Shown in pieces: positions 1 to 64,000 of a stretch of DNA of 64,000 bases. How positions within the stretch are numbered: the stretch's first letter is position 1; the number at the start of each line of letters is the position of its first letter. Under the pieces are notes generated by a model. That model saw only the letters and a list, made by a program, of their open reading frames with translations, had not been told where the DNA came from and did no database searches. The stretch is taken from positions 152,489 to 216,488 of the forward strand of contig CAWJQC010000004.1 in assembly GCA_963844965.1 (NCBI GenBank). Reading direction: 5' to 3'. This stretch comes from an uncultured bacterium. GTDB taxonomy: Bacteria; Patescibacteriota; Minisyncoccia; UBA6257; 2-01-FULL-56-20. Both the position numbers and the translations under genes were made by a program.

Positions 1-1183
1 CACCACTGCCGCGATCGCCAATGTCGCCGTAGAGCTCACAGGCATGTCGCCTATCATCCAGCTTCCTGTTGAACTCACGTAGCTTCCTTCGGAATTGGAA
101 GAAGTGGCATTCAGGAAAGTGAGACCGGAAGGCAGAGTGTCGGTAGCTACTACGCCGGTTGACGTAGAAGGGCCGAGCGCCGTCACGGTAAGCGTATAGT
201 GAACGGTGCCGCCTTCAACGGTTGAAGTCACGTCGGCCACTTTAGCGATGGAGATGTCGGCGGAAGGAATGGTTGAGGTGGGAGTGGAGGTTGAAATCGC
301 GCCGAGGAACCGATTGAGAACGATAAGCTGCCGCGTGGGCCGCGATGCCTCAAGATAGATGTCTCCGTCGGCGTTCGTATTCCTTAGACCATCGTTCGTC
401 GGATCGTTGTCAAACAATTGCCCGCTGTAGGAGAAAAAATCGGATGTCGCATTTGCGGTAACTGTGTCCTGGTCGTTGTAAAGCGGCATTGCCCAGTTGT
501 AGCTCGAGCTCGCAATCCGCTCCTCGCCATAGTAATAATGGCCAAGCGCGAGATTGTTGTAAGTCACGCACTGGGCGTTCGCCGCGGACGCGCCGAAAAG
601 CTCTGCGTTCGCGGAAAGTGGGGTCGTGAAAACCGCGGTAGGCAGTAATCCTGCCGCAGCGGCCGTTGTTGAGGGCACGGAAACGAAGCCGGGAACCGTA
701 AAGGTCTGCCCCGGAAACGCCGTGCCGTCCACGACCGTGCCGCTCGCATTCACAATCGCCTTGCAGACGCTTATAGACCCCGTCGTTGGCGCGGGAGGAA
801 CGAAGGTATCGGTGATGACGCAGGTCTTCGCGTCTTTTCTTTCCATCGTTCCCGAACAGTCAGCGGAAAAACCAGCAGTGTAATCCGAACTTGAAGCCTG
901 ACTAACGTGGTACGTTCCGGTTCCCATTGAGACCAAGGTTCCGGAAGCGGAACCCTGGAACGTTGACGGAGAAGGATTGTCGCCGGAAACCATCACTGTA
1001 AAATCGGAGGCGGATTTGGTGCCGCCACCGGTGTTCACGACGTTCACGACAACTGTAAGCTTGGCGCAAGAATCAGAATCCTCGCCGCAACTGCATGCAT
1101 ATGTTTTTGTCGCCGCGAGGATCGCCGACCAGAGAAGAATTCCAGTAATAATCAGACCTGTAATCGCAATCTTTCTTTTCATG
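1..1183 (-). CDS. Partial secreted/surface protein with a DUF11-like conserved-repeat C-terminal region. The ORF runs off the window edge.
   Basis: Hand translation of the minus strand from the ATG at 1183 gives MKRKIAITGLIITGILLWSAILAA (signal/TM), then a Thr/Ser-rich β-rich protein with no stop codon down to position 1. It is absent from the supplied track because it has no stop. The distal part (TLTVTALGPSTSTGVVATDTLPSGLTFLNATSS..GSWMIGDM) resembles the DUF11 repeat. Confidence 0.6.
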
Positions 1184-1269
1184 GATATTCATTTTTATTA
1201 TTTATTTTTCGACCTTTGAATTTATATTCAGTTCTCAAAGGACGAAAAATATTTTCAAGGAACAAAGCA

Positions 1270-1298
1270 CTCTTTTAAACCAAGAGTGCTTTAGAGCA
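1270..1298 (-). terminator. Perfect 11-bp stem hairpin (aaagcactctt/aagagtgcttt) between the histidine kinase stop and the DUF11 gene start. Possible terminator, but it lacks a clear T-run.
   Basis: Inverted repeat read directly from the sequence. Confidence 0.25.
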
Positions 1299-1496
1299 TC
1301 CCATTGCTTAACCAAAATAAGTTACGAAGCGGCCGTGAAACATAGACCGCTCTGACCTATTATGGTTCAAGAATACTCCGTTTTTCTACCATAGGACACG
1401 TGAAAAAGCAAAACCGTGTGTCAATACCCGCAACCCGCCGTGGCAATTGCCGCCGCGCGGAAATTTTCTATCAGTAAAAATTGGAGCGAAAATATA

Positions 1497-3317
1497 CTAA
1501 CCAGCGGAGTTGTCCGTTGACTTCTTGTTTTCAGGCGGCGCGACTTGCAGCGAAAAAGTGAAGGTTGAACCCTTGCCTTCCCCGGCGGATTCCGCCCAGA
1601 TCGTCCCTCCCATTTTCTCCACCGTTTCCCTCACGATGAAAAGACCGAGGCCCGTCCCCGTGATGCCCTTGGTTTGGTCCGTTTGCACGCGGTAAAACTT
1701 CTGGAAAAGTTTCGTCTGCGCTTCCTTGGAAATGCCGAATCCCGTATCTTTCACGCGCGTTATTAAATTATCGCCGTAGATCTCATGAGTGATGATGACC
1801 CTTCCGCCGGGATCGCTGTACTTTATAGAGTTACCCACTAAATTAACAATAATTTCCTTCAACCGCTCGGAGTCGGCCATAACTTTCGGAATGTTTTCCG
1901 GTATTTCGTAAAGCATCTCCGTCTTATTTTGATCGGCCAATGATTTCAGCTCGCCTAACGCCGAATCAATCGCCTCGGTTATGTCCACCGGCGAGACCTT
2001 GATCATGAGCCGTCCCGCTTCCGAACGGGAAACATCAAGAAGGTCGTTCACAAGCTGGATCAGGCGCTGGTTGGAATTGATAACCTTATTCACGAATTCC
2101 TTCGTCTTATCCGTGATGGGCCCCGTAAGGCCGTCGCGTATGAGGGTAAGATATCCCTTCATCGCCGCAACCGGCGTCCGAAGTTCGTGGGCGGCGATGA
2201 AGACGAATTCGTCTTTCAATTGCTGCAGTTGTTTCAGCCCGGCAATCATTTTATTGAACGCTTGTCCCAGTTCCTCAAGCTCGTCTCCGCTTTTGATATC
2301 AACACTCTCATCAAACTTCCCCTCCGCGACAAGTCTCGTTCCTTCCTCCAGTTTGCGCACGGGGCGGACAATAACCACGGCCAGCGCTATGCTCGCGATA
2401 ATGACCGCAAAAAGCACGAAGGCCGAAACGGCGACATCCTTATACATGAGGTCGTTGACGCTCGCGTCCGCTTCCTTAGCCGGCCACTCGGCTATCAGTC
2501 CCAGCTTAAAATCGGGCAGATACTTGCCGGCGGCAACGACCTCTTCGCCAAAATAATTTTTGTAGCGACGCTGACCGTCGGCGCCGAGAAAATCCATCCC
2601 ATTCACGGTTTCGGAAACAATTCCTATATTGCCCACAAAAGTGTACAAAGGAACCCTAAGACCTCCGCCGACAAGAACGCCCTTGCCATCAACGAGGTAC
2701 AAATAACCGCTATTGCCCAAGGAAACATTTTTAAGGATCGCCTGAATACCGGCCAAACTTATCTCACCGCGCGTCACGGAAATAATCTTCTTCTCGCTGT
2801 TCAAAACCGGGAAGGCAACGGTCATCATCGGGACGTTCGCGGTAAAGTAAAGAGGGCTTACGTAGTCGTCGCCCTTGATCGCCGCGAGGAACGCCTCGCT
2901 TTGGCTTTCGTCCTTTAGATCGGAGCCGGCAATGCCGCTGGGATTTTTCCTGTTTATCACGAAAGCTTCGGTTCCGGAAGTGTTCAGCCAGGCGAATTCC
3001 TGCAATTCCTGGTGAGAATTCATAGCGGCAATGGCGCCGATCTTCACTCCGTCCATGTCAACGCTCTCCAGCGTGACCGGGAATGGAACGTATGTTTTTA
3101 TCCCGCCCTCCGCGCCGGCTATGAAATCTTCTATTTCGTTGTACTTCTGTTCAATCAGCGCGTTCTCCAGATTCGCCACGTCTATGCGGTGCGACAATGT
3201 GACGCTGTATATGGACAAAAATGCTGCGATCAAAATCGGCAGCAAACCGACAAGCATCATCAATAAAAATATCTTATTGCGCAATTTGCCTCGCGGATGT
3301 GAAACCTCCTCGGCCAT
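1497..3317 (-). CDS. Sensor histidine kinase with N-terminal TM, an extracytoplasmic sensor domain, HAMP, HisKA and HATPase_c
   Basis: 606-aa ORF with an H-box (FIAAHELRTPVAAMKGY) and N/G1/G2 ATP-lid motifs (NLVGNSIKYS, DTGFGIS, GTGLGL). Confidence 0.85.
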   Translation of the reverse strand: MAEEVSHPRGKLRNKIFLLMMLVGLLPILIAAFLSIYSVTLSHRIDVANLENALIEQKYNEIEDFIAGAEGGIKTYVPFPVTLESVDMDGVKIGAIAAMNSHQELQEFAWLNTSGTEAFVINRKNPSGIAGSDLKDESQSEAFLAAIKGDDYVSPLYFTANVPMMTVAFPVLNSEKKIISVTRGEISLAGIQAILKNVSLGNSGYLYLVDGKGVLVGGGLRVPLYTFVGNIGIVSETVNGMDFLGADGQRRYKNYFGEEVVAAGKYLPDFKLGLIAEWPAKEADASVNDLMYKDVAVSAFVLFAVIIASIALAVVIVRPVRKLEEGTRLVAEGKFDESVDIKSGDELEELGQAFNKMIAGLKQLQQLKDEFVFIAAHELRTPVAAMKGYLTLIRDGLTGPITDKTKEFVNKVINSNQRLIQLVNDLLDVSRSEAGRLMIKVSPVDITEAIDSALGELKSLADQNKTEMLYEIPENIPKVMADSERLKEIIVNLVGNSIKYSDPGGRVIITHEIYGDNLITRVKDTGFGISKEAQTKLFQKFYRVQTDQTKGITGTGLGLFIVRETVEKMGGTIWAESAGEGKGSTFTFSLQVAPPENKKSTDNSAG

Positions 3318-3416
3318 AGATAAATTATAGCAGATAATGAATGGTTCCGGGCCCCGCGTGGCGGCATTTGAGCATAAGCCGGCGACGGGTTAAAATGATT
3401 GATATAAGAAAGAGAG

Positions 3417-4130
3417 ATGCAAAAAATCCTGACGGTTAAAGATCTCAGCGTGAGCTTCGGCGAACAGAACGTGCTCGCCAATTTAAATTTTGACCTGGAC
3501 AAAGGCGAAAATCTGGCGGTCATCGGACCGAACGGCGCGGGAAAAACCGTGCTCCTGCGGGCGCTTTTGAACATGATCCCGTACAACGGCGAAATCTCCT
3601 GGGAGACGGGAATACGCCTAGGCTACGTGCCGCAAAAGATAGAGGCCGACCGACACCTACCCATCAATCTGAAAAATCTTCTCGCGGCTAAAGCAAGTGT
3701 TCTTGGCCTGCCGAAATCGGATATAAAAACGGTGGTTGAAGCGACGAAGCTGACCGAAAAAATAATGACGACGCCCATCGGCCACCTCTCCGGCGGACAA
3801 TTTCAGCTGGCGCTCATCGCCTTCGCGCTTCTCGGCCGCCCCGACGTGATACTTCTTGACGAGCCGACCGCGAGCATTGACCAGCTCGGCGAAGAACAGG
3901 TGTACGAACTGATACACGAGCTTCAGGACAAATACGGCATCACCGTCATGCTCGTCACGCACGATCTGCATTTCGTGAACCATTACGCAACGAAAGTTTT
4001 GTGCATCAACAAAGCCGGCCTTTGTTACGGCACTCCCGAAGAAGCATTGACGCCGGAAATTTTGCACAAGCTCTACGGCGAACAGCACAAATACTACCAC
4101 CACATGCATCACCACGAACACGGCCAGTAA
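3417..4130 (+). CDS. Metal (Zn/Mn-type) ABC transporter ATP-binding protein with a His-rich C-terminal tail
   Basis: Walker A GPNGAGKT, ABC signature LSGGQ, Walker B ILLDEPT. C-terminus HHMHHHEHGQ. Confidence 0.8.
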   Translation: MQKILTVKDLSVSFGEQNVLANLNFDLDKGENLAVIGPNGAGKTVLLRALLNMIPYNGEISWETGIRLGYVPQKIEADRHLPINLKNLLAAKASVLGLPKSDIKTVVEATKLTEKIMTTPIGHLSGGQFQLALIAFALLGRPDVILLDEPTASIDQLGEEQVYELIHELQDKYGITVMLVTHDLHFVNHYATKVLCINKAGLCYGTPEEALTPEILHKLYGEQHKYYHHMHHHEHGQ

Positions 4131-4157
4131 TTTCCAACAATATTCAAGTTTCAAAAC

Positions 4158-4925
4158 ATGCTTAGCGAAACATATTCAATAATTTTGGCGATATGCGCGG
4201 CGGCGGCGGCCGGCCTCGTCGGCGCTTTCGCGTTGATGAAAAAAACCGTGCTTGCCGGGGACGTAATGTCGCACGTCGCGATTCCCGGTTTGGGACTCGC
4301 CATCATCTGGCACCTGAATCCCCTGCTCGGCGGCGGACTCACTCTTTTGGTTGGTGCGATTCTCATTTCGCAACTTGAAAGGAAAGCGGAACTGTCGTCG
4401 GAAGCGGCGATCGGCGTGATTTTCGCGAGTTCGGTCGCTCTGGGCGCGCTTCTCATCAACTCAAAGGAAGAACTGATAGACGCTCTCTTCGGTGGCTTCG
4501 GTAACTTATCCCTGAACGAATTTGTCTTCGGCGTCGCGGCAAGCGTTTTCATCGTCGTAGCACTTTGGCTTCTCCGCAACCGGCTCATCATCAGATTGTT
4601 CTCGGAGGACCTGGCAACCGCGACAAATATAAAATTGGGCGCTTTGAATCTCTGGTTTCTCCTTCTTTTCGCGCTTGCCATCCTTTTGGGACTTAGATTT
4701 CTCGGCGCCCTATTAGCCGGAGCTCTGATAATAGTCCCGGCCTCCGCCGCGAGGCAGCTCACGCACACCCTCGGCTGGTTTCTCACCTCCTCGGTAGCTC
4801 TTTCGGTGCTATCAATGGTGCTTGGCTACGCCATTTCTTCGGTCTATGGACCGGAGCTCGGCCCGACAGTCGTTGTCGTCGCCGCGGCGCTTTTCGTCTT
4901 GAGCTTACTGAAAAAAAAGGAGTAA
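4158..4925 (+). CDS. Metal ABC transporter permease (ZnuB/MntB-like)
   Basis: 255-aa polytopic membrane ORF immediately downstream of the ABC ATPase, with a typical ABC-3 family hydrophobic profile. Confidence 0.75.
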   Translation: MLSETYSIILAICAAAAAGLVGAFALMKKTVLAGDVMSHVAIPGLGLAIIWHLNPLLGGGLTLLVGAILISQLERKAELSSEAAIGVIFASSVALGALLINSKEELIDALFGGFGNLSLNEFVFGVAASVFIVVALWLLRNRLIIRLFSEDLATATNIKLGALNLWFLLLFALAILLGLRFLGALLAGALIIVPASAARQLTHTLGWFLTSSVALSVLSMVLGYAISSVYGPELGPTVVVVAAALFVLSLLKKKE

Positions 4926-4985
4926 AAAAACCAAAAAGAGCGGCTTACTTGCCGCTCCCAAAAGCTCGCCAGGCGCGGAAGCGTA

Positions 4986-5402
4986 TCAATTATGGGCGGA
5001 TTCGGAAAGATAACCGCACAGCGTCTCGTGGATCTCGCCCGCCATCCTCCGTAAAAGTTCCCGGCGCTTCCAGAAAGAATTGTTCTCGGAGACCTCTTTG
5101 TTCCGGATCAGGCCGAGCTCGCGGATAGCCACATAACGATCGTGCCCAAGATCGTCCGTGGTGCGGATATCTATATCTTCAATCCCCTGATAGACCTGCT
5201 TCATAATGAAATATTTGGGAGAGAGCTCGGATGCCCGGCTACCCCTTTTCGCGCCTTTGAAAAAGACCGCAAACGACGGCGTGGATTCTATATATTGGAC
5301 GAAATCGTGGAGTGAGACGAAAAAAGGAAAGCTCGCGGGAGTTTCACGGACAATTTTGAGTTTTTGATCAAGAACCAGCCTGACTTTTTCCGTTGTTGTC
5401 AT
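4986..5402 (-). CDS. Hypothetical protein
   Basis: 138-aa ORF with no motif I can name. Confidence 0.35.
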   Translation of the reverse strand: MTTTEKVRLVLDQKLKIVRETPASFPFFVSLHDFVQYIESTPSFAVFFKGAKRGSRASELSPKYFIMKQVYQGIEDIDIRTTDDLGHDRYVAIRELGLIRNKEVSENNSFWKRRELLRRMAGEIHETLCGYLSESAHN

Positions 5403-5703
5403 TTACCTTATTCTACCACGCCCGCGGTAAAATAGCCATATTCTGCGGGATGTCTTTGCCCGTTTCTTTGTTTTAACAAAGAAGTGCGGGCTTTGGAAAA
5501 TTAACGCGGGGGGCGGGTTAGTGAATAACGATAGAACCTGTTTTGTGCAAAAAATCCAGCATTTTCAGGTGCCGAGTTGTTCATGATCAAGAAATGTTGA
5601 AGAAAAAATGTTCCAGCGGCCGGAGGATGTAGAACTTCCTGCCTTGGTTACTAGGCAGGAGAGAACCAGTTTATACCAGTTTATATAAGTAAACACACTT
5701 GTA

Positions 5704-6489
5704 TTAAAGCTGATATTTTCGCTTAAACCTTTTTATCGCCTCTCTAGCGCCAGGCAAAGCTGTGGTGTTGTACAACTTACTTAGGTTGTCAAGAAAACTC
5801 GGACCAAATGATTCCTCAAATAATTTAACAACGTCCTGGTTTTCAAGCGTCTCCCCGTTCAATAAAGCCTGCACCAATGCCTCCCAACACACGCGCTCGC
5901 TCTGCTGATTCTTAGTTGCCAACCTCTTTACCATGGCATTGACTAAAGAAACTTCTAGGTTATAGGAAAATCCTTGATCGCTTGCGACTGCCGTTTTGTA
6001 TGCACTTACCCGATCCTCGGGCCATCTTGATCGCTCTGCGTAAGCCACGGTGATTTCCCTGGAGAGCTTTTCCACTACGCCCTCGTTAAGCGCATCGAAC
6101 AAGCAGCCGAAATTACTGTTGCGGTATATGCTGCTGACTCGGCCCGACCTTCGGAAGTTGATGCCTTCTTCGCCCAACTTTCGAAACAGGCCGGATTGTT
6201 TATAGTCTACGTATTCTTCGGTTCTTCGATCTGGGTGTTCGTAGGTATTCCACATACAGATATTTCGACTTACTGCATGCGTTTCCTCGTGTGCCAGCAC
6301 AGCAAGCTGTATTAACTCTGCCCCTCCGCATTTTTCAAGTTTCGCTTTTGCTGACTTCCGCCTTTTCGGATCCAAGTCAGAATAATCATCAACACGGCTA
6401 AGCACAATGACGTTGTTTTCCGGATTGTAGCTATGACCTGGACCCGCTATTTTAGACACAAAGGTCGAAACCAAGTACCATTGTGTCAT
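5704..6489 (-). CDS. HExxH-motif protein, putative zinc metallopeptidase-like
   Basis: ORF with LAHEETHAV. I take the start to be MTQWY at 6489, because the upstream ORF extension is antisense to recombinase sequence and matches the spurious antisense ORF at 18688-18978. Confidence 0.4.
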   Translation of the reverse strand: MTQWYLVSTFVSKIAGPGHSYNPENNVIVLSRVDDYSDLDPKRRKSAKAKLEKCGGAELIQLAVLAHEETHAVSRNICMWNTYEHPDRRTEEYVDYKQSGLFRKLGEEGINFRRSGRVSSIYRNSNFGCLFDALNEGVVEKLSREITVAYAERSRWPEDRVSAYKTAVASDQGFSYNLEVSLVNAMVKRLATKNQQSERVCWEALVQALLNGETLENQDVVKLFEESFGPSFLDNLSKLYNTTALPGAREAIKRFKRKYQL

Positions 6490-7836
6490 GACTAACAAAA
6501 AGGGGCATCGTATCCCCATGCTCCGCCGCATTGAGCGGGGCGAGGCGCAGGGTATCATCTGTTGGAAACTAGATCGAGTGGCACGCAATATGCAGGACGG
6601 CGGAAAGACCATTGAACTCCTTAAACAAGGAGTGATCCAACATATTCGTGCCTTCGCAAGCAGTTACTATCCGCAAGACAACGTGCTCCTCATGTGCATA
6701 GAGTTCGGCATAGCTGACCAATATGTTCGCGATTTAAGTGCTAACACTTCGCGCGGATTGAGATACAAAGCAAGCTTGGGTATCTACCCCGGCCTCGCCC
6801 CGTTCGGATATATAAACGATCCACAGACCAAGACCGTTATCGTAAACCGCAAGAACGCAAAGCTCGTCAAAAAAACTTTTGAGATTTACGCGACGGGCAA
6901 AGTCCGCCTTGAAAATCTTGCCGATCTTTGGGAGAAGGCGGGCGTCATGTCTAAAGGCAACCGTCGCGTCCATATTTCAAGAATGTCTTTCATTCTGCAA
7001 AATCCTTTCTACTACGGACACTTTCGTTATTGCGGCGAGATACACGAAGGCAAGCATGAGCCAATCATTACGAAAGACCTCTACGATAAAGCGAACGCTG
7101 TCCTGCGAAGCCGAGGCCGTGTGCCGGACATTAAGAACGACCCAAGCCCTTACTGCGGCCTCCTGCGGTGCGGCGAGTGCGGTATGGGTATTACGGCCGA
7201 GGACAAGACAAAGCACCAAAAGAACGGCAACGTCCACCACTACGTTTATTACCGTTGTACCCGCAAATCGAAGACGCACAAGTGCCACGAAGCACCCGTG
7301 CGGAGCGAGATACTGGATCGGCAGTTGTCGGCTCTTATCGCCGACTACGCCATGCCCAAAGAGTGGGTAGCCCCTTTGTCGGCTATGCTCGACCAAGAGG
7401 CCATAAACGCCAAACAGACGGCGTCGGTGGCCGTTCAAGAGTTGCGGGAGCAGGTGCAAGACCTTACCCGCGACCTCGCCAGACTTACCGATGTCTATGT
7501 TGCACAAGACATAGAGCGAGATGACTACCTTGAGAGGCGTCGTTCGCTCATGTCGGAAAAGAAGTCCGTCGAGGAGCAAATAGCCCGTCTTGAACGAACC
7601 CCCTCCGCGTGGATTGAACCTGCCCGAAGTTGGATTCGGGACGCTTCAATACTGGACGAAACAGCAAAAAACTTCGACCTCCCCTCCAAAAAACTCTCCC
7701 TCCAAAAAATCTTCGGATTGAACCTCTTTCTTAAAAACCGTCGTATCGAATTTAACCCCATCAAACCTTACGCTTCGCTCCGCGAAGCGCGCGTAAATTT
7801 TTCTGAAACTGACTTACCTTTGAAACTGGAGCGGGT
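6488..7836 (+). pseudogene. Large serine recombinase, 5'-truncated. It lacks the catalytic N-terminal ~65 aa including the YxRxST serine.
   Basis: It aligns with the intact paralog at 18647-20251 from MLRRIERGEAQGIICWKLDRVARN (=MLALIEKGEAQGILCWKLDRLARN) onward. It retains the recombinase domain, the zinc ribbon (CGxCG…YYRC) and the coiled coil. An upstream in-frame stop lies at 6434-6436. Confidence 0.75.
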
Positions 7837-7905
7837 AACGGGAATCGAACCCGTGTGTCAACCTTGGCTCCGTCACCATAAGAAGGACTGCTTGCTTTTT
7901 CCGTG
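7837..7905 (-). other. tRNA 3'-half-like remnant (T-arm, acceptor 3' strand and CCA). Probable att-site remnant or pseudo-tRNA.
   Basis: The minus-strand sense reads …ACGGGTTCGATTCCCGTTACCCGCTCCA. No complementary 5' acceptor strand (GCGGGTA) was found. It is similar to the 3' half of tRNA-Gly at 20163-20236. Confidence 0.45.
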
Positions 7906-7909
7906 AGTG

Positions 7910-8248
7910 TATTTACAACACCGCTTGGACTTATTTTAACAAAAAACTCTGACTTTGGCGAGGCCGGAAGGGGTCGTTGAGGGGGTCGTTCCAGAACGAC
8001 TACCTTTTGAATTGAAAATACTCGGCGAGCACTGGCTTCTCTGCCTCTCGCGGAGTTTTTTCTTACCCCCGACAATACCTCCTTTGAGGAGGTTGAAGGT
8101 TGCCCCTTCGCCCCTCGCCTGCTGGCTCGGGGCTCGGGGCTTATATTGTTGTGGGCTGGATGCGCTAATTTTCCTCGGCTCCGCTCTCCTTGGCCGAGTT
8201 GAAAAACACGAACCGCAGTTGATGCGCGCGGGTGGGAGAGAAACTTTG
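7910..8248. repeat. Left copy of an ~340-bp imperfect inverted repeat (partner at 13150-13505)
   Basis: Hand alignment with the reverse complement of 13150-13505 gives roughly 80-90% identity. Example: gtgtatttacaacaccgcttggacttattttaac…ggtcgttgagggggtcgttccagaacgactacc…cctcggctccgctctccttggccgagttgaaaaa. Confidence 0.8.
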
Positions 8249-8312
8249 AGCCAAGGAGGAGCGGAGGCCTCGGAAAATCGGCCTCTTACTGATATAATGA
8301 ATATATAATGCT

Positions 8313-9185
8313 ATGCCGAAACATACCAGCAAAAAATTTGTCAGAAGCCCAGACAATGGCGGCCGATTGCGCATCCAGCCCAGCGACGTCGCGCTCCTCC
8401 GCGATTTGTCGGAATATCGTTTCCTGAACACCGAGCAGGTTTTGGCCCTGCACCACCGAGGTTTGCGCAACCTCCAACGCCGCTTGCACGATTTGTACCA
8501 CGCGGGGTATCTTGAACGCCCTCCCCAGCAGAACATCTCCGCTCTGCCGAAAGGTCATATCGTTTACGGCTTGGGGGCGAAGGGTGCGGAGCTTCTTTAT
8601 GAAAATCGGGAGGAGCGCGCCGAAAAACTCCGGCAAGTGAAGCTGAACCGCGAGACAACGTTTCCCTACATCGCCCACGCTTTGATGATTTCCCAGTTCC
8701 GCGCGGCCTTGACACTGGCGGCGGAAAAAACCGGAGGGAAGATGAAAGTTGCGAGATGGCGACAGGGCTTTGAATTGAAAAACTATTTGAAGCTCCGCGG
8801 CGGAACTCCCGAACTCATGCCGGACGCGTTTTTCGCGATTGAACAGGGCGACAGACGCTGGAACTTGTTTTTGGAAACCGACCGCTCCACGATGACACTT
8901 GACCGGTTTTTGGTAAAGCTCAAAACATACTGGAAATGGTGGTGGGAGGAAAAATACAAAGAACAGCTCGGCATCTCGCACTTCCGCGTGCTTACCATAA
9001 CCATTTCCGAAGAACGGAAGGAGAACCTTCTCCGCGTCGCCAAAAACGCCGACCCGAGAAGGCAAGGGAGCAACATGTTTTTGTTTATTTCCGAAAAAGA
9101 GTTTTCGCTGAAGAAGCCGGAGGCGGTGTTGTCTCCGGTGTGGCTTTCGCCGAGAGACGGATTGAAACATTCGTTTCTTGAATAA
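8313..9185 (+). CDS. Replication-relaxation (Replic_Relax) family protein
   Basis: N-terminal VALLRDLSEYRFLNTEQVLALHH pattern and ~290 aa, typical of PF13814 proteins from plasmids and integrative elements. Confidence 0.55.
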   Translation: MPKHTSKKFVRSPDNGGRLRIQPSDVALLRDLSEYRFLNTEQVLALHHRGLRNLQRRLHDLYHAGYLERPPQQNISALPKGHIVYGLGAKGAELLYENREERAEKLRQVKLNRETTFPYIAHALMISQFRAALTLAAEKTGGKMKVARWRQGFELKNYLKLRGGTPELMPDAFFAIEQGDRRWNLFLETDRSTMTLDRFLVKLKTYWKWWWEEKYKEQLGISHFRVLTITISEERKENLLRVAKNADPRRQGSNMFLFISEKEFSLKKPEAVLSPVWLSPRDGLKHSFLE

Positions 9186-9245
9186 ATTAGCGGCGGCCAC
9201 GAGGTCGAAGCGGCCGCCAGTTTTTTAAAAAGTTCCCTATACTTT

Positions 9246-10004
9246 ATGCCGCATACGCCGACGACAACGACAATAATCGTGGGCGCGCTCATGGTCATCG
9301 CCACCGCGCTTTTTTGCGTCGCGGCTTATTTTGTCATCAAATACGCGCTCCGCTTCGTCGGAAAAATGTTCAGCTTCGTAAACGAGGTGGCAAACATCGT
9401 CAGGGAAAGGAAAGACCGGTATCTTGTTGGGCCGGTTTGGGGATGGGACATACAAGACCGGATAGAAGAATGGGACAAGCCGGACGAGGAGTGGTCGGTT
9501 ATGGTCGAAGGAGCGGCGGGATACGGCGAAGAATTTTTGGAGCGCGTCGCTCGCCGCGCGCTTGACGAAAACATTCCCCGGCTTGTGGTGAGAAAGCGGA
9601 TTGTCTGGCCGTATCTGCGCCGAAAATGGCAACCGGTTCTTGTGATAACCAACAAGAAAATAAAGGGCTATCAAATGCTGATTGACGCGACAGACTACAC
9701 CGACCGCCTTGATGTTTGGTGGCGAGTTGATAAAGGCGACCGCGACCAACTGCCCTTGAGAGGGGCGGAAATACGGGAAAAGAGATTCGGGCTCGATTCG
9801 TCGGGCGTTCTTGAAGCCCAAGCCCAACAAGAGAAAAACTGGGTATTTCCCGAACAGATGACCGCTCTCGACAAGCAGGAGTGGGACAACTGCACTGGTT
9901 TGGTGCGCGATATTGTCAGAGCCGAGGTAAAACGGATGGCGGACGAAGTTCGTATCGGCGGCGGCGTGGCTGGCGGCGCGAAGGGATTTATTGACATCAA
10001 CTAA
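9246..10004 (+). CDS. Membrane-anchored hypothetical protein
   Basis: 252-aa ORF with a single N-terminal TM (IIVGALMVIATALFCVAAYFVI). Confidence 0.45.
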   Translation: MPHTPTTTTIIVGALMVIATALFCVAAYFVIKYALRFVGKMFSFVNEVANIVRERKDRYLVGPVWGWDIQDRIEEWDKPDEEWSVMVEGAAGYGEEFLERVARRALDENIPRLVVRKRIVWPYLRRKWQPVLVITNKKIKGYQMLIDATDYTDRLDVWWRVDKGDRDQLPLRGAEIREKRFGLDSSGVLEAQAQQEKNWVFPEQMTALDKQEWDNCTGLVRDIVRAEVKRMADEVRIGGGVAGGAKGFIDIN

Positions 10005-11583
10005 CTATGAAAAACGGATTTTTAAAAACAATTTTGGACTGGATACTGGACTGGCGTTATCCGCTCCCGCCCCCGCCGGAGCCGGACTTGCCTCTTTTTC
10101 CGAGCAGTCGGAGGAACCGATGGCGGACAAATTCAAACTGCCGAGGCCCAACGAGCTTGTTCTCGGCAGTACGACAACCAAAGGGCCGGACGGCAAGGCA
10201 GAAGGCAAGACAAAGGGCGTGTCGCAGGACGACCGCTCGACCCATTTTTACGTGGTGGGAGCGACCGGCACGGGCAAGACGAAATTTTTGGAAACCCTAA
10301 TCTTGCAGGACGCGATGAACGCGCACGGCTTTGGCATCGTGGACGCGCAGGGCGATTTGACGGAAGACATCAAGAGCTATCTTTTCATTCTTACCTTCCC
10401 AAACGAACCGGAGGAAACCGCCGAATTTGAAAAAGATTCGGAAAAAGCCCTCAAAAAAATTAAAAGATTTTTGAGCGAACGCGTCGTGCTGATAGACCCG
10501 TCCGACAGGGAAAGAACTGTTTGCTTTAATCCGCTTGAAAAAGTGGAGGGGCTTTCGCCCGCCGGAATCGCGAGCGAAGCAGTGGAGGCGTTCAAGAAAA
10601 TCTGGCATGACGCTTGGGGCGCGAGAATGGAAGACCTGCTCAAAAATTCTCTGATAGCCCTCGTCGAGAACGACCTCACCCTCGCCGAACTTCCCCTGTT
10701 TCTTTCCGACATCGGGGCGAGAAAAAAGATTCTGAAAAAAGTCATCCATCCCGTCTGCCGCCAGTATTTTGAAAAGTTCAATTCTTTGAGGTCGTCGTTG
10801 CAGGACGAGTGGGCGGAATCAACTCTGAACAAGGCCCGCGCCTTCATGTCCAACGACCACGTGCGGCAGATGCTCTCGGCGGTTAAAAGCACTTTCAACT
10901 TCCGCGACATAATGGACGACCGGAAAATTCTGCTGGTGAAGCTGAATCGCGGAAAATTGAAGGGCGACGCCGACCTGCTCGGCTCTTTGCTTCTCTCCAA
11001 AATCCAGATGGCCGCCTTTTCTCGGACGGACGTTCCGCAATCCGAACGCGTGCCGTTTTATCTTTACATCGATGAGTTTCAGAATTTTGCGACCGAGAGT
11101 TTTATCCAAACGCTCGCCGAAGCGAGAAAGTATGGCCTGTCGATTACGCTGGCTCATCAGAATCTCGCCCAGCTACCGCCGTCCCTGCGGGCGTCGATAC
11201 TCTCCAACTGCGGCTTGCAGGCGTACTTCCGCATCTCGCGCGACGACGCGAACATGCTAGCTAGGGAATCTCTCGCTTCCGTTTACGAAGAGCCGCCCGG
11301 CTGGGAGTTTTACGTCCGCTCGCTTCAAGAACTGCCGAGGCGCGAGTGCGTGATAAAACATAAAATCGCGGGAGGCGTGATTGCCGTCCACACCATCGGA
11401 CTGCCTACCCCTTGGGAATGGGCGAAGATGGACGAAAAGAAATTCTCGGAGGGACTGGCCGCGATGAATACCGGCGGCGCGTACATGCGCAAGCGCGAGG
11501 ACATAGAGAAAGAATATCGGTCGAGGCAAGAGGCCCTCCGATTTATGGACGAGCCGGAGAGTTTCTGGGAGCGGAAGGTTTAA
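9991..11583 (+). CDS. TraG/VirD4/TraD-like (TrwB-type) conjugative coupling ATPase
   Basis: P-loop VVGATGTGKT. Walker-B-like LYIDEFQNF. C-terminal ~500 aa typical of type IV coupling proteins. Confidence 0.6.
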   Translation: MTSTNYEKRIFKNNFGLDTGLALSAPAPAGAGLASFSEQSEEPMADKFKLPRPNELVLGSTTTKGPDGKAEGKTKGVSQDDRSTHFYVVGATGTGKTKFLETLILQDAMNAHGFGIVDAQGDLTEDIKSYLFILTFPNEPEETAEFEKDSEKALKKIKRFLSERVVLIDPSDRERTVCFNPLEKVEGLSPAGIASEAVEAFKKIWHDAWGARMEDLLKNSLIALVENDLTLAELPLFLSDIGARKKILKKVIHPVCRQYFEKFNSLRSSLQDEWAESTLNKARAFMSNDHVRQMLSAVKSTFNFRDIMDDRKILLVKLNRGKLKGDADLLGSLLLSKIQMAAFSRTDVPQSERVPFYLYIDEFQNFATESFIQTLAEARKYGLSITLAHQNLAQLPPSLRASILSNCGLQAYFRISRDDANMLARESLASVYEEPPGWEFYVRSLQELPRRECVIKHKIAGGVIAVHTIGLPTPWEWAKMDEKKFSEGLAAMNTGGAYMRKREDIEKEYRSRQEALRFMDEPESFWERKV

Positions 11584-11892
11584 CCGCGCCTATTTGACAA
11601 ACCGGACTTGAAAATGGTATCTTCTCCCCAGTTTCATTACCCCCGCCGTCCGCGCTAAAGCGGTGCGGCGGGAAAGCGGAACGCGAGGGAGATCGCGCTC
11701 TCGCCCGTTCCCTTGGATGGCTCCTCCTCGAACCGCCGAGAAGAAGGAATGAAACTTTTTCATAATAAAGAGTACAATAAAAGGACGTCACGGGACGTCC
11801 TTTTATTTTTTTGAACTGGAACATCTCGCAACCGAAATAGAGCCGCTCGGCAAAACCACCTTCCACGAGAAGGGCGTTTTATTCGGCATCAG

Positions 11893-13109
11893 GCCCAAAG
11901 ACCGCCGCCATCATATGTACGTTATCGGGCAGACCGGCACCGGCAAGTCCACGCTCTTGAAGAATATGGTGATACAGGACTTGCGGTTCGGCCACGGGGT
12001 GCGCGGTCATTGATCCCCACGGCGAACTGGTGGAAGACATTTTGAACTTCGTGCCGCGCTCGCCGCACGAACGAGGTCGTGTATTTCAATCCGGCGGACA
12101 CGGAAAACCCCATCGGCTTGAATATCCTTGAAGCCCGCGACGAGAACGAAAAACAGCTCGTCGCTTCGTCGCTCATCTCGGTATTCAAGCATTTGTGGAA
12201 AGGGTTTTGGGGTCCGCGGCTTGAGCACGTTTTCCATAACGCCATACTTGCTTTGATGGACACGCCGGGCAGTACCTTGCTCGGCATTTACCGGATGCTC
12301 GCGGACGACGAATACCGGCAGCAAGTCGTCGGCGCAGGTCAAAGACCCCGTCGTGAGATTGTTTTGGAAGGAGGATTTTGAGAAGTATCCGCCGCAACTT
12401 CAAAAAAGAAGTCGCCTCGCCGATTCAGAACAAAATCGGCCAGCTTCTCACGAGCACGCCCTTGCGAAACATCGTCGGCCAGTCCCGGAGCACGATTGAT
12501 CTGCGCTTCATTATGGACAACCAGAGAATTTTCCTTGTGAACCTCGCCAAAGGCACGGATCGGCGAGGACAAGGCAAATCTGCTCGGCTCGGTGCTCGTT
12601 ACGAAGCTGTACCTTGCCGCGCTTGAACGGCAGGACATGCCGGAGGAGGAACGCAAGGATTTTTATCTGTACATTGACGAGTTTCAGAACTTCTCCACGG
12701 ACGTTTTCCCGTCTATCTTGTCGGAAGCCAGAAAATATCGGCTTGAACCTCATTCTCGCCCATCAATATCTTATATCAGCTTTCGGAGAGCGTGAAGCAC
12801 TCGGTTTTCGGCAACGTCGGCACGCTCGCGTCTTTTCGCGTCGGAAGCATCGACGCGCGCGAACTGGCCGAGGAGTTCAGCCCGACTTTCACCAAAGAAG
12901 ACCTGGAACACACCGAAAACTATCACGCCTACCTCAAGCTGATGATAGACGGGAAGCGATCCACTCCTTTTTCCGCCGAAACGCTCCCGCCTCTCGCCCA
13001 TCAGGGCGACGAGGCGCAGAAAGAAACGCTCATTAGAGTTTCACGGGAGCGTTTCGCGTCAAAGCGAGAGGACATGACGGAGAAAATCGAAAAATGGTTT
13101 TCAAAGTAA
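11893..13109 (+). pseudogene. Degraded paralog of the coupling ATPase, with multiple frameshifts and stops
   Basis: P-loop HHMYVIGQTGTGKSTLLKNM, YLYIDEFQNFSTDVF and C-terminal homology are spread over at least 4 frames (ORFs 12079.., 12378.., 12592.., 12792..). Confidence 0.7.
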
Positions 13110-13149
13110 ACCATTTTTCATGTTTTTTTTCCTCGGCCTTGCGGCCTGA

Positions 13150-13505
13150 GCGGATTTTCTTTTTTTGTTTTCCTTCCCACCCGCGCGTAGAATACGATTC
13201 GGTTTTTTCAACTCGGCCAAGGAGAGCGGAGCCGAGGAAATACGCTAGAGACAGCCCAGCATACAATAGTAAGTCCCGAGCCCCGAGCAGCAGCGAGGGG
13301 CGAAGGGGCAAACCTTCACCCTCCCAAAAGGAGGTATTGTCGGGGGTGTCGAAAGGTCCGAGGCGGAGCGAAGAAGCCAATATCAGCGGAGTAATTTCAA
13401 TTCACGGGGTAGTCGTTCTGGAACGACCCCCTCAACGACTCCTTCGGGCCTCGCCAAAGTCAGAGATTTTGGTTAAAATAAGTCCAAGCGGTGTTGTAAA
13501 TACAC
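13150..13505. repeat. Right copy of the ~340-bp imperfect inverted repeat (partner at 7910-8248)
   Basis: See 7910-8248. Confidence 0.8.
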
Positions 13506-13665
13506 TCCATAACACAACTTAAAGGTTTTTTATTCACCGAACAATGGGCTTCCACAATGGAAGCCCATTGTTTTTCCGCAAAACCGCGCGCTTCGCGCGC
13601 GTGGAGTGTCAGGTTCAATCCGAAAATTTTTTGAGCGAACGATTTTTTGAGGGGTAAGGGGGTCG
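13506..13665 (-). repeat. Perfect inverted duplicate (~160 bp) of the 3' end of the recombinase gene at 20007-20167
   Basis: The reverse complement of 13506-13665 equals 20007-20167 base-for-base in the segments compared. These include the 13+3+13 palindrome caatgggcttcca-nnn-tggaagcccattg and the gcgcgc-ttcg-cgcgcg hairpin. It is a remnant 3' end of a recombinase gene pointing toward the inverted repeat. Confidence 0.85.
13537..13573 (+). terminator. Rho-independent terminator-like hairpin (caatgggcttccacaatggaagcccattg + TTTTTCC)
   Basis: Perfect 13-bp stem followed by a T5 run on the plus strand. The same element on the minus strand at 20099-20135 can terminate tRNA-Gly transcription. Confidence 0.5.
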
Positions 13666-13756
13666 CAGATAAAGATATAATGCTTGCCCCGCCCTTCCCG
13701 TGCGCGCATTATGTATTTTTGCCGATTTTGAAATCGGCAACTCCCTTATAACGATT

Positions 13757-16462
13757 TTACCTTTTCAGACCATATTTCTGTTCTCGTTTCTGGAAAGCTT
13801 CTGTGCCGCCCTCAAGAACGTCATAGATTGTCTTCCGCATCTCTATATTCTCTAACGAACCTTGTAGGGCATTAACCTTACTTTTATCATCAACGGATAA
13901 AGCAGTTATCAATTCTGAATCGCCCAAGACAACGATATTGGCGTTATGGGTGCAAATAATTATCTGCCTGTTCACTTTTTGCTCTCTAACCAAAGTTACT
14001 ACCTTCTCTGCTACGAATTTTGCGTCAAGGTGATCCTCCGGCTGGTCAATGATAAGTGGATGGTCGCCAGACAACAATATAAGTTCCACCAAAGTGCCGC
14101 ATCGCTCGCCGAACGACATACTATCTTTGCCGAGTATTTTAGTTCCATATTTAATGTGATTTTCTCCGGTTTCCGCATATTCATCTAGCCGCATTATTAG
14201 GTCTTCTCTAATAATTTGAGTATTCGGGTCTTCAAAAAACCACCGCAGAGTTTCTGTCTTTCCGCTACTATCTTGTAATTTTGGTATTCTATTTTCTTTA
14301 ATAGTGGAAATTATCTTTTCCCTTGCGACATCACCAGTAGCTTTGCCGACAAGTTCGTTTATTACATCTTTAACGTAATCCTCTCTGACGGGAGATTTTA
14401 TCTTAAAATTCTTTTCAATGACACCCTTTAACTCGTCGTTTGATTGGAGGAACTGCTCCTTTATCCACGGAGCAATATCACCACTTGGATCGTCCCATAC
14501 GGCAGTGATTGTTGTATCCTTAAAAGATTCGTTGAACCCGCCAATAAGTTTTTGGTTTTCCTTTATCCAGAGTTTTAGTTTTGCCGCCAGTTGATTCACG
14601 AGTTGGCTGTGTTGTTTCTTATCGCCTTCAAACTTTTTTAGGCGATTTTCAAGTTGCGATGATTGCTGGTCAATAAACTTAATTCTGTTGTTTCGCTTTT
14701 CTACCTCACTCTTTGTTATAGTAACGCCGTTTAGCTTACAGTAATCGGTAAACTGCTTTGTAAGTTCTGCGCTTTCTCTATCCAGTTCTTTTTTTACATC
14801 GGATTCTCTTACTTCCTTTACTGCTCCTTCTAAATTCTTAACTACGGAATCCAGTTGAGATTCTTTTAGGTTATAAAAATCTTCAATTTTTTTCTTTAGC
14901 GCATTTTTCTCCGCAAAAAGTTCTAAAACTTTATCTTTATCAACAGTAGTAGAAAGTTTAAGTTGCCCTGCGAATTTTTTAATGAGGACGGCTTGGGCTT
15001 CAATATCTTGGATCAAGCCATCAATCAACTGGCGTTTGGCTCTATTGCTTTTAATTTTTTCGGCAAGGTCTTTATATTCTTTTGTTTTTAACTTCTTAAA
15101 GTAAGATTCAATTTGTTCTCGTTCCGCTTCAAGTTTCTTTTTGTCTATTTCTACTTGGAGTTTATCGGCGTAACTGTTACGGGTAGTTTCCATTTCTACA
15201 GCCAACGCCTCTATTTCCTCTTTTGTCTTAATGAGTAGATCGGAATGAAGACGGCCTCCTATGTAATCCGCTATCTGTTTTGGGCTATCGGCTTTTTTCT
15301 CAATTTCTCCTTGTGTCCAGTATTCAACTTGAAAGGACGAAGTATAAAATGGGTCATTCCACTCTTTGACTTGACGCTTTAGAGATACTGGGTCTTCTGC
15401 TCCACTTTGAAAGATAACCTCAACTTCAAGATTGGGGAACTCCCTACTCAAAAATTCAATTAAGGAAAGTTTTTTGTCGCCTTTATCGGATGAAAACTTG
15501 TTAGCTACATATCCAATCAATTCTGCTAAAGCGGTCTTTCCGGCGGCTCGTGGCCCGATAACCGTGGTTAAATTCGGACTAAAAAACAGTTCTTGATTTA
15601 GAGTAATTGGTGGAAATATACTTCTCTTTGATTGATAACTTTGATGATTTAGCAATTTTGCGGATACAATCTGCGGATGAAGATAAAGTGGCGGACTATC
15701 ATCAAGACAAACTCTAATAACTGGCTCATAAATAATTTGTTTCAAACCTTCAAATGTTGGATCGGCCTTAATCCAACTATACTTCTTACCAATTACTTCC
15801 GTTGAGTGGCCGCTTTTGTATTGAAGTTTTGATCTATCGCAAGCGTCGGAAGTAATAATACACGGAAACTCCTGTTTAATCTTTGGGAACACTATTTTTC
15901 TGTAATCCTCAACCTGTTTTATGGCCGATACTTCAAAAATATCAACCAAAAACGCTAAATCTTTTTTTAGTGTCGCACGGACATCACTATCCAATTGTTC
16001 TATCCCGTTGGACTTGTTACCCGCGTGGAGTAAAACAAGCCCGTCTAACTCGTGTATTTTTTGACACGCGTCTTCAAAGTTACAGTAAATCTCCTTATCC
16101 CCCTTACCCTTAATATCGTTTTCCGAAAAATTAAGAGGGCAGAGTAATTTATCGTAAATAGTTTTTGAAGTAGTGGAAGAATCAAAAACTCCGATAATAT
16201 GTATCCCTTTATTGCCCTTATCGGTGCGCAGTTCAACGCCGGGGAGAATTGTTATATCTTTTCCTTTAGCAGCTTTTAGAACCTCGTCAATTCCTTTAAC
16301 GGTATGGTGGTCTGTAATAGCAATAACAGATATATTTTCTGTTATTGCCTTTTTCACTATGTCTTCCGCTTTGTCTTTACAGCCACTATCCCAATCATAA
16401 GAAGACGGGGTATGAACGTGCAAATCCCACTTTCTCCAAATTGAACCGCGGGGTGAATTCAT
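13757..16462 (-). CDS. PHP-family phosphoesterase fused to an SMC/Rad50/SbcC-like ABC ATPase with a long coiled-coil insertion. Putative nuclease-ATPase.
   Basis: 901 aa. N-terminal PHP motifs WDLHVHTPSSYD, ITDHH, LLHAGN, ITSDACD. Walker A GPRAAGKT at ~aa 300. ~350-aa Lys/Glu-rich coiled coil. Walker B LIIDQPEDHLD and H-loop ICTHNANI at the C-terminus. 6 bp from the methyltransferase gene. Confidence 0.7.
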   Translation of the reverse strand: MNSPRGSIWRKWDLHVHTPSSYDWDSGCKDKAEDIVKKAITENISVIAITDHHTVKGIDEVLKAAKGKDITILPGVELRTDKGNKGIHIIGVFDSSTTSKTIYDKLLCPLNFSENDIKGKGDKEIYCNFEDACQKIHELDGLVLLHAGNKSNGIEQLDSDVRATLKKDLAFLVDIFEVSAIKQVEDYRKIVFPKIKQEFPCIITSDACDRSKLQYKSGHSTEVIGKKYSWIKADPTFEGLKQIIYEPVIRVCLDDSPPLYLHPQIVSAKLLNHQSYQSKRSIFPPITLNQELFFSPNLTTVIGPRAAGKTALAELIGYVANKFSSDKGDKKLSLIEFLSREFPNLEVEVIFQSGAEDPVSLKRQVKEWNDPFYTSSFQVEYWTQGEIEKKADSPKQIADYIGGRLHSDLLIKTKEEIEALAVEMETTRNSYADKLQVEIDKKKLEAEREQIESYFKKLKTKEYKDLAEKIKSNRAKRQLIDGLIQDIEAQAVLIKKFAGQLKLSTTVDKDKVLELFAEKNALKKKIEDFYNLKESQLDSVVKNLEGAVKEVRESDVKKELDRESAELTKQFTDYCKLNGVTITKSEVEKRNNRIKFIDQQSSQLENRLKKFEGDKKQHSQLVNQLAAKLKLWIKENQKLIGGFNESFKDTTITAVWDDPSGDIAPWIKEQFLQSNDELKGVIEKNFKIKSPVREDYVKDVINELVGKATGDVAREKIISTIKENRIPKLQDSSGKTETLRWFFEDPNTQIIREDLIMRLDEYAETGENHIKYGTKILGKDSMSFGERCGTLVELILLSGDHPLIIDQPEDHLDAKFVAEKVVTLVREQKVNRQIIICTHNANIVVLGDSELITALSVDDKSKVNALQGSLENIEMRKTIYDVLEGGTEAFQKREQKYGLKR

Positions 16463-16468
16463 AAATTA

Positions 16469-17584
16469 TTACCTTTGTTTCAAAAACTCGTACTCAATCT
16501 TTGAAAATAAATTACTGGGTAAGTTAGACAATCTTTTTTTAGCAACCTTGATGGCCTGTTCTGATTTATCAATACCAATCCAATGTCGGCCAAGCTCTTG
16601 GGCGGCAACGAGGGTTGTCCCAGAGCCGCAAAAACAATCAAGAACTAAATCGTCTTTATTTGACGAAGCTTCAATAATAAACTTTAACAAGTCCAAACTT
16701 TTTTCTGTTGGATAATTGGGATACTGCGGGTCTTTAAATTCCCAAATATCCTGCATTTTCTTCCCTGTTCTCTCATCGAGGAAAATTTTTTTGCGTGGTA
16801 CTCCGCTTGCCGACCATTCAATAAGTCCTTGCTTATCCCATTCTTCTAAAATAGCCGGATTAGTTCGCCAATGGCGTCCTTTTGGTGGTTTTTGCCCTCG
16901 CCACTCCTTACTTGTATTCCCGTTTGATGTTTCTCCGGGTGCGTGGAGTGGGATTGTTGTATATCGCCGTCCGTCTTTATCAACTTTCTTAAACAAGCGA
17001 TCCTCGTCTTCCTCGGAGAATGAAACGTGTGGATCATTCCAAATCGGGTTTTCTGATTTGGAGTAAAAAAGTATCAAATCCTTGATATTGCCGTAGGCCT
17101 TACGATGAAAATTTTTCGGGTTACACTTAATGCGAGTAATATCGTTACGAAAACTTTTGCGACCAAAAACTTCATCCATTATAAGTTTCACATAGTGGCC
17201 GATTTTATAATCAATGTGAAGGTAAATTGACCCACGCTCGGATAGAAGTTCGCGCAAAAAAATCAGGCGTTCGCGTAGAAATTCTAAAAATTCCGCACCA
17301 ATTAACGTATCGCTATATGCAATCTCATCGCTATTGCTACTACTGATTGTATTGGCACGCCCCTCGCTTATTTTGAAATGGCCATTGGTTGCAAATGGTG
17401 GATCAATATAAATCAAATCAACCTTACCCCCATAATTATCAAGTAACGTTTTGAGAGTGGAAAGATTATCGCCATGAACAAGTTTATTTTTTGCCCCTTT
17501 GCCGGAAAGCACTTTCAAGTTAGCTCTTGGAGTGCTTTCAAGAATTTCACGCTCACCCTTTTTGCTTTCATAACTAAGAAGCAT
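16469..17584 (-). CDS. Site-specific DNA methyltransferase (N6-adenine/N4-cytosine, β-class permuted: DPPF then FCGSGTT)
   Basis: Motif IV IYIDPPF precedes motif I DCFCGSGTTLVAA. ParB-nuclease-free Mod/PvuII-like architecture. Confidence 0.8.
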   Translation of the reverse strand: MLLSYESKKGEREILESTPRANLKVLSGKGAKNKLVHGDNLSTLKTLLDNYGGKVDLIYIDPPFATNGHFKISEGRANTISSSNSDEIAYSDTLIGAEFLEFLRERLIFLRELLSERGSIYLHIDYKIGHYVKLIMDEVFGRKSFRNDITRIKCNPKNFHRKAYGNIKDLILFYSKSENPIWNDPHVSFSEEDEDRLFKKVDKDGRRYTTIPLHAPGETSNGNTSKEWRGQKPPKGRHWRTNPAILEEWDKQGLIEWSASGVPRKKIFLDERTGKKMQDIWEFKDPQYPNYPTEKSLDLLKFIIEASSNKDDLVLDCFCGSGTTLVAAQELGRHWIGIDKSEQAIKVAKKRLSNLPSNLFSKIEYEFLKQR

Positions 17585-17590
17585 ATAAAA

Positions 17591-18373
17591 TTATATTTGA
17601 TATAAGAATTCGCGCAGGACGAGTGCGCTCATAATATTCTCGTCCTTTAACTCGCCAGCGACCGCTTTATACATTTTGTTGTTGCCCTTGATATAAAGTA
17701 CCCCATCTAAAATGGCCACCTTAACCGCTTTAACACCCTTCGCTTTGATAGTGGCGATTGCGTCGTTAAATTGAGCATTTTGATGACCCCCAAAATCGGT
17801 TAAAAATTTTGCCTCTCCAATAACATACTTCCCGTTAAAACGCCCTATCAAATCAAGTCCTTTGTTATGATTGTAGTTCAAGTATTTTTTAGCAAAGGCC
17901 ATCGTTTCCGCATCTCCCGCATCAAGAACTGCGTTTCCTTTTGCCACTAAAAATTCCGACATCTTCAGCGGTTGCACTCCGAGAGTTTTTCTATTCAGCC
18001 AGCGGCGGAAAAGTGGGCCAATTTGTCGGTTTGTTTCTTTTGGCTCTGATGAACGAGAGAAAATTTGCTTAAGACCCATCTCATACAATCGGCCACATAG
18101 ACGAGCAACCGTCGCCGGATTGCGCTTTAATGCTTCTTTGTCGCGCTTAAGATAAGCAATGTAGGAATCTTTAATAGGAAATAAATCAAGCTTCAAAAGA
18201 TTTTCAAGAAGCGCAACATTGTTCCTTTTTTCAAACGCCTGTTCTACGTTTTTCCAAAGCGCCTTGTTAATGTCGCGAATTCCCTCTGGAATTGTTGGAT
18301 ATACTTGAAACAAATCATCGAGGTAGCTTCGCTGATTTGCGTAATCAATACTTAATTTTGTCCAATGGTTCAT
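17591..18373 (-). CDS. Putative Type II restriction endonuclease with a PD-(D/E)xK core (LDLIG…GEAKF)
   Basis: 260-aa ORF between the C-protein and methyltransferase genes, with 4-6 bp intergenic gaps. D…ExK motif GLDLIGRFNGKYVIGEAKFLTD. Confidence 0.6.
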   Translation of the reverse strand: MNHWTKLSIDYANQRSYLDDLFQVYPTIPEGIRDINKALWKNVEQAFEKRNNVALLENLLKLDLFPIKDSYIAYLKRDKEALKRNPATVARLCGRLYEMGLKQIFSRSSEPKETNRQIGPLFRRWLNRKTLGVQPLKMSEFLVAKGNAVLDAGDAETMAFAKKYLNYNHNKGLDLIGRFNGKYVIGEAKFLTDFGGHQNAQFNDAIATIKAKGVKAVKVAILDGVLYIKGNNKMYKAVAGELKDENIMSALVLREFLYQI

Positions 18374-18377
18374 GGTT

Positions 18378-18590
18378 TTATTTTATTAAGTCATCAACTG
18401 CGACATTTAGGGCTTTGGCTATTTTCGCCAAAGTTTCTATTGTCGGATTCTTATTAACACCCGATTCAATTTTAATCATGGTGTTATAGGTAACATCCGC
18501 CAATTTGGACAAACGATCTTGTGAAATGCCGAGTTTACTACGGTATTTTTTGATATTCTCGGCAATCCTTGATTTGTTGCTTGCTCCCAT
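18378..18590 (-). CDS. Controller (C) protein, XRE-family HTH regulator of the R-M operon
   Basis: 70 aa with an HTH (KLGISQDRLSKLADVTYNTMIKIESG). First gene of the C-R-M operon. Confidence 0.75.
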   Translation of the reverse strand: MGASNKSRIAENIKKYRSKLGISQDRLSKLADVTYNTMIKIESGVNKNPTIETLAKIAKALNVAVDDLIK

Positions 18591-18650
18591 AGTAATATAG
18601 TAGTATGATTGAACTAATAGCGAGTGATTTTGTTTAATCTATTACTATGG
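18587..18650. promoter_or_regulatory. Symmetric divergent control region. A 10-bp perfect inverted repeat (ccatagtaat … attactatgg) contains both start codons (C gene and recombinase); it is a candidate C-box/operator.
   Basis: 18587-18596 ccatagtaat and 18641-18650 attactatgg, separated by a 44-bp AT-rich spacer. Confidence 0.45.
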
Positions 18651-20251
18651 TATCAAAAAATACACCGCACGTAAATACCTATTTTCTCTACGCCCGCAAA
18701 TCCACCGACGTTGAAGACAAGCAAGTCCGGTCTATTGAGGACCAGCTTGCCGTATTGCGGGCGTTGGCCAAAGGCGAAGGACTAACTATCGCCAGAGAGT
18801 TTATTGAGCGGCAATCGGCCAAGAAGCCGGGCCGCCCCGCTTTTAACGAAATGCTCGCCTTGATTGAAAAAGGCGAAGCGCAAGGAATCCTCTGTTGGAA
18901 ACTTGACCGCTTGGCTCGCAATCCGGTTGATAGCGGCCGCATATCTTGGCTCTTACAGCAGGGCGTTATCCGGCACATCCAAACGCACGACCGAAGCTTT
19001 TATCCTACGGACAATGTTTTGATGACGAGCGTAGAGTTCGGGATGGCGAACCAGTTTATCCTTGATTTGAAAGTGAACACCAAACGCGGCCTTGACGCCA
19101 AAGCCAAGCGCGGCGACTATCCGGGCCATGCTCCCATCGGCTACATCAACGACACCCGCGTAAAGCTCGTGGCCGTTGATAAAAGGAAATCCAAAATTAT
19201 CAGGCGCGCGTTTGAACTCTACGCCGAGGGCAACTGGCGTTTGGAAGACGCCGCCAAATTCCTTTTGGAGAACGGTATTAAAACGAAAGGCGACAAACCC
19301 TTGTCGCGCGACCGAATCTCTTATCTCTTGACCAATCCTTTTTATTACGGCAATTTCCGCTACAACGGGGAACTTTACGAAGGCAATCACGAGCCGATAA
19401 TTACGAAGCAACTTTTTGACAAAGTTCAGGCGGCGTTGAAAGCGCGAAGCAAGCCGCCCTCAAGTCCCGCCAATCACCCGCAAGCTCTTTGCGGGGCTAT
19501 CCGGTGCGGCACTTGCGGCATGATGATAACCGCCGAGCGTAAGATAAAACACCAGAAAAACGGCAATGTCCACGAATACACTTATTATCGTTGTACCCGC
19601 AAGAACAAAGCGATCCGGTGCTCCGAGCCGCCTATCCGCGAGGACGCGCTTAATCGGCAGTTATCGAACCTTATCAAAAAGTATGCTTTGCCGGACGATT
19701 GGGCGGCGGAGCTATTAAAAATGTCCGAGCGGGACGAACAGGAAGCCGCCCAATCAACGACCGCCCTCGTCCGAGAGGCGCGGGACGAGATACAGGCCAT
19801 TTCTCAAAAACTCCAACGCCTTCTTGACGCATATCTTGACCAAGATATTGAGCGGGAAAGCTACCGCTTCGAGAAGGCAAACCTTCTCTCCCGCAAGAAG
19901 TCGTTGGAGGAGAAAATCGGCAATTTGGAGCAAGGGGCGATTGCTTGGGTTGAACCCCTGCGCGATTGGATAAAAGACGCTCAAACGCTGAACGAAATGA
20001 CGGAAACGACCCCCTTACCCCTCAAAAAATCGTTCGCTCAAAAAATTTTCGGATTGAACCTGACACTCCACGCGCGCGAAGCGCGCGGTTTTGCGGAAAA
20101 ACAATGGGCTTCCATTGTGGAAGCCCATTGTTCGGTGAATAAAAAACCTTTAAGTTGTGTTATGGAGCGGGCGAAGGGAATCGAACCCTCGTCTATAGCT
20201 TGGGAAGCTATCGTACTGCCACTGTACTACGCCCGCAAGATAGCCCACTAA
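18647..20251 (+). CDS. Large serine recombinase (resolvase catalytic domain, recombinase domain, zinc ribbon, coiled coil). Intact.
   Basis: 534 aa. N-terminal YARKSTDVEDKQVRSIEDQ…GLTIAREFIERQSAKK…PAFNEMLALIEKGEAQGILCWKLDRLARN. Zinc ribbon CGAIRCGTCGMM…YYRCTRK. Confidence 0.85.
   Translation: MVSKNTPHVNTYFLYARKSTDVEDKQVRSIEDQLAVLRALAKGEGLTIAREFIERQSAKKPGRPAFNEMLALIEKGEAQGILCWKLDRLARNPVDSGRISWLLQQGVIRHIQTHDRSFYPTDNVLMTSVEFGMANQFILDLKVNTKRGLDAKAKRGDYPGHAPIGYINDTRVKLVAVDKRKSKIIRRAFELYAEGNWRLEDAAKFLLENGIKTKGDKPLSRDRISYLLTNPFYYGNFRYNGELYEGNHEPIITKQLFDKVQAALKARSKPPSSPANHPQALCGAIRCGTCGMMITAERKIKHQKNGNVHEYTYYRCTRKNKAIRCSEPPIREDALNRQLSNLIKKYALPDDWAAELLKMSERDEQEAAQSTTALVREARDEIQAISQKLQRLLDAYLDQDIERESYRFEKANLLSRKKSLEEKIGNLEQGAIAWVEPLRDWIKDAQTLNEMTETTPLPLKKSFAQKIFGLNLTLHAREARGFAEKQWASIVEAHCSVNKKPLSCVMERAKGIEPSSIAWEAIVLPLYYARKIAH
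20163..20236 (-). tRNA. tRNA-Gly (anticodon CCC)
   Basis: Reverse complement GCGGGCGTAGTACAGTGGCAGTACGATAGCTTCCCAAGCTATAGACGAGGGTTCGATTCCCTTCGCCCGCTCCA. 7-bp acceptor stem, D-arm GTAC/GTAC, anticodon loop TTCCCAA, T-loop TTCGATT, encoded CCA. It lies antisense inside the recombinase 3' coding end. Confidence 0.85.
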
Positions 20252-20357
20252 GTCCTTCTTTGGTGCGGGGCTTGGGAAGGTCTCGCCTGCATACCGGCAG
20301 GCAGGTTCTGCCACTGAACCATACCCGCGTTTTTTGTTACATGCTACATGTTACATG

Positions 20358-21191
20358 TCACTTGTCGCTAACGAGCGGCACAAAACTGAAACCGAAATAC
20401 TCTTTCTCTTTCCAGCCGGAGGCTGGTCCGCCTTTGGCGGAAACACCTTTCCCTGAAATTTTATCCAAAACGACGATGCTTTGTCCAACGGGAGCGACGA
20501 TGCGGCCGCCGATCTTGAGCTGATTCTTCCATTCTTTGGGTATCAGCTCAAGCACGGATGAACGCGGATAAGACGCGGATTGAAGCTGATTCTCAATGGC
20601 GGCGCTTGCGAGAATCTTGTCAAATCCTCCGACCGGCAAAAATTCTTTTGGCGCGCCGCGATAGCCGTCGCCGCAATGAAATTTAACAATCCCCTTCTCT
20701 ACAAAATTGTATTTGCGCACGTTCACCTCGCCGAATTTGCACAGTTCCTGGATGCGTTCTATGGCTATCACGCATCCCGCGGATGTACGCTGAACTGACG
20801 CGGAACTACGCGGAATTTTTTTCGCATTAAGCCGCGCAGCATTGCTAGGAATTTTTTCTGCGTTATTCTGCGTACTGTCCGCGTTTATCCGCGCGGCTCT
20901 GCTCACACAGTATGCGAGCAGAGCCGACGTCCAGCCGGAGCCCGCACCGACATCCAGAATTTTTTCTCCCGCGTGCGGCTCGAAAAGCTCCAGCATGAAC
21001 GCCACGGTAAGTGGCTGGGAAATCGTCTGCCCATGACCGATGGACAAAGGATAATTTCCGTAAGTCTCTCCCATCGTCTCCGGCAAAATGAAATCCTTGC
21101 GGTCAATTTTTTCAAACGCCTCTATCAAGCGGGGTGTTTTTAGGTATCTGTCTTTTATCAAGGACTGTACTAAAAATTCTTTATCTGTCAT
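20358..21191 (-). CDS. pcm: Protein-L-isoaspartate O-methyltransferase with a ~45-aa low-complexity insertion
   Basis: MTDKEFLVQSLIKDRYLKTPRLIEAFEKIDRKDF…GHGQTISQPLTVAFMLELF…ILDVGAGSGWTSALLAY. The insertion is RINADSTQNNAEKIPSNAARLNAKKIPRSSA. Confidence 0.8.
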   Translation of the reverse strand: MTDKEFLVQSLIKDRYLKTPRLIEAFEKIDRKDFILPETMGETYGNYPLSIGHGQTISQPLTVAFMLELFEPHAGEKILDVGAGSGWTSALLAYCVSRAARINADSTQNNAEKIPSNAARLNAKKIPRSSASVQRTSAGCVIAIERIQELCKFGEVNVRKYNFVEKGIVKFHCGDGYRGAPKEFLPVGGFDKILASAAIENQLQSASYPRSSVLELIPKEWKNQLKIGGRIVAPVGQSIVVLDKISGKGVSAKGGPASGWKEKEYFGFSFVPLVSDK

Positions 21192-21337
21192 CGTATGTAA
21201 AAATTTTATACGCCGATTGCAAAAGAGTAAACCCCCACACCTAAGCATGGGTGTGGGGGTGAACCCCCCGCGCCATAACGAGGATAAAAAAATGGGCCGA
21301 GGGGTTTTACCTCCGGCCCGCCGCAGTTGGACAGCGG

Positions 21338-22360
21338 CTATCGGCGAATGCCGACGCCCTGCGAAAACTGCTTCAGCCAAATTCGCATGAACTCAATGGC
21401 TTTTTCAAATTGCGTAAAGGTCAAACTATGGTCGCCCAGCATATCCAGGATCTGCCGGTCGGGGCAAACCGAGATCACGAGGCGCGCCGGTCTCATTGCC
21501 TTTGCCGCGGCGACGCCGGTAAAGAAATTCGCGTAGTCGTGGAGTTCGCCGTCAGATTCGGCGTAAGCAATAACAAGATCTGCCTCCCAAGAAAGGAAAT
21601 CCCGAAGGGCGCGCCTTTCATAAACATTGAAGGGCTTGCCTTCAACTGATTGATTTTTCGGGAACGAATCATGGTGCAAGATGTGAAGCACTTTTCCGTT
21701 ACGTACAACTTCATCGTCCACACAGGCAAACCAGTCCGAGTCACCGTAAGCAAGGGAGATATCCCCGATGAGATTTACGAACACCGGCTCGTGGTAATCG
21801 GGAATGGAAAATTGCAGCGCCGCTCTCTCAAGGAACGCCAGTCCCTCTTCAAAGGTCCGATATCCCATGAAAGGAAATTCTCCGGAGCCCGTGATGGGCA
21901 TGTACGGATTGCCGGCGAGCATGAAAAATCTCCGATACCTTGAGCGGTTATGGACAAATGCTTTTTCAAACACGCCTTTCAGATTTATATCAATCTCACG
22001 AATCTCACCCCTCGAATCATTCAGCGCGTCCTCAAGAACGACTACGCGCAGACCGTGCGGATTCTTGCCTTTGTGAAGGTAGGTCTCACCTATGGCTCCT
22101 TCTCCGCCCGGGTTGTCTCTTTCAAGATAGCCGAAAATGATATCGGCCTCCGCCGCCATCCATAAATCCAAGCTCCCCCAGCCGTCGTGCGGAAGAGATT
22201 CGTCTGTGCTCTCCGGCCGGTTTCGGCGCGGGTCAAAATAACGAATCATCCTCGAGGGCGGTACGGCGTTCATAATCTCATCGTGCCAGTATATGACCCT
22301 GTCTCCATCTTTCTTCGGGTGCATCCCGCCGGAAAGATACACTGAAATCGGTACGCGCAT
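21338..22360 (-). CDS. Hypothetical protein with two tandem nucleoside 2-deoxyribosyltransferase-like (Rossmann-like) domains
   Basis: 340 aa. Two internally similar halves (VYLSGGMH…DLWMAAEADIIFGYLE and NLIGDISLAYGDSDWF…ADLVIAYAESDGE). Confidence 0.4.
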   Translation of the reverse strand: MRVPISVYLSGGMHPKKDGDRVIYWHDEIMNAVPPSRMIRYFDPRRNRPESTDESLPHDGWGSLDLWMAAEADIIFGYLERDNPGGEGAIGETYLHKGKNPHGLRVVVLEDALNDSRGEIREIDINLKGVFEKAFVHNRSRYRRFFMLAGNPYMPITGSGEFPFMGYRTFEEGLAFLERAALQFSIPDYHEPVFVNLIGDISLAYGDSDWFACVDDEVVRNGKVLHILHHDSFPKNQSVEGKPFNVYERRALRDFLSWEADLVIAYAESDGELHDYANFFTGVAAAKAMRPARLVISVCPDRQILDMLGDHSLTFTQFEKAIEFMRIWLKQFSQGVGIRR

Positions 22361-22514
22361 TAAGTCCTCCTTTTTTGTCTCAAAGCTACTAACAGAGTAT
22401 CAATAAAACAACGGGCAATGCAATAAAAGTTATCCACAGTGACTTCTGCACGTTACGCGATCACGCCGCTATAAAAACAAAGGCCTCGCACCTAAGTGGG
22501 GTGTAAAAAAAACT

Positions 22515-22548
22515 CCCCGACTTTTACATCGGGGACAAATTGGCCAAC
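22515..22548 (-). terminator. Rho-independent terminator (ccccgatgtaaaagtcgggg + AGTTTTTTTT in minus-strand sense) after the exonuclease gene
   Basis: 6-bp GC stem plus a T8 run. Confidence 0.6.
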
Positions 22549-22559
22549 TTTTGACCTAC

Positions 22560-23546
22560 CTACAATCTTACTATTCTGTCCACTCGTTTCCTGAATATCG
22601 CGTACCGGCCCGCTTCGTTATCGGGCAACGACAAAACTTCTTCCCTCGTCACGATTTTCCTGCCGCGAAATTTTGTTCCCTCGCCGAATTGCGAGGACGA
22701 GAAGTCAACATCCTCCCCGCTTAAACAATTGAAATAATGGGGAGCAACGATGCCGCCAGGCAAAACCGCTTCAACGAAAACGATCTCTCCCCCAAAGGCC
22801 TCGTTGGCATAGAGCGCAAACATCACACAGTGTCCCCATGCGGGTCTTTCCAGCGACCAATCCTTGGCGCATCCGGGCCAGCAAGTGTCTTTTCCGGAAG
22901 CGTTTTTTGATACTCTTTCCAGTTTTTTGTACATAAGCTTCCTGTAAACCTCAAACGCTTTCCGCGCGCCGTTTATGGCTTCGTGGACTTCCGGCTCCGG
23001 CTCAAGACCTAGACGCGTGAGGAGCCGGCCGTTCCGGATGCTGAATTCGGCGGGGTCGTAAACTTCTCCCGGTCGAAGAAGTTCCTGCACGGCCATGGAA
23101 CGCGTGTCAAAGCGGGTGTAATGCAAGTGCTTGCTGTATTCGCTTTCGGAAATATCGCACCAGGCGAAGGCGACAGTGAGAAAACTCCAGTCAAAGAACC
23201 AGTTCTGCCCGCCCGGGACCGCAACTGTCCCGTATTTTGAAGCGAAGGGAAGAAGTTCGTCCAATGCGTGTCTGAGCGGCACCGCTTCATCCCACTCGCC
23301 GCGCGCAGCGCGTTCCGGATAATGATTAACGAGGTTGGGCAAGCACCGTTCGGGATGTTCGGGGCGCACTTTTGTCTTTAAAAAACCCAGAACTTTAAGA
23401 TTTTTTTGTTCAACGAGAAGCGCGGCAATGTCTATAATCTCGTGCCAAGGGACAAGATAACCATTAACTTTTTTAAGCGGGTCATGGCCGGTCGTTTCCA
23501 GGTCCAGGAAGAGAAGCGAGTTGTTCATCGTTATTGTCCTTTTCAA
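22560..23546 (-). CDS. DEDDh 3'-5' exonuclease (DnaQ/RNase T-like) N-terminal domain with an uncharacterised C-terminal domain
   Basis: FLDLETTGHDP Exo I motif near the N-terminus. 328 aa. Confidence 0.6.
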   Translation of the reverse strand: MKRTITMNNSLLFLDLETTGHDPLKKVNGYLVPWHEIIDIAALLVEQKNLKVLGFLKTKVRPEHPERCLPNLVNHYPERAARGEWDEAVPLRHALDELLPFASKYGTVAVPGGQNWFFDWSFLTVAFAWCDISESEYSKHLHYTRFDTRSMAVQELLRPGEVYDPAEFSIRNGRLLTRLGLEPEPEVHEAINGARKAFEVYRKLMYKKLERVSKNASGKDTCWPGCAKDWSLERPAWGHCVMFALYANEAFGGEIVFVEAVLPGGIVAPHYFNCLSGEDVDFSSSQFGEGTKFRGRKIVTREEVLSLPDNEAGRYAIFRKRVDRIVRL

Positions 23547-23630
23547 CGTTTCAAATTCTCCCTATAGTTTAAGGCCTAAAAAGAAAAAGTCAACGAAAAA
23601 GGAGCGGTGATAGCCGCTCCATGCGAACAA

Positions 23631-23855
23631 TCAGGATTTCGGTTTCCAGATCGGGCAACGAGTAATCGTAAGCGCAACGTTGTCGTTGACACAAATCTGG
23701 TACAGTGCCTGAGCGACGCGACAATGGTCGGGACTTCCGGGCTTCATATTACCGCAGTTCAAACAAAGACATTCTTCGCGCCGCACCGACTCCGTCGTGG
23801 GGTTGACCCATACCAACTTTCCATAATGTTCTTCTTGTACTGGTTGCACTCTCAT
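23631..23855 (-). CDS. Small Cys-rich (zinc-ribbon-like) hypothetical protein
   Basis: 74 aa, CLCLNCGN…C…C, followed by a terminator hairpin (ggagcgg-tgata-ccgctcc, with a T-run on the minus strand). Confidence 0.4.
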   Translation of the reverse strand: MRVQPVQEEHYGKLVWVNPTTESVRREECLCLNCGNMKPGSPDHCRVAQALYQICVNDNVALTITRCPIWKPKS

Positions 23856-23970
23856 TCAGAACCTCCTTCAGTTTTTAACAATTCCAAAATTTATATTAAC
23901 AGGTGAGACGAGAAAGTCAAGGAAAAAGAAAAAGGCCTGGGGAAAAATCACCAGGCCGGATTTCAAAAGA

Positions 23971-26961
23971 TCAGACAGGATTCGGCAGGAATTCCGCCCA
24001 ATCAAAGTCAAATGGTTTCTTCCAATAATCACGGAGGAAGTCGAACGGCAACGTTCGGATAAGTATGGGCCCGCCATCGGGACCGGACACGGGAAGTCCG
24101 ACAAAAGAAACACCTGTGTTGTTCGGCGGGAAACCAAGCTCGCCGTACACCTCCGTCGGCACGCCGGGCATTGCCATGACATAGACAGTATGTCCGGTGA
24201 GAACCGCGCCGTCGAAGTGCTTGTCGCCGTAGACCTTGAGCGTCATGCGCCTGTCAAAGATGCGGGAGTAGTTCCCGCGCCTTTCGTCGTTGCGAACGGC
24301 AGCAAGAAGCGTGTTACCCCAGCTTGAGAGCTTGGTGGGCTTGTTCCGCACTTCAAGGCCCCACTCATATCCGCCGGGGGCTTTAACAGTTCCCCAGCCG
24401 ACCGTGATGTTGCCGTAAACCGGCGCCTTCACGAGCTCGTCGAGCAATTCCTCCTTGCCATTCCACTGAGGCCTTGCCCGAAGCATGAGCCGCAGATTCT
24501 TGGCGTAGATCGGGCCTTCCAAGATCGCCCACTCCACGGTATTGAGGAAATGATTTCCCGTGGAAAAATTCACCGCGCCAATATCTCTCGTGTCGGGAGT
24601 GCCCGCGGGAAAATGGTCGTTGTCGTTGAACGCACTTACGCCGCGCAGGACTATTCCCGCGTCCACCGTACGCGTCAAGAGCGCATCAAAGAAATCAATA
24701 TTCGGCTCAAGTAGGCGCTCGATAGCTTGGTCAACCTGATCCTGCGTCCAGTGCTCGCCTCGCACCTGAAACTGATAAAGGTTGAAGCGCCGCATTTCGC
24801 GCAGAACTTCGAGCCGCTTCGCCGCGTCACCGCGCTCCGCCTCTTTCAATGCCGCGAGCCATCTTCCTTCGATCTTGTGGAAGGGAATCTTGTGCTGATG
24901 AGGCTGTTTTTGAGTTTCAAAGTGGTTGCCCTGCGTAGGGTCGTCCGCTATCGCGAAAATATGCAGGGGCATTTTCCCTTTCTCAAAAAGCTTTGCGCGC
25001 CGCATCATTTCGATGACGGCTTCACACATGCCGAGGTCTCGCCCGTTTTCGGGATGGACAAATTCTTTCCAGCCCCAGCCCCAGTGCGGGTCGGAGGGAA
25101 GCATTGCCCAAATATACTTATCGCTCGGTGCATCTTTCGTTTTAGAATAGATGCCATGTCCCACTTCGCTCTTGATGAGCGCGCCGACCGTGAAAGGCTC
25201 GGCGTGCACCACGCCGTCGATGCAGGCAAGATCTATCACGCCCGCCTGGAATTGGCCGGCCCAGATCGCCTTCTCCAGAGGATGAACTCTCTTTGTGGTC
25301 TCCAGAAGTTGCGATCGGAGGAACTTCTCGTCAATAAGAATGGGGGCGACATATACCCGCGCAGAGCCCCTTTTGCCGCGGACATCCACTTCGCGTGTCG
25401 TCCTGCGGAAATTTAGCGAGTGCGGATGGCAGCGGACAACCGTCCTCGGGATCTCACCGCGAAGAACGCGCGGTCCGTAGTGGTCGGAAAAATCCGCGAG
25501 CAATTCGTCGGTAACCCGAGTATGGGGCGGGATCTCAAAAAGCACCATCTCGTCGCCGATCTTCATGTAGGTAGAACCCTGTCCGATGACTTTCGAGTTG
25601 GGGATCGCCTCTTCGATCTTTTGAACAACAAATGTGCGGATGCGTCGCGCATAATCTTCCATGTCTTCGCGGCGATGGTTCGAAACCCTCGTTCGGGAAA
25701 GTTCTTCGGCAATCATGTTGCGATTTTCGGTAAGTTCCTCAATTTTCTTTTTGGCCGCGCCGGATTCCAACGCCTTTTTGAGCTCCTTGTTCGCAAGCGA
25801 CAGTTCAACCGCAAGGTCTTTCTGCCGTAAGAGCGTCTTGTAACGGAGTTCCCAATAGGTCGCGGTCTTGATGAAGTCATCTTCTTTCGGTCCGAGAATA
25901 ATGAACACGGAACCCTGAAATTCCGGCTTGCCGTCGGGGCGCATATCGTTCTTTCTCCATCCGGAGAGAATGTTCAGGAATTTTTCCGCAACCGTTTCGT
26001 AGATGAATCCTTCCTCATCACCAGCGAGAACCGCTTTGGCCCGCGGCTGGTAAGATTCCGACAGGATATCCACGTTCGTGTTGTAACCGGAGATCTGAGA
26101 ACGGTAAATCTGCGGAGTGCCTCCGGCCTTTTTAAGGTCAAGGTCAATGAGGCTCACGAGAACCACGAAATCTTCTTTCCTGCGTTGAGCATTGGCCAAT
26201 GCGCAACGGACGGGATTCTCTTCAATGATAGGCGTGTGCTTGATACCGATGTTCGCGCCGTTAATGACCCTTCCCGTCCAATGAGACTTCGTGACGCCCG
26301 ATATATAGGGATGCTTGATGGAGTTTTTCTCGAACCGTACGATATCCCTCGGATCGATCTTGCTCACGTCGGTTACGCGCCCGATGCCGCGCATGAACTC
26401 AGCCGGGTGCTTCAGGTTGCTTATGCCACGGAGTTCTCTCACCTTCGCTGCCGCAAATCTTTGCGGAATATACGAGTAGTACTTCAGGAAGGTTTCTATC
26501 GGCATGCCGCGCCGCATCACTTTCTCAAACGCCTTAAGCGTCTCGCTGTCCCAGACAATTCCCGAAACCTTTTCGGTAAAATCTTCGCGGTTCTGGAGAA
26601 AATTCGGCTTGATGCTCGCCACGTCGGCTTCCTTGCGGAGTTTTTCGTGGAGTTTTGCTATGGCATTATCACCATCGAGCAAAGCGCCGTGAACTATCAG
26701 CTCACGCAGCTCGCCTTCGAGCGGTTCTTCCTGCGCATTGCCGCGCTCATAGCTGATACGCAAATTACTAGCCAGAGATTTAATGTATTCCTGAGTAGTT
26801 TCAACACCGTGTGCGTTTTTGACATGCTCTAGCACGCCACGCGCGCCGAAGCGTTCATAATACTTCTTAACGGCTTCGCGGATTATCTTTGCCTTAGCGC
26901 CTGGATCCTGGTACTTTATCCCAAGTTCACCGGCCGTGTGAGAGATCGTGCTTACTGACAC
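23971..26961 (-). CDS. Large (996-aa) hypothetical protein. A possible calcineurin-like metallophosphoesterase-type motif lies in the central region (weak call).
   Basis: Long uninterrupted ORF with a GTG start. Motif-like stretches DPHWGWGW … IFAIADDPTQGNHF. No confident family assignment. Confidence 0.45.
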   Translation of the reverse strand: MSVSTISHTAGELGIKYQDPGAKAKIIREAVKKYYERFGARGVLEHVKNAHGVETTQEYIKSLASNLRISYERGNAQEEPLEGELRELIVHGALLDGDNAIAKLHEKLRKEADVASIKPNFLQNREDFTEKVSGIVWDSETLKAFEKVMRRGMPIETFLKYYSYIPQRFAAAKVRELRGISNLKHPAEFMRGIGRVTDVSKIDPRDIVRFEKNSIKHPYISGVTKSHWTGRVINGANIGIKHTPIIEENPVRCALANAQRRKEDFVVLVSLIDLDLKKAGGTPQIYRSQISGYNTNVDILSESYQPRAKAVLAGDEEGFIYETVAEKFLNILSGWRKNDMRPDGKPEFQGSVFIILGPKEDDFIKTATYWELRYKTLLRQKDLAVELSLANKELKKALESGAAKKKIEELTENRNMIAEELSRTRVSNHRREDMEDYARRIRTFVVQKIEEAIPNSKVIGQGSTYMKIGDEMVLFEIPPHTRVTDELLADFSDHYGPRVLRGEIPRTVVRCHPHSLNFRRTTREVDVRGKRGSARVYVAPILIDEKFLRSQLLETTKRVHPLEKAIWAGQFQAGVIDLACIDGVVHAEPFTVGALIKSEVGHGIYSKTKDAPSDKYIWAMLPSDPHWGWGWKEFVHPENGRDLGMCEAVIEMMRRAKLFEKGKMPLHIFAIADDPTQGNHFETQKQPHQHKIPFHKIEGRWLAALKEAERGDAAKRLEVLREMRRFNLYQFQVRGEHWTQDQVDQAIERLLEPNIDFFDALLTRTVDAGIVLRGVSAFNDNDHFPAGTPDTRDIGAVNFSTGNHFLNTVEWAILEGPIYAKNLRLMLRARPQWNGKEELLDELVKAPVYGNITVGWGTVKAPGGYEWGLEVRNKPTKLSSWGNTLLAAVRNDERRGNYSRIFDRRMTLKVYGDKHFDGAVLTGHTVYVMAMPGVPTEVYGELGFPPNNTGVSFVGLPVSGPDGGPILIRTLPFDFLRDYWKKPFDFDWAEFLPNPV

Positions 26962-27215
26962 ACGAATACCAACTTTCCGGAGTCTCTCTGACCATTTTCG
27001 GCCCCTCTTTCGCGTACCATACCTTTACGATCTCGCGAATTTTCGCTGCCTGAGCCAATATCTTTTGACGTGTCATTCGACACCTCCTTCATATTCAGTT
27101 GTGATTATTCTGCCCTCATTATCACAGGTATGCCAACCACAAGCAATTGTTTTCTGTGCATAACTTGCTCAGCGTGACCAGAAAATTTTGGAAGGATTAC
27201 GTCAAATTCACCCGC

Positions 27216-28685
27216 TTATGGGTGTTTCACTCCCTCCATGTATCCTTCGGCGGTTTGCGACACAAATCTTCCTTTTTCATGGAGCTCTTTAAGGTTTCTC
27301 GCTCCGATATAGGCCATCGCCGAGGCGAGGCCCTGCAGGAGGTCATCAACAAGCTCGTTCACCGTGCACGTAACCGGCACCGTCTCTGTAACACCCTCCG
27401 GCCGCCGGATTCTTTCCAGGTCCCCGCGCTTGTACCGATAGAGCTGAGCAAAGAATGAAGCGGAGCCGACATAATTTTTTACCGGCCGCCCTTCGTCATC
27501 CAAAAATTCCGGACTCGCCGATTCCTCTGTGCGCGCGAGCATTTGCCCCAACATTACGGCCGAGGCGCCGGCAACCAGAGCCTTAGCCAGATCGCCAGGA
27601 TCTTTTATGCCACCATCGGCGATAATCGTTTTCCTATAGCGACGCGCTATGACCGCACATTCCGCAACGGCAGCAAGCTGCGGAATACCAACACCAACAG
27701 CGCGCGTCCGGCAGACAAATCCTGGTCCCTGCCCCACCTTCACGACGTCCGCGCCAATCTCAAAAAGAAACTTCGCGCCTTCCGCCGTTGAAACGTTGCC
27801 CACCGCGAGCGGCAGGTCCGAAAATTCTTTTTTGATTTTCTCCACGGCTTCCTTGGTGTTTACAGAATATGCTCTCGCCGTGTCAATGAGAAGCATGGAT
27901 ATTCCTTCCTTCAATTGCGCCTCAACTTCATAAAGATGCTGTTTGGTAAAAACCCTGCCGACTCCGATGCTACCGGCGCGGACGAATCTCCCGTTAAGAT
28001 CGCGCGTCGCGCGCGGATGTCGGGACTTGTAAAAAAGTCCGTTCGCCGTTATCAAACCGGCCAGTTTCCCGTTCTTTTGGACGAGCGGCAGTTTTTCTAT
28101 TTTGTTTTCGCGAAGGATCTCGGAGGCCTTGGTGAATTTTATTCCGAGCGGAGCCGTAATCACTTTTTTTGTCATAAGGTTGCGCACCAGCTTGCCGTTC
28201 TCTTTTTCGTAAAGCCAGTCGCGGGTGGAAAGAATACCGACAGGACGTTTATCCTTGTCAACGACGATCAAACTCCGCACGTTGAATTCTTTCATAAGCT
28301 CCTTGGCATCTTTCAGGCCGCTTGTAGGAGTTATGGTCAGTGGCTCGTCGATCAAGGCGGAATCCACGCGTCCAATCCTGCGTATCAAGTCCAGGCGTTC
28401 TTTTATCGGCAACGTCTGCGGCGGAAAGGCCAACCCTCCCTCGCGTTCAAGCGCGACCGCCAATTCCAATCCCATCACCGATTCCATGTTCGCGCTCACG
28501 ATAGGCGCGGCGAGTTCAATAGCCGGCGTCAGCTTCGTTTTGAAATCAAAAATTTCCGCGCGTGAGCGGATATCCGAATAATCCTCCGGGAGAACAACGT
28601 CGTTGTACGTCGCGGCAAGGCCGAGCGGCAGGCCTTTTGACGCAAAAAATTCTTCAATTGCAAGTTTTTCTTCGCTCGTAAGCAC
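27216..28685 (-). CDS. guaB: IMP dehydrogenase with a CBS pair
   Basis: Catalytic loop [17 protein letters not shown], and a CBS region ([21 protein letters not shown]). Confidence 0.85.
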
Positions 28686-28865
28686 GCCCCGTAGTAGAAA
28701 CTCAATTTATTTTTTTAATCGCCTGCGCCGAGTCGAATTCCCGCCGCAGCCAATACCTCCTAATGAAAGCTCATCATTTGCTCCTTCTGCCACTTTGCGG
28801 CCAATTGAGTTTTCACTACGGGGCACGAAAGTAATTATAACAAACAAAGAGCGCTTGCGTAGCGC

Positions 28866-29165
28866 TTATTGTTGACCGGTGGAAGACATCGCCGCTGTTG
28901 AGCTTTGCGGAACGATGATTATCATCTTTTCGCCAGGCGCCTTGTAATTGAAGCGCGCGCGAAGTTCTTTTTCCAAATTCGCGGGGTTGGAGTAGTAATC
29001 CAGTTCGGCCTGAAGCTCCGCATTGTCCTGTTTCGCCGCGTTGACTTTATCCTCCAAGGAAAAATATTCCTTCATCGCCGTGTTCGCCTCGCCCCAGAAC
29101 TTATAAACCTGGACGCCGAGCAGCACGATTACAATTGATAAAACTATGGAAGCGGTTAATTTCAT
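28866..29165 (-). CDS. ftsB: Septum formation initiator FtsB/DivIC-like
   Basis: 99 aa, N-terminal TM plus coiled coil (KVNAAKQDNAELQAELDYYSNP). Confidence 0.6.
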   Translation of the reverse strand: MKLTASIVLSIVIVLLGVQVYKFWGEANTAMKEYFSLEDKVNAAKQDNAELQAELDYYSNPANLEKELRARFNYKAPGEKMIIIVPQSSTAAMSSTGQQ

Positions 29166-29302
29166 CCCGTTAGAAGCAGATCGCGATTGGCGACCAGCAC
29201 AACAATTTGTTTGATTTGCGATAATTGTCCATTCATTGATAAAAATTTCATAATCGCACCAAGCAATCGCGCCTGCCTGCCGGCAGGGCTTCTAACGGGA
29301 TT
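29164..29302. other. Structured intergenic element. An 11-bp terminal inverted repeat (cccgttagaag/cttctaacggg) encloses ~117 nt with internal hairpins. Candidate small RNA or regulatory structure.
   Basis: Inverted repeats read directly. Internal ctgccggcag palindrome. 240-bp non-coding gap in an otherwise compact region. Confidence 0.3.
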
Positions 29303-29407
29303 CATTCCTATCACCTTTTATGGTAACTCATAAATTTATATTGCCAAGTCATTGACATAAAAAATGTTGTTTTATACAATACATCCAGCTCGCATAAGGA
29401 GATAAAC

Positions 29408-29710
29408 ATGGAAGAAACAGACGGACACGAGCGGGAAGAAAGAATGGTGTTTTGCGGGCAAGTTGGCCACGTCCAAGCAACAACCATCGTTATTGTTGAA
29501 GGCGGCGTGACCCCTTCCGCGCGTATTGTGCTCAAGCACGACGATACCTATCGGAACGATATGCCACCGAAATTTGAAAAGCTCCCGCCGCTCTTTAAGT
29601 TAGAGCCCTACGAGGCAACACTTCTCGCCGAGACTCTTATCGCGGCCGCCGAAGCGGCGAAGGCCGCCATCGGCAAACGTAAACGTGATCCAATCATACG
29701 GGGAGGATAA
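29408..29710 (+). CDS. Hypothetical protein (strong SD aaggag)
   Basis: 100-aa ORF with a canonical RBS 7 nt upstream. Confidence 0.45.
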   Translation: MEETDGHEREERMVFCGQVGHVQATTIVIVEGGVTPSARIVLKHDDTYRNDMPPKFEKLPPLFKLEPYEATLLAETLIAAAEAAKAAIGKRKRDPIIRGG

Positions 29711-29720
29711 TACGACGACA

Positions 29721-29888
29721 ATGCCGAACGGAAATCCATCCACCAAAACAGAAAAACTCAGCAAATGTTGCAACGCGCCCATAGAACCAAACATTGGCGT
29801 TATTCCTGGAGACAATATCTGGCGCGACTATTGCACAAAATGCGACTGCGTCGTTGAACCAAGCCTGGGAATCTGTGCCGATGCCTGA
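29721..29888 (+). CDS. Small Cys-rich peptide (6 Cys in 55 aa). Hypothetical, possibly a secreted or modified peptide.
   Basis: MPNGNPSTKTEKLSKCCNAPIEPNIGVIPGDNIWRDYCTKCDCVVEPSLGICADA with SD ggaggat upstream. Followed by a plus-strand terminator. Confidence 0.35.
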   Translation: MPNGNPSTKTEKLSKCCNAPIEPNIGVIPGDNIWRDYCTKCDCVVEPSLGICADA

Positions 29889-29907
29889 ACGCCCGATACC
29901 CAAGCCC

Positions 29908-29947
29908 AACTCTTCTGCGGGGACGAACTAGCACCTTGCCCCCGTTT
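29908..29947 (+). terminator. Rho-independent terminator (cgggg…ccccg + TTTTTTATTT), bidirectional between convergent genes
   Basis: ctgcggggacgaactagcaccttgcccccgttttttattt. Confidence 0.6.
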
Positions 29948-29948
29948 T

Positions 29949-31789
29949 TTATTTCTTCAAAATCTCCCGGAACACCTCCGGCGACAGCTCCACCTTAGCC
30001 ATACTCTGCAATTTCTCCTTACCGCGCCGCTGTTTCTTCCAAAGTTTCATCTTGCGCGTCCTATCGCCGCCGGTCTTGCCGAAATTGCCGAGCAATTTTT
30101 TCATCGCCGGGATCGTTTCACGGGCTATTATTCTCCCCTGCGCCCGTGCCTGGATCGCCTGCACGAACTGCTCCTTGGGCAAAAGATTTTTCAGTCGCTC
30201 AACCGTTGCGCGCCCTTCACGCTCCAGGTCTTTCTTGGGCACGATGCGCGTCAAAGCCGGCACGACATCGCCCACAATTAAAATCTCCAATTTCTCCACG
30301 TCCGCTTCTTCCTCGCCGGCTAATTCATAGTTGAAAGAGGCATAACCCGCGGAAACCGATTTCAACCTATCGTCAAAATCGCGGATAAGTTCGGCAAGTG
30401 GCATCCGGCCGACCAGAAGCAGGTTCTCGCCCATATTTTGGATTTCCGAGATTTCCAGATCAAAAACCATTTTCAGGTTCATGATCTGGTTCAGGTATGT
30501 CTGCGGCGTGAGTATTTCCACTTTAATCATCGGCTGCCAAACCTTCTCCGGCTTATCCGGAAACGCATGCGCCTCTTTAGCAATGAACTCGCGCGAGCCG
30601 TCCTTGATGTGATAGGCGATGGACGGAAAGCTCGTCAAAAAATCCAGATTGAATTCCCGTTGCAGCCGGCTCGCCGTAATCTCAAAATGCAACTGGCCGA
30701 GAAATCCCACTTTCAATCCTCTCCCCAGCGCTTCGTTCGCGTCGGGCTCAAAGCTCAAAGCGGCATCGGTTAGGCGCAAGCGCTCAAGCCCTTTTTTTAA
30801 ATCCTCAAACTTAGTAGCGCCATCGGGATAAAACGAAATAAAAACCACCGGTGCCGGCTCACGGTAGCCGGGAAGCGGTTTCGCTGACGCATCCGGTTTT
30901 GTGACCGTATCGCCGATTTTGATGAGCGCCGGCTCTTTGAGACCAGTCGCAATATAGCCCATACCGCCGGCGGAAATTTTATCCTCCGGCTTCAATTCCG
31001 GCGCGAAACAGCCGGTTTCTTTTATCTTTACTTTCGTTCCCTGGGCGAGCAGTTTTATTTCCTCGCCGCTTCGGAATTCGCCGCTGAACACACGGATGAA
31101 CGCGAGTATTCCCTTGTGGTCATCGTAAAGCGAATCGAAAATGAGTGCGCTCGCTTCGGCATGGAAAATTTCTTTCGGGGGCGGAACTCGCGAATTACCG
31201 CTTCCAAAAGTTCTTTCGCTCCTTCGCCGGTTTTTGCCGAAACCTTGAAAATTTCCCCTTCGTCGACGCCCAAGAGCTCGGCGGTCGCTTTTACGATTTT
31301 ATTCAAATGCGGCAGCTGTAAATCAATCTTGTTCACCGCGCCGATGATTTTGAGCCCGGTCTTGCGCGCCGCGCGGAGATTGGATAAGGTCTGCGCCTGG
31401 ATCCCTTTCGTGCCGTCAACCAAAAGTATCGCGCCCTCAACCGCCGCAAGCGCGCGGGAAACCTCATAAGAGAAATCGGAATGTCCCGGCGTATCTATCA
31501 AATTAAGAATGTATTCTGAATTTGAATTTTTAATTTTCAATTTTGCAATTTCCAAATTGTTTGAAAATTGAGAATTAGAAATTGAAAATTGCGGATGGTA
31601 CGCCATCCGGACGGGCGCCATTTTGATGGTTATCCCCCGCTCGCGTTCAAGTTCCATCTTGTCCAAATACTGCGGCACCATATGCCGCGCGTCCACCGTG
31701 CCCGTGAGTTCCAAAAAACGGTCGGCAAGAGTGGACTTGCCGGAATCGATATGAGCGATAATAACAAAATTTCTGATGTTCTCTTCCAT
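29949..31789 (-). CDS. lepA: Elongation factor 4 (LepA), split by a single frameshift in a G5/C5 homopolymer near 31185-31189
   Basis: The N-terminal GTPase (IIAHIDSGKSTLADR, DTPGH, NKID) is in ORF 31055-31855. The C-terminal LepA domains are in ORF 29949-31091. The frames join at tttcgggggcgg. Confidence 0.85.
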
Positions 31790-31820
31790 ATTGTTGCAGT
31801 GTACAAAAAAAAGCGGCCGT

Positions 31821-32210
31821 TCACAAGGAACGGCCACCAGCGATCTTTCCGGCACACAATTGCCGCAGGAATGGACTACCCTTTATAGTTCCGGCGTAGC
31901 CGAGTGTTTCGCCCACCTTGGCATGAGATTGATAGTAGGGAGCGACGCCTCCTCCGATTTCAACCATGGTTTCATGAGCCCACTTGGCGAGCTCATCGGC
32001 TGGCCTTTCGCATATTTTCACCATCACTATCTCCCGGCCCCCTTCCGACAAAACCAGGCATCCGGGATTCATGTCCAAGCGGGCGCGGAATATCCGCTCG
32101 GCTCCGCCCATAGAAACCCTCACATCGCCCTCCAAGCAAAGGTCTTTCTGTAATACAAGTTCTGCCCTAAGCTCTCCTCTTTCCTCAAAATCATTGCCAT
32201 TTGGTTTCAC
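31821..32210 (-). CDS. Hypothetical protein (possibly a PPC/DUF296-like fold)
   Basis: 129-aa ORF. Weak family resemblance only. Confidence 0.3.
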   Translation of the reverse strand: MKPNGNDFEERGELRAELVLQKDLCLEGDVRVSMGGAERIFRARLDMNPGCLVLSEGGREIVMVKICERPADELAKWAHETMVEIGGGVAPYYQSHAKVGETLGYAGTIKGSPFLRQLCAGKIAGGRSL

Positions 32211-32272
32211 AACAACATCCTCCTGCCCAAATTCTGAAACAATCTATATGCCAGTGCCAATTAAACAATGCT

Positions 32273-34237
32273 CTATATCTTCTCCAGCGTCAAGTTCAAA
32301 ATCAGCCGACCGGGCATATTCTCCGTCGCTGATGTTGAGGAACCGTTCAGCCACGGCAGGGTTGTCGTACTATCGTATTCAAAAACCGGCAAATTATTTT
32401 CCTCAAATCTGAAACCGACCGGCGCACTGATCATGAAACTATAATTTCTCGCGGTGCCGGCCTGTTTATCAAAAACAAATTGGTACTTCATGCCGTCCGC
32501 GGGCGGCAGATATAACCTCGTTTTGTAATCAAAAACAATCTGTGATTTTTGGCCGACTGCGAGCTTTGACCATGTCGCGAAAACGTTTTTCCCGGATTCG
32601 GGATGCTCGGAAACCGCCGGATAGTTGAAAACCTTTTCCGTTGACGATTCAATCGCCGCGACGTAATCGTCCGCGACATAGCCGTTCTTCGCATAATTTA
32701 TCGGCGGCGTTATTTTCTTGTCCAGGGTACCACTCGCGTTAACAAGCTCGCTTGTCGGCGGCAAGAAAAGCTGGATGTAATCCAGGTTGGGCATTTTGTA
32801 CCACCAATATATTCCCTTCGCGCCATCGTGTTCGCGCGAAATGATCAAATGATCGGAAACCGTGCCGTCGTCGTTTATCTGGCTTTGCAATTCAACGTCC
32901 TGCTTAACGAAAATATCCGACTTGCCGCCGCCGAGGTTCGCGTCCACAAGCGCCAGATAGTCGCCCTCAAAGTCGGACGGAAGTTCATACGTCTTACCAG
33001 AAAATCCGTAGTAATCCAAAAATTTTTCCAACTCTGCATCCTTGAAATACAGCATTATATCCTTGCTCTGGAGCCAATTGTAGACGAGGCCGAAAAATTC
33101 CTGCTTTTGCGAAGCGTCAAGCGCCTGAAGCTTTTCCAAAATTCCCGCGGCAAGTTCTTTGAGCGCTTTTTTCGGATAAGTGGCGCGGCTTGTCTGCCCC
33201 TCTTCAACCATTTTTTGCAATTCCAAAAGAAAATTATCCTCATTCAAGGCGACGCGCGTGCTTGAAACCACGATCGGGCCAGTGATCCGGAGAATGTCGC
33301 TTATGACGTCGGGCGAAACGGCAATCGCTCCGTCAAACGTCGTGGACGAAGCCGCGTGCATCCCTGAAGCCTCCATAAACTTAATCACCTGCGCAGCCGA
33401 TTTTGAAAAATCAAAAAACCAGTTGGCGTCCGCCGCTTTCCAGCCCGTAACTTCCGCCTGCAATGGCTTTGGCGGAATTATTTTCTCGCCAAAATCTTTC
33501 ATGGCGTCATTTATATCGTGAACATCCACGCTCGCAATGTTCGCCTTATCCAAAGTCACGTCCGCGTAACTTCCGAAAAATCCTCCCGCCGGCCTTATCT
33601 CGGACGGATTTTGGAACATCACCAAAAGATGCCGCGGAGAATCGGACTTCAGCCAACCGAGAAGCGAATCAAGGAAAGACTCATACCGCGCCAGATCCAA
33701 TTTCAGCGGTATGTAAAAATCAAAAGTTGAAGAAGCGAGGGACTTTAGTTTCGCGGCGTCGGAAGAAAGCTCATCGCTCTGTTCGGAGATCCCTTTTAGC
33801 GAATCGTCAACCGTTTCCAGGTGCGAAATAATTTCGTCGCCCTTCCGATTCAAGAGAAGGTCGGGAAGGTTGCTCTCAAAAAATCCGACTTCTTCAGCGA
33901 GCGTAGTCCCTTCCTTAGTGACGCCGCCCAAGCCGGAAATCAAATCGCCGGCTCCGCCGAAGAATGACCCCATCTCTCCCCAAATGCTTCCGTTCGCCTC
34001 TAAACCGCTCCCCGCCGCTCCAAAATTATTTTCGGCGGCGCCGTAATTAAAGTTCTTGAGGTCACTAACTCCCTCTTCCAGTTTATTTAAATTATTAGCC
34101 GCCAAACTCGCCGCCTGTCTGGAACTATCATATAAATGCACCGCGAGCGACACGGCGAAAATCAAAATCAAAGCAACCACTCCCCAAATGATCCCCTTCG
34201 GCAGGGAATTTTTCCGCGGCAAATTTTCTTCGGGCAT
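32273..34237 (-). CDS. DUF4012 domain-containing membrane-anchored protein
   Basis: 654 aa with an N-terminal TM. Central region typical of DUF4012, which is abundant in CPR bacteria. Confidence 0.6.
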   Translation of the reverse strand: MPEENLPRKNSLPKGIIWGVVALILIFAVSLAVHLYDSSRQAASLAANNLNKLEEGVSDLKNFNYGAAENNFGAAGSGLEANGSIWGEMGSFFGGAGDLISGLGGVTKEGTTLAEEVGFFESNLPDLLLNRKGDEIISHLETVDDSLKGISEQSDELSSDAAKLKSLASSTFDFYIPLKLDLARYESFLDSLLGWLKSDSPRHLLVMFQNPSEIRPAGGFFGSYADVTLDKANIASVDVHDINDAMKDFGEKIIPPKPLQAEVTGWKAADANWFFDFSKSAAQVIKFMEASGMHAASSTTFDGAIAVSPDVISDILRITGPIVVSSTRVALNEDNFLLELQKMVEEGQTSRATYPKKALKELAAGILEKLQALDASQKQEFFGLVYNWLQSKDIMLYFKDAELEKFLDYYGFSGKTYELPSDFEGDYLALVDANLGGGKSDIFVKQDVELQSQINDDGTVSDHLIISREHDGAKGIYWWYKMPNLDYIQLFLPPTSELVNASGTLDKKITPPINYAKNGYVADDYVAAIESSTEKVFNYPAVSEHPESGKNVFATWSKLAVGQKSQIVFDYKTRLYLPPADGMKYQFVFDKQAGTARNYSFMISAPVGFRFEENNLPVFEYDSTTTLPWLNGSSTSATENMPGRLILNLTLEKI

Positions 34238-34375
34238 TTTGCGTAAGCTTCTCTTTTAAAACAATTCTACCTCAACCCGTGAAAACTTAAAAATTTGTCT
34301 GAAAAACAGATAAAAAAGCTGCCGGGTTCACCGAGCAGCCACTATTTTTATCCGATAGACGAAATGGGCGGAATT

Positions 34376-34548
34376 ATTTCAAAAGTGAGTGATTACTAGC
34401 GAAATTGCGGGGATGGGAAAGCGTGGCGCTATAAAAACCTTATCCAGCCATTCAAAGCCATAAAAAATCGCGACCACAACCCCAGCCAATAAACAGGCGC
34501 GCAGCAGGCATTTAGCCAACTCTTTCGCGTTCTCTCTGTTCACTCGCA
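34376..34548 (-). CDS. Small (57-aa) membrane protein, not in the supplied ORF track
   Basis: Hand translation gives MRVNRENAKELAKCLLRACLLAGVVVAIFYGFEWLDKVFIAPRFPIPAISLVITHF with a strong SD (gaaggaggaagcag) before the ATG at 34548. Confidence 0.4.
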
Positions 34549-34652
34549 TCTGCTTCCTCCTTCAAAAATTGACCTCTAAACTTTATACAGCAAAACGCGG
34601 AAAGGCGCAAGTTCTGAACGCTGGAGTTTTTATCGGAACATATTTTGATATA

Positions 34653-36671
34653 ATGATTTCAATGGAAAGCGTCCTCAAAAAAATTTCGTCTTATTCGGCT
34701 ATCTGGGTTCTCATTTTAATCTGCCTTGTGTCTTTCTCGCTCATGCTCTGGGGCGCACGTACCGACTCCGCCATCATGGACGAACTCGCGCACATTCCCG
34801 CCGGCTACGGCTATGTACATAATTTTTCCTACGACCTGAATCCCGAACACCCGCCGCTCGTAAAGGCATTGGCGATGCTGCCGGTTCTTTTTCTTAATCC
34901 AACCTATCCAACGCAGGACACCGCCTGGACAACCGACGTAAACGGCCAGTGGGCAATGGGAACGAAATTCCTCTACGAATCCGGCAATGACGCAAATCAA
35001 ATCCTGCGATTGGCGCGCGTGGGTCCCACGTTGCTCACAATCCTGCTAATCGTTCTTATATACATCTGGTCGCGGGAACTTCTCGGTAATTGGTGGGGAC
35101 TTTTGCCCGCGTTCCTCTTCGGATTATCGCCGACAGTCCTTGCTCACGGACACTACGTGACAACCGATATCGGAGCGGCATTCGGCGCCGTCTTTGCGAC
35201 TTATTATTTCCTGAAATTACTTCAGGGACCGTCGCGCAAACGGCTCATCTACGCAGGATTGGCGTTCGGCATTGCCACCATCACCAAATTTTCAACAGCG
35301 CTCCTCGTCCCCTATTTCATAATCCTGTTACTTGTGTATTATATCGCGGGAGTTTTACGGGACTGGAACCAAACCGATGCGGGCCGGAGATTTCGGCGAT
35401 TCGCCAGACGCGCCTGGAATTACCTTAAAACAATCGTGGCAATTTTCGTCATTGGTTATGTTTTGATCGTCTATCCGGTGTACTTTCTCTTCACCGTCAA
35501 CTACCCGCCCCAAAAACAAACGGCCGATACCGAATTTATCCTGACGTCTTTCGCAAGCGGCCCCACGCCAACCGGCCAAATTTGCAAACCGGCGCGCTGT
35601 CTGGCGGATCTGGATATTTGGCTCACGAAAAATCCGGTAACGCGCCCGCTCGCTGAATACATGCTCGGTGTTTTGATGACCTTGCAACGCTCAGCCGGCG
35701 GTAACACGAGCTATTTTCTCGGCCAGGTCTCGGCCGCCGGCTCGCCGCTCTACTTTCCGCTAATTTATTTATTGAAAGAACCTCTGCCTACGATACTTAT
35801 GGTTCTCGTCGCGTTCGCCGTGAGCCTGTGGGGAATAGCCAAAAAGATCAAAAATCAATTATCCCCAAAGCGGAACAAATTCGCCGCGGGGCTGGCAAAA
35901 ATCAAAAACAATTTTCTTGATTATTTAGGCGTGAACTTTCCGGAATTTTCAATGATCGTTTTTATAGTCATTTACTGGGGCTGGAGTATACAAAGTCCCC
36001 TGAATATCGGCTTCCGTCATTTACTGCCCACACTTCCGTTAATATACATACTAACCGCCGGCGTCTGGAAACGATGGGTAACGGGAATACGGCCGGCCGC
36101 AGGCCTATTTGGATTTGCTTTCGTGTGGTCCACGTTCAAATCGCTTTTTACAAACCTGCTCAAATATTTTCTTCTCGTATTACTTCTCCTGTGGTTCGCC
36201 GCGGAAACTGCCTTCGCCGCACCTTATTTCCTTTCATACTTCAACGAGATCGGCGGCGGTATCTGGGGCGGCTACCGTTACGTTACGGACTCAAACTATG
36301 ACTGGGGACAGGATCTCCTGCGGTTGCAGAATTTCGTTTCGGCGCATTCGGAGATAGACAAAATCGCTGTTGATTATTTCGGCGGCGGAAATCCTAAATA
36401 TTATCTCGGCGATAAAGAAACAGATTGGCAATCTTCAAAAGGTAATCCCGCCGACACGGGCATTCACTGGCTCGCAGTGTCCATAAACAACCTACAGGGC
36501 GCAATCCAGCCGCTCGCGGCTGGACAGCAGAGAAATCCGCAGGATGAGTACGGCTGGCTCACGGCCCTGCGGCCGCCCGCCTCCACGGCGGGCAAGCCCG
36601 CGCCGGGACTCGGCAACGTACCCGAACCGGATTTCAGAGTCGGCACGTCAATATTCATCTATAAGTTGTAG
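34653..36671 (+). CDS. Glycosyltransferase family 39-like (ArnT/PMT-type) polytopic membrane glycosyltransferase
   Basis: The first periplasmic loop has the DE motif (AIMDELAHIPAGY). ~12 TM segments. An extended -10 (tgatataat) lies immediately upstream. Confidence 0.65.
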   Translation: MISMESVLKKISSYSAIWVLILICLVSFSLMLWGARTDSAIMDELAHIPAGYGYVHNFSYDLNPEHPPLVKALAMLPVLFLNPTYPTQDTAWTTDVNGQWAMGTKFLYESGNDANQILRLARVGPTLLTILLIVLIYIWSRELLGNWWGLLPAFLFGLSPTVLAHGHYVTTDIGAAFGAVFATYYFLKLLQGPSRKRLIYAGLAFGIATITKFSTALLVPYFIILLLVYYIAGVLRDWNQTDAGRRFRRFARRAWNYLKTIVAIFVIGYVLIVYPVYFLFTVNYPPQKQTADTEFILTSFASGPTPTGQICKPARCLADLDIWLTKNPVTRPLAEYMLGVLMTLQRSAGGNTSYFLGQVSAAGSPLYFPLIYLLKEPLPTILMVLVAFAVSLWGIAKKIKNQLSPKRNKFAAGLAKIKNNFLDYLGVNFPEFSMIVFIVIYWGWSIQSPLNIGFRHLLPTLPLIYILTAGVWKRWVTGIRPAAGLFGFAFVWSTFKSLFTNLLKYFLLVLLLLWFAAETAFAAPYFLSYFNEIGGGIWGGYRYVTDSNYDWGQDLLRLQNFVSAHSEIDKIAVDYFGGGNPKYYLGDKETDWQSSKGNPADTGIHWLAVSINNLQGAIQPLAAGQQRNPQDEYGWLTALRPPASTAGKPAPGLGNVPEPDFRVGTSIFIYKL

Positions 36672-36770
36672 TGATTTGAATTCACAACAGCCAACCGCCA
36701 ACACCTTTTATCCTAAGATTAAAACGGATCAATATTATAAAGGCCGACAAAAAGTTTAACTATAACCAGC

Positions 36771-37223
36771 GTGGCACAAATAACTTTAATAATAATTGCA
36801 GCACTTGTGTTTTTGATTGTAGGCTTGGCTGTGGGCTATTTACTGGAGAAAGAGAAGGCTGAAGGTGAATTTCCGCAGAAGAAAGAAGAGGCACTAAAGG
36901 GATCGAGGGCGGTTACCAAGGGAAAGGTCTCTGAAAATTTTGCCCTGCTGATTCCAGATTTTCAGAAACAGTTTCCGGATTTGAACCTTTCTGAGGCCAG
37001 ATTTATGGGCGGGCCGATTGACTATTTATTTTTTGAAGGAATGGATGAAAAGAAAATCACCAAAGTTGTTTTTCTTGAGGTCAAATCTGGAAAACACCCC
37101 CGCCTAAACGAAAATGAAAGTAGTTTGAAAGACGCCATAGATGACGCTGAAAAGAAGGGTGCGAGCGTGATTTGGCGAGAATATAAAATTCCAGAAGATA
37201 CAACAGAAAACCCAGAGAACTGA
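36771..37223 (+). CDS. Membrane-anchored PD-(D/E)xK (Hjc-like) nuclease-fold protein
   Basis: N-terminal TM, then GGPIDYLFFEG…VVFLEVKSGK (D…ExK). Confidence 0.5.
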   Translation: MAQITLIIIAALVFLIVGLAVGYLLEKEKAEGEFPQKKEEALKGSRAVTKGKVSENFALLIPDFQKQFPDLNLSEARFMGGPIDYLFFEGMDEKKITKVVFLEVKSGKHPRLNENESSLKDAIDDAEKKGASVIWREYKIPEDTTENPEN

Positions 37224-37378
37224 TACCGCCCGAGGGGACGAACCAATCAGGACAATCAAGATCAATCGGCTGATTCGCTACTTATAACACGACTGCGTCT
37301 TCCCAGCGCGGAGGCTTTCGTTTTGAGAAAACCGTAGCCGCTTTCCCCTACTACATTCTACCTACTACTTTCTACATT

Positions 37379-38326
37379 CTATTTATAATACGCCCTGTTC
37401 TCCACGCGGAAATCAATGTAATCCAGATTATTGAATCCCGGTTTTGACATCAGATCTCTGATAACGGCGAGATCGTTCGCGGCCGAAAAACGCAGGCTGA
37501 AATAAAGTTCCGGGCCGTCATACGTCAGAACCGTAACCTCCTCGTTGGTAAGGTTATTCAGGCGAATTTCCTCAATGTTCAAACCGCTTGATTTCAGCGT
37601 CTCAAAAACCGAGAACGCGTTAGAGATGAATTCCTGCGGCAGAATTGACGAACCCAATCCGATATTCTTCTGCGAATAATCGTCAACCGTCGTTATCAAA
37701 CTTCCTTCGGCCGCAAGCGCGCGCTTGAAAAGAACGCCGTCCTCGTCAAACCACCAACACGACGCGGACAGCTGCGGACCCGCCTGCGCCGACGCTTCGG
37801 CGGGCAGGCTTGACGCTGACAGTTGCTGACCCTCTGTCGTTGTCTGCGTTTCATCCGCCACTGTCCGCGTCTCTTCCGCGTCTGTCTGCGTTCCGTCGGC
37901 GTCTGTCTGCGGTTCCCGAAGGCACCAGATGCCATACGGCTTGCGTTCCTCAACATTCACGGAGACGGTCGCGGAGCGATAGCCCTTCTCGATCGTGAGG
38001 CTTTTTATTTCCGGAATGAACGCCAAATCCGCCGCTGAAAGTTCTTTCGGCCACGCGAGGATATTGTCGAATCCGAGAAGCGCTTTCCATAAATCATGGC
38101 CGCGGAGCACGCTGGACTGGAGGAGCGCCACAATGGTGCTGGAAGATACCGCGCTATTTCCTTCCACGGAGACGGTTTTAACGCGCAGCCACGGCGAACG
38201 AAGCACAAACCACGCGGCGCCGACGAGAAGAATGTAGACGACGAGGCAGGCGAGGAGAATGAAAAAGTACCGCCGCCGCTTCTTGCGCTTTTTCTGCTTC
38301 TCGGGAAGATATGAATCAAACTCCAT
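37379..38326 (-). CDS. ftsQ: Cell division protein FtsQ/DivIB (POTRA) with an acidic Thr/Asp/Glu-rich repeat insertion
   Basis: Basic N-terminus plus TM, POTRA-like region (LRVKTVSVEGNSAVSSSTI), insertion TDADGTQTDAEETRTVADETQTTTEGQQ encoded by gtctgcgt-type DNA repeats. Confidence 0.65.
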   Translation of the reverse strand: MEFDSYLPEKQKKRKKRRRYFFILLACLVVYILLVGAAWFVLRSPWLRVKTVSVEGNSAVSSSTIVALLQSSVLRGHDLWKALLGFDNILAWPKELSAADLAFIPEIKSLTIEKGYRSATVSVNVEERKPYGIWCLREPQTDADGTQTDAEETRTVADETQTTTEGQQLSASSLPAEASAQAGPQLSASCWWFDEDGVLFKRALAAEGSLITTVDDYSQKNIGLGSSILPQEFISNAFSVFETLKSSGLNIEEIRLNNLTNEEVTVLTYDGPELYFSLRFSAANDLAVIRDLMSKPGFNNLDYIDFRVENRAYYK

Positions 38327-38364
38327 ATTCCTATATAAACATATATAATGATAATAACAACTCT

Positions 38365-39615
38365 ATGAGGGCGCTATTCCGTAAAATCAGGGACTCAAGG
38401 TTCCGCCACGAAACCCTAATCACGATATTCATCCATCGCGAGCGGATTTTGCATAATCTCCTGCAATTCCAGAAGATGAACCCGGATGTCAATGTCGCCC
38501 CGGTGCTCAAAAGCAACGCCTACGGCCACGGCCTTGTCCATGTTGCGCACATACTAATGGGCCAATCGCTTCCCTTCCTCTGCGTGGACTCATATGTTGA
38601 GGCGCTCATCCTCCGCAACGAGGGCATCCACACGCCGCTCGTCATTCTCGGCTACACGCCGCTTGAAAATATTGAGCGGAGCAGATTGAAAAACGTGTCG
38701 TTCAGCATAACGAGCATGGAAGAACTGCGGCGGCTGGACTCCAGATGCCGCCTGCCCGCGCAGGCAGGCAAGAACGTCGCCATTCATCTCAAAATTGACA
38801 CCGGCATGCACCGGCAGGGCATTTTTCCCGAAGAGCTCACAGAAGCGCTCGGCATCATGGCGCAAAGCAAAAAAATTGTTTTGGACGGCGCCTATTCTCA
38901 CCTCGCGGATGCCGATACCCCAAAATCCGCGCTCACAAAAAAACAAATCGGGCGGTGGAACGCCGCCGCGCACGAAATCAGAGAAAAAATTCCAAGCGTG
39001 CGCTACTTCCACCTGGCGAACACCGCCGGCAGCCGCTATTCAAAAGAAATTGACGCGAACGTAATGCGCCTTGGCATCGGCTTATATGGGATAGACCCCC
39101 ACACCAAACGAGGATATGCGCCTTCGACGCAGAATTCAGTAAATCCTCGTTCTGGTGTGGGGGTAAATCTCCTGCCCGCCCTAGAAATGAAAACTCGCAT
39201 AACCTCCGTGCGGAAAATCGCGGCTGGCGAAAGCGTTGGCTACAACGCGACATTTACCGCCAAACGCGAAATGATAATCGCCACGATTCCCGTCGGCTAC
39301 GCCGAAGGCCTTGACCGCCGGCTCTCAAACCCCCGCACCAGAACGGCGAGTTTATCTACACAGGACACGCGCTCGCCGTTTGGTGTGGGGGTCAAGAACA
39401 TAATTTGTCCCGTTGTCGGCCGCGTCAATATGAACATAACTTCCATTGACATCTCACGAGTTCCCGATCCAAAAATTGACGACGAGGTCCTGGTCGTGAG
39501 CGCCGACCGCGGTGCGCCGAACTCAATAGAAAATATGGCGAAGCTCTGCGGGACGATTCCCTACGAATTTCTTATCCGCCTCCCCGCGCAGATACGGAGG
39601 GTCGTTTGTCCATAG
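38365..39615 (+). CDS. alr: Alanine racemase, carrying two short insertions that share a GVGV motif
   Basis: PLP-binding APVLKSNAYGHG. C-terminal VGYAEGLDRR … GRVNMN. Insertions at ~39115-39180 and ~39335-39405 share ggtgtgggggt[ac]aa. Confidence 0.8.
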   Translation: MRALFRKIRDSRFRHETLITIFIHRERILHNLLQFQKMNPDVNVAPVLKSNAYGHGLVHVAHILMGQSLPFLCVDSYVEALILRNEGIHTPLVILGYTPLENIERSRLKNVSFSITSMEELRRLDSRCRLPAQAGKNVAIHLKIDTGMHRQGIFPEELTEALGIMAQSKKIVLDGAYSHLADADTPKSALTKKQIGRWNAAAHEIREKIPSVRYFHLANTAGSRYSKEIDANVMRLGIGLYGIDPHTKRGYAPSTQNSVNPRSGVGVNLLPALEMKTRITSVRKIAAGESVGYNATFTAKREMIIATIPVGYAEGLDRRLSNPRTRTASLSTQDTRSPFGVGVKNIICPVVGRVNMNITSIDISRVPDPKIDDEVLVVSADRGAPNSIENMAKLCGTIPYEFLIRLPAQIRRVVCP

Positions 39616-39630
39616 AAAATTGTTAGCGCG

Positions 39631-40573
39631 CTAATCCACAAATAATTTCTTTTTCAGTTTATGCGTATTGCCGTGACCAAGTAGCCCAAGGTACGACGCC
39701 CTCGTTTCTTCCGAAGGACCCCTGCTTAATCTTTTTATCATTCGCCGTTTCGTCGCGCTACGTAGTACGCGATGGTCTGGAAAATGAACCCAGCCGAGGA
39801 AATCGACGCCGGAAGCCAAGGTTTTTATAAAAACTTTCTGCGGATGCAGGCGCAAACGCAAGCGGTTCTCAAGAAAATTCCGAATTTTCGTGATTTGCGA
39901 TTCCAGCCAGGTACGGTCGGAGGAAAGAAAAACGAAGTCGTCGGCATAGCGGATGTAATATTCTGCTTTTAATTTGTGTTTTGCAAACTGGTCAAACTCA
40001 TTCATATAGACATTCACGAAAAGTTGCGAAGTCAGATTGCCGAGCGGCAGGCCTATGCCGGGCCTGCCGGAAGAAAAACTGCCTATAATTTCCCGGAGCA
40101 ACCAAAGAACATCGCCATCCGGTATGTAGGAAGAAAGAATCTCGAGCAAAATTGTGTGGTCGATGTTCGCGAAAAACTTCTTGATATCGCATTTCAGGAC
40201 CCAACAGGTTCTGGTATTGTCTGGCGCCGGACTTGCGTGCGAACGAACGGAAGCGGTCAAGTGCGGCGTGCGTGCCCTTGCCAACGCGGCAAGAAAACGA
40301 ATCGGCTATAAACGTCCGGTCAAAAAATGGGCGGAGGAGGCCGCAGATGGCATGGTGCAGAAAACGGTCGCGCACGCTCGCCTTATGGATATTCCTCGGC
40401 TTCGGGTCGCAGATATTGAACGCTTGATATCCGCCGTGGCGGTAGGTATGATTTATCAAATCGGCGCGGAGGGCGAAAAGATTGTCCATTAGACAGAACT
40501 GTAATTCCCGGACATCACGCTTGCCGCGCTTTCCTTTCAAAAACTCCGGCCAAGTTTCCAAAAAATTTTCCAT
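39631..40573 (-). CDS. Diversity-generating retroelement (DGR) reverse transcriptase, interrupted by one frameshift near 40215-40250
   Basis: N-terminus MENFLETWPEFLKGKRGKR…FNICDPKPRNIHKASVRDRFLHHAI…CRVGKGTHAALDRF. Motifs VLKCDIKKFFANIDH, GLPLGNLTSQLF (the DGR-diagnostic LGxxxSQ), YIRYADDFVF, HPQKVFIKTLASGVDFLGW. Confidence 0.85.
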
Positions 40574-40613
40574 TCCGGCGATTTTTTCCAAGCCGCCGCC
40601 AAATTGAGCTTTC

Positions 40614-40997
40614 ATGGACAAAAATTCACACGTAACCCCCCGACGGAGTAGCTTACCCATCATTCAACATCTTATCGCTACGTACAAACTTTGGCACGAA
40701 TTTTTGCCGCACGTACCGAAAGACGCCCGCTACACGTTGGGAAGCAAAATTGACGTCTCGCTCATAGAAACGATTGAGGCCGTTTTTTCGGCGAGCTATC
40801 TCGGCGGCGAGAAAAAATTACCGTATCTGCAAAGAGCCGCAGCCAAACTGGACCTTGTCAAATTCTTTCTGCAAACTCTCTGGGAAATCGGGGCGCTGGA
40901 CAATAAAAAGTACATAGTGCTTTCCGAAAAATTTGACGGGGTCGGAAAAATGCTCGGCGGCTGGTTGCGGCAATCTCAAAAACAAACTCCGGCTTGA
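40614..40997 (+). CDS. avd: DGR accessory variability determinant (Avd, four-helix-bundle family), divergent from the RT
   Basis: 127 aa. YKLWHEFLPHVPKDARYTLGSKIDVSLIETIEAV … AKLDLVKFFLQTLWEI … VGKMLGGWLRQ matches the bAvd/TIGR02436 pattern. Confidence 0.7.
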   Translation: MDKNSHVTPRRSSLPIIQHLIATYKLWHEFLPHVPKDARYTLGSKIDVSLIETIEAVFSASYLGGEKKLPYLQRAAAKLDLVKFFLQTLWEIGALDNKKYIVLSEKFDGVGKMLGGWLRQSQKQTPA

Positions 40998-41017
40998 TGC
41001 CGGAGAAATAAAGTGAT

Positions 41018-41145
41018 TTGCAGAAGGCGAGGAACCACCAGTTGTCGTTCCACCTGTTGCCCCAGTAGTTGAGGTTCAGCTTGCGGTTCGAGGCATTGCC
41101 GTTCAGGTACGCCACGTTGCGATTGTCGTTCGGGATCCTGCCAGG
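41018..41145 (-). repeat. DGR template repeat (TR)
   Basis: ~128 bp homologous to the VR at 41523-41649. 13 mismatches, all at TR adenines on the coding (minus) strand. The TR translation is Asn-rich (NDNRNVAYLNGNASNRKLNLNYWGNRWNDNWW). Confidence 0.9.
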
Positions 41146-41414
41146 AAATATGCGGAATATCATCCGTACCACCGCCCGTTGAATAATCTCCGGGTTGAAT
41201 CGTATTCGGGATCTCCTCCGGTTGTGATCGGAGTAATCCGCCAACATCCCGCACCAAGTAGCTTTATTTTTTGAAATTCACGGCCGCGCTGGAGACAAGC
41301 GTGCCCGTCTCCATTCCGGGCGCGTAAATTCCGGAATTCGGCCGTTCGAAGCCGTAGCCGCGGACAGTGTCGCCTACTATCCAAATTAATTCTACTACCT
41401 ATTCAAAAACAAAT

Positions 41415-41460
41415 CCCCCACGCAAACATATGCTGGCGCATATACTCACGTGGGGGGTAA
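41415..41460 (-). terminator. Nested-hairpin terminator downstream of the DGR target gene (cccccacg…cgtggggg + T-run on the minus strand)
   Basis: 8-bp outer stem and inner atatgc/gcatat stem, followed by atttgttttt in minus-strand sense. Confidence 0.5.
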
Positions 41461-41518
41461 AACAAAACTCAAGTGCCCAAGGGACAAAAAGTTCAAATGT
41501 CCCAAGTGCAAAGTACTG

Positions 41519-42139
41519 CTACTTGCAGAAGGCGAGGAACCACCAGTCGTCGTGCCACCTGCCGCCCCAGTAGTTGAGGTCCAGCTCGCGGCTCGAGGCA
41601 CGGCCGTACAGGTACGCCACGCCGCGATCGTCGTTCGGGTCCTGCCAGGAATCGCCGAGGGCGGCTAACGGAAAATGGGCAGCCAGTTCGGCCGAATCGG
41701 GATTGGATTTAGAGAGATCCGCAAGTTCTTTCGGAATACCCGGTCGCAGACCCATCTTGTCCAGGCGAACGGCGGCGTCGTCGGACTCAACATACTCGCC
41801 GAAATTCACGAGAACCGCTTCGGCTTCAACCCGGCCCTTGCCGACAACTTTCTTGAAATTCTTGTCGGTCAGATTGGAGTTGACGTAGTTGAATCCGCTC
41901 GCCGTCTTGGCTTCGAGCGGCTCGTCATTGTTAATAATGACATGGAACACCGCGCGCTTCACGCGACCGACAATTTCCGCGACAAGGTCAACGATTTTGC
42001 CGAAGAGCGGACTCCCATCCTTCAACGCGTCGTAAAACTGTTCGTCGGATAAGCCGCGCTCCTGGCGCGCCCTATCCAAAGCGACCCAGAAACTCGCCGC
42101 AAATCCTGCTCCGCTTACCACCGTAGATGGTTTTGACAT
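41519..42139 (-). CDS. DGR target protein (variable protein) with a C-terminal variable region
   Basis: ~205 aa ending …DPNDDRGVAYLYGRASSRELDLNYWGGRWHDDWWFLAFCK. The last 40 codons form the VR. Confidence 0.8.
   Translation of the reverse strand: MSKPSTVVSGAGFAASFWVALDRARQERGLSDEQFYDALKDGSPLFGKIVDLVAEIVGRVKRAVFHVIINNDEPLEAKTASGFNYVNSNLTDKNFKKVVGKGRVEAEAVLVNFGEYVESDDAAVRLDKMGLRPGIPKELADLSKSNPDSAELAAHFPLAALGDSWQDPNDDRGVAYLYGRASSRELDLNYWGGRWHDDWWFLAFCK
41523..41649 (-). repeat. DGR variable repeat (VR) at the 3' end of the target gene
   Basis: See TR. A 25-nt 3'-terminal block (ttgcagaaggcgaggaaccaccagt on the plus strand) is identical to the TR, consistent with an IMH-like region. Confidence 0.9.
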
Positions 42140-42471
42140 GGCACTTCTCCTTTGGCGGCACACCCCTCGTTCCGGCAAATCGTGCTGTCGGAATCCCAGA
42201 TGAACCGCATGGTTACAGCTTTCAGCGCATATTGCCCCTCACGCGCTAAAAGCTGTAACCATTGCACAAGTAGTCATATTTTCAAGGTACGCCTTAATTA
42301 TACACCCAAACACTTATTGTGTCAAGAGCGCGTTTTGGGAACGACAGCAAGCCGCGCGTAATCCCAACCCCCGCCAAGCACAGCCACCAATTCACACCCC
42401 AACCCTCCTCAATTTCGCTTTCCTCCCGAACCCCGGTAGTAGAGCAAAGCTCACCACCGGGCTACGCACTT

Positions 42472-43269
42472 TTATAAATTGACCTTCTTCAGTACCGCAT
42501 TGCTACCGAACCAGCGGCGCGTAATTTCTACATACGCCGGCGTGATGTCCGTAACGAGCAATTCCTTTCTGCCTTTTTTGCTCAAGCGCGAGTCAATTTC
42601 CGGATGGCGCTTTAGATAATCTTTCAATTTGCGCGGGATTAGCTCGTCCTGCGAAACAACCGGTACGCCGGAAATCCTTTTTATCATGGATTTCAACGCC
42701 GGATAATGAGTACAGCCCAAAATTATTTTTTCAACTTTTTTCCGCTTTAGGGGTGCGAGATACACGCGCACGAACGGCTCCGCCCGGCGCAATTCGTCAT
42801 TCTCAATTAAGGGGACGAGCATCGGCGCCGCGTTCTCGTAAACCTTCACGCGCGGATTGAGTTTCTTCGCCTCGCGCACATAGGTGCCGGAATTGACAGT
42901 CCCCTGCGTGGCAAGCACACCGATTCGTTTTGTTTTTGGGTCTTTCAATGCTTCTTCCGCCGTCGGAATAATCACGCCGAGAACCCTGCGCTTCGGATAA
43001 TGGCGCGGAAGATACTGCCGCTGAATTTTTCGGAGCGCTTCCGCGGACGCCGTATTGCAAGCAACAACAATAAGCCCGCAATCTTTTCTGAATAGATATT
43101 CCACCGCCTCTTCCAAAAATTGATAAACCGTTCGCGGAGAGCGATTTCCATACGGCACGCGCGCGGTGTCGCCGAGATAAACGTAATCGTAGCGTGGAAG
43201 CTCGCGGGCCAGTGCCCGCATAACGAACAACCCGCCAAGCCCCGAATCAAATACGCCGATTTTCATCAT
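42472..43269 (-). CDS. murI: Glutamate racemase
   Basis: IGVFDSGLGGL, VVACNTAS, ILGCTHYP motifs. Confidence 0.85.
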   Translation of the reverse strand: MMKIGVFDSGLGGLFVMRALARELPRYDYVYLGDTARVPYGNRSPRTVYQFLEEAVEYLFRKDCGLIVVACNTASAEALRKIQRQYLPRHYPKRRVLGVIIPTAEEALKDPKTKRIGVLATQGTVNSGTYVREAKKLNPRVKVYENAAPMLVPLIENDELRRAEPFVRVYLAPLKRKKVEKIILGCTHYPALKSMIKRISGVPVVSQDELIPRKLKDYLKRHPEIDSRLSKKGRKELLVTDITPAYVEITRRWFGSNAVLKKVNL

Positions 43270-43345
43270 AGCGCGGAATTACGCGGACCAAACGCGGAAA
43301 TTCGCAGAAAATTATTTATATAACGACTCGCTCTTACTCTCATAT

Positions 43346-43366
43346 TTTCCTATTCGCGCGAATTAG
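43346..43366. promoter_or_regulatory. Operator-like palindrome attcgcgcgaat (second copy of the ArsR-box), ~80 bp upstream of murI and overlapping the arsR stop
   Basis: tattcgcgcgaattagaaa, near-identical to the 43646-43663 site. Confidence 0.4.
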
Positions 43367-43625
43367 AAATGGTAAGGATCAGCAATTTGACGACAGGAGG
43401 TAGCGGACTGGCCAAACGATAATAAACCGTCAAACTTTCCTGGCGGCGGTCTAAAATGTCCAGCTGGCGCAAGATGCCAAGATGCTTAGAGGTGGCGGTG
43501 AACGAAAGATTAATACCCCGGGCAATATCGGCCACCGAAACCTCTTTCTTCCTACCAAGAAGCCGGATAATTGCCAGTCGCCGCCGATTGGCTAACCCTT
43601 TAAAAATTTTCTCCAGCTGTTTCAT
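43350..43625 (-). CDS. ArsR/SmtB-family HTH transcriptional regulator
   Basis: 91 aa. LANRRRLAIIRLL…VSVADIARGINLSFTATSKHLGIL. Confidence 0.7.
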   Translation of the reverse strand: MKQLEKIFKGLANRRRLAIIRLLGRKKEVSVADIARGINLSFTATSKHLGILRQLDILDRRQESLTVYYRLASPLPPVVKLLILTISNSRE

Positions 43626-43645
43626 CTTTCCATCTTATCACTATT

Positions 43646-43663
43646 TTCTAATTCGCGCGAATT
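43646..43663. promoter_or_regulatory. Perfect 18-bp palindrome ctaattcgcgcgaattag, 21 bp upstream of the arsR-family gene. Putative autoregulatory operator.
   Basis: Perfect dyad read from the sequence. Confidence 0.5.
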
Positions 43664-43680
43664 AGAAAATGTAACAATCT

Positions 43681-44190
43681 TTAACCACTAGAAATAATTT
43701 CACTTCTAATTTCAAGAAAAAGTTTTTTTAACCTCTCCCACTGTTCGGCTTTCTCTTTTTCGTCGTGCGGAACCGTATTTTCAAGAAGTGAAACCGCCCA
43801 CCGTCCATTTCTCGCATTTATCCCCAACCGAGCCATACCAGGACTGGAAAGAGCTGATGGATAAAGACGGGTTGGTTGGGGGTAGACATAAAAGCGAAAC
43901 GGCTCCAGCGTCATCTCAAGTGGTTGCGGTTCTCGGTAGGTTTCTTTGTATTCATGCAAAAGCCGACTAACCGACCCCTCACAATGACCACGGAAATCTT
44001 CCTCGGCGCGTTGCTGTTTAATCAGATCAGCAGAAGATATCCGGCCGGCAAACTTGGCCATAAATACCATGACTTCTTCACGGCTTCCTGAAAACAATAT
44101 TACCCGGCGTTCGTCGCTTATCTCGTAGACAATTTTCTCCGTCTCCGCCTCGTTGCGATGCTGTTCAAATTCTTTTTTCATATACCCCAT
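43681..44190 (-). CDS. Hypothetical protein
   Basis: 169-aa ORF. The 5' UTR contains gtagtaa-type direct repeats. Confidence 0.4.
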   Translation of the reverse strand: MGYMKKEFEQHRNEAETEKIVYEISDERRVILFSGSREEVMVFMAKFAGRISSADLIKQQRAEEDFRGHCEGSVSRLLHEYKETYREPQPLEMTLEPFRFYVYPQPTRLYPSALSSPGMARLGINARNGRWAVSLLENTVPHDEKEKAEQWERLKKLFLEIRSEIISSG

Positions 44191-44222
44191 CTCCTTCCTT
44201 ACTACTTACTACCTACTACTTA

Positions 44223-45455
44223 CTATCCCATAATTTTTTTCCCGATATACTTTTGCAGCGCTTCCGGAACGTTCACTTTGCCGTCCTTCCTTTGGTAATT
44301 TTCCAGAATCGCTATTATTCCGCGCGAAGTGGCGATTGCCGTGCCGTTCAGTGTGTGCACGTATTCCGTCTTGCCGTCTTTTCTCCTAAACTTGATGCCG
44401 AGCCGCCTCGCCTGGAAATCGGTCGTGTTGGAAGTTGAAGTTATCTCTCCATATTCGCCCCGGCCCGGCATCCAGGCCTCAAGGTCAAACTTTCTCGCCG
44501 CCTGCGAACCCAAGTCGCCCGCGCACATTTCCACGGCGCGGTAAGGAATGCCCAAACCCTGCCAGAGTTTTTCCTCAAAGCCGAGGAATTTTTCGTGAAT
44601 GGACTGCGATTCCTCGGGCTTCGCGTAGGCGAACATTTCCACTTTCGTGAACTGATGAAGCCGGTAAAGGCCTTTGGAGTATTTCCCGTAAGCGCCGGCT
44701 TCCTGCCGGAAGCAGTGGGAATAACCGGCGTACAATTTCGGCAGGAAACTTTCTTCCAGCGTTTCGTCGGCGTGCATGCCGGCCAGAGTCACTTCTGCCG
44801 TGGCGATGAGTCCCAGATCGGAATTTTCTATGACGTAGGTCTGCGCTTCCGCGCCCTTCGGCTGGTAGCCGGTCCCCAGGTAAAATCTTTCACGGACCAA
44901 ATCCGGCGTAAACACAAGCTCAAAGCCGTTCTCGCTCAAAAAATCCAGAGCGTAGCGCACAAGGGCGAATTCCAAAAGAACGCCGTCGTTTTTCAAATAA
45001 TAAAAACCTGAGCCGGAGACCTTCGCCGCCGAATTGAAGTCAATGATGCCGAGTGATTCTCCTATTTCCACGTGGTCTTTCGGCTTAAAGTCAAATTCCG
45101 GCTTCTTACCGACCTCACGCATGACGACATTGTCGCGTTCGCTTTTGCCCGCCGGCACGATATCAAGCGGCGGATTCGGAATGGAGTAGATCAGAGTGAG
45201 CCGTTTCTTGTCCAGCTCCACGAGCTTCGTTTCCGCCTGTTTTATCGCTTCCTTGTTCTTTTTCGCTTCGTCAACTTTCCGCGCATCGCTCAATTTTTTC
45301 TGCTCGGCGCGCAGAGCGTCCAGTTCCGCCGTCGCCTCCCGCCATTCCGCGTCCGCCGCCAGAAATTCGTCAACAACCTTCGGATCGCCGCTCTTGGCGG
45401 CAATACCCTTTTTAATTTTCTCGGGGTCATCCCGTAAAAGTTTTATATCTATCAT
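44223..45455 (-). CDS. serS: Seryl-tRNA synthetase
   Basis: N-terminal coiled-coil arm (MIDIKLLRDDPEKIKKGI…) and class II core motifs. Confidence 0.85.
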   Translation of the reverse strand: MIDIKLLRDDPEKIKKGIAAKSGDPKVVDEFLAADAEWREATAELDALRAEQKKLSDARKVDEAKKNKEAIKQAETKLVELDKKRLTLIYSIPNPPLDIVPAGKSERDNVVMREVGKKPEFDFKPKDHVEIGESLGIIDFNSAAKVSGSGFYYLKNDGVLLEFALVRYALDFLSENGFELVFTPDLVRERFYLGTGYQPKGAEAQTYVIENSDLGLIATAEVTLAGMHADETLEESFLPKLYAGYSHCFRQEAGAYGKYSKGLYRLHQFTKVEMFAYAKPEESQSIHEKFLGFEEKLWQGLGIPYRAVEMCAGDLGSQAARKFDLEAWMPGRGEYGEITSTSNTTDFQARRLGIKFRRKDGKTEYVHTLNGTAIATSRGIIAILENYQRKDGKVNVPEALQKYIGKKIMG

Positions 45456-45691
45456 AAATTACATTTAAGCACGAACTAGGCCAATTAGCAACCGAACAGA
45501 CCGCGGCAGGTGGGCCAAACCAACGACTATTGAATTGCCGCCGGTCTTGTGGTAATAAAAAGACAGCAGAAATGTTGAACATCTGGAGGGAACGGAAATG
45601 AGAACTGGTCATTACAACTGGCGTTTCGGGTTGCGGGCGAAAGGAATTCCTCGCAAATTGGGAGGAATACTGCGTTAGACATCAGAGACAC

Positions 45692-46705
45692 GTGAAAATT
45701 TTTAACGTCGGCGAGCTGATGTTCCAGCATATGGAAAGCATCGGTATCAACCTGAACAGGAAAAATATCCATCAGGTTTCGCCGCTCACGCGGCAGGTGG
45801 CAAGATCGGCAGTGCTCAAGGGCATCCTGGGTGAAATAACCTACGACTCGGGCAAATACGACGCCGTCGTAATCAACATCCACGCGCACTTTTACTGGGA
45901 CGACGTGTTAACCGAAGCATACGACACGTATCTCAATAATTTCCTGCGAGCAGAATGGAATCCACTCCTTGTGACTTTTATCAACGACTTCAGGCCGATA
46001 CTGCAACACCTCAAATCACGCGAACAGTGGAGGAATCAAAAACTGGATGCCCAAACCATCCTCAACTGGCAAAACAGCGAGGTCATGACAACGTCCATGC
46101 TCGCCAAGTTCGCCGGTAGGCAATTTGCTCCTGTCGCCACGACGCAATCGCCGGCGGAATTGTTCTATCCTCTGGTTTTTCATCCGGAGATCGAAACGGC
46201 TTATATTGCCACACCCATCTCGCACCTACGCGACGTGGAAGCCAGAAAACCGGTGGACGAGTTCATAGAAAAACTCCGTAAACTGCGACTGTTCGCGCTT
46301 TTCAACCCACTTTCCGTGGAAGTCGTCGGCGCCGTTCACTTCGACAAACACGAATCGACCGACGAAGATATACTCGTCTATCACCACATTGTGAACCGCG
46401 ATCTTTACTGGTTCGTGCGGAATAGCCAAAAGATAATCGTCTACTGGCCGAGGATCGCCGTGCCGAGAGAGGTTGAAGAAAATCCTGAGCTTTTCAAACG
46501 CTGGCCGGAAAGCGTGGCATCCCCCGGCGTTGACCACGAAACTCACGAGGGGTATGGCGAAGGAAAAGATGTCTGGGTGGTGTTCTGCGGCGATAAGACC
46601 AGCCCGTTCCTCGTCAAATACCGCACCGAGTTGTTCCTAGGAGAAGAGGAATTCTTCGGGTTCCTCAAAGAAAGATATCCCGACAGGAAGAACCTTGTCT
46701 GGTGA
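45692..46705 (+). CDS. Hypothetical protein
   Basis: 337-aa ORF with no recognisable motif. Confidence 0.4.
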   Translation: MKIFNVGELMFQHMESIGINLNRKNIHQVSPLTRQVARSAVLKGILGEITYDSGKYDAVVINIHAHFYWDDVLTEAYDTYLNNFLRAEWNPLLVTFINDFRPILQHLKSREQWRNQKLDAQTILNWQNSEVMTTSMLAKFAGRQFAPVATTQSPAELFYPLVFHPEIETAYIATPISHLRDVEARKPVDEFIEKLRKLRLFALFNPLSVEVVGAVHFDKHESTDEDILVYHHIVNRDLYWFVRNSQKIIVYWPRIAVPREVEENPELFKRWPESVASPGVDHETHEGYGEGKDVWVVFCGDKTSPFLVKYRTELFLGEEEFFGFLKERYPDRKNLVW

Positions 46706-46802
46706 TTCCCGCACCCCCGCGCACGCGCACGGGGGCTTTTGTTCCCCAAAAAGCCGGGGGCAAGCTTGTCAAACCGCCGCCTCCGCGTTTATAATATTAA
46801 AA

Positions 46803-47824
46803 ATGCCCGCCAAACAAGAAGTTTCTAAAATTGAAAACATCCGCCACTCTCTGTCCCATCTCCTTGCCGCCGCCGTCCTCAAGAAATTTCCGGATGCGAA
46901 GCTCGGCATCGGTCCGGTCATTGAGAACGGTTTCTATTATGATTTCCTCCTGCCGAGCCTGCCTGACGGCAGTCAGGGACACTTCGCGCCTGACGACCTC
47001 AAGGAACTTGAACGAACCATGCGGCAGCTCATAGCACAAAATTTGCCGTTCAGCGGCGAAAAACTGACGCCCGCCGCCGCCAAAAAACTTTTCAAAGACC
47101 AGCCATTCAAACTTGACCTCATCAAAGAATTCACCAAAGCAAAAGAACCGCTTTCAATCTACAAGACCGGCGACGCTTTTTTTGACCTTTGCAGTGGCGG
47201 TCACGTGGACAGCACTAAAGAAATAAATCCCGACGCCTTCAAGCTTGACCGGCTTGCCGGAGCCTACTGGCGCAGCGACGAAAAAAATCCGCAACTGCAA
47301 CGAATTTATGGCTTGGCGTTTGAAACGAAAGAGGAATTGGAAAAATACTTGAAGCTTGTTGAAGAAGCGCAAAAACGCGACCACAGAAAACTGGGTAAAC
47401 GTCTTGACTTGTTTACTTTTTCAGATATGGTCGGCAGCGGTCTCCCGCTTTGGACACCGAGAGGAGCTCTGGTCCGGGGATTGTTGAATGAATATGTAGA
47501 ATCGCTACAAGCAAAAGCCGGATATACCCAAGTTTGGACGCCGCAGATCGCGAAAGCGGAACTTTTCAAAACATCCGGCCACTACGATAAATACCGGGAA
47601 AGCATGTTCCGCGTAAAATCAAATTACTCCGACGAGGAATCTTTCTGAAACCCATGAATTGCCCCCAGCACACGCAGATCTATGCAAGCCAGCCGCGGAG
47701 CTACCGCGACTTGCCGCTGCGTTATACCGACTTCGCGATGCTCTACCGCGACGAAAAACCCGGCGAACTGAATGGCCTCGCGCGCGTCAGATCGTTCTCC
47801 CAGGATGACTGCCATATTTTCTGC
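46803..47824 (+). CDS. thrS: Threonyl-tRNA synthetase, N-terminal ~55% only. It has a frameshift near 47640-47655 and ends abruptly at the QDDCHIFC motif.
   Basis: TGS/second-additional-domain region, then [28 protein letters not shown]…[14 protein letters not shown] in a second frame. No continuation beyond 47824. Confidence 0.8.
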
Positions 47825-47829
47825 CACGG

Positions 47830-50223
47830 CCTTATTACGTCATGGAACTGGTGCGCGGCATCAAAATCACGGATTACTGTGACCAGAACAATCTTTCCAC
47901 GCGGGAACGGCTGGACCTGTTCATTCAAGTTTGCCAGGCCATCCAGCACGCGCACCAGAAAGGCGTCATCCATCGCGACATCAAGCCGTCGAATATCCTC
48001 GTCACTGTGAACGACGGCGTGCCCGTGCCCAAGGTCATTGACTTCGGCATCGCCAGGGCGACACAGGGACGGCTCACCGACAAAACTTTGTTCACCGCGT
48101 TCGAGCAATTCATCGGCACACCCGCCTACATGAGTCCCGAACAGGCGGTATTGACCAGTCTGGACATTGATACGCGCAGCGACATCTACAGCCTGGGCGT
48201 TCTGCTCTATGAATTGCTCACCGGCAAAACCCCCTTCGATGCGAATACCTTGCTTCAATCCGGGCTGGACTCGATGCGCCGCACGATTCGGGAAGTTGAA
48301 CCGCCGAAACCTTCAGCGCGGTTGAGCACGATGCTGGATGCCGAACGGGCGACCACGGCCAGCCACCGCCAGACGGAACCGCCCAAACTGATTCATCTGG
48401 TTCGCGGAGACCTGGACTGGATCGTGATGAAGTGCCTGGAGAAGGACCGCGGGCGGCGCTACGAGACGGCGAACGCCGTGGCGATGGACCTCCGGCGGCA
48501 TTTGAGTTGCGAACCGGTGCTCGCTTGTCCGCCCAGCCGGCTTTATGAGTTTCAAAAGACGGTCCGCCGCCACAAATTCGGCTTCGCGGCGGCGGCGGCA
48601 CTCATCACAGTGCTCGCGATCGGCGTGCTGGTGAGCTGGTCGGAAATGATACGGTCGCGGCGCGCGGAGCGGGAGCAAGCGCGTCTGCGCCAGCAAGCCC
48701 AGACCGAAGCGGCCAAGAGCCAGCAGGTGGCGCAGTTCCTCAAGGACATGCTCAACGGCGTCGGACCGAGCGTGGCGTTGGGTCGCGACACGACAATGCT
48801 GCGGGAGATTCTGGACAAGACCGCCGAGCGGGTGGGTAAAGACTTGAAAGACCAGCCGGATGTGGAAGCCAATCTGTGGAACACTCTCGGCGACGTTTAC
48901 TTGGATCTCGGCGAATATCAGAAAGCGGAAGCGATGCAGCGCGCGGGGTTGGCGATACGAATGAAACTGTTCGGCCACGAGAATTTGTACGTCGCCGTGT
49001 CGCTCTGGGGCTTGGCCGACGCGCTTCGGCGCAAAGGCAGCTTTGCCGAGTCGGAAACTTTGCTTCGTGATTCGCTAACGATTTTTAGAAAGCTGCGCGG
49101 TGATGAGAATCGGGACGTGGCCGCAGAGCTCTCCATGCTGGCCGACGTGCTCCGCTATGAAGGCAAGCTGGACGAGGCGGAGCCGATGCAACGGCAGGCG
49201 TTGTCCCTGAACAGGAAACTGTTCGGCAACAAAGATATAATGGTGGGTATTTCACTCAACAACCTGGCGCTGGTGCTCCGGTGGCAGGGCAAGTTCTCTG
49301 AAGCGGAAACGATGTTTCGCGAAGCGCTGGCGATATACAAAAAAGTGTTGGGCGACGAGGATCCAGAGATCGCCATTACCCTCGACAATCTGGCCAACGT
49401 GCTCCTCGACCAAGGCAGACTGACCGAGGCCGAAGCCACGTGTCGAGAGACGTTGGCAATGCGGAGAAAACTGCTGGGCAACGATCATCCAAAGGTGGCC
49501 GAGTCACTCAACAAACTGGCTTGGGTGCTTCAAAGGCAAGGCAAGCTGGCTGAAGCGGAAACGATGGTTCGCGAGGCGCTGGCGATGCTAAGAAAGTCGC
49601 AGGCCCGTGAGACTCCTGAGGCAGCCGACTTGCTCGGCAACCTGGCTTACCTTCTCCAAAGTGAGGGTAAGCTGAATGAGGCCGAAACCATGCAGCGCGA
49701 GGCGTTGATGATACAGAGAAGATTGCAGGGTGACGAGGGCCTGCGGGTGGGCGATTCGCTCGCCCAACTGACAGCCATCCTGCTTGACGAAAACAAATTT
49801 TCAGACGCCGAGCCGCCGGCTCGCGAGTGTCTGACCATAAGAGAGAAGATGATTCCTGATCTCTGGTGGACTTTCAACAGTCGTAGCCTGCTGGGCGGCA
49901 GTCTCCTGGGGCAGAAGAAATACGCGGAGGCCGAGCCGTTGCTCCTCTCCGGCTATGAGGGCATGAAACAACGCGAGGACAGGATTCCAGCGTATGGCAA
50001 GTTTCAACTGAAAAAGGCCCTTCAGCGCCTGGTGCAACTCTACGAAGCCACGGACCGACCCGATCAAGCCGCCCAATGGAAGCAGAAGCTGGCGGAGTTC
50101 GACAAGGCCGAAACCGGGAAGAAGGCCGACGCGCCCCAATCGCAGGCTGACGCCATCACTCCCGTCCTTCTGCCTGAAGCCAAAGCGCTGATCGAAGGTG
50201 AGGGCGCAGTCACCAGAAAGTAG
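47830..50223 (+). CDS. Ser/Thr protein kinase with the N-terminal lobe missing (starts at subdomain V), followed by a TM segment and a long TPR-repeat domain
   Basis: [15 protein letters not shown], catalytic loop [47 protein letters not shown], then at least 8 TPR-like repeats. Confidence 0.8.
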
Positions 50224-50558
50224 CGCAGGCGAGACTTGCCATGTTCAACATTCCGTCCGCCCTTCTTCAGACCCGGGCCGCTTCTTAAAAAAATCCTTCA
50301 TTTACCGCTTGATTTCGCGTCAATGGGCGTCCGTTCGTGATTCGAACTTCCCTCTGCAAATTAATTTGCGCCTTTGGCCCCGGAATTCCGCATTGGCTAA
50401 CGGTGGGCCAATCAGCTCACCCATTGAAAACGAAAAATTGCTGAAAAGGCACAATTATGAATGGCCTGAACCCTTCCCGAAAGCCGGCAGCCGTTCGGCA
50501 CGCCGGTGGTTACCTGTTCCTGCTGGCCGGTTTCCATCTTAGTCACATTCACAGGACA

Positions 50559-51701
50559 ATGCGGGCGGTCGTCTGCGCGCTTTGGGTTCTGACGACGGCT
50601 TCCTGCGCAGATGCCGCCGCCAGCCTCACCTCGCTACCCTGGGTGGGGGGCGACAATTTCAACTACAATACAACCGGCGTCAGCGGTGACGGCTCGGTCG
50701 TCGTTGGCACCAGCGGTTATGACACCTCCGGATACGGCGACTTCTACCAAGCCTTTCGCTGGACCGCTGGCTCTGGCAGCGTCGCCCTGGGCGGCAGTTA
50801 CAGCTACGCGAGCGGCGTCAGCGCCGACGGCTCGGTCATTGTCGGCTCAGGCTCCTCCACCTCCGGCAACCAAGCCTTCCGCTGGACCGCCGGTTCCGGC
50901 ATGGTTGGCTTGGGCCACCTGCCGGGCACCACGAACAGCACCGCCACCGGCGTCAGCGGCGACGGCTCGGTCGTCGTTGGCACAAGCTCCTCCGGCTCCG
51001 GCAGCCAAGCCTTCCGCTGGACCGTCGGCTCCGGCATGGTCAGCTTGGGCCACCTGCCGGGCGGCACGAACAGCTCCGCTGCCGGCGTCAGTGCCGACGG
51101 CTCGGTCGTCGTTGACACAAGTTCCTCCGCCTCCGGCGGCCAAGCCTTCCGCTGGACCGCTGGCTCCGGCATGGTCGGCTTGGGCTACCTGCCGGGCGGC
51201 AATTCCAGCAGCGCCACCGCCGTCAGCGGCGACGGCTCGGTCGTCGTAGGCAACGGCGTAGGCAATGATGGCTACGACGAAGCCTTCCGCTGGACCGCTG
51301 GCTCCGGCATGCAGAGCCTGTGGGACGTGCTGGCAACGAATGGCTTGAACTTTGACCCTGCCGAGCTGCTGATAGCCTCCGGCATCAGCGCCGACGGCAA
51401 CACGATCGTCGGCACCGACTACTTATCCACTTCCGATTACACCCTTGAGTTTGGCTTCGTCGCTACCCTGCCCGGGTTGATTGTGGGCAGCCCGGTGCTG
51501 AGTATCAACTCCTGGTCGTCCACAGCCCATCAGCTCGTGCTCTCCTGGAGCACGAACTACACGGGCTGCACGCTGCAAAGTTCAACCAACCTCGGCTCGA
51601 CGAATTGGACGGACTGCGCCAGCTCAGCCGTCTCGGGCGCCTCCTTCGTCGTCACCAATTCGATGTCCGTCGGCGCGCAATTCTTCCGGCTCAAGCGATG
51701 A
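50559..51701 (+). CDS. HAF-family extracellular repeat protein (5 tandem ~40-aa repeats) with a C-terminal β-sandwich-like tail
   Basis: Repeats QAFRWTAGSGMVGLGHLPGGTNSSATGVSGDGSVVVG are visible at the DNA level as ~120-bp tandem repeats. Signal peptide MRAVVCALWVLTTASCADA. Confidence 0.65.
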   Translation: MRAVVCALWVLTTASCADAAASLTSLPWVGGDNFNYNTTGVSGDGSVVVGTSGYDTSGYGDFYQAFRWTAGSGSVALGGSYSYASGVSADGSVIVGSGSSTSGNQAFRWTAGSGMVGLGHLPGTTNSTATGVSGDGSVVVGTSSSGSGSQAFRWTVGSGMVSLGHLPGGTNSSAAGVSADGSVVVDTSSSASGGQAFRWTAGSGMVGLGYLPGGNSSSATAVSGDGSVVVGNGVGNDGYDEAFRWTAGSGMQSLWDVLATNGLNFDPAELLIASGISADGNTIVGTDYLSTSDYTLEFGFVATLPGLIVGSPVLSINSWSSTAHQLVLSWSTNYTGCTLQSSTNLGSTNWTDCASSAVSGASFVVTNSMSVGAQFFRLKR

Positions 51702-51978
51702 AACACGACGAGCCGGTCAAGCGATATGATTTTCCCCGAGTGGAAAGGATGCGGGTCAAATGGAGATCGGTTGTCGCCGGAGCGGGCTGCGCCACCCTTT
51801 GCCTGTCCGCCCGGCCATCGCTGGCCGATGAACAGATGTTCGGCTTCACGCGCGGAAACATGAGCTGCGACCTCGCTGGCAAGAGTTTGACTTCCTTGTC
51901 ACAGACGCGGGAGGCCAGCGGTCAACAGCATAGTAGAACCAAATAATATAAGGAATATAAGAATAAAAACCTGAACCT

Positions 51979-53022
51979 ATGAAAACGAAATTCAAATCCA
52001 CCATTCGTGCCGCGTGTCAACCATTCGGCGCACCGGTCTGTGCGGGAGCGCTCCTGCTGATTGCCTCCAGCGCGCCGGCGCAGAATCTGTTTGTGACCCA
52101 ACAAGGCAACCCTGGTTACCCTTCCTTTGGCACCGATGGCGGCGTCACTGAAATCACGCCGGGCGGAGCGCAAAGCGCCTTTGCCACTGGGGTGTATGAT
52201 CCTCAAGGCCTGGCCTTTGACAGCGCAGGCAATCTGTTTGTGGCGGGTTTAGCCTACGGCAACATCTATGAGTTCACGCCGGGCGGAGTGCAAAGCACCT
52301 TTGCCTCCGGGTTGAGTGCTCCTGTGGGACTGGCCTTTAACAGCGCGGGCAATCTGTTTGAGGCGGATGAAGTCAGCGGCAACATCTATGAATTCACGCC
52401 GGGCGGAGTGCGAAGCACCTTTGCCTCCGGGTTGCCTGCTTATGGACCTATTGACCTGGCCTTTGATAGCGCGGGCAATCTGTTTGTCGCGAATGAAACC
52501 GGCAACACCATCATTGAAATCACGCCGGGCGGAGGGCAAAGCACCTTTGCCACTGGGTTGAGTGAACCTCGGGGACTGGCCTTTAACAGCGCGGGCAATC
52601 TGTTTGAGGCGGATGAAGGCAGCGGCAACATCTATGAGTTCACGCCGGGCGGAGGGCAAAGCACCTTTGCCTCCGGGTTGCCCGATCCTAATGGACTGGC
52701 CTTTAACAGTGCGGGTGATCTGTTTGAGGCGGATTACGGCAGCGGCAACATCTATGAATTCACGCCGGACGGAGCGCAAAGCACCTTTGCCTCCGGGGTG
52801 GGGGGTAGTCCGACCTTTCTCGCCTTTCAAGACGTAACCTTGCCCGTGCCGGAACCGTCGGCTTTGGGCTTGCTGGCCGTCGGCGTCACCGCACTCCTCG
52901 TCCGCCGCCGCCCAAGCTGGCCGCTGGTTCAGCCTCCTTCTGGTATTGGCTTACTGAGTTACATGCGGGCGCGAAAAGGCAATTTCCTATCAGTGAAAGG
53001 AAGAATTAAATGCATCGTTTGA
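51979..53022 (+). CDS. NHL-like β-propeller repeat protein (6 × ~42 aa) with a PEP-CTERM sorting signal
   Basis: Repeats GNIYEFTPGGxQSTFASGLxxPxGLAFNSAGNLFEAD. C-terminus VPEPSALGLLAVGVTALLVRRR. Confidence 0.7.
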   Translation: MKTKFKSTIRAACQPFGAPVCAGALLLIASSAPAQNLFVTQQGNPGYPSFGTDGGVTEITPGGAQSAFATGVYDPQGLAFDSAGNLFVAGLAYGNIYEFTPGGVQSTFASGLSAPVGLAFNSAGNLFEADEVSGNIYEFTPGGVRSTFASGLPAYGPIDLAFDSAGNLFVANETGNTIIEITPGGGQSTFATGLSEPRGLAFNSAGNLFEADEGSGNIYEFTPGGGQSTFASGLPDPNGLAFNSAGDLFEADYGSGNIYEFTPDGAQSTFASGVGGSPTFLAFQDVTLPVPEPSALGLLAVGVTALLVRRRPSWPLVQPPSGIGLLSYMRARKGNFLSVKGRIKCIV

Positions 53023-54176
53023 ACTTACTTCATCGTGCCAAGGTCGCGACTTTGGCAGGTGCTGCATTGCGAAGCACTCGAAGGTCGCTGGTTCCAGCAT
53101 CGGTAGTGGCGCTGTTGGGTATGGCCATTCCCGCGCATGCCCTCGTGATCAATCCGACCTTTGACAGTTCGTTGACAAACCTCGCAAACGCGGCGCAGTG
53201 GGAATCTGCAATCAACTATGCTGACGGGCAATTTGCGTCGCTTTTCACCAACCCGATTACCATTAACATTACGTTCAAGGCCGGTGCGATCCCAGGCTAC
53301 CTCGGACAAAATCGCTTCAACGGTCAATCCATTGGCAATTATGCCACCGTGAAGGCGGTTCTGGCCGCTCATGCCAAGTCGCCCGATGACGCCACCTCGA
53401 TTGCCAATCTTCCGATTTCAGATCCGACTGGCGGTGGGAACTTTATATTGGCGGACGCTCAGGCGAAGGCTTTGGGTGTTCGTGCCGCCAATAACCCAAG
53501 CACGGATGGCAACATCACGCTTAGTTATCTCTATTCCTACACATTCGACCCCAACAATCGGGCGGTCAGCGGTTCCTACGATTTCATCGGCAGCGCGGAA
53601 CATGAAATCTCCGAGGTCATGGGTCGAGTGGGAAATGCAAACATCGATGGCGGCAATTTCGGAGTCCTTGACTTGTTCGGGTATCAATTCGGCGCAGGCG
53701 GCACGGGTACCGGAGTCCTCAACCTTGCCCAGAACCAGGACAATAATTATTTCTGCATAGACGGCGGTATCACGCCCCTGAAACTCTACAACAACCACGC
53801 CAACGGCGAAGACGATAAGGATTGGGGCCCCGGAACCGACGACTCCTTTAATGCATACTCTTATTCCGGCGTTGCCAACTTGATGTCGCCAGTGGACATC
53901 CGTGAGATGGACGTGATCGGCTACGACCTGGCCATTCCTGAGCCGACTTCCCTTGCCATCATCACCACCAACGCGGCGTTTGGCTTCACGGGCGGCGTGT
54001 TTGGTTTCGACGTGTCCGGCCCATCCGGCACCAACGTGGTCATTCAGGCCAGCACGGACCTGCAAACCTGGATTCCGCTGCAAACCAATCTGCTCGGCAG
54101 CGGGCCGCTCTATTTCTCCGATCCGCAGTCCACCACCAACGTCCAGCGTTTCTACCGCGCCCAATTATCGCCTTAA
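53010..54176 (+). CDS. Secreted hypothetical protein. Its C-terminal ~60 aa resemble the tail of the HAF-repeat protein.
   Basis: Signal peptide. Shared tail pattern LQxSTNL…W…(F)YR(A/L). Confidence 0.5.
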   Translation: MHRLNLLHRAKVATLAGAALRSTRRSLVPASVVALLGMAIPAHALVINPTFDSSLTNLANAAQWESAINYADGQFASLFTNPITINITFKAGAIPGYLGQNRFNGQSIGNYATVKAVLAAHAKSPDDATSIANLPISDPTGGGNFILADAQAKALGVRAANNPSTDGNITLSYLYSYTFDPNNRAVSGSYDFIGSAEHEISEVMGRVGNANIDGGNFGVLDLFGYQFGAGGTGTGVLNLAQNQDNNYFCIDGGITPLKLYNNHANGEDDKDWGPGTDDSFNAYSYSGVANLMSPVDIREMDVIGYDLAIPEPTSLAIITTNAAFGFTGGVFGFDVSGPSGTNVVIQASTDLQTWIPLQTNLLGSGPLYFSDPQSTTNVQRFYRAQLSP

Positions 54177-54286
54177 AGCCTGATGTTTTATCGGCTCCAA
54201 CAATGAAATGGACGGCGTGAAGTTGCGGGTTGCGCAGATGCCCAATTTTCTGGCAAAACGCCGGAGAATCTGGTATTAGTCGCTGA

Positions 54287-54853
54287 TTGAGCGACGTCAC
54301 CCGCATTCTGGAGTCCATCGAGCACGGCGACCCCAAGGCCGCCGATGAACTGCTGCCGCTGGTTTATGGCGAACTGCGCAAGCTCGCGGCATCGCGCATG
54401 GCCAACGAAGCACCCAACCAAACGTTGCAACCCACCGCGCTCGTGCATGAAGCCTGGCTGCGGCTGGTCGGCAACACGGAACCAAAATTTGAAAATCGCG
54501 CGCATTTTTTCGCTGCCGCCGCCGAGGCGATGCGCCGCATCCTCATTGACAAGGCTCGCCGCAAACGCGCCGTGCGTCATGGCGGCGATCAGCAGCGCGT
54601 GGACTTGGAAGATGTGGAAGTTGCCGCGCCGGGCGACGACGACGAACTCCTCGCTGTAAACGAAGCGCTCGACAAACTCGCCGCGCAGAACAAGCTTGAA
54701 GCCGAATTGGTGAAGCTGCGTTACTTCGTTGGCATGACCCTCGAAGAAGCTGCCGAAGTGCTGGGCATCTCCGCCCGCACCGCCGACAACTACTGGGCCC
54801 ACGCCCGCGCCTGGCTCTTTCGTGAGATTAACGCCGCTCGAACAACCGGCTAA
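54287..54853 (+). CDS. ECF-type RNA polymerase sigma factor (Planctomycetes/Verrucomicrobia Gob-type, TIGR02999-like)
   Basis: N-terminus TRILESIEHGDPKAADELLPLVYGELRKLA. Region 4 LVKLRYFVGMTLEEAAEVLGISARTADNYWAHARAWL. Confidence 0.8.
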   Translation: MSDVTRILESIEHGDPKAADELLPLVYGELRKLAASRMANEAPNQTLQPTALVHEAWLRLVGNTEPKFENRAHFFAAAAEAMRRILIDKARRKRAVRHGGDQQRVDLEDVEVAAPGDDDELLAVNEALDKLAAQNKLEAELVKLRYFVGMTLEEAAEVLGISARTADNYWAHARAWLFREINAARTTG

Positions 54854-54859
54854 TCTTTC

Positions 54860-55144
54860 CGGTGGTAAGACCTCGCCCGACAACTTGCGCCACGACAGCC
54901 CGAACCAGTCGGCGGCGCGGCGATGCTCAAGGCGCTCGCCGGACCGTTCGCGCACACGGGCGTCAAGTTCGTCCCCACCGGCGGCATCAACGCCGCGAAT
55001 CTGCCGGAATATCTGGCGATTCCGCAGGTCGCGGCCATTGGCGGTTCCTGGATGGCCGAACGCAAACTGGTCGTGGAAAAGGCGTGGTCGAAAATCACCG
55101 CCCTGACCGCTGAAGCGATGAAAGTTGTTGCGCAGGCAAAGTAG
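54860..55144 (+). pseudogene. eda: C-terminal remnant of KDPG/KHG aldolase (Eda)
   Basis: MLKALAGPFAHTGVKFVPTGGINAANLPEYLAIPQVAAIGGSWM matches the Eda C-terminus. No upstream aldolase sequence is present. Confidence 0.6.
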
Positions 55145-55242
55145 CGCAGGCGTCCCGCCTGCCAGCGAACGCTCAGCACGAGCGTCAAAAAATTATTTGC
55201 GCCAGTCTTTGTATGACACGCAGGCGAGACGCCTGCGCTACA

Positions 55243-57648
55243 TTAATTCCCAATCGTCACCTGCAACGGCGCAGCGCGGCGTTCGGCAAAGCGGCGAACA
55301 TAATCCTCCCACTGAACGTGATTCGTGAAATCGCCGCTGCGATCCCAGCACGCACCGAAGTAATACGAGAACGGCTGGCCAAGCTCGGCCTGCGAAATTG
55401 CGAGCAGATCACGGATTGGCGGCGCGCCTTCGTGTGTCGGTTGCGGCACCACGGCATGGATTTTTGACTCCGGCATGTCCGGAACGTCATTCGTAAATGC
55501 CTCCACGCTGCCCTTTGCCAAAACAATAGCATCGCCGATGATGCCTTTCGGTTTGTCTTCCGGTTGCCAATAACTCATCCAGCCTTCACTTTGGTCATGT
55601 GCGATGAATTCTTCGCGGTTGGTGGGGCACGCGCGCTCGGCCAGCCCGATACCAATGGTCAGCGGCGAATTGGTTTCGCTGCTGAACGTGCTTTGCGCCT
55701 TGGTGAACCACGAGCCGGCGTCAATGCTGTAGCGTTTGGTTTCGGAAACTTTCCGACCGTTGCCGGCATCCCAGGCGTCATAGGTCAATTCAAACTCCGA
55801 CCGGATCGGGCCGGTGGTAATCAGCCGCCAGTTGCGGTAATTGCTGGAGACATAAAGTTTTTGGCCGTCCCAGATGCCCACACCGCCGCAACCGCGGCTT
55901 TTGCCCACGCGGTAATCGTCCATGAACTCGCCGTTATCCTCGTGATAATGCTTGGTGGCATACATCACGTCCACGATGAGGCCGCGGTTCTTTTTGATCC
56001 AGACATCCGGGCCGCTGCTGATGGTCCCCTCACCCTTGATGAGCGCCTGGCCGTAGGTGCGGTGCGCGATGCGGTCGCTTTCCCACGCGAAATCGTCCAT
56101 CCGTTCCGGCACATAACGCGCCAACGTCTTCACAATCGGCGGCGGCACGGCGACCAGGGGGGAAAGCTCCATAATGTAAAACGTCCGCGTCTCGCCCGGC
56201 GCAAGGTCAACCTGGAAAACTAATTTGTCCGGAATTGAATTTGATTCGCTGGCATAACATTGCGAAGTCAATATGCGTGAGGAAAGGCCGTCCATCACCT
56301 TCAAATCGCCCAATATCTGAACCGGCTGTAAATATATCCTGAGGTCGGGCAAATTAATTTCGACCGTCTCAACGTCGCGACGGAAGTTCGCCGGATTCGT
56401 CACTTTAACCACCGCTGGCTTTTCGTTTTCCAAAACCGCCATCCGATAAACCTCGCTGCCCGCAAGCAAAAAGGCACCGACTCCGAAAGGGGCGGTCGAA
56501 TCGTCCATGAATTTCTTCGGGTCGCTGCCGACCGGCTGAACGTGCGTCAATTTGCCGTCGGCATCCACACAGCCGACCAGCGCCGCCCACGCTTTGCGGA
56601 CGGCGGGTTCAAATTTTGCGCGGTCAAGCAGGCCCTGATTCACGCCCCAAGCCAGTGCGTAGGTGTAAAAACCGGAACCGCTGGTTTCTTTGAGCGGATA
56701 GCTTTCCGGGTCGAGCAGGCTCGCGCGCCAGAGTCCGTCCGGCTGCTGGCACGACAGGATTTTTTCCGCCATGTCCTTGAACAGTTGCTCAAAACGCGTA
56801 CGGTCGGGATGGTTCGTCGGCAGGTATTGCAGCACGCGGACGAGGCCGGCCATCACCCAGCCGTTGCCGCGCGCCCAGAAGACTTTTTTTCCGTTCGCCT
56901 CGCGCTTTTTGAAAAAAGTGCTGTCGCGGAAAAAGAGATGCTCGTCCTTGTCGTAAAGATAATCCGCTGTGCGCCACCAGTTCGTCACGGCAAAATCAAG
57001 GTAGCGCGAATCGTCCGTCGCCGCGTAAAGCCGCACCCACGTCGGCGGCCCCATGAACAACGAGTCGCACCACGACCAGTTTTCGCGCGCCTTGCTCTGC
57101 GGCTTCGTGAACTCAAGGCTCTGCACTTCAGTGGGTTTGGCGAGAATGGCGTCAAATTTTTCGCGCAGCGGCGCGATCATCTTGTTTTCGCGGTAGAGAA
57201 AATAAAGCTCCGCCCAGGTCTGGCCGATGCAATGGTCGTCGGCATCGTAAAGCCGGGTCTCCAGTTTCCATTGGTTGGTCTCGCCGAGCGCCAGCATGGC
57301 GTCCCGATATTTGGCGTCGCCGGAAATTCCCGCCAGCGCCATCATGCCGGCGTCGCCCGCCGCCTGAATCCAGCCGGTGGCCGCGTTGGTCAAAGGATTC
57401 GCCAGTTGCCAGTCCGCCACGCGCTGCATCGCCTTGAGAACGGCGTGTGGCGTAATCTGAGATGAAAGCGGCATGATGAGTGCGCCTTCCAAGCGTTCGT
57501 GATGGATATTCGGCTGCTCCAAATTGGGCGGCACCTGCGGCGTTGGTGTAATAATGTCTGGCGCGGGCTGCTGCGCACACAGTTGGAAATTGGTCAAGAA
57601 CAGAATTGCCGCCATGAACCTGGCGGAACGAGTGAGAGGATTTTTCAT
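55243..57648 (-). CDS. Glycoside hydrolase family 105 (unsaturated rhamnogalacturonyl hydrolase-like) fused to a C-terminal DUF4861 domain. Secreted.
   Basis: WARGNGWVMAGLVRVLQYLPTNHPDR. Signal peptide. ~330-aa C-terminal extension. Confidence 0.65.
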   Translation of the reverse strand: MKNPLTRSARFMAAILFLTNFQLCAQQPAPDIITPTPQVPPNLEQPNIHHERLEGALIMPLSSQITPHAVLKAMQRVADWQLANPLTNAATGWIQAAGDAGMMALAGISGDAKYRDAMLALGETNQWKLETRLYDADDHCIGQTWAELYFLYRENKMIAPLREKFDAILAKPTEVQSLEFTKPQSKARENWSWCDSLFMGPPTWVRLYAATDDSRYLDFAVTNWWRTADYLYDKDEHLFFRDSTFFKKREANGKKVFWARGNGWVMAGLVRVLQYLPTNHPDRTRFEQLFKDMAEKILSCQQPDGLWRASLLDPESYPLKETSGSGFYTYALAWGVNQGLLDRAKFEPAVRKAWAALVGCVDADGKLTHVQPVGSDPKKFMDDSTAPFGVGAFLLAGSEVYRMAVLENEKPAVVKVTNPANFRRDVETVEINLPDLRIYLQPVQILGDLKVMDGLSSRILTSQCYASESNSIPDKLVFQVDLAPGETRTFYIMELSPLVAVPPPIVKTLARYVPERMDDFAWESDRIAHRTYGQALIKGEGTISSGPDVWIKKNRGLIVDVMYATKHYHEDNGEFMDDYRVGKSRGCGGVGIWDGQKLYVSSNYRNWRLITTGPIRSEFELTYDAWDAGNGRKVSETKRYSIDAGSWFTKAQSTFSSETNSPLTIGIGLAERACPTNREEFIAHDQSEGWMSYWQPEDKPKGIIGDAIVLAKGSVEAFTNDVPDMPESKIHAVVPQPTHEGAPPIRDLLAISQAELGQPFSYYFGACWDRSGDFTNHVQWEDYVRRFAERRAAPLQVTIGN

Positions 57649-57703
57649 GGTGAATGCCTAATCGGATGCAGATGCGATTTTAAATGTCGAACAGATAAAA
57701 TGG

Positions 57704-58960
57704 TTATTGAATCTTTGTTCCAGTCAGTTGCTGCACCTCGATTCCCGCCAGGATGAACGGCCCGACGCCTTTGAGGTCGTTGTTCACCACCGGTTCGCTC
57801 ACGTAATAATCGAAGCTCCCGTCGCGCGCATGGCCGTTGCCCGGCGTCCCGCCCAGCCCGGCCACCGAGCAGCATTGCCTGAGCGACCATTTGCGGTCGC
57901 CGTCGTATTTGACGAGATGGCCAATAATTCCCCGGTAGCCTTTCTCAATCACCGGCACATAATCCTGCGGCAGGTAACCGTGATTGACGCCCTTCGCCAT
58001 CGCATAAACGAACATGCTCGAAGCCGTCGCTTCCAGGTAATTGCCTTTGCGGCTGCCCTGGTCAACCACCTGATACCAAAGTCCGGTCTTCGGGTCCTGA
58101 TATTTCACCACGCCCGCGCAGAGTTTCTGGAACGTGGCGATGATTTCCGGCCGGGCTGGATGGTTCGTTGGGAAAAAGTCGAGCACGTCCACCAGGGCCA
58201 TGGCATACCAGCCGATGGCCCGGCCCCAGAAATTGGACGACGTGCCGGTGGTCTTGATCGCCCAGGGCTGCTCCTTGCTTTCATCCCAGGCATGATAGAA
58301 CAAACCCGTCACCGGATCGTAAGTGTGCGCGGCCACCAATCGGATTTGTTTGGCAATGTCGTCATAGTCGGAAACCGGCCCGTTGAACAACCTGGCATAC
58401 TCGGCATAAAACGGTCCGCTCATGTAAAGTCCGTCCAGCCACATCTGGTGCGGATACCGTTGCTTGTGCCAGAACCCGCCGTCGCTGGTGCGCGGCTGGG
58501 TGTCGAGCTGCTTTCGCAACAAGGCGGCCGCTTTTTGATAACGCTCGTCGTGCGTGAGCCGCCAGAGCGCCAGCACCGTTTTGCCGGGATTGATTGCATC
58601 GAGCTGATATTCCGCAACTTTGTAGCCTTGGATGCCGCCCTCCGGCGCGATGAACGAACCGATGGTGTTTTCGGCGAACTTGACGTAGTCCGGATTGTGC
58701 ACCTGCCCATCCAGCTTGAGCAGCGACAGCGTGAACAGGCCCGCGGTGTAATCCCATTTGGCCGTGCCGCCTTGCTTCCACACCAGACTGTCACCGCGCC
58801 GGGCAATTTCCGAGTCCGCCATTCGCACCGACCATTGCAACGGGGTGGCGCCGGAAAATGCGCGGGGTGAAGCCGTATTGGTGGTGCAGGAAACCAGGAC
58901 GAAAAGGCCCGCCGTGCCTAGTAGAAAAAGAGCCCGATTGAATGTCTGTTTCATAAGCAA
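57704..58960 (-). CDS. Glycoside hydrolase family 105 (YesR/YteR-like unsaturated rhamnogalacturonyl hydrolase), lipoprotein
   Basis: Lipobox LVSC. HKQRYPHQMWLDGLYMSGPFY. WGRAIGWYAMALVDVLDFFPTNHP. Confidence 0.75.
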   Translation of the reverse strand: MLMKQTFNRALFLLGTAGLFVLVSCTTNTASPRAFSGATPLQWSVRMADSEIARRGDSLVWKQGGTAKWDYTAGLFTLSLLKLDGQVHNPDYVKFAENTIGSFIAPEGGIQGYKVAEYQLDAINPGKTVLALWRLTHDERYQKAAALLRKQLDTQPRTSDGGFWHKQRYPHQMWLDGLYMSGPFYAEYARLFNGPVSDYDDIAKQIRLVAAHTYDPVTGLFYHAWDESKEQPWAIKTTGTSSNFWGRAIGWYAMALVDVLDFFPTNHPARPEIIATFQKLCAGVVKYQDPKTGLWYQVVDQGSRKGNYLEATASSMFVYAMAKGVNHGYLPQDYVPVIEKGYRGIIGHLVKYDGDRKWSLRQCCSVAGLGGTPGNGHARDGSFDYYVSEPVVNNDLKGVGPFILAGIEVQQLTGTKIQ

Positions 58961-59234
58961 AAGTGGTTTCGATGGAATTACCAGACTTTGGCTGCGTGAC
59001 CAAATGAATTTTCACGCCCCCCCCGGAGCGCGAGTTGTCTCAACTCGCAGCTGGTGCCACTGCCAAGGGAACGTTCAAAAATATGGTTGGATGATTTGCG
59101 TTTGTGAGTGCTGCGGTTTGGGACAAACCGCGCTCCGCATCAGACCGAGTTCTGGTCGCGGGGGGCAACGCCTTAAGTCCTTCTCGTCCTCGATGATTCA
59201 AAGAGTTTTTGAGGACGTGAACAATGATGAGACT

Positions 59235-60017
59235 TTACCGCGCCAGCCAGCCGCCGTCCACGTTCATGATGGTGCCGTTCATGTAATCGGCATCTTTCGA
59301 GGCGAGAAACAATATCGCCCCTGCGATGTCTTCGGGCGAACCCCAGCGGGCTTCGGGAATACGGTCGAGAATTGTCTGACTGCGCTTGGGATCTTCGCGC
59401 AATGCCTTCGTGTTTTCCGTGGCGATGTAACCGGGCGCGACGGCGTTGAAGTTCACACGTTCCTTGGCCAGTTCATTGGCGAACGCCTTGGTGATGCCGG
59501 CGATGCCGCTCTTGCTGGCGGTGTAACCCGGCACAAAAATGCCGCCCTGAAACGACAGCATCGAGGCGATGTTCACGACCTTGAGCCGCGCGTCCGCCGG
59601 GGACTTTTCGCGCCCGCCGGTCAGCCACCACTTGGCCACCGCCTGGCTCAGGAAAAACGGCGCGGTCAGATTGATTTGCAGCACGGCATTCCAGTCGGCT
59701 TCCGGATGGTCCACAATCGGCGCGCGTTTGATGATGCCGGCATTGTTCACGAGCACGTCCACGCGCCCGGCGTCCTTGACGATTTTGGCGATGAGATCGG
59801 CGGCGCCCTTTTGGGTGAGCTTGCCGAAATCCTCGGTGTAGGCGTTGAACTTCGCGCCCAGCTCCCTGGCTTTCGCGCCGGTTTCGGATTGGTCGCCGAT
59901 GTCCACGCCGACGACGTGGGCGCCTTCGCGGGCAAACGCGAGCGCAATGGCCTGGCCGATGCCCCGGCTGGCCCCGGTGACCACGGCGACTTTGCTGCTA
60001 AAACGTTTCGTTTCCAT
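59235..60017 (-). CDS. kduD: 2-dehydro-3-deoxy-D-gluconate 5-dehydrogenase (SDR)
   Basis: VAVVTGASRGIGQAIA, NNAGI, catalytic S…YTASK. Confidence 0.75.
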   Translation of the reverse strand: METKRFSSKVAVVTGASRGIGQAIALAFAREGAHVVGVDIGDQSETGAKARELGAKFNAYTEDFGKLTQKGAADLIAKIVKDAGRVDVLVNNAGIIKRAPIVDHPEADWNAVLQINLTAPFFLSQAVAKWWLTGGREKSPADARLKVVNIASMLSFQGGIFVPGYTASKSGIAGITKAFANELAKERVNFNAVAPGYIATENTKALREDPKRSQTILDRIPEARWGSPEDIAGAILFLASKDADYMNGTIMNVDGGWLAR

Positions 60018-60080
60018 GATTTGGGTTTGGGTTTTTAATTTAAATCTCAAAAAAATTAACGCCGTTGGATGCACGAAATG

Positions 60081-60285
60081 GCTTCGCCCTCACCCTGACC
60101 CTCTCCCCTCCGTCTTCGCTGCGCTTCGACGCGATCGCGCCGAAGCCAAAGGCGAAGGCGGACAAGGAGAGGGAACAGCCTGTGGATGATTCTTGAACTT
60201 TCAACACTGTCCGCAACGCCAACCGACTGACGACCATTCTCCCTCTCCCCAAGGGAGCGGGCCGGGGTGAGGGGAAAAGCAACGT
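60081..60285. repeat. GC-rich palindromic/REP-like intergenic element between kduI and kduD
   Basis: Extended imperfect hairpin (ccctctcccctccgtcttcgc … gcgaaggcggacaaggagaggg) with a central gcttcgacgcgatcgcgccgaagc palindrome. A related ccctcaccc/ggggtgagggg block follows. Confidence 0.35.
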
Positions 60286-60316
60286 CGTTCATTTCTGCAA
60301 GTTCAAAACCTGATAT

Positions 60317-61150
60317 CTATCTCAAATCCAACGGCTTCACGCCATCCATGTCATCGAACACCTGATTTTCCCCGGCCATGCCCCAGATGAACTTGTAATT
60401 GCCCGTGCCGCAACCGCAATGGATGGACCAGTTCGGCGACAGCGCGACCTCTTCGTTGTGCAAAAACAGGTGCCGCGTCTGCTGCGGCTCGCCCATCAGA
60501 TGCACCATGATCTTTTCGCCGAGGTCGAAATACATGTAAATCTCCGTGCGCCGCCGGTGGGTGTGCGGCGGAAAGGAATTCCACACGTTGCCCTCGGCCA
60601 ATTCGGTGAAACCCATCACGAGCTGGCAGCTTTGAATGCCGCCGGGGTGAATGTATTTGTAAATCACGCGCTGGTTCGCGTTCGCCTGCGAACCTAGCGG
60701 CACGGGCGACGCGTCCTTCGGTTTCATCGTCGCGGCGGGATGAGCCGCGTGCGCCGGACAACTCAGGAAATAAAACTTCGCCGGGTTCTTCGCGTCCTTG
60801 CTCTCGAACGTGACCGACTTGGTGCCCATCGGCAGATAAACGCAATCCAGCCGGTCGAGCGAAAAGGTTTTGCCATCCGCATGCACCGCTCCGGCGCCGC
60901 CGACGTTGATGGCGCCCAATTCGCGGCGTTCGAGGAAAAATGCCCGCCCGGTTTCCTTGTGATTCGGCAGTTCAACCGGCTTGACCGGCATCACGCCGCC
61001 GACCACCAGCCGGTCGAGGTCGGTGAAGTGGCCGGTGATTTCGCCCGGCACAAAGAGGCTGGTGATTTGAAACGTGTCGCGCAGTTCCTGTGTGGACATC
61101 CCGCTCACGTCCTGCGGCCGCGGCATCCGGCGGATGGTGTTTTCGAACAT
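60317..61150 (-). CDS. kduI: 5-dehydro-4-deoxy-D-glucuronate isomerase
   Basis: Strong similarity pattern to KduI (RLVVGGVMP…FFLERRELGAINVGG … HTHRRRTEIYMYF … GENQVFDDMD). Confidence 0.8.
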   Translation of the reverse strand: MFENTIRRMPRPQDVSGMSTQELRDTFQITSLFVPGEITGHFTDLDRLVVGGVMPVKPVELPNHKETGRAFFLERRELGAINVGGAGAVHADGKTFSLDRLDCVYLPMGTKSVTFESKDAKNPAKFYFLSCPAHAAHPAATMKPKDASPVPLGSQANANQRVIYKYIHPGGIQSCQLVMGFTELAEGNVWNSFPPHTHRRRTEIYMYFDLGEKIMVHLMGEPQQTRHLFLHNEEVALSPNWSIHCGCGTGNYKFIWGMAGENQVFDDMDGVKPLDLR

Positions 61151-61174
61151 GTTGTCAGCCTTACAAAAAAACAA

Positions 61175-61828
61175 CCAAGTGGCAAGCCTCGCGCCGCTTT
61201 GCGGAAATCTGGGAATGATTTTGTGATGAACGATCAGGCAAGTGGCGCTTGAATTTTAACCACGGGTGGACACGGATGAACACGGATTTTTCAAGCCCGT
61301 AGGGCTGGCATATTTGTAGATTACGGTCACAAAACGAATCAAGCTTCGTTCAGGAGCGGCATCATAAATTTGGTGGGGCGAGCGTCCTCGCGAGCCGGCT
61401 CGTCAATAGCCTCGCCCCACCGGATATGCCGCCCCTCGACGGGGCTGAAATTTTGTTTGGGTTGCGGTTCTACAAAGATGCCGCGCCTACGGCGCTGGGA
61501 ACGTGTAGTGTCGGCGCTGTGCGCCGAAAGGTGCGAGCCACCAGCCTACGCTCCAAGCTTCGGCGCGGCAGGCAGGCTCGACGCTACAATCCGCATTCCG
61601 AATTCCGCATGGGAAACGGGCGGACTTGTCGCACCGAAATCAGATGAAGGCGGACGGGTCGCGTCCCGCAAGGCGGGACGGAAGGGAGCGTAGCGACGAC
61701 TCGGTAGAGCGCCGCCATTTTGAATTCGGTCAGCGGCGGTCTGCCGACGCGCCGCTACGGAGCAAAAAGCTTTCGGCTCGCGGGGTCTTGGCAGACGGCC
61801 ACCGTCCTCGCCCCACCAAAATCCGTGT
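61175..61828. other. ~650-bp GC-rich non-coding spacer with inverted repeats (cacggatttt / aaaatccgtg; tttggtggggcgag / ctcgccccaccaaa)
   Basis: Only short, compositionally biased ORFs. Repeats read directly. Confidence 0.3.
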
Positions 61829-63758
61829 TTATGCCTTCCAGATCATGTCCGCCACCGTGCGGTTCGCCGGAACGAACGGCAGCACGTGTTCGGTATAGGG
61901 CACGATCACGTCGAGCACATACGGCTCCTTGGCGTCGAGCATCCGCTGGATGGCGGGGCGCAAATCCTTTTTGAACATCACGCGCTCGCATTTCACGTTG
62001 AAGCTGTTGCAGACGCGCACGTAGTCGGGATATATCTGCTCGCGTTTGTCAGGATTGCCGAGATAGGTGTGGCCGCGGTTGCCGGCGTAAAACTTGTCCT
62101 CCCACTGCACCACCATGCCGAGGTGCTGGTTGTTCAGGATGATGGCCTTGGCGTTGATTTTCTCGACGTGCGCAGTGGCCAGTTCCTGAATGTTCATCAG
62201 GAATGAACCGTCGCCGTCTATGTCAATCACTTCCTTGTCCGGATGCGCGACCTTGATGCCGAGCGCCGCCGGGTAGCCAAAGCCCATCGAACCCAGCCCG
62301 CCGCTGGTGATGAACTGGCGCGGGAACTTGTATTTATACCACTGGCCGGCCCACATCTGGTGCTGGCCCACGCCGGTGGTGATGTAGGCGTCGCCCCCGG
62401 TCAGTTCGTAAAGCGCCTCGACCACCATCTGTTGCAGGATGATCTGGTCTTCATGGCCTTTGAGATGGTCCTTCATGTGGTCGCTGCCGGCGATTTCCTG
62501 CGTAATGGTGTAGGCAAAAGGCCCCTTTTGCTTCCACTCGGCGATTTGTTCGAGCCACGCGGCGTGCTTCTTGTTGAGCGGACGCTTGGCCAGCATCGCA
62601 TTGAGCCGCGTGAGCGCGTCCTTGATGTCGCCCACCACGGCGAGATTGGCGCGCCGGTTTTTGTTCAACTCGGAAGCGTCAATGTCCAGGTGAACAATCG
62701 TGCCGTGCCGGCAAAATTCCTCGAACTTGCCGGTGACGCGGTCGTCAAACCGCACGCCGAACGCGAGCAGCAAATCCGCGCCGTCCTTGATTTTCACCAT
62801 CGGGTCGTTGAACGTCTTGCGCAACTGGTATTCGCCGTTGACGGCCCAATTCGCGAACGCCGCGCCGTGCATGCCCAGCCAGCGCAACGACAGCGGATGC
62901 GTTTCCGGAAAACCGCCGATGCCCATGAGCGTCGTGGTCACGGGAATGTTGCGCCGCCTCGGCAAATTTTTTCAATTCCTCCGCCGCGCCGCTGCTGATG
63001 ATGCCGCCGCCGCAATAAATCACCGGGCGTTCGGCCTTCTCGATGAGGCCCATGATTTCGTTCAACGCGAGGTCGTCGGCGCGCAAGTCGGGCTGATTGT
63101 AGCCGCGCAGGCCTTTCTTGATTTGCTCGAGCGTCGGCCACACCGGCTGGGTCCTGGCCTGCTGGATGTTTTTCGGCACGTCAATGACCACCGGGCCGGG
63201 GCGTCCAGATTGCGCGATGTAAAACGCCTCTTTCACGATGCGCGGAATGTCGTTCACATCCGTGACGAGATAGGAATGCTTCACGATGGGCAGCGTCACG
63301 CCGATGATGTCGGTTTCCTGAAACGCGCCGCGGCCAATCATGTTCTGGTTGACCTGGCCGGTGATGGCGACGAGCGGGCAGGAATCCAGGTAGGCATCGG
63401 CGATGGCGGTGACGAGGTTGGTCGCGCCGGGGCCGCTGGTGCTCATGCACACGCCGGCCTTGCCGGTCGCGCGGGCATAACCTTCCGCCGCAAAACTGCC
63501 GCCCTGCTCGTGGCGCGGCAGGATGGTGCGGATTTTGGATTTGGTGAGCGACTGGTGGATTTCCATGCTCGCGCCGCCGGGATAGGCGAAAATGACCTCG
63601 ACGCCTTCGCGTTCGAGGGCTTGGACGAGGATGTCGCAGCCGGCCATGGCCGGGCCGACCTCGGCGCGCGGGGCGGAGGCGGATTTTCCCTGCCGCGCCG
63701 AAGCAGCTTTGGCGGCGAAGGCGGGTTTCGTTCCAGCGGTTTCAGTTGTCTTGCTCAT
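61829..63758 (-). CDS. ilvB: Acetolactate synthase large subunit, interrupted by one frameshift near 62935-62960
   Basis: N-terminal TPP-enzyme domain (ORF 62745-63758) and middle/C-terminal domain (ORF 61829-62965), joined at …AEELKKFAE / IPVTTTLMG. Confidence 0.8.
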
Positions 63759-63795
63759 AGGTTTGGGAGATTAAGAGTAAGATTATGATTATCGA

Positions 63796-63858
63796 TTAAG
63801 AATCAAGCCGCGGTGACGGCGTCCTCTTAATCTTAATCTTTCTCTTAATCTTAATCAT
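63796..63858 (-). CDS. Candidate Ile/Lys-rich upstream ORF/leader peptide (MIKIKRKIKIKRTPSPRLDS), 37 nt upstream of ilvB
   Basis: Hand translation of the ttaatcttaatc repeat region in minus-strand sense. Confidence 0.2.
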   Translation of the reverse strand: MIKIKRKIKIKRTPSPRLDS

Positions 63859-63890
63859 GTTTTTGGTTGTGGCGCGGTCGCAGATTAAAC

Positions 63891-63925
63891 AAAAAACCCA
63901 CGACCGTTTTGCCAGCCGTGGGTTC
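63891..63925 (-). terminator. Rho-independent terminator (cccacggctggcaaaacggtcgtggg + TTTTTTGTTT, minus-strand sense)
   Basis: 7-bp GC stem followed by a T-run. Confidence 0.6.
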
Positions 63926-64000
63926 TTGTTAAAATTTGTTTCCATTCAACAAGCGCCAACGGCGTCGCTGACTACAACGACGACAGCCAGTTTAACTGCT

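What the first reader, a model, noticed from the sequence alone, without database searches (positions are those of the whole stretch)
7906..13510. 5.6-kb module bounded by ~340-bp imperfect inverted repeats carrying Replic_Relax, TraG/VirD4-like ATPase and its decayed paralog
7910-8248 and 13150-13505 are reverse-complement copies at roughly 80-90% identity. Between them lie a replication-relaxation family gene, a membrane protein gene, an intact TrwB/TraG-like coupling ATPase and a multiply frameshifted second copy of that ATPase. Each repeat is directly abutted on its outer side by the 3' end of a serine recombinase gene pointing inward; the left copy also has a tRNA 3'-half remnant. The repeats do not maintain a common reading frame, so they are non-coding. 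This could be a plasmid-derived or mobilisable module, or two head-to-head elements of which one has decayed.
Basis: seen in the sequence. Interest (0 to 1): 0.7.

Follow-up and report, generated by a model that had tools for sequence, protein, structure and literature searches.

The report
Integrated mobilisable element with split repeat
The inverted repeats are real, but they are one and a half copies of a ~0.5-kb repeat in a 12-kb mobile element inserted beside a tRNA gene of a CPR bacterium, and this design recurs in dozens of related genomes without appearing in the literature I could search.

Summary
The inverted repeat is confirmed: 7905-8243 against 13507-13169, 83.6% identity, E 3e-90. 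The true unit is larger, a ~12.3-kb integrative mobilisable element (7905-20167) at the 3' end of tRNA-Gly(CCC). Its right arm continues into a 161-bp, 100%-identical inverted copy (13505-13665) of the 3' end of an intact large serine recombinase gene (18647-20251) that abuts the tRNA. Three junctions share a GAG core: flank|arm, recombinase-end|arm (inside the element), and recombinase-end|tRNA. The simplest reading is a circular element with one pair of ~0.5-kb inverted repeats, each holding the attachment core. Integration splits one copy and leaves the other intact. The arm is non-coding and carries a conserved half-site-like stretch and an oriT/iteron-like three-copy motif. One arc holds the mobilisation genes: MOBC/Replic_Relax relaxase, a membrane protein, a coupling ATPase, and a second, distinct ATPase that is now a pseudogene. 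The other arc holds an XRE regulator, the recombinase and low-GC defence cargo. At least 14 independent CPR loci show the same architecture, usually with 93-100% identical arms, and both orientation isomers occur. The left-hand recombinase gene is a truncated relic of an older element. What the repeat is for remains inferred.

The parts
6488..7906 (+). Relic of an older element. It is a large serine recombinase gene lacking its N-terminal ~70 residues, and its conserved 3' end segment (X1) is 7704-7831.
   Evidence: Pfam Resolvase (profile positions 55-141 only), Recombinase and Zn_ribbon_recom. It is 49% identical to residues 69-519 of the intact recombinase, with nothing matching residues 1-68. 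The X profile hits 7704-7831.
7827..7852 (-). 26-nt tRNA-Gly-like 3' end (T-arm, acceptor 3' strand, CCA) abutting the old recombinase end. It is followed (7853-7904) by 52 nt with no match.
   Evidence: blastn-short gives 88% identity to positions 49-74 of three tRNA-Gly genes. ARAGORN finds no tRNA even with relaxed settings. Rfam matches only a 17-nt T-arm-like stretch.
7905..8243 (+). Left arm (Y): the left end of the element (attL side). The shared core GAG is at 7905-7907, followed by a ~45-nt family-conserved stretch.
   Evidence: repeat; junction; family alignment A3.
7970..8004 (+). oriT/iteron-like motif in the left arm: GGGGTCGTT twice, then the inverted copy AACGACTAC (7 of 9 matching). 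The stretch is near-identical (one mismatch) in the right arm (13408-13442).
   Evidence: Sequence. The family-wide three-copy motif is present in 32 of 48 loci and 0 of 960 shuffles, with element-specific units. The window's own copy fails the <=1-mismatch criterion.
8313..9185 (+). Relaxase candidate: Replic_Relax (PF13814, the CONJscan MOBC class), a winged helix plus a nuclease-like domain.
9246..10004 (+). Small protein with one N-terminal membrane helix, conserved in relatives; its gene overlaps the start of the ATPase gene.
   Evidence: Hydropathy segment at residues 4-39. tblastn hits at 22-31% identity in the same position in many loci. No Pfam or PADLOC hit.
9991..11583 (+). Coupling-protein-like ATPase 1 (VirD4/TraG/TrwB family), intact and without a membrane segment.
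   Evidence: Pfam TrwB_AAD_bind, T4SS-DNA_transf and TraG-D_C. Walker A GATGTGKT and Walker B YLYIDE, no hydrophobic segment. PDB sequence matches to DotL and TrwB.
11915..13109 (+). Pseudogene of the family's second ATPase (ATPase 2).
   Evidence: It is homologous over the full length of intact 378-395-aa orthologs from L012, L155, L116, L019 and L014, spread over three frames with in-frame stops. Identity to ATPase 1 is ~30%.
13169..13507 (-). Right arm (Y'): the inverted copy of the left arm and the inner half of the intact internal junction. The core CTC is at 13505-13507.
13505..13665 (-). X': inverted copy of the recombinase gene's 3' end (last 53 codons before the core), 100% identical, directly contiguous with the right arm. 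It contains a perfect hairpin.
   Evidence: blastn 161/161, E 7e-79. tblastn matches residues 455-507 at 100%. The X profile hits it.
13757..18373 (-). Low-GC defence cargo: Ppl-like PHP-ATPase (13757-16462), type II methyltransferase (16469-17584) and Tsp45I-family restriction enzyme (17591-18373).
   Evidence: Pfam and PADLOC Ppl E 1e-33, MTase_II, REase_II. GC is 38-40% against 52-55% in the surroundings.
18378..18590 (-). XRE-type HTH regulator, divergent from the recombinase gene and conserved at this position in all elements examined.
   Evidence: Pfam HTH_3 E 9e-13. Orthologs in L111, L020, L026, L036, L022 and L013.
18647..20251 (+). Intact large serine recombinase (the integrase). The ORF runs antisense through the tRNA, and the conserved part ends near the core.
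   Evidence: Pfam Resolvase, Recombinase and Zn_ribbon_recom at full length. PDB sequence matches to A118 integrase and SPbeta SprA/YokA. N-terminal YARKST motif.
20007..20167 (+). X: the recombinase 3' end segment and right end of the element (attR side). The shared core GAG is at 20165-20167 and the hairpin at 20100-20132.
20163..20236 (-). tRNA-Gly(CCC), the integration target. The crossover falls in its last nucleotides (last acceptor base, discriminator base, first C of CCA).
   Evidence: ARAGORN, Rfam 70.5 bits and junction comparison.

Best explanation
The region 7905-20167 is one integrated mobile element of the 'integrative and mobilisable' kind. It sits at the 3' end of tRNA-Gly(CCC) in a CPR/Patescibacteria chromosome.

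In its free circular form the element would carry a single pair of ~0.5-kb inverted repeats that divide it into two arcs. Each repeat copy consists of three parts:
- the last ~160 bp of the recombinase gene (X);
- a 3-5-nt crossover core (O, here GAG);
- ~340 bp of non-coding DNA upstream of the relaxase gene (Y). Y carries a conserved stretch next to the core that probably binds the recombinase, and an oriT/iteron-like motif of two direct units plus one inverted unit.

The element's large serine recombinase joins the core of one repeat copy to the last nucleotides of the tRNA gene. That copy is split: Y becomes the left end (7905-8243), and X stays attached to the recombinase gene beside the tRNA (20007-20167). 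The second repeat copy stays whole inside the element (13169-13665).

Arc A (8244-13168) is the transfer module: MOBC-class relaxase, a small membrane protein, and two coupling-type ATPases, the second now dead. Arc B (13666-20006) holds an XRE regulator, the recombinase and exchangeable defence cargo. The truncated recombinase gene on the left is a relic of an older element at the same tRNA locus.

Shown here: the repeats, the three junctions with a shared core, the gene content, and recurrence of the design in many genomes in both orientations.
Inferred: recombinase catalysis at the core, a circular intermediate, nicking at the motif, and use of the host's chromosomal type IV secretion system for transfer.
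Speculative: what the second repeat copy is for. My best guess is that homologous recombination between the copies flips the arcs and keeps the copies identical. That would place one transfer origin on each strand and let arcs be swapped between related elements.
For: Repeat and extension: 7905-8243 matches 13507-13169, and 13505-13665 equals the reverse complement of 20007-20167 at 100%.

Junction logic: flank|GAG|Y, X|GAG|Y and X|GAG|tRNA in the window. The same three-way sharing holds with TGCTC in L020 (tRNA-Asn) and TGGAG in L036 (tRNA-Gly).

Recombinase: full Resolvase, Recombinase and Zn-ribbon architecture, related to A118 and SPbeta integrases.

Family recurrence: arm pairs of 285-351 bp at 98-100% identity in L006, L012, L014, L019, L020, L036, L116 and L155, and shorter or more diverged pairs at 93-97% in L111, L018 and L013. 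An inverted X lies directly against the inner arm in every one of them. The full recombinase abuts a tRNA in L020, L036, L022, L010, L015, L023 and L025, and truncated copies do so in L045 and L093. The targets are Gly, Asn, Ser, Val, Leu, Thr, Ala and Arg.

Both isomers occur. The intact copy is next to ATPase 2 in the window and at least 13 loci, and next to the relaxase in L022, L086, L096 and L103. L022 and L117/L118 are ~90% identical yet opposite.

Assembly signature of a repeat: about 35 of 80 metagenome contigs start within 650 nt upstream of the relaxase gene. Arc-A contigs are capped by k-mer-sized inverted pieces. The only other assembly of this strain breaks at window 8246, 3 nt past the inner edge (8243) of the left arm.

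Arm function: an ordered set of conserved blocks. The three-copy motif with element-specific, fully compensated units is present in 32 of 48 loci and 0 of 960 shuffles. The relaxase has a winged-helix DNA-binding domain.

Cargo slot: a different defence system sits between X' and the XRE-recombinase pair in each element. In the window this region has low GC.

Chromosomal setting: housekeeping genes lie on both sides.
Against: - No circular form, empty target site or read-level evidence was available. Excision and integration are inferred from junctions alone.
- The window's arms are only 83.6% identical while relatives' are 93-100%, and ATPase 2 is a pseudogene. This particular copy may be immobile or a hybrid.
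- Minimal relatives without any internal repeat exist (L015: arm, relaxase, recombinase, tRNA-Val), so the repeat is not required for integration.
- Serine integrases are not known to recombine two attP sites (my knowledge), so any flipping must be by homologous recombination. In short-read assemblies the orientation of an arc between perfect repeats can be an assembler's choice.
- No dyad symmetry peak was found at the inferred cores across 10 junctions.
- No directionality factor was identified.
- The window's own three-copy motif is imperfect (7 of 9 in the inverted unit).
- No type IV secretion genes were found on the element. I did not look for them elsewhere in the genome.
Confidence: 0.7

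Rival explanations
1. Two adjacent, independently mobile units, each bounded by its own terminal inverted repeats. One is a relaxase/ATPase cassette flanked by the ~340-bp arms (7905-13507). The other is a recombinase-plus-cargo cassette flanked by the 161-bp recombinase-end repeats (13505-20167). They merely sit side by side.
For: Each arc is formally bracketed by its own inverted pair. In L015 and L139 a recombinase gene alone is bracketed by inverted X copies. Arc contents vary independently between loci.
Against: The inner arm and X' are contiguous, overlapping in the same few nucleotides, in all 14 or more loci. Arc A was never found without X' next to it. The left junction shares the core with the tRNA junction, as expected if one recombination event created both ends. 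Serine recombinases of this class act on short att sites, not on long terminal repeats (my knowledge).
Confidence: 0.1
2. A programmed invertible switch. The recombinase itself flips one arc between the inverted cores, as in Hin/Gin/Cin systems, to change expression of transfer or defence genes. The element is otherwise fixed in the chromosome.
For: Inverted cores lie inside near-perfect repeats. Both orientations occur among close relatives. An outward-facing promoter-like site is present in both arms (weak). The recombinase ORF tail changes with its downstream partner.
Against: The recombinase is of the large integrase type, not a small invertase. Flipping either arc changes no coding sequence and leaves each gene with the same upstream repeat. 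The tRNA targets differ between elements, and the flank|core|arm junctions indicate insertion. The promoter scan is not above shuffles.
Confidence: 0.1
3. Two head-to-head copies of one element, the right one largely decayed.
For: There are inverted arms, a dead ATPase gene near the right arm, and recombinase-derived sequence outside both arms.
Against: The dead ATPase is on the same strand as the live one, so the interval is not mirror-symmetric. It is the ortholog of a distinct second ATPase that is intact in relatives. The arrangement recurs with intact genes and 98-100% identical arms elsewhere.
Confidence: 0.03
4. Assembly artefact. The perfect 161-bp inverted repeat and the arm pair arise from mis-joining population variants, or integrated and excised forms, in a metagenome assembly.
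For: The window comes from a metagenome-assembled contig. A 161-bp perfect repeat is near read length. Many related contigs break at these repeats.
Against: The same double-repeat layout is found in independent samples and assemblers. These include very long contigs (L036 868 kb, L116 460 kb, L020 421 kb, L006 284 kb) whose names suggest long-read assembly; that last point is an inference. The window's arms differ at 16% of positions, so they cannot be collapsed copies.
Confidence: 0.02

Closest known systems
Integrative and mobilisable elements (IMEs) of Firmicutes, including those with a serine recombinase and a PF13814/MOBC relaxase (PMC5704250, PMC5357655)
   Same: They combine an integration module with a relaxase and often a coupling protein, lack mating-pore genes, and insert site-specifically. 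PF13814 is listed there as a relaxase superfamily.
   Different: This element is in CPR bacteria. Its recombinase targets the last nucleotides of tRNA genes. It has two coupling-type ATPases. The attachment site lies inside a long inverted repeat, of which a second intact copy stays inside the integrated element. Transfer has not been shown.
Yeast 2-micron plasmid (FLP/FRT within 599-bp inverted repeats; from my knowledge)
   Same: A circle is divided into two unique arcs by one pair of long, identical inverted repeats that contain the recombination site. Two orientation isomers exist.
   Different: The 2-micron plasmid uses a tyrosine recombinase that itself inverts the arcs and drives copy-number amplification, and it does not integrate. 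Here the enzyme is a serine integrase whose site is used for chromosomal insertion. Inversion by the enzyme is unproven and unlikely.
Phage-type large serine integrases (A118, SPbeta SprA, phiC31, Bxb1)
   Same: They share the domain architecture and have sequence-detectable homology. Very short identity between partner sites at the crossover is seen here as 3-5-nt shared cores.
   Different: The known enzymes mostly target protein-coding genes (my knowledge). This family uses the 3' ends of many different tRNA genes, and its ORF reads antisense into the tRNA. The expected dyad symmetry was not detected.
Mobilisable transposons Tn4451/Tn4453 (large serine recombinase TnpX, Mob protein TnpZ, oriT RS_A; from my knowledge, not checked here)
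   Same: A large serine recombinase excises and integrates a small element that carries its own relaxase and oriT upstream of the relaxase gene. The crossover is at a GA-containing dinucleotide.
   Different: Those elements have a different relaxase family, no coupling ATPases, no tRNA target and no long internal inverted repeat.
MOBC relaxase systems: pAD1 TraX/oriT2 and CloDF13 MobC (from my knowledge; class assignment from PMC5357655)
   Same: They use a restriction-endonuclease-like relaxase family encoded next to a coupling-type ATPase. The oriT is built from inverted plus short direct repeats upstream of the relaxase gene.
   Different: Sequence similarity to annotated plasmids is almost nil: one 31% hit in PLSDB. 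Nicking has not been tested, and here the motif is duplicated in inverted orientation.
Pipolins and other bimodular defence-carrying integrative elements (PMC11551731, abstract only)
   Same: They are integrative elements with a conserved backbone and a slot holding exchangeable defence systems.
   Different: The backbone is unrelated (no PolB). Here the slot is delimited by the inverted recombinase-end copy and an XRE-recombinase pair.

Membership tests
Large serine recombinase (integrase type) | N-terminal resolvase catalytic domain, then a Recombinase domain, then a zinc-ribbon domain | tested here: met
   The three Pfam domains occur in order in 18647-20251. There is sequence homology to A118 integrase and SPbeta SprA structures. 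The left copy (6488-7906) lacks profile positions 1-54 of the catalytic domain.
Large serine recombinase (integrase type) | Catalytic serine in the N-terminal motif | tested here: inconclusive
   The N-terminus reads YARKSTDVEDKQ, resembling the Y-x-R-x-S-T motif I know from the family. No residue-level alignment to a characterised enzyme was made.
Large serine recombinase (integrase type) | Recombination between short att sites that share only a few central nucleotides, giving hybrid junctions | tested here: met
   Three-way junction comparison gives shared cores of GAG (window), TGCTC (L020) and TGGAG (L036), with unrelated flanks.
Large serine recombinase (integrase type) | att sites are imperfect palindromes centred on the crossover dinucleotide | tested here: not met
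   There is no dyad-symmetry peak at the inferred cores in 10 internal junctions, and mean scores are at the random expectation. The GTTGT..ACAAC pattern seen by eye in the window and L012 is anecdotal.
Large serine recombinase (integrase type) | Catalyses attP x attB integration, and excision with a directionality factor | not testable with these tools
   This needs an enzyme assay or read-level evidence. No directionality factor was identified.
MOBC relaxase (Replic_Relax, PF13814) | Match to the family profile above its curated threshold | tested here: met
   90.6 bits against a cut-off of 25.3, E 1.8e-25. PF13814 is listed as the MOBC class in PMC5357655.
MOBC relaxase (Replic_Relax, PF13814) | PD-(D/E)XK nuclease-like catalytic domain, usually fused to an HTH domain (PMC3424549) | tested here: inconclusive
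MOBC relaxase (Replic_Relax, PF13814) | Site-specific nicking at an oriT | not testable with these tools
   There is only a candidate site: the three-copy motif ~300-340 nt upstream of the gene.
Type IV coupling protein (VirD4/TraG/TrwB) | Profile matches and Walker A/B NTPase motifs | tested here: met
   TrwB_AAD_bind, T4SS-DNA_transf and TraG-D_C. GATGTGKT and YLYIDE. DotL and TrwB in the PDB.
Type IV coupling protein (VirD4/TraG/TrwB) | N-terminal transmembrane anchor | tested here: not met
   There is no hydrophobic segment in 9991-11583. A separate single-helix membrane protein is encoded just upstream, and its gene overlaps the ATPase gene.
Integrative and mobilisable element (IME) | Own integration module plus relaxase/oriT, without mating-pore (VirB4 etc.) genes | tested here: met
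   All ORFs of 7905-20167 are accounted for and none is a mating-pore component. This applies to the element only. The rest of the genome was not searched.
Integrative and mobilisable element (IME) | Excision to a circle and transfer through a helper's secretion system | not testable with these tools
   No reads were available. PMC12102498 reports a conserved chromosomal T4SS in Patescibacteria that mostly lacks a relaxase, which makes a helper plausible.
Integrative and conjugative element (ICE) | Encodes its own type IV secretion system | tested here: not met
   No such genes lie between 7905 and 20167.
2-micron-like architecture | Recombination site located within a pair of long inverted repeats that split a circle into two arcs | tested here: inconclusive
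   The integrated form fits exactly: one copy is split at the core and one is intact. The circle itself was not observed.
2-micron-like architecture | Two orientation isomers interconverted by the element's recombinase | tested here: inconclusive
   Both isomers occur among related elements. This was not seen within one strain, the agent is unknown, and short-read assemblies can mis-orient such arcs.

The most novel reading that the evidence does not exclude
This is a widespread, undescribed family of CPR/Patescibacteria mobilisable elements. Their attachment site and transfer origin sit together inside a long inverted repeat, so the circular form is a bacterial counterpart of the 2-micron plasmid layout. 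The second repeat copy has a function of its own: arc flipping with copy-number amplification, one transfer origin per strand, or cassette exchange of defence cargo. The family's MOBC relaxases and paired coupling ATPases would be the missing DNA-transfer substrates of the enigmatic, relaxase-less chromosomal type IV secretion system of these bacteria.
Probability: 0.25. Interest if true: 0.8.

Novelty: new variant of a known kind. Interest (0 to 1): 0.65.

Why it matters
CPR/Patescibacteria make up a large share of bacterial diversity, yet almost nothing is known about how they exchange DNA. A recent survey found a conserved chromosomal type IV secretion system in them. It found few relaxases, with MOBC the commonest class, and concluded that the system is probably not used for conjugation unless unusual relaxases turn up (PMC12102498).

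The element dissected here gives those MOBC relaxases a defined genetic context, with these features:
- It is a site-specific integrative element with clear ends.
- It has a tRNA-targeting serine integrase.
- It has a candidate transfer origin.
- It has two coupling ATPases.
- It has a slot filled with a different defence system in each element.

Homologs are numerous: 298 hits in species-representative genomes and more than 513 in JGI metagenomes. This makes conjugative or mobilised DNA transfer in CPR directly testable.

The layout, with the attachment site inside a long inverted repeat that leaves an intact second copy after integration, is not one I know from other integrative elements. 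It also explains why these regions fragment in short-read assemblies. Finally, serine integrases that target the extreme 3' end of various tRNA genes could serve as tools.

Tried and rejected
- **Structured RNA in the arms.** Rfam at gathering threshold finds only the real tRNA in the window. A permissive scan of 7700-8320 finds nothing meaningful. Single-sequence folds are only mildly better than shuffles, z -2.1 and -3.6. The co-varying unit is present in three copies, two direct and one inverted, which fits a protein-binding DNA site better than an RNA helix.
- **Degenerate whole tRNA left of the arm.** ARAGORN finds none at any relaxed threshold, and only 26 nt are tRNA-like.
- **Dyad symmetry at the cores.** No signal.
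- **Promoters and terminators.** Counts are not above shuffles, so I did not use them, apart from noting hairpins.
- **Other configurations of this very element.** The only other assemblies are two short Logan contigs from one run. The recombinase and XRE products are not on record.
- **Viral collection.** No relatives.
- **Annotated plasmids.** One weak hit, 31% identity in Bradyrhizobium.
- **Circular contigs among 160 fetched loci.** None were found.
- **Literature.** Six searches found no description of this architecture. PMC12455944 reports genomic islands with R-M systems in Patescibacteria without a mechanism.
- **Coding potential of the arms.** The overlapping ORFs on both strands do not keep a frame between the arms because of indels.
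- **Head-to-head-elements and assembly-artefact readings.** Considered and rejected (see rival explanations).

Full report
**Observation.** A self-comparison of the window shows the reported inverse diagonal: 7905-8243 against 13507-13169, 83.6% identity over 347 columns, E 2.7e-90 (blocks, alignment). Pfam confirms the genes between the arms:
- Replic_Relax at 8313-9185.
- An unannotated 252-aa protein at 9246-10004 with one N-terminal membrane helix.
- A TrwB/TraG/VirD4-type ATPase at 9991-11583.

The 'decayed second copy' is real but is not a copy. It is only ~30% identical to the intact ATPase. It aligns over its whole length, across three reading frames and in-frame stops, to intact 378-395-aa proteins that occupy the same position in related elements. 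It is therefore the pseudogene of a second, distinct ATPase that belongs to the family's standard gene set.

The same self-comparison shows that the right arm runs straight into 161 bp (13505-13665) that are a 100%-identical inverted copy of 20007-20167. That segment is the 3' end of an intact 534-aa large serine recombinase gene (18647-20251) with Resolvase, Recombinase and zinc-ribbon domains. The gene is homologous to the A118 and SPbeta integrases. It ends against the only tRNA gene in the window, tRNA-Gly(CCC) at 20163-20236 on the opposite strand. So the 'recombinase 3' end' to the right of the repeat is a detached fragment of a gene that lies 6.5 kb further on. The recombinase ORF on the left (6488-7906) is 49% identical to the intact one but lacks the first ~70 residues, including the catalytic region.

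**Junctions.** I call the recombinase-end segment X and the arm Y. Three junctions can then be compared:
- Left: ...TTTTTCCGT|GAG|TGTATTTACAAC (flank|Y).
- Internal, read on the minus strand: ...TTGTGTTATG|GAG|TGTATTTACAAC (X|Y).
- Right: ...TTGTGTTATG|GAG|CGGGCGAAGGG (X|tRNA 3' end).

This is the pattern expected from site-specific recombination. The internal junction has the structure of an intact attP, and the two outer junctions are the hybrid sites. The crossover falls in the last acceptor base, the discriminator and the first C of CCA of the tRNA. The same three-way sharing holds in two unrelated genomes, with cores TGCTC (L020, tRNA-Asn) and TGGAG (L036, tRNA-Gly).

**Related loci.** The Replic_Relax protein has hundreds of homologs, almost all from Patescibacteria/CPR assemblies. 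Using an alignment of them (A2) I fetched 80 loci from species-representative genomes (298 confirmed hits) and 80 from JGI metagenomes (at least 513 hits). Mapping proteins, repeats and tRNAs and a profile of X shows one recurring layout:

Y - relaxase - (membrane protein) - ATPase 1 - (sometimes tRNA-Arg) - ATPase 2 - Y' inverted - X' inverted - variable cargo - XRE regulator (divergent) - recombinase - X - tRNA on the opposite strand.

- Arm pairs are 285-351 bp long and 98-100% identical in L006, L012, L014, L019, L020, L036, L116 and L155. Shorter or more diverged pairs, 93-97% identical, occur in L111, L018 and L013.
- In every one of these loci an inverted X lies directly against the inner arm.
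- Where the locus reaches far enough (L020, L036, L111, L026, L022, L013), X' is a near-perfect copy of the 3' end of a full recombinase gene, which abuts a tRNA where one was detected.
- Homologous recombinases abut tRNAs for Gly, Asn, Ser, Val, Leu, Thr, Ala and Arg. This argues that the tRNA is the target rather than cargo.
- Several of these contigs are very long (284-868 kb), so the layout is not a short-contig artefact.
- Conversely, about 35 of the 80 metagenome contigs begin within 650 nt upstream of the relaxase gene. Several arc-only contigs are capped at both ends by inverted pieces of k-mer size. The only other assembly of the window's own strain breaks at window 8246, 3 nt past the inner edge (8243) of the left arm. 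These are the marks a repeat leaves in short-read assemblies.

**Model.** The most economical explanation is that the free element is a circle with one pair of ~0.5-kb inverted repeats, each reading X-core-Y, which split it into two arcs. Integration through the core of one copy leaves Y at one end and X, still attached to the recombinase gene, at the other. The second copy remains whole inside. In the window the element is then 7905-20167, about 12.3 kb.

Four loci (L022, L086, L096, L103) have the intact copy on the relaxase side instead of the ATPase-2 side. L022 and L117/L118 are ~90% identical yet opposite. Both isomers therefore exist, as expected if the repeat copies recombine. The near-identity of the two copies within each element, against ~48% mean column identity between elements, also points to ongoing homogenisation.

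**What the arm contains.** An alignment of twelve arms (A3) shows a fixed order:
1. The core.
2. About 45 conserved nucleotides (TATTTACAACACCG...TTTTA.CAAAAA), plausibly the recombinase's half-site.
3. A motif of two ~10-nt direct units followed, after a ~12-nt spacer, by an inverted unit.
4. GC-rich blocks.
5. A TATAAT box just before the relaxase start. In the window this box lies outside the repeat.

The units differ between elements (CCTAGTCATTC, CCCCTTCATCC, CCCCATCATTC, CCCCTACATTC, GGTAGTCACT, and GGGGTCGTT here), with all three copies changing together. The motif is found in 32 of 48 non-redundant loci and in none of 960 shuffles. The window's own inverted unit matches only 7 of 9.

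**The other arc.** A 70-aa XRE-type regulator gene (18378-18590), divergent from the recombinase gene, is conserved in all elements examined. Beyond it the content varies:
- Window: a Tsp45I-type restriction enzyme, a type II methyltransferase and a Ppl-like PHP-ATPase, at 38-40% GC against 52-55% around them.
- L020: an EcoRI-type methylase with GmrSD/HNH.
- L026: Shedu.
- L036: a type III R-M system.
- L111: an Mrr-like nuclease.

This arc is therefore a slot for defence cargo.

**Setting and left flank.** Genes on both sides of the element are ordinary chromosomal genes. The truncated recombinase on the left ends in its own X segment (7704-7831). That segment abuts a 26-nt tRNA-Gly-like 3' fragment (7827-7852), followed by 52 unexplained nucleotides. 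L020 and L036 also have an older, divergent recombinase gene pointing at the left arm. In L036 the flank still resembles X. Successive elements seem to pile up at the same tRNA locus.

**State of this copy.** The recombinase, relaxase, ATPase 1, XRE gene and all three cores are intact. ATPase 2 is dead, and the arms are far more diverged (16%) than in any relative, while X and X' are identical. This copy is either decaying or a hybrid whose arc A came from a related element. I cannot tell which.

**What is known.** The parts are familiar: serine integrase, MOBC relaxase, coupling ATPase, the integrative mobilisable element concept, and defence cargo. I found no description of the combination in the library. 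The combination consists of an attachment site inside a long inverted repeat of which an intact copy persists after integration, tRNA 3'-end targeting by a serine integrase, and a CPR host. PMC12102498 notes that MOBC is the commonest relaxase class in Patescibacteria and that relaxase genes are often near coupling-protein genes, but it does not mention recombinases or element structure. Annotated plasmids and viral contigs hold essentially no relatives. I therefore rate it a new variant of a known kind.

**Limits.** No reads were available, so excision, the circular form, empty sites and within-population inversion are all inferred. The purpose of the second repeat copy is unknown. A minimal relative without it exists (L015), so integration does not need it. 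Serine integrases are not known to recombine two attP sites. The expected dyad symmetry at the cores was not detected.

Noticed in passing
window 18647-20251 and 6488-7906; also L010, L015, L020, L025, L036: The recombinase ORFs have no stop before the tRNA and read antisense through it, giving tails such as ..ERAKGIEPSS.. and ..ERVTGIEPV.. In the joined X-core-Y configuration the tail would instead be ..MECIYNTAWTYFNQNL*. The protein's C-terminus therefore differs between integrated and free states.
   Followed up: partly
L012 15946-16019, L031 3131-3203, L086 5124-5197, L009 6392-6464: Several related elements carry a tRNA-Arg(TCT) gene between the two ATPase genes. The window has a 14-bp-stem bidirectional hairpin at 11776-11807 in that position instead.
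   Followed up: no
L015 10001-12535: This is a minimal relative of about 2.9 kb: arm, relaxase, full recombinase, tRNA-Val. It has no internal repeat, no ATPases and no cargo.
   Followed up: partly
L108 about 5935, compared with L016 2582-2762 and L109 4717-4892: Near-identical elements (99-100%) differ by a ~180-nt indel in the arm that removes the three-copy motif in L108.
   Followed up: no
L083 437-2469: The relaxase gene is interrupted by about 1.1 kb: residues 1-57 at 437-607 and residues 46-290 at 1735-2469. This could be an insertion or intron-like element.
   Followed up: no
window 7933-7961 (minus) and 13451-13479 (plus): A promoter-like site (TCGCCA-17-TAAAAT) in both arms faces outward across the core. 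In the circle it would read antisense into the recombinase 3' end. It is a weak match, and the scan as a whole is not above shuffles.
   Followed up: no
window 29949-31855: LepA appears split into two overlapping minus-strand ORFs (29949-31091 and 31055-31855). This is either a frameshift or an assembly error.
   Followed up: no
window 50648-51311, 52145-52800, 49138-49586, 41018-41651: There are diverged direct repeats with periods of about 120-140 nt inside ORFs 50457-51701 and 51979-53022, plus two further repeat pairs.
   Followed up: no
window 5704-6612 (minus), 21338-22360 (minus), 23971-26961 (minus): These ORFs of 302, 340 and 996 aa have no Pfam hit. The first overlaps the truncated start of the old recombinase gene.
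   Followed up: no
L020 7932-9248 and L036 8940-9539: As in the window, the left flank of the element holds a divergent (24-28% identity) or decayed recombinase gene pointing at the arm. This suggests repeated insertion of such elements at the same tRNA.
   Followed up: partly

Follow-up and report, generated by a model that had tools for sequence, protein, structure and literature searches.

Gene content of the locus

The 64-kb stretch of DNA analysed here (the window) carries, at the 3' end of a tRNA-Gly(CCC) gene, a 12.3-kb integrative and mobilisable element with a large serine recombinase (LSR), which extends from 7905 to 20167 and of which a 161-bp inverted repeat is a part (Table 1). 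In the intact recombinase rec2, the resolvase catalytic domain PF00239 with the active-site Ser covers residues 13-157 (E 2e-20), PF07508 and PF13408 are matched as well, with four Cys that are invariant in the family, and the motif YARKSTD is nearly invariant in it. The AF2 model of rec2 has helices at residues 350-398 and 403-430, i.e., the coiled coil of LSRs, and a homologue of rec2 matches SprA in its whole-protein fold (9y66, 9dxh; E 1e-20 to 1e-23), with further fold matches to Bxb1, phiC31, and A118. Proteins identical to the LSR and the PHP-ATPase of the element were found on no other contig on record.

The mobilisation module, segA, has small ORFs in addition to the genes in Table 1; it also follows an LSR with contiguous attachment site in locus L083 (LSR-Y-c-X, see below) and is absent from some family members. 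The presence of the LSR, attL and attR, the Replic_Relax protein, and the coupling protein, with no further T4SS genes in 7905-20167, is that of an integrative mobilisable element. The HTH gene occupies the same position beside the LSR in L001, L002, L083, L084, L085, and L086, where the cargo is unrelated, making it a conserved core partner of the LSR, with its product as a candidate regulator. Next to the element, rec1 represents an older one; its Pfam Resolvase match is limited to profile positions 55-141, the Recombinase and Zn_ribbon domains are present, the protein is 49% identical to rec2 (tblastn), and its 3' end (Y1) reaches TGGAG at 7827.

Table 1. Genes and sites in and beside the element (positions in the window)
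Feature	Position	Strand	Basis or remark
rec1, remnant of an older element, N-terminally truncated LSR	6488-7906	+	Without the catalytic Ser region
B flank of attL	7827-7904	-	41-nt tRNA 3' fragment (7827-7867, 78% identical to tRNA-Gly; direct repeat D2), then 37 nt
X, P' arm of the attachment site at attL	7905-8243	+	First 45 nt are native recombinase tail codons and stop
segA, mobilisation module	8244-13168	+	Pfam PF13814, PF10412, PF02534, PF12696
Replic_Relax relaxase-like gene (segA)	8313-9185	+	Pfam
ORF in segA	9246-10004	+	
T4SS coupling protein, TrwB/TraG-type (segA)	9991-11583	+	Pfam
X', P' arm of the internal attP copy, inverted X	13169-13507	-	Inverted repeat with X
Y', left arm, P arm of the internal attP copy	13505-13665	-	tblastn: rec2 residues 455-507, 100%; H1 and H2
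Conserved element just inside Y' (ATATAATGCTTGCCCC...GCGCATTATG)	13666-13720		Also in both modules of L083 (direct repeat D6)
Low-GC defence cargo of segB	13757-18373	-	GC 0.37-0.42 vs. 0.52 in the flanks
Ppl-like PHP-ATPase	13757-16462	-	Pfam; PADLOC Ppl 1e-33
N6/N4 methyltransferase	16469-17584	-	Pfam; PADLOC MTase_II
Tsp45I-type restriction enzyme	17591-18373	-	Pfam; PADLOC REase_II
HTH gene divergent from the recombinase	18378-18590	-	Pfam HTH_3
rec2, intact large serine recombinase	18647-20251	+	Pfam Resolvase, Recombinase, Zn_ribbon_recom
Y, right arm, P arm of attR	20007-20167	+	Hairpin H2 20100-20132; core GAG 20165-20167
tRNA-Gly(CCC), B' half of the target	20163-20236	-	ARAGORN; Rfam 70.5 bits

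Inverted repeats and attachment sites

In a repeat search of the whole window, 13505-13665 and 20007-20167 proved to be perfect reverse complements of each other (161 nt, 100% complementary, spacing 6341 nt), and a perfect match of this length in 64 kb cannot have arisen by chance. The first-pass annotation had described this repeat correctly except for one base at its left end (13505 instead of 13506), and both palindromic hairpins it had noted, H1 and H2, are present in each arm; H2 was assessed by explicit pair count, RNAalifold alone having recovered only 4 H2 pairs. Rfam recognised no known RNA family in the arms, the tRNA being its sole match. The right arm comprises the last 52 in-frame codons, before the junction, of the 534-aa LSR ORF. 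To that extent it does hold the recombinase 3' end as annotated, but the ORF does not end within the arm: the LSR gene spans attP, has no stop of its own, and passes through the whole tRNA in antisense to 20251. Residues 1-507 are element-encoded, and residues 508-534 are antisense tRNA in place of a native 14-residue tail. The right arm ends at TGGAG (20163-20167); on the minus strand, these five bases (CTCCA) form the 3' end of tRNA-Gly(CCC), and the CCA end of this tRNA comes from element sequence. The suggestion that the repeat ends at a recombination core beside the tRNA was borne out, and a comparison of the three junctions found the same three bases, GAG, at attL (7905-7907), the internal site, and attR.

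The attachment site attP consists of Y-core-X, where X carries the recombinase frame on for 14 conserved codons and a stop. Its recombination with B-core-tRNA therefore yields attL (B-GAG-X, at 7905) and attR (Y-GAG-tRNA, at 20167) and swaps the native tail for the tRNA antisense. The internal site is a complete inverted attP copy (X'-CTC-Y', 13182-13665), with Y' and X' meeting at the core CTC (13505-13507). X and X' form a second inverted pair, 7905-8243 vs. 13169-13507, with an identity of 83.6% overall and 90% over the core-proximal 136 nt, so the neighbouring repeats of ~85% identity reported initially are real; the attL copy of X is told apart from X' from 7941 on (AACAAAAAACTC vs. AACCAAAATCTC). 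X extends to promoter-like TATAAT boxes upstream of the relaxase gene in an alignment with L083 and L002, and the minus strand of X' encodes CIYNTAWTYFNQNL and a stop in the recombinase frame (13504 to 13460). Since X' (13182-13507), just outside the left arm, is kept across the family and recurs inverted at 7905-8243, the element proper extends over 7905-20167, with the left arm as one half of the internal attP copy.

This anatomy of sites, repeat pairs, and ends is secure. An IS-like unit with the arms as its terminal inverted repeats, a reading prompted by 'minimal' units of 1.9 kb, was rejected because the outer left flank is conserved and coding. In an insertion sequence or transposon the repeats are outermost, with target DNA or a target-site duplication outside, whereas here there is no duplication and the true left end is at 7905. 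Neither is X the native sequence upstream of a tRNA, because it recurs beside unrelated tRNAs. In L029 and L076, 10-12 nt separate the B-X junction from the 5' end of the following tRNA; in the window, neither ARAGORN nor Rfam called a tRNA in 7827-7904, which is not a functional tRNA. The empty chromosomal site would be expected to read ...TTTTTCCGTGAG joined directly to CGGGCGAAGGGAATCG.

The exchanged recombinase tail and the tRNA targets

X is coding sequence. The tail follows the motif [LIV][YLF]xx[AVI]RT[YFH]Fxx N x stop, the codon-position entropies are 0.31/0.00/1.49 for its Thr and 1.76/0.10/1.75 for its Leu, the motif Arg is encoded by CGA, AGA, and CGT, and the stop follows 8-9 codons after this Arg in 57/74 loci. 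The native tail forms the protein end in 13/120 database homologues, so the Y-c-X state is common, and LSR-Y-core-X is contiguous in L027, L083-L086, L158, L159, and L166. In a structure model (P0015, residues 494-513) the native tail completes a confident terminal helix, whereas residues 504-534 of the AF2 model of rec2, with the tRNA-encoded tail, have a pLDDT <50 and are predicted to be disordered, a contrast that partly reflects the composition of the alignments. With its tRNA-encoded tail, the recombinase may still have full activity. The native C-terminus and stop across the junction in X had been missed by the first-pass annotation.

A T-loop-like TCGAAC motif is located at +17 from the core in X and at +13 in the tRNA itself, and in 41/47 loci the distance between the core and such a motif in X exceeds that in the tRNA by exactly 4 bp; the core common to attP and attB is 3-6 nt long in five elements. 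This offset is the spacing expected of P-type vs. B-type half-sites, and for the LI integrase the corresponding shift is reportedly ~5 bp. The targets are the 3' end or T-arm of at least 22 tRNAs, plus tmRNA.

Conservation of the inverted attP copy

Related elements with the same inverted feature occur in ~90 independent assemblies, with an arm identity of 75-100%. The LSR reads into a tRNA in 115/167 loci; in 67 of these 115, an inverted arm is present distally and the flank outside it encodes the native tail, in 10 more the distal arm is at a contig end, and of the loci with 10 kb of sequence upstream just 5 are without it. Our survey shows that a CPR-wide family keeps a complete inverted attP copy between two cargo bays, the inverted arm being present in >90% of family loci with enough upstream sequence. 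With such constancy, the repeat does not record a second, recent integration event, initially offered as its alternative origin. The arms have a median length of 159 nt (range 111-181) across loci with recombinases only 50-55% identical and 22 tRNA targets. A phage origin was set aside, as no relative in IMG/VR exceeds 28% identity. Chains of modules are found in L083, and further tandem or chained elements are rec1 in the window and L142. In L001 the tRNA lies inside both arms, which does not fit the general scheme.

The identity of the arms is a continuum, with 100% in 13/67 and at least 99% in 21/67 loci. The identities of X/X' and Y/Y' are uncoupled (X 100% and Y 76% in L177; Y 100% and X 84% in the window), which fits local gene conversion or module exchange. 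Among the diverged distal arms, 13/44 contain stops or frameshifts and the pooled pN/pS between arms is 0.60; therefore, protein-level selection on the spare copy, which we had considered, is not visible, and the diverged distal arms appear to evolve roughly neutrally.

Comparison with known recombination systems

The LSR elements and prophages (A118/LI Int, SPbeta SprA, phiC31, Bxb1) resemble the present element in the Resolvase, Recombinase, and zinc-ribbon domains with a long coiled coil, in the recombinase gene beside attP, in a short shared core, and in P- and B-type half-sites with one distal motif at different spacing (4 bp here). They differ in that here the gene crosses attP without its own stop, at least 22 tRNAs and tmRNA are targeted instead of a protein-coding gene or a unique site, and a full inverted attP copy lies within the element. 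No homologue of a recombination directionality factor (RDF), which serine integrases, unidirectional in attP x attB recombination, need for excision, was recognised. The transposons Tn4451/Tn4453 (TnpX) and Tn5397 (TndX) are likewise mobilisable, with an LSR gene at one end, and form a circular intermediate whose joint alters recombinase expression; to our knowledge, they have no long inverted repeats, tRNA T-arm target, or internal joint copy, all of which are seen here.

In the archaeal SSV1-type fuselloviruses, attP lies inside the gene for the tyrosine integrase, and integration into a tRNA gene splits that gene. A recombinase gene spanning attP, a tRNA target, and an altered integrated gene copy are thus common to both systems, whereas the chemistry differs (tyrosine vs. 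serine) and integration leaves the SSV gene in two large pieces, compared with the exchange of only the last 14 codons here; moreover, we know of no inverted spare of the lost gene part in SSV proviruses, such as is present here. The yeast 2-micron plasmid carries FLP/FRT in 599-bp perfect inverted repeats. It corresponds to the circle that can be predicted from the integrated form of our element in that both encode a recombinase and have two unique segments and long identical inverted repeats, each with a target; however, FLP is a tyrosine recombinase, the plasmid is non-integrating, and no contig here closes into a circle with both copies.

The serine invertase switches are those of Hin, Gin, Cin, and Pin; PinQ is the subject of PMC12529663. 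Such switches have in common with the element that inverted repeats delimit a segment and carry the crossover sites at their outer ends, that the enzyme is of the serine family, and that inversion swaps the 3' end of a gene, the last being our prediction for the element. In phage P1, the C segment is delimited by inverted repeats of 0.6 kb whose outer ends hold the cix sites. With ~190 aa, the Hin/Gin/Cin/Pin enzymes are small; they depend on an enhancer and on Fis, are encoded outside the DNA that inverts, and their switching affects a gene for a tail fibre or a flagellin. In the present element, in contrast, a 520-aa LSR lies inside the segment and the gene end to be switched would be its own; instead of a small invertase with a C-terminal HTH, the enzyme is an LSR of 507+ aa with recombinase and zinc-ribbon domains.

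Possible roles of the inverted attP copy

Because the segment 13505-20167 is bounded by identical arms, it could invert without any change at the junctions, and inversion would rejoin the recombinase to its native end; the native C-terminus and stop in X give such a putative switch a plausible purpose. The locus is probably best explained as a tRNA-inserted LSR element with an inverted spare attP, in which integration locks the element and inversion unlocks it. Integration via the gene-proximal attP would lock it by amputating the terminal helix of the recombinase. Inversion, whether the arms undergo homologous recombination or the recombinase itself works on both cores, would give the body of the recombinase gene a native 3' end back from the spare copy and so unlock the element. 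Gene conversion during such exchanges would keep the arms identical in live elements, and once it lapses the spare arm would decay neutrally. L150 is found in the opposite orientation, i.e., tRNA-Leu(+), core, and Y', then the LSR directed away from the tRNA. For the element in the window, neither the flipped nor the circular junction pattern was found in metagenome contigs. In 115 loci the LSR reads towards the tRNA, compared with ~10 where it runs into X, a strong bias, and flipping, if it happens, would be rare or transient. As far as we know, the attP of serine integrases such as phiC31, Bxb1, and A118 recombines only with attB, and an attP x attR inversion is without precedent.

A further-reaching scenario, which we put forward only tentatively and regard as rather unlikely in its entirety, is that of a self-locking integrase. 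Integration would remove the terminal helix and freeze the element, a RecA- or recombinase-driven inversion across the perfect repeat would re-arm it via the spare end, and the recombinase family would read the universal tRNA T-loop, so that almost any tRNA or tmRNA gene could be a target.

Alternatively, the internal inverted attP could act in a free circle, with the integrated repeat being a passive consequence, a possibility to which we give limited credence. Two inverted attP regions would split the circle into two unique segments, as in the 2-micron plasmid, and could permit the element to integrate either way round, or the recombinase to drive flipping and amplify the copies. This would agree with the position of both attP copies around the LSR in L086 (X'c'Y' ... 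LSR-Y c X), L159, and L158, the module chains of L083, the common Y-c-X state with the native tail, and the replication-relaxation protein encoded in segA, and L150 could equally stem from integration via the second attP. However, the 167 loci include no closed circular contig, just inverted terminal k-mer overlaps, no replication initiator was identified, we know of no attP x attP recombination by LSRs, and the use of the gene-proximal attP in >90% of integrated copies would be left unexplained.

A further model builds on the invertible defence cassette raised as a possibility by the first-pass annotation. It treats the arms as terminal inverted repeats of an autonomous cassette of defence genes (13505-20167) that inverts or transposes, the recombinase flipping it to vary R-M and PHP-ATPase expression. 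The perfect arms enclose both cargo and recombinase, serine recombinases such as Hin, Gin, and Cin invert DNA between inverted sites, and the uncoupled Y/Y' and X/X' identities are indicative of module-like behaviour. What stands of this proposal is that the bracketed segment could invert; the left arm, however, is not the end of a mobile cassette, as the flank beyond it (X') is element sequence that is conserved in the family and continues the recombinase frame. Moreover, the arms enclose the recombinase gene alone in 26/67 standard loci, so the phase variation of R-M/PHP-ATPase is not the point and the feature is not specific to defence cargo, which differs freely between relatives. The operon and the divergent promoter region would flip together, so no change in expression is expected, and there were essentially no cases of a Y-bounded unit standing alone at a tRNA and lacking X'. 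We consider such a cassette very unlikely.

It is highly improbable that a second integration or a rearrangement left behind another, truncated recombinase copy whose 3' end survives as the left arm, a relic with no function: tandem and chained elements do occur (rec1, L083, L142) and diverged distal arms evolve neutrally, but the same extent, partner X', and position in >90% of loci would be unexpected of a random relic, as would 100% identity in 13 independent elements. An assembly artefact (a collapsed, chimeric, or misjoined repeat) can practically be excluded, although contigs often stop at k-mer length within the arms (L009, 141 nt, k141; L123 and L124, 123 nt) or 50 nt into X' and L173 resembles a path artefact, since unique sequence surrounds the repeat, 13-20 kb inside the window, unrelated assemblies of the SPAdes, MEGAHIT, IDBA-type, and long-read kinds share the design, one of them (OY970382, L068) being a closed chromosome, and arms that are 75-99% identical with indels cannot arise by misassembly.

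Significance for CPR bacteria

Full-text literature searches found no description of this element family, which we regard as previously undescribed and, with >4300 homologues, very abundant. In CPR/Patescibacteria, whose mobile elements have been little characterised, it ferries cargo genes for defence and surface proteins, and it represents natural integrases aimed at a motif found in every tRNA gene. The paired perfect repeats account for frequent breaks of CPR assemblies at tRNA genes, and gene callers give the recombinases spurious tRNA-antisense C-termini. The relations between the sites are unusual, as the recombinase gene extends across attP, the P' arm serves as coding sequence for the protein tail and at the same time mimics the tRNA T-loop at attP-type spacing, and an inverted spare attP is kept. 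If the inversion model is true, the family would provide a new solution to the directionality of serine integrases, in which DNA inversion is used instead of an RDF.

Architecture of the element

The exact inverted repeat reported by the first-pass annotation was confirmed: a 6341-nt interval separates two arms of 161 nt that are 100% complementary, and these do contain the recombinase 3' end, the right arm being the 3' part of the 534-codon open reading frame of rec2, which is identified as a large serine recombinase (LSR) by its Resolvase, Recombinase and zinc-ribbon domains. TGGAG closes this right arm, here called Y (the P arm of attP; Y' is its inverted copy), and overlaps the 3' end of tRNA-Gly(CCC); the frame has no stop within the arm and continues antisense across the entire tRNA gene. 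The neighbouring inverted pair, put at about 85% identity, was also recovered; it abuts the 161-nt pair and is 84% identical overall and 90% beside the junction, with complete identity only over the first ~35 nt beside the core. The three junction readings therefore place the left arm next to a sequence X (the P' arm; X' is its inverted copy), which occurs again 5.3 kb leftward in the opposite orientation.

Relatives share the general order B-c-X-segA-X'-c'-Y'-segB-Y-c-tRNA, in which B is the left flank of attL, segA and segB are two cargo bays (segB holding cargo, an HTH gene and the LSR), and the core c measures 3-6 nt (GAG in the window). This layout defines attP as Y-c-X and attB as B-c-tRNA, and it makes the middle site a second attP, complete but inverted. 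X and X' form a second inverted pair in L029, L076, L066, L021 and 11 further loci (16 counting the window), with arms of 148-360 nt; half of these loci (8 of 16) have X arms at 100% identity. Since B in L029 and L076 is a 10-12-nt spacer before the 5' end of the next tRNA gene, these elements lie precisely between two tRNA genes, with the left end at the B/X boundary. In the window the intact element spans 7905-20167, and B is a remnant left by an older family member. The remnant's rec1 is an N-terminally truncated recombinase 49% identical to rec2, and its 41-nt tRNA fragment comes from a different tRNA-Gly-like 3' end; rec1 has no surviving inverted spare arm.

The element is an integrative mobilisable element, and its enzyme a bona fide LSR. 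The cargo of segA is unrelated in other loci. In segB, the PHP-ATPase matches the PADLOC defence model 'Ppl' (E 1e-33), chiefly in its C-terminal ATPase part, and shares one operon with the Tsp45I-type R-M system, at a GC of 0.37-0.42 vs ~0.52 in the surrounding genome region. A 65-70-aa HTH gene stands divergently beside the recombinase in cargo-bearing relatives, irrespective of cargo; it is probably a regulator of the element, or a candidate directionality factor, and not the C protein belonging to the R-M system. Directly inside the distal arm, the window and both L083 modules share ~45 nt that contain a pair of ATAATGC boxes in inverted orientation (ATATAATGCTTGCCCC...GCGCATTATG); this stretch could be a divergent promoter or operator.

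Coordinates of features in the window and in surveyed loci
Feature	Locus	Position	Strand	Content
Intact element	window	7905-20167		
Older-element remnant	window	6488-7904		truncated rec1, own Y end, TGGAG, tRNA fragment + 37 nt
X/X' pair	window	7905-8243 / 13169-13507		
Y'/Y arms	window	13505-13665 / 20007-20167		
Junction	window	7905	+	(older remnant)-GAG-X
Junction	window	13665->13372	-	Y-TGGAG-X, no tRNA between
Junction	window	20167	+	Y-TGGAG-tRNA
segA	window, L083			relaxase-like protein, type IV coupling protein
segB	window			low-GC Ppl-like PHP-ATPase, Tsp45I-type R-M system, HTH gene, recombinase
PHP-ATPase	window	13757-16462	-	
rec2	window	18647-20251	+	
tRNA-Gly(CCC)	window	20163-20236	-	
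Hairpin	window	20100-20132 and 13540-13572		
ATAATGC-box element	window	13666-13720		
ATAATGC-box element	L083	167-209, 11309-11351		
HTH gene	window	18378-18590	-	
HTH gene	L001	9697-9903		
HTH gene	L002	9753-9962		
HTH gene	L083	3860-4069		
HTH gene	L084	1680-1877		
HTH gene	L085	6786-6998		
HTH gene	L086	5377-5583		
Repeat with tRNA-Thr	L001	1601-1831 / 11392-11622		
tmRNA or unrecognised RNA-gene insertion	L010	11508-11901		
tmRNA or unrecognised RNA-gene insertion	L011	4335-4723		
tmRNA or unrecognised RNA-gene insertion	L033, L036, L038, L067	just 3' of LSR		

Recurrence across the family

Recombinase homologues number more than 4300 in metagenomes, and the named ones belong to Patescibacteria/CPR. 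In both of the first homologous loci retrieved, whose assemblies were unrelated, the recombinase 3' end was repeated perfectly in inverted orientation over 160-193 nt, and a scripted survey covered 167 loci (collected: 80 from genomes and 80 from metagenomes). The LSR reads into a tRNA in 115 of the 167; 67 of these 115 have an inverted distal arm with X beyond it, and in 10 more the arm is cut by the contig end. Of 23 armless loci, 18 have too little upstream sequence; the other 5 have no arm although 10 kb of upstream sequence is available. Many contigs break off exactly one k-mer inside an arm (L009, L123 and L124) or 50 nt into X' (position 51; L026, L034, L064, L072, L075 and L014). Arms measure 111-181 nt (median 159) and are 1.4-10.3 kb apart, enclosing the recombinase gene alone in 26 loci. 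Targets comprise 22 tRNA isoacceptors and tmRNA, the tmRNA 3' end being the insertion site of some members; others sit where an RNA gene without ARAGORN or Rfam match has a tRNA-like 3' terminus, with a recurrent ...CCTTCGCTTA...GGCTAGACTGTATC. L001 does not match the general scheme: its perfect 193-nt repeat has the entire tRNA-Thr plus 13 nt in both arms, X is lacking, and a 10-kb unit apparently lies between two halves of a tRNA-like gene.

Identity of the Y arms varies continuously between 100% and 75% (100% in 13 of the 67 loci, at least 99% in 21, below 90% in 18) and is uncoupled from that of the X pair (X 100% and Y 76% in L177; Y 100% and X 84% in the window). This pattern fits gene conversion that recurs locally, or whole modules exchanged among related elements, and it does not fit one duplication that later decayed. 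In L083 and L159, more than two modules are chained at recombinase cores, for example as segB-segA-segB; the L083 chain has a relaxase and coupling protein in segA, and identity between its two segB modules is just ~72%. Such chains suggest that related elements accrete in tandem or exchange modules.

A recombinase gene that spans attP

In the frame of the recombinase, X codes for a conserved peptide followed by a stop codon (CIYNTAWTYFNQNL in the window; family consensus [LIV][YLF]xx[AVI]RT[YFH]FxxNx, then stop). Its variation is codon-like: entropy over the codon positions is 0.31/0.00/1.49 for Thr and 1.76/0.10/1.75 for Leu, the tail Arg codon is CGA, AGA or CGT, and the stop falls 8-9 codons past Arg in 57 of 74 loci. 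Among the C-termini of 120 database homologues, 13 have the native tail and at least 64 a tRNA-antisense 'G[IVF]EP' tail. In a structure comparison, the enzyme shares its overall fold with SprA, the integrase of SPbeta. AlphaFold places the tail of a native-tail homologue within a confident terminal helix (residues 494-513), and the tRNA-encoded residues 504-534 of the window protein are predicted to be disordered; alignments of the two models differ.

The coding sequence also contains a hairpin at codons W-A-x-L-x-x-A-H, which compensatory changes preserve across 65 family members (alignment A4, columns 47-67). Paired cells make up 80% vs 31-50% when slid, and covariation is 0.52 vs 0.17 (0 of 500 shuffles reached the observed level). 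On the tRNA-sense strand of the window the hairpin is followed by a T-run, so it may terminate tRNA transcripts that enter the element.

X carries a T-loop-like TCGAAC whose bases are also the codons for A-R-T. Compared with the T-loop motif of the target tRNA, its distance from the core is greater by exactly 4 bp in 41 of 47 loci; both X copies of the window's subfamily have TTGGAC. In serine integrases, attP and attB half-sites are reportedly told apart by such a shift of the zinc-ribbon-domain motif, as in the LI integrase-DNA structure (4KIS). The spacing agrees with a P-type role for X and a B-type role for the tRNA, which would also explain how one family lands on so many tRNAs.

Proposed inversion model and alternatives

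Because the bounding arms are identical, inversion of 13505-20167 would alter no junction sequence, whether the arms recombine homologously or the recombinase acts at both cores. It would swap which arm carries the recombinase body: at present the body is joined to the arm and then antisense tRNA, and when flipped it would be joined to the arm, native tail and stop. On this basis we infer a lock-and-unlock model, in which integration via the gene-proximal attP would truncate the terminal helix of the enzyme and inversion would restore it. L150 has the flipped arrangement: tRNA-Lys(+) and tRNA-Leu(+) precede the core and Y', and the recombinase that follows faces away from the tRNA. An element integrated via its second attP would equally produce this picture. 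The model is tempered, however, by a strong bias in the survey towards recombinase-into-tRNA orientation, and by a spare copy that looks neutral where the arms have diverged (13 of 44 disrupted, pN/pS 0.60). The flipped junction of the window element was not found in the metagenome contigs searched, and we know of no attP x attR recombination by serine integrases.

The main alternative is that the inverted attP serves the free circle, in a 2-micron-like layout permitting integration in either orientation or amplification. This agrees with most of the data. LSR-Y-c-X is contiguous in L027, L083-L086, L158, L159 and L166, which are free, tandem or flipped forms; no contig among the survey loci closes into a circle. 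The invertible defence cassette suggested at first reading is contradicted by the family survey. An assembly artefact, and the left arm as relic of a one-off, recent second integration, are excluded by the recurrence of the arm throughout the family.

Relation to known integrases

No published description of the element family was found in a literature search. The gene-spanning attP is one departure from known systems, and SSV-type tyrosine integrases are to our knowledge its sole parallel. The family departs further in a P' arm that is both protein-coding and T-loop-mimicking, in a serine integrase family aimed at tRNA/tmRNA 3' ends, and in a conserved inverted internal attP that creates two nested repeat-bounded bays. 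The repeats systematically cause CPR genome assemblies to break at tRNA genes, and gene callers then report recombinases with tRNA-antisense C-termini.

Follow-up and report, generated by a model that had tools for sequence, protein, structure and literature searches.

A TrlF-family PHP-ATPase gene in a predicted Tsp45I-type restriction-modification operon at a tRNA-Gly of an uncultured Patescibacteriota bacterium

In the window, a 64,000-nucleotide stretch of a contig from an uncultured bacterium of the Patescibacteriota, four minus-strand open reading frames are packed with intergenic gaps of 4, 6 and 6 nt in gene order, their coordinates being exactly those of the original prediction. The first faces a recombinase gene across a short divergent region:

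18378..18590, minus strand: C (controller) protein, a 70-aa XRE/HTH_3 regulator, gene 1 of the operon (Pfam HTH_3 8.8e-13; PADLOC Control_protein 1.8e-8)
17591..18373, minus strand: Type II restriction endonuclease (R) of the Tsp45I family, 260 aa (PF06300 1.3e-120, full length, 1-260/260; PADLOC REase_II 5.6e-126)
16469..17584, minus strand: N6/N4 DNA methyltransferase (M), 371 aa, the cognate Type II methylase (PF01555, N6_N4_Mtase, 4.5e-48; PADLOC MTase_II 7.7e-174)
13757..16462, minus strand: TrlF-family (Ppl-like) fusion of a PHP phosphoesterase and an ABC/SMC-type ATPase, 901 aa (NF045780, PADLOC Ppl, AlphaFold, Foldseek)
18591..18646, no strand: divergent intergenic region of 56 bp separating the C gene from the recombinase gene; its minus strand has a single weak sigma-70-like match

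These profile matches bear out the XRE-family C-protein and the DNA methyltransferase that had been read from the sequence. The restriction endonuclease was likewise recovered by Pfam and PADLOC, with the small correction that its family is Tsp45I; a PD-(D/E)xK fold would be a prediction. Its relatives in Campylobacter and Miltoncostaea plasmids are two-gene restriction-modification (R-M) units without TrlF. The TrlF ATG is preceded by a Shine-Dalgarno-like AAAGG, and a sequence scan of the M-TrlF junction found no terminator-like site. GC content is uniform across the four genes (37-41%), compared with about 52% in the flanks, and the same C-R-M-TrlF cassette is present in an independent assembly (L111) with a DNA identity of 99.85%. 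Together with the short gaps, these features indicate that C, R, M and trlF probably form a single transcription unit gained as a block, the promoter of which, along with any putative C-box, must sit within the 56-bp divergent region.

The surroundings of the cassette contain the recombinase and the tRNA of the predicted island, together with a long inverted repeat and a second group of mobility genes:

18647..20251, plus strand: large serine recombinase rec2, 534 aa (Resolvase, Recombinase and Zn_ribbon_recom domains)
20163..20236, minus strand: tRNA-Gly(CCC), the integration target (ARAGORN)
13505..13665, no strand: left arm of an inverted repeat, 161 nt, 100% complementary (repeat search)
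20007..20167, no strand: right arm of the inverted repeat (repeat search)
8313..11583, plus strand: mobilization module of the same element (Pfam)

The rec2 reading frame extends 89 nt into the tRNA-Gly. The left arm of the repeat, which begins 92 nt beyond the TrlF stop codon, copies the rec2 3' end in inverted orientation, along with the tRNA's first 5 nt. The two arms enclose TrlF-M-R-C-rec2. The hairpin core of the repeat occurs twice in the 64 kb, where no copies are expected. The mobilization module comprises a Replic_Relax protein (8313-9185), a 252-aa reading frame of no assigned family and a TrwB/TraG-type coupling protein (9991-11583), with a GC content of about 0.53 against 0.39 in the R-M/TrlF cassette. 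The cassette rides a serine-recombinase integrative mobilizable element at the tRNA-Gly.

The 901-aa protein had been described as a PHP domain joined to an SMC/Rad50-like ABC ATPase that is split by a coiled coil, and HMM matches, AlphaFold and Foldseek agree on this layout:

15713..16438, minus strand: PHP domain, about aa 9-250 (Pfam PHP; ligand columns of the homologue alignment; beta/alpha pattern in the model)
15263..15673, minus strand: ATPase N-lobe, about aa 264-400, with Walker A G303-T310 and Q-loop Q384 (alignment)
14183..15262, minus strand: coiled-coil and helical insertion between the ATPase lobes, about aa 401-760 (long helices 408-646 in the AlphaFold model)
13760..14182, minus strand: ATPase C-lobe, about aa 761-901, with signature S783-x-G785, Walker B D806 followed by Q807-P-E809, D-loop L812-D813 and H-loop H839 (alignment)

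Profile searches matched Pfam PHP (1.6e-11, residues 13-90), with SMC_N, AAA_23 and AAA_21 sub-threshold. The AlphaFold model (pLDDT 88.5, pTM 0.75) predicts a PHP barrel, an SMC/Rad50-like head and a coiled coil. In Foldseek the model resembles the heads of SMC, Rad50, MukB and JetC (E 5e-9 to 1e-6), and its PHP part resembles the PHP domains of RNase AM and Pol III. Every motif quoted in the original prediction was located in the PHP domain (HVH 15-17, DHH 51-53, HAGN 146-149, SDACD 205-209) and in the ATPase (GPRAAGKT 303-310, IIDQPEDHLD 804-813, CTHNANI 837-843). The canonical set of nine PHP ligands is complete (H15, H17, D51, H52, E77, H88, H146, D206, H219), and all ATPase motifs are present (Walker A, Q-loop, signature, Walker B, D-loop, H-loop). 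G303, G308, K309 and Q384 are invariant across 39 homologues in the TrlF alignment; S783, D806, P808 and L812 are also invariant. Gln follows the Walker B aspartate in place of the canonical catalytic Glu, suggesting that the ATPase may bind nucleotide rather than turn it over. An origin of the fusion from a frameshift-merged gene pair is excluded by thousands of homologues of equal length that align end to end and by a TrlF model match that runs unbroken over residues 5-898.

The likeness to SbcCD/Mre11-Rad50 that had also been proposed holds for the head and coiled coil, which match Rad50 and SMC, but does not extend to the zinc hook, since there is no CxxC in the entire 901-aa protein, and the TrlF coiled coil is short. 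SbcCD/Mre11-Rad50 and OLD/Gabija GajA share with TrlF an ABC ATPase head coupled to a nuclease; however, their nucleases are calcineurin-like or TOPRIM, whereas in TrlF a PHP domain is fused in cis. A housekeeping repair analogue of SbcCD/Mre11-Rad50, adjacent to R-M genes by chance, would account for the structural resemblance. However, this is highly improbable given the missing hook, neighbours that are defence rather than repair genes, and a patchy, mobile-element-linked spread (a low-GC cassette, a recombinase element and more than 1000 plasmid records with matches to the protein).

The original prediction of an undescribed module without a named system is contradicted by the match to NCBIfam NF045780, "TrlF family AAA-like ATPase", which scores 469 bits over residues 5-898 against a curated cut-off of 350 bits. 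By sequence, the fusion is thus a member of the catalogued TrlF family and a close cousin of Ppl, with which it shares its architecture. Among the 25 plasmid matches listed, every annotated one is named TrlF or SMC. Identity to enterobacterial plasmid TrlF is only about 24-26%. The family takes its name from the trlF gene of the TRL operon (trlR-trlF-trlG) in Photorhabdus laumondii, where the temperature-restriction phenotype mapped to trlG and not to trlF (PMC7554251). TRL and the window share the length and PHP plus ABC-ATPase architecture of the protein, and a small HTH regulator heads the window operon as trlR heads TRL. However, the window lacks a trlG (Schlafen/AlbA_2 plus HATPase_c_4) partner, and its regulator and trlF are separated by a full Type II R-M pair. 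Ppl has been known since 2020 as an anti-phage PHP plus ATPase protein that protects as a single gene (PMC11482910, PMC12904381). It is reported to be a 3'-5' ssDNA exonuclease that NTP binding inhibits and 3'-OH ends set off (PMC11482910, PMC12904381). The two-domain architecture and ABC-ATPase class of Ppl (NF042955, PADLOC PDLC02208) recur in the window protein, which is co-transcribed with R-M genes whereas Ppl stands alone. The matches to Ppl models are partial, at both ends (PADLOC Ppl 1.2e-33), and the equivalog model NF042955 gives 156 bits against a cut-off of 1000, so that the Ppl mechanism would be transferred by distant homology. Some proteins that PGAP names TrlF, on plasmids of E. 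coli and Staphylococcus, are covered full length by PADLOC Ppl (438-456 bits), indicating that TrlF and Ppl are one continuum.

Whether homologues recur beside R-M genes had been put forward as a check, and they clearly do, with Types I, II and III all represented. Among the 59 trlF loci with readable upstream context (at least 2 kb), at least 21 carry trlF in one operon with R-M genes and a further 11 have R-M genes in the vicinity; 27 have no R-M gene in the available DNA. The arrangements include Type III mod-trlF-res (L002, L029, L031, L112, L114, L116), Type I hsdM-hsdS-trlF-hsdR (L017, L022, L037, L041, L107) and a Type II pair with trlF (L013, L019, L067). The R-M-embedded proteins tested against the TrlF cut-off all pass (10/10). 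Type I methylase genes also lie inside the TRL locus of Yersinia ruckeri pYR3 (PMC7554251), and in E. coli IncF plasmids a helicase is followed by an N6-methylase and then TrlF. Co-encoded methylase, helicase and ATPase are also features of Hma (helicase-methylase-ATPase) and MADS (mad2 methylase, mad3 ATPase). However, no Hma model was matched, the flanking genes were scored as regular R-M subunits of Type I or Type III, and weak PADLOC mad3 matches to TrlF proteins (2e-6 to 3e-18) cover only the ATPase. Other neighbours are ThsB-TIR, HigB, CBASS-like SAVED/SMODS, TrlG-like Schlafen/HATPase_c_4, GmrSD, RhuM and PglZ, and serine recombinases with T4CP provide a mobile context. With the mobilization module of the window, these neighbours agree with the mobile, defence-related setting that had been proposed.

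The R-M genes beside trlF are unrelated from locus to locus, and TrlF proteins that share 75% identity adjoin methylases that are just 33% identical. This raises the alternative of an autonomous Ppl-like gene nested for the promoters of R-M operons ("embedding"), with no functional link to restriction. Independent systems embedded in Type I R-M, BREX, DISARM and Hma are well documented (bioRxiv 10.1101/2024.01.29.577857; PMC11411939), Ppl protects by itself (PMC11482910), every R-M type is found as a neighbour, and the 27 loci with no R-M gene in the available DNA point the same way. However, the mod-trlF-res order is kept among TrlF proteins 42-75% identical to the window protein, with gaps or overlaps of 4-20 nt, and the distribution of PHP decay suggests functional coupling, so that mere nesting is rather unlikely.

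The expected conservation of PHP ligands holds for the window TrlF and its close relatives, where the site is intact, but fails in about half of the wider family, which has lost several ligands and includes many Type I- or Type III-embedded members. Degenerate sites are found in 15 of the 21 Type I/III-embedded proteins, against 30 of 67 (Fisher p=0.045, not phylogeny-corrected). The apparently commoner decay in embedded proteins suggests that a partner nuclease can take over. Ligand columns have decayed to QHNYENYDH in L116 and to QQDHEHPD in L017, L022 and L019, all with intact ATPase motifs. Such proteins, and the conserved mod-trlF-res triad, would suit an integral accessory subunit, with ATPase and coiled coil serving as a clamp or loader on DNA in physical cooperation with the restriction nuclease, and with a dispensable PHP site. 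This is quite improbable for the window, where the PHP site is complete and the partner belongs to a small Type II family that forms two-gene units elsewhere. Moreover, partner diversity is too great for one conserved interface.

In Type I operons L017 and L022, trlF lies between hsdS and hsdR, a nested position like that of prrC. This would fit a guard of the PrrC/RloC type, in which R-M proteins keep TrlF latent until a phage anti-restriction factor disables R-M and TrlF kills or arrests the cell. RloC has a long coiled coil. PrrC and RloC are, like TrlF, ABC-ATPase defence proteins, and prrC is found almost only within Type I R-M operons (bioRxiv 10.1101/2024.01.29.577857). However, PrrC and RloC are anticodon nucleases whereas the TrlF effector is a PHP phosphoesterase, and PrrC is Type I-linked whereas TrlF is linked to Types I, II and III. 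PADLOC gave no PrrC or RloC match among the window proteins. Growth arrest caused by the TRL operon in Photorhabdus would suit a guard, but it is TrlG-dependent and trlF yielded no mutations (PMC7554251). A guard also needs specific protein contact, yet the partners of TrlF range over structurally unrelated restriction enzymes of Types I, II and III and over unrelated methylases, and this role seems doubtful indeed.

The reading preferred here, held at about even confidence, is of a horizontally acquired, C-protein-controlled operon that joins a Tsp45I-type R-M system to TrlF as a second-layer anti-phage or anti-plasmid effector, and not of a new kind of system. The order of the genes, the family assignment, catalytic motifs that are intact, a predicted fold, recurrent R-M linkage and the mobile-element setting were established here, and to these the reading adds a defence activity, nuclease polarity, end-dependence and restriction synergy that TrlF would have. 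By homology, the two ATPase lobes would form an SMC/Rad50-like head dimerising around nucleotide, and head and coiled coil would grip DNA, most likely at free ends. The N-terminal PHP metal centre, gated by nucleotide state, would then degrade the DNA exonucleolytically. Its place behind R and M would give trlF the same delayed expression, timed by the C protein, that R and M have. Restriction cuts are proposed to supply the ends for TrlF to attack, so that restricted DNA would be destroyed and not repaired. Since 27 of the 59 loci show no R-M gene in the available DNA and Ppl acts on its own, TrlF need not act in synergy with restriction, and since many members have lost PHP ligands, nuclease activity is not a universal function of the TrlF family. 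The lead worth having is that TrlF-family genes often lie inside R-M operons of all three main types.

The window locus is a TrlF/Ppl-family nuclease-ATPase appended to a Type II restriction-modification (R-M) cassette, and the protein itself is not new. As the original prediction described, four close-packed genes lie on the minus strand, separated by gaps of 4 (between C and R), 6 and 6 nt:

18590-18378, minus strand: XRE/HTH_3 controller protein (C), 70 aa; Pfam HTH_3 8.8e-13, PADLOC Control_protein 1.8e-8
18373-17591, minus strand: Type II endonuclease (R), Tsp45I family, 260 aa; PF06300 1.3e-120, full length
17584-16469, minus strand: N6_N4 methyltransferase (M), 371 aa; Pfam 4.5e-48, PADLOC MTase_II 7.7e-174
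16462-13757, minus strand: TrlF fusion, 901 aa; Pfam PHP 1.6e-11, with weaker SMC_N, AAA_23 and AAA_21 matches

The endonuclease and methyltransferase, adjacent on one strand, form an R-M pair, with the small HTH controller gene upstream of R. Should the endonuclease have the specificity of Tsp45I, its target would presumably be GTSAC. The GC content of the four genes (0.37-0.41) differs from that of the recombinase, the neighbouring genes and the whole window (0.52), indicating joint arrival from a lower-GC donor. A locus from an independent assembly of another sample (L111) carries the identical C-R-M-TrlF order, with 99.85% DNA identity over 3985 nt. On plasmids of Campylobacter and Miltoncostaea, Tsp45I-family R-M pairs stand as simple two-gene units lacking TrlF, and TrlF is thus an add-on in the window operon. 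No terminator between M and TrlF was detected by a simple promoter/terminator scan whose overall counts were no better than those of shuffled sequences. The C gene is divergent from the recombinase gene rec2, with the two start codons 56 bp apart, a spacing at which the C-protein could also influence recombinase expression.

The cassette is flanked by the following genes and tRNA:

8313-9185: Replic_Relax protein, left of the cassette
9991-11583: TrwB/TraG-type coupling protein (T4CP), left of the cassette
18647-20251: large serine recombinase (rec2), right of the cassette
20163-20236: tRNA-Gly(CCC), overlapped by the rec2 ORF on the tRNA antisense strand

The rec2 ORF extends 89 nt into tRNA-Gly, so that about 30 codons at its 3' end consist of host or att sequence. 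Another ORF for a large serine recombinase (6488-7906) shares 49% identity with rec2 and is missing roughly the first 54 positions of the resolvase domain, the catalytic part that includes the catalytic serine. The end of this ORF overlies a 41-nt tRNA-like fragment (7827-7867) with 78% identity to the 3' portion of tRNA-Gly, the same arrangement as in rec2 and tRNA-Gly, which suggests that two related integrative mobilizable elements have accreted one behind the other at a single tRNA. On an Aminicenantales contig, a TrlF locus likewise combines a coupling protein, a serine recombinase and TrlF, and related serine recombinases are present in eight of the surveyed TrlF loci. The 6.3-kb TrlF-M-R-C-rec2 segment is flanked by a 161-nt inverted repeat with 100% complementarity (13505-13665 and 20007-20167), whose left arm repeats, in inverted orientation, the recombinase gene's 3' end together with the initial 5 nt of tRNA-Gly, and whose core, a hairpin with a 14-bp stem, occurs at these two sites only within the 64 kb. 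This repeat could mean that the segment is invertible, could be the scar of a rearrangement, or could stem from an ambiguous assembly. Further inverted repeats, 78-90% complementary, bracket the mobilization genes for the relaxase-like protein and the T4CP (7905-8228 with 13182-13507, and 7682-7725 with 13611-13654) and could reflect recombinase-mediated inversions or assembly ambiguity. On the minus strand, 13665-13182 resembles a junction of recombinase 3' end and left end, an attP-like joint belonging to a related element. Three short ORFs that differ in frame (12079-12381, 12592-12795 and 12792-13109) have translations resembling the middle and C-terminal parts of the coupling protein at 9991-11583 (e.g. 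YLYIDEFQNF...EARKY), so that the region at about 11900-13109 looks like a frameshifted second coupling-protein gene.

The 901-aa protein scores 469.2 bits against the equivalog-level NCBI model NF045780 ("TrlF family AAA-like ATPase", curated cut-off 350 bits), residues 5-898 aligning in one stretch to model positions 1-944. The next-best NCBIfam models are Ppl and then the Spaf_1101 family, the Ppl equivalog (NF042955, cut-off 1000 bits) being matched in two partial stretches with 155.7 bits. In PADLOC the best match is Ppl (PDLC02208; 114 bits, 1.2e-33). Proteins named TrlF by PGAP on E. coli IncF and Staphylococcus plasmids match the PADLOC Ppl model end to end (456 and 438 bits, respectively), so there is no sharp boundary between TrlF and Ppl. 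Thousands of homologues share the length of the window protein which, together with the single-stretch NF045780 match, rules out a frameshift-merged pair of genes and establishes a genuine fusion. Named relatives are mostly from Patescibacteria/CPR MAGs, and 1092 plasmid records, those of conjugative plasmids from E. coli and Klebsiella among them, contain tblastn matches; of the 25 listed, all that are annotated bear the name TrlF family, apart from two GenBank records that use SMC. Carriage by phages was rejected, only four phage records having matches, all partial and C-terminal.

The name derives from trlF of the temperature-restricting locus trlR-trlF-trlG of Photorhabdus laumondii, where trlF had the annotation histidinol phosphatase and growth arrest mapped to trlG (PMC7554251). 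The window operon has a small HTH regulator and lacks trlG (Schlafen/RecG-C-like), with no trlG-like ORF downstream of 13757; among other neighbours scanned, TrlG-like Schlafen/HATPase_c_4 proteins account for 5 of 86. Ppl is a single-gene defence system combining an ATPase with a PHP domain (PMC11482910), described in a recent review as a 3'-5' ssDNA exonuclease that 3'-OH ends activate and that NTPs, when bound to its two domains, inhibit (PMC12904381). The window architecture is therefore already catalogued by NCBI, with one branch (Ppl) experimentally validated, and the proposal of an undescribed system is not supported.

The AlphaFold2 model of TrlF, built from 39 homologues, is confident (mean pLDDT 88.5, pTM 0.75) and divides as follows:

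about residues 9-250: beta/alpha PHP domain
residues 264-400: ATPase N-lobe
residues 408-646: long helices, followed by a helical region
residues 761-901: ATPase C-lobe

Foldseek searches of the PDB with this model returned two classes of match, the first being SMC, MukB, JetC, Rad50 and RecF heads with coiled coils (E from 4.7e-9), including Rad50/SMC-type heads with an antiparallel coiled coil (5xei 4.7e-9, 9q9h_B 4.6e-7, 7nyw_A 1.9e-7), and the second RNase AM (7ug9, 4e-8) and the PHP domains of Pol III alpha and PolC. Pfam, the model, Foldseek and the motif columns thus agree with the original prediction on a PHP domain joined to a split ABC/SMC-type ATPase in a single polypeptide, as in both TrlF and Ppl. 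No full-length solved relative was among the Foldseek PDB matches, and a PDB sequence search likewise gave only isolated PHP enzymes (RNase AM, TrpH-like), with neither a full-length relative nor a Ppl structure. The Rad50/SMC-type head with its antiparallel coiled coil is the point of likeness to SbcCD/Mre11-Rad50; the window TrlF sequence has no CxxC zinc hook anywhere and no metallophosphatase match, and no calcineurin-like Mre11/SbcD gene is its neighbour. Pfam and PADLOC gave no TOPRIM, OLD or Gabija GajA match for TrlF.

Every PHP and ATPase motif quoted in the original prediction is present in the sequence. Among the 39 aligned homologues (alignment A1), Walker A G303, G308 and K309, Q-loop Q384, signature S783, Walker B D806 and L812 are invariant, and G785 (37/39) and D813 (38/39) nearly so. 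In ABC ATPases the catalytic glutamate normally follows directly after the Walker B aspartate. Residues 806-809 of TrlF (nt 14036-14047) read DQPE, with glutamine after the Walker B aspartate in 35 of the 39 aligned homologues, and the same glutamine occurs in the Ppl-like proteins that E. coli and Staphylococcus plasmids encode; loci concerned besides the window are L118, L119, L120 and L013-L024. Unless E809 stands in, this naturally 'EQ-like' site would point to a protein that binds or senses nucleotide rather than hydrolysing it fast.

Recurrence beside R-M genes, a check named beforehand, was found in every relative at least 57% identical to the window TrlF whose context is readable. The arrangements at these and more distant loci (percentages are identities to the window protein) are as follows:

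L028, 89%: Type III Res-like gene 4 nt upstream of trlF
L001, 85%: trlF and a complete Type I hsdRMS oriented divergently; HigB and ThsB-TIR close by
L029 (75%), L002 (70%), L031 (63%), L112 (60%) and L114 (57%, complete Woesebacteria genome): N6_N4 methylase, TrlF, ResIII helicase, in that order
L116, 42%: mod-trlF-res order as well
L017, L022, L037, L041, L107: trlF between hsdS and hsdR of Type I operons
L024: trlF after a fused Type I-like R + M-S pair
L014, L015: trlF after Type III mod+res
L013: trlF after a C5 methylase and R.HinP1I
L019: trlF after an MvaI/BcnI endonuclease

In the five methylase-TrlF-helicase loci the genes are a few nt apart or overlap by 20 nt, and PADLOC identifies the genes flanking trlF in the mod-trlF-res order as Type III Mod (full-length match, 420 bits) and Type III Res. 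The more distant R-M-embedded members all exceed the TrlF cut-off (475-557 bits). Across 59 non-redundant loci, each with at least 2 kb of upstream sequence, trlF shares a same-strand operon with a methylase, HsdS or R-M helicase in 21 (a raw count), and a further 11 have an R-M gene elsewhere in the locus. These figures are a lower bound, as a Pfam scan of still-unclassified neighbours added further R-M parts (Eco57I, Type ISP, EcoRI methylase, BsuBI/PstI, BpuJI and Vsr), along with PglZ/DUF499, RhuM and HEPN. The mobile, defence-rich neighbourhoods bear out the defence context originally proposed. A housekeeping repair role for TrlF is very unlikely, because its contexts are mobile, patchy and defence-rich.

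Two further loci illustrate these neighbourhoods. On a 58.9-kb ENA contig (NODE_146; L115), TrlF follows a methylase and a 463-aa gene of no assigned family, while an S24 repressor, a SAVED/SMODS (CBASS-like) pair and a BsaWI R-M pair lie 3' of it and a terminase fragment lies at the contig edge; this is a dense defence island, likely on a prophage. On the E. coli IncFIA plasmid NZ_CP097428.1 (L118; 24567-32115), a DEAD/DEAH helicase, an N6 methylase and TrlF adjoin the replication region, an order shared by many similar conjugative IncF plasmids of E. coli and Klebsiella. On plasmids of this type TrlF matches PADLOC Ppl over its full length, and the methylase also matches MADS mad2 and the ATPase mad3. 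The helicase-methylase-TrlF order in E. coli recalls Hma systems. Membership of Hma was rejected: no Hma model appeared among all matches of TrlF, the Res proteins, or the E. coli plasmid helicase and TrlF, nor among the best 25 matches listed for the methylases (MTase, REase-MTase, mad2 or PglX models throughout); the scores of the partners place them as Type I/III R-M subunits.

Conservation of the PHP metal ligands holds only in part. The canonical set (H15, H17, D51, H52, E77, H88, H146, D206, H219) is complete in the window TrlF and in relatives at least 70% identical to it, and is retained in only about half of 102 family members. The departures are recurrent and discrete, with the ATPase motifs intact in all: many are HHDYEN-type, others QQDHEHPD-type, in which HxH becomes QxQ (L017, L019, L022, L016, L026), and L116 and P0021 carry QHNYENYDH. 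In L112/L113 (JGI Ga0366835/Ga0366836) the site is partly decayed (QHDHEHHDC); the Type III Mod upstream of TrlF at these loci is a 708-aa protein with an extra GIY-YIG nuclease domain. PHP catalysis is thus plausible for the window TrlF, judging from its residues, and is not a universal requirement of the family, about half of which lacks the canonical set. Type I/III-embedded members have the canonical set in 6 of 21 cases, against 37 of 67 members without a detected R-M gene (Fisher's test, p=0.045, a statistic that ignores kinship), which is only a hint that loss of the site may be commoner in Type I/III-embedded genes.

The partners of TrlF are mutually unrelated, spanning Types I, II and III and N6, N4 and C5 methylases. 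The methylase beside the 75%-identical TrlF is only 33% identical to the window methylase, on which ground co-inheritance of a methylase-TrlF pair was rejected. Both observations, drawn from sequence comparison, argue against a specific protein partner for TrlF; an obligate-subunit model is possible but less likely than coupling at the level of substrate or regulation, which is the best reading. TrlF would then be a Ppl-like effector sensing DNA ends or nucleotide state, may be expressed from the C-controlled R-M promoter, and may act on DNA ends made by restriction. A guard model of the PrrC/RloC kind is also possible but less likely, and TrlF has no PADLOC match to PrrC or RloC at E<=0.01. 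Pure chance co-location is argued against by the mod-trlF-res order, kept among TrlF proteins only 42-75% identical to the window protein, and by the hint, kinship ignored, that the canonical PHP site is rarer in Type I/III operons.

It is doubtful, though it would extend the coupling idea to any restriction type, that the TrlF family is a general plug-in in which an SMC/Rad50-like end sensor acts after the first cut. Members with an intact PHP site, such as the window TrlF, would on that account destroy restriction fragments, a job done in E. coli by RecBCD, and the arrangement would fit lineages without RecBCD/AddAB. Members with a decayed site (QxQ or HHDYEN, in Type I/III operons) would have kept the ATPase/clamp alone, feeding the partner's nuclease.

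The interpretation first offered for this locus is thus partly supported. What is added here is a testable pattern, in which TrlF is wired repeatedly into Type I, II and III R-M operons with unrelated partners, and its nuclease site, intact in some contexts and decayed in others, yields a hypothesis of post-restriction DNA processing. If the link were mere co-location, the locus would be another case of defence genes nested within each other. If it is functional, restriction would be backed by a dedicated DNA-end-processing ATPase, notable for small-genome uncultured bacteria, and the large TrlF family would gain a concrete role; should the general plug-in reading prove true, this would amount to a widespread, unrecognised 'restriction + end-processing' two-step.
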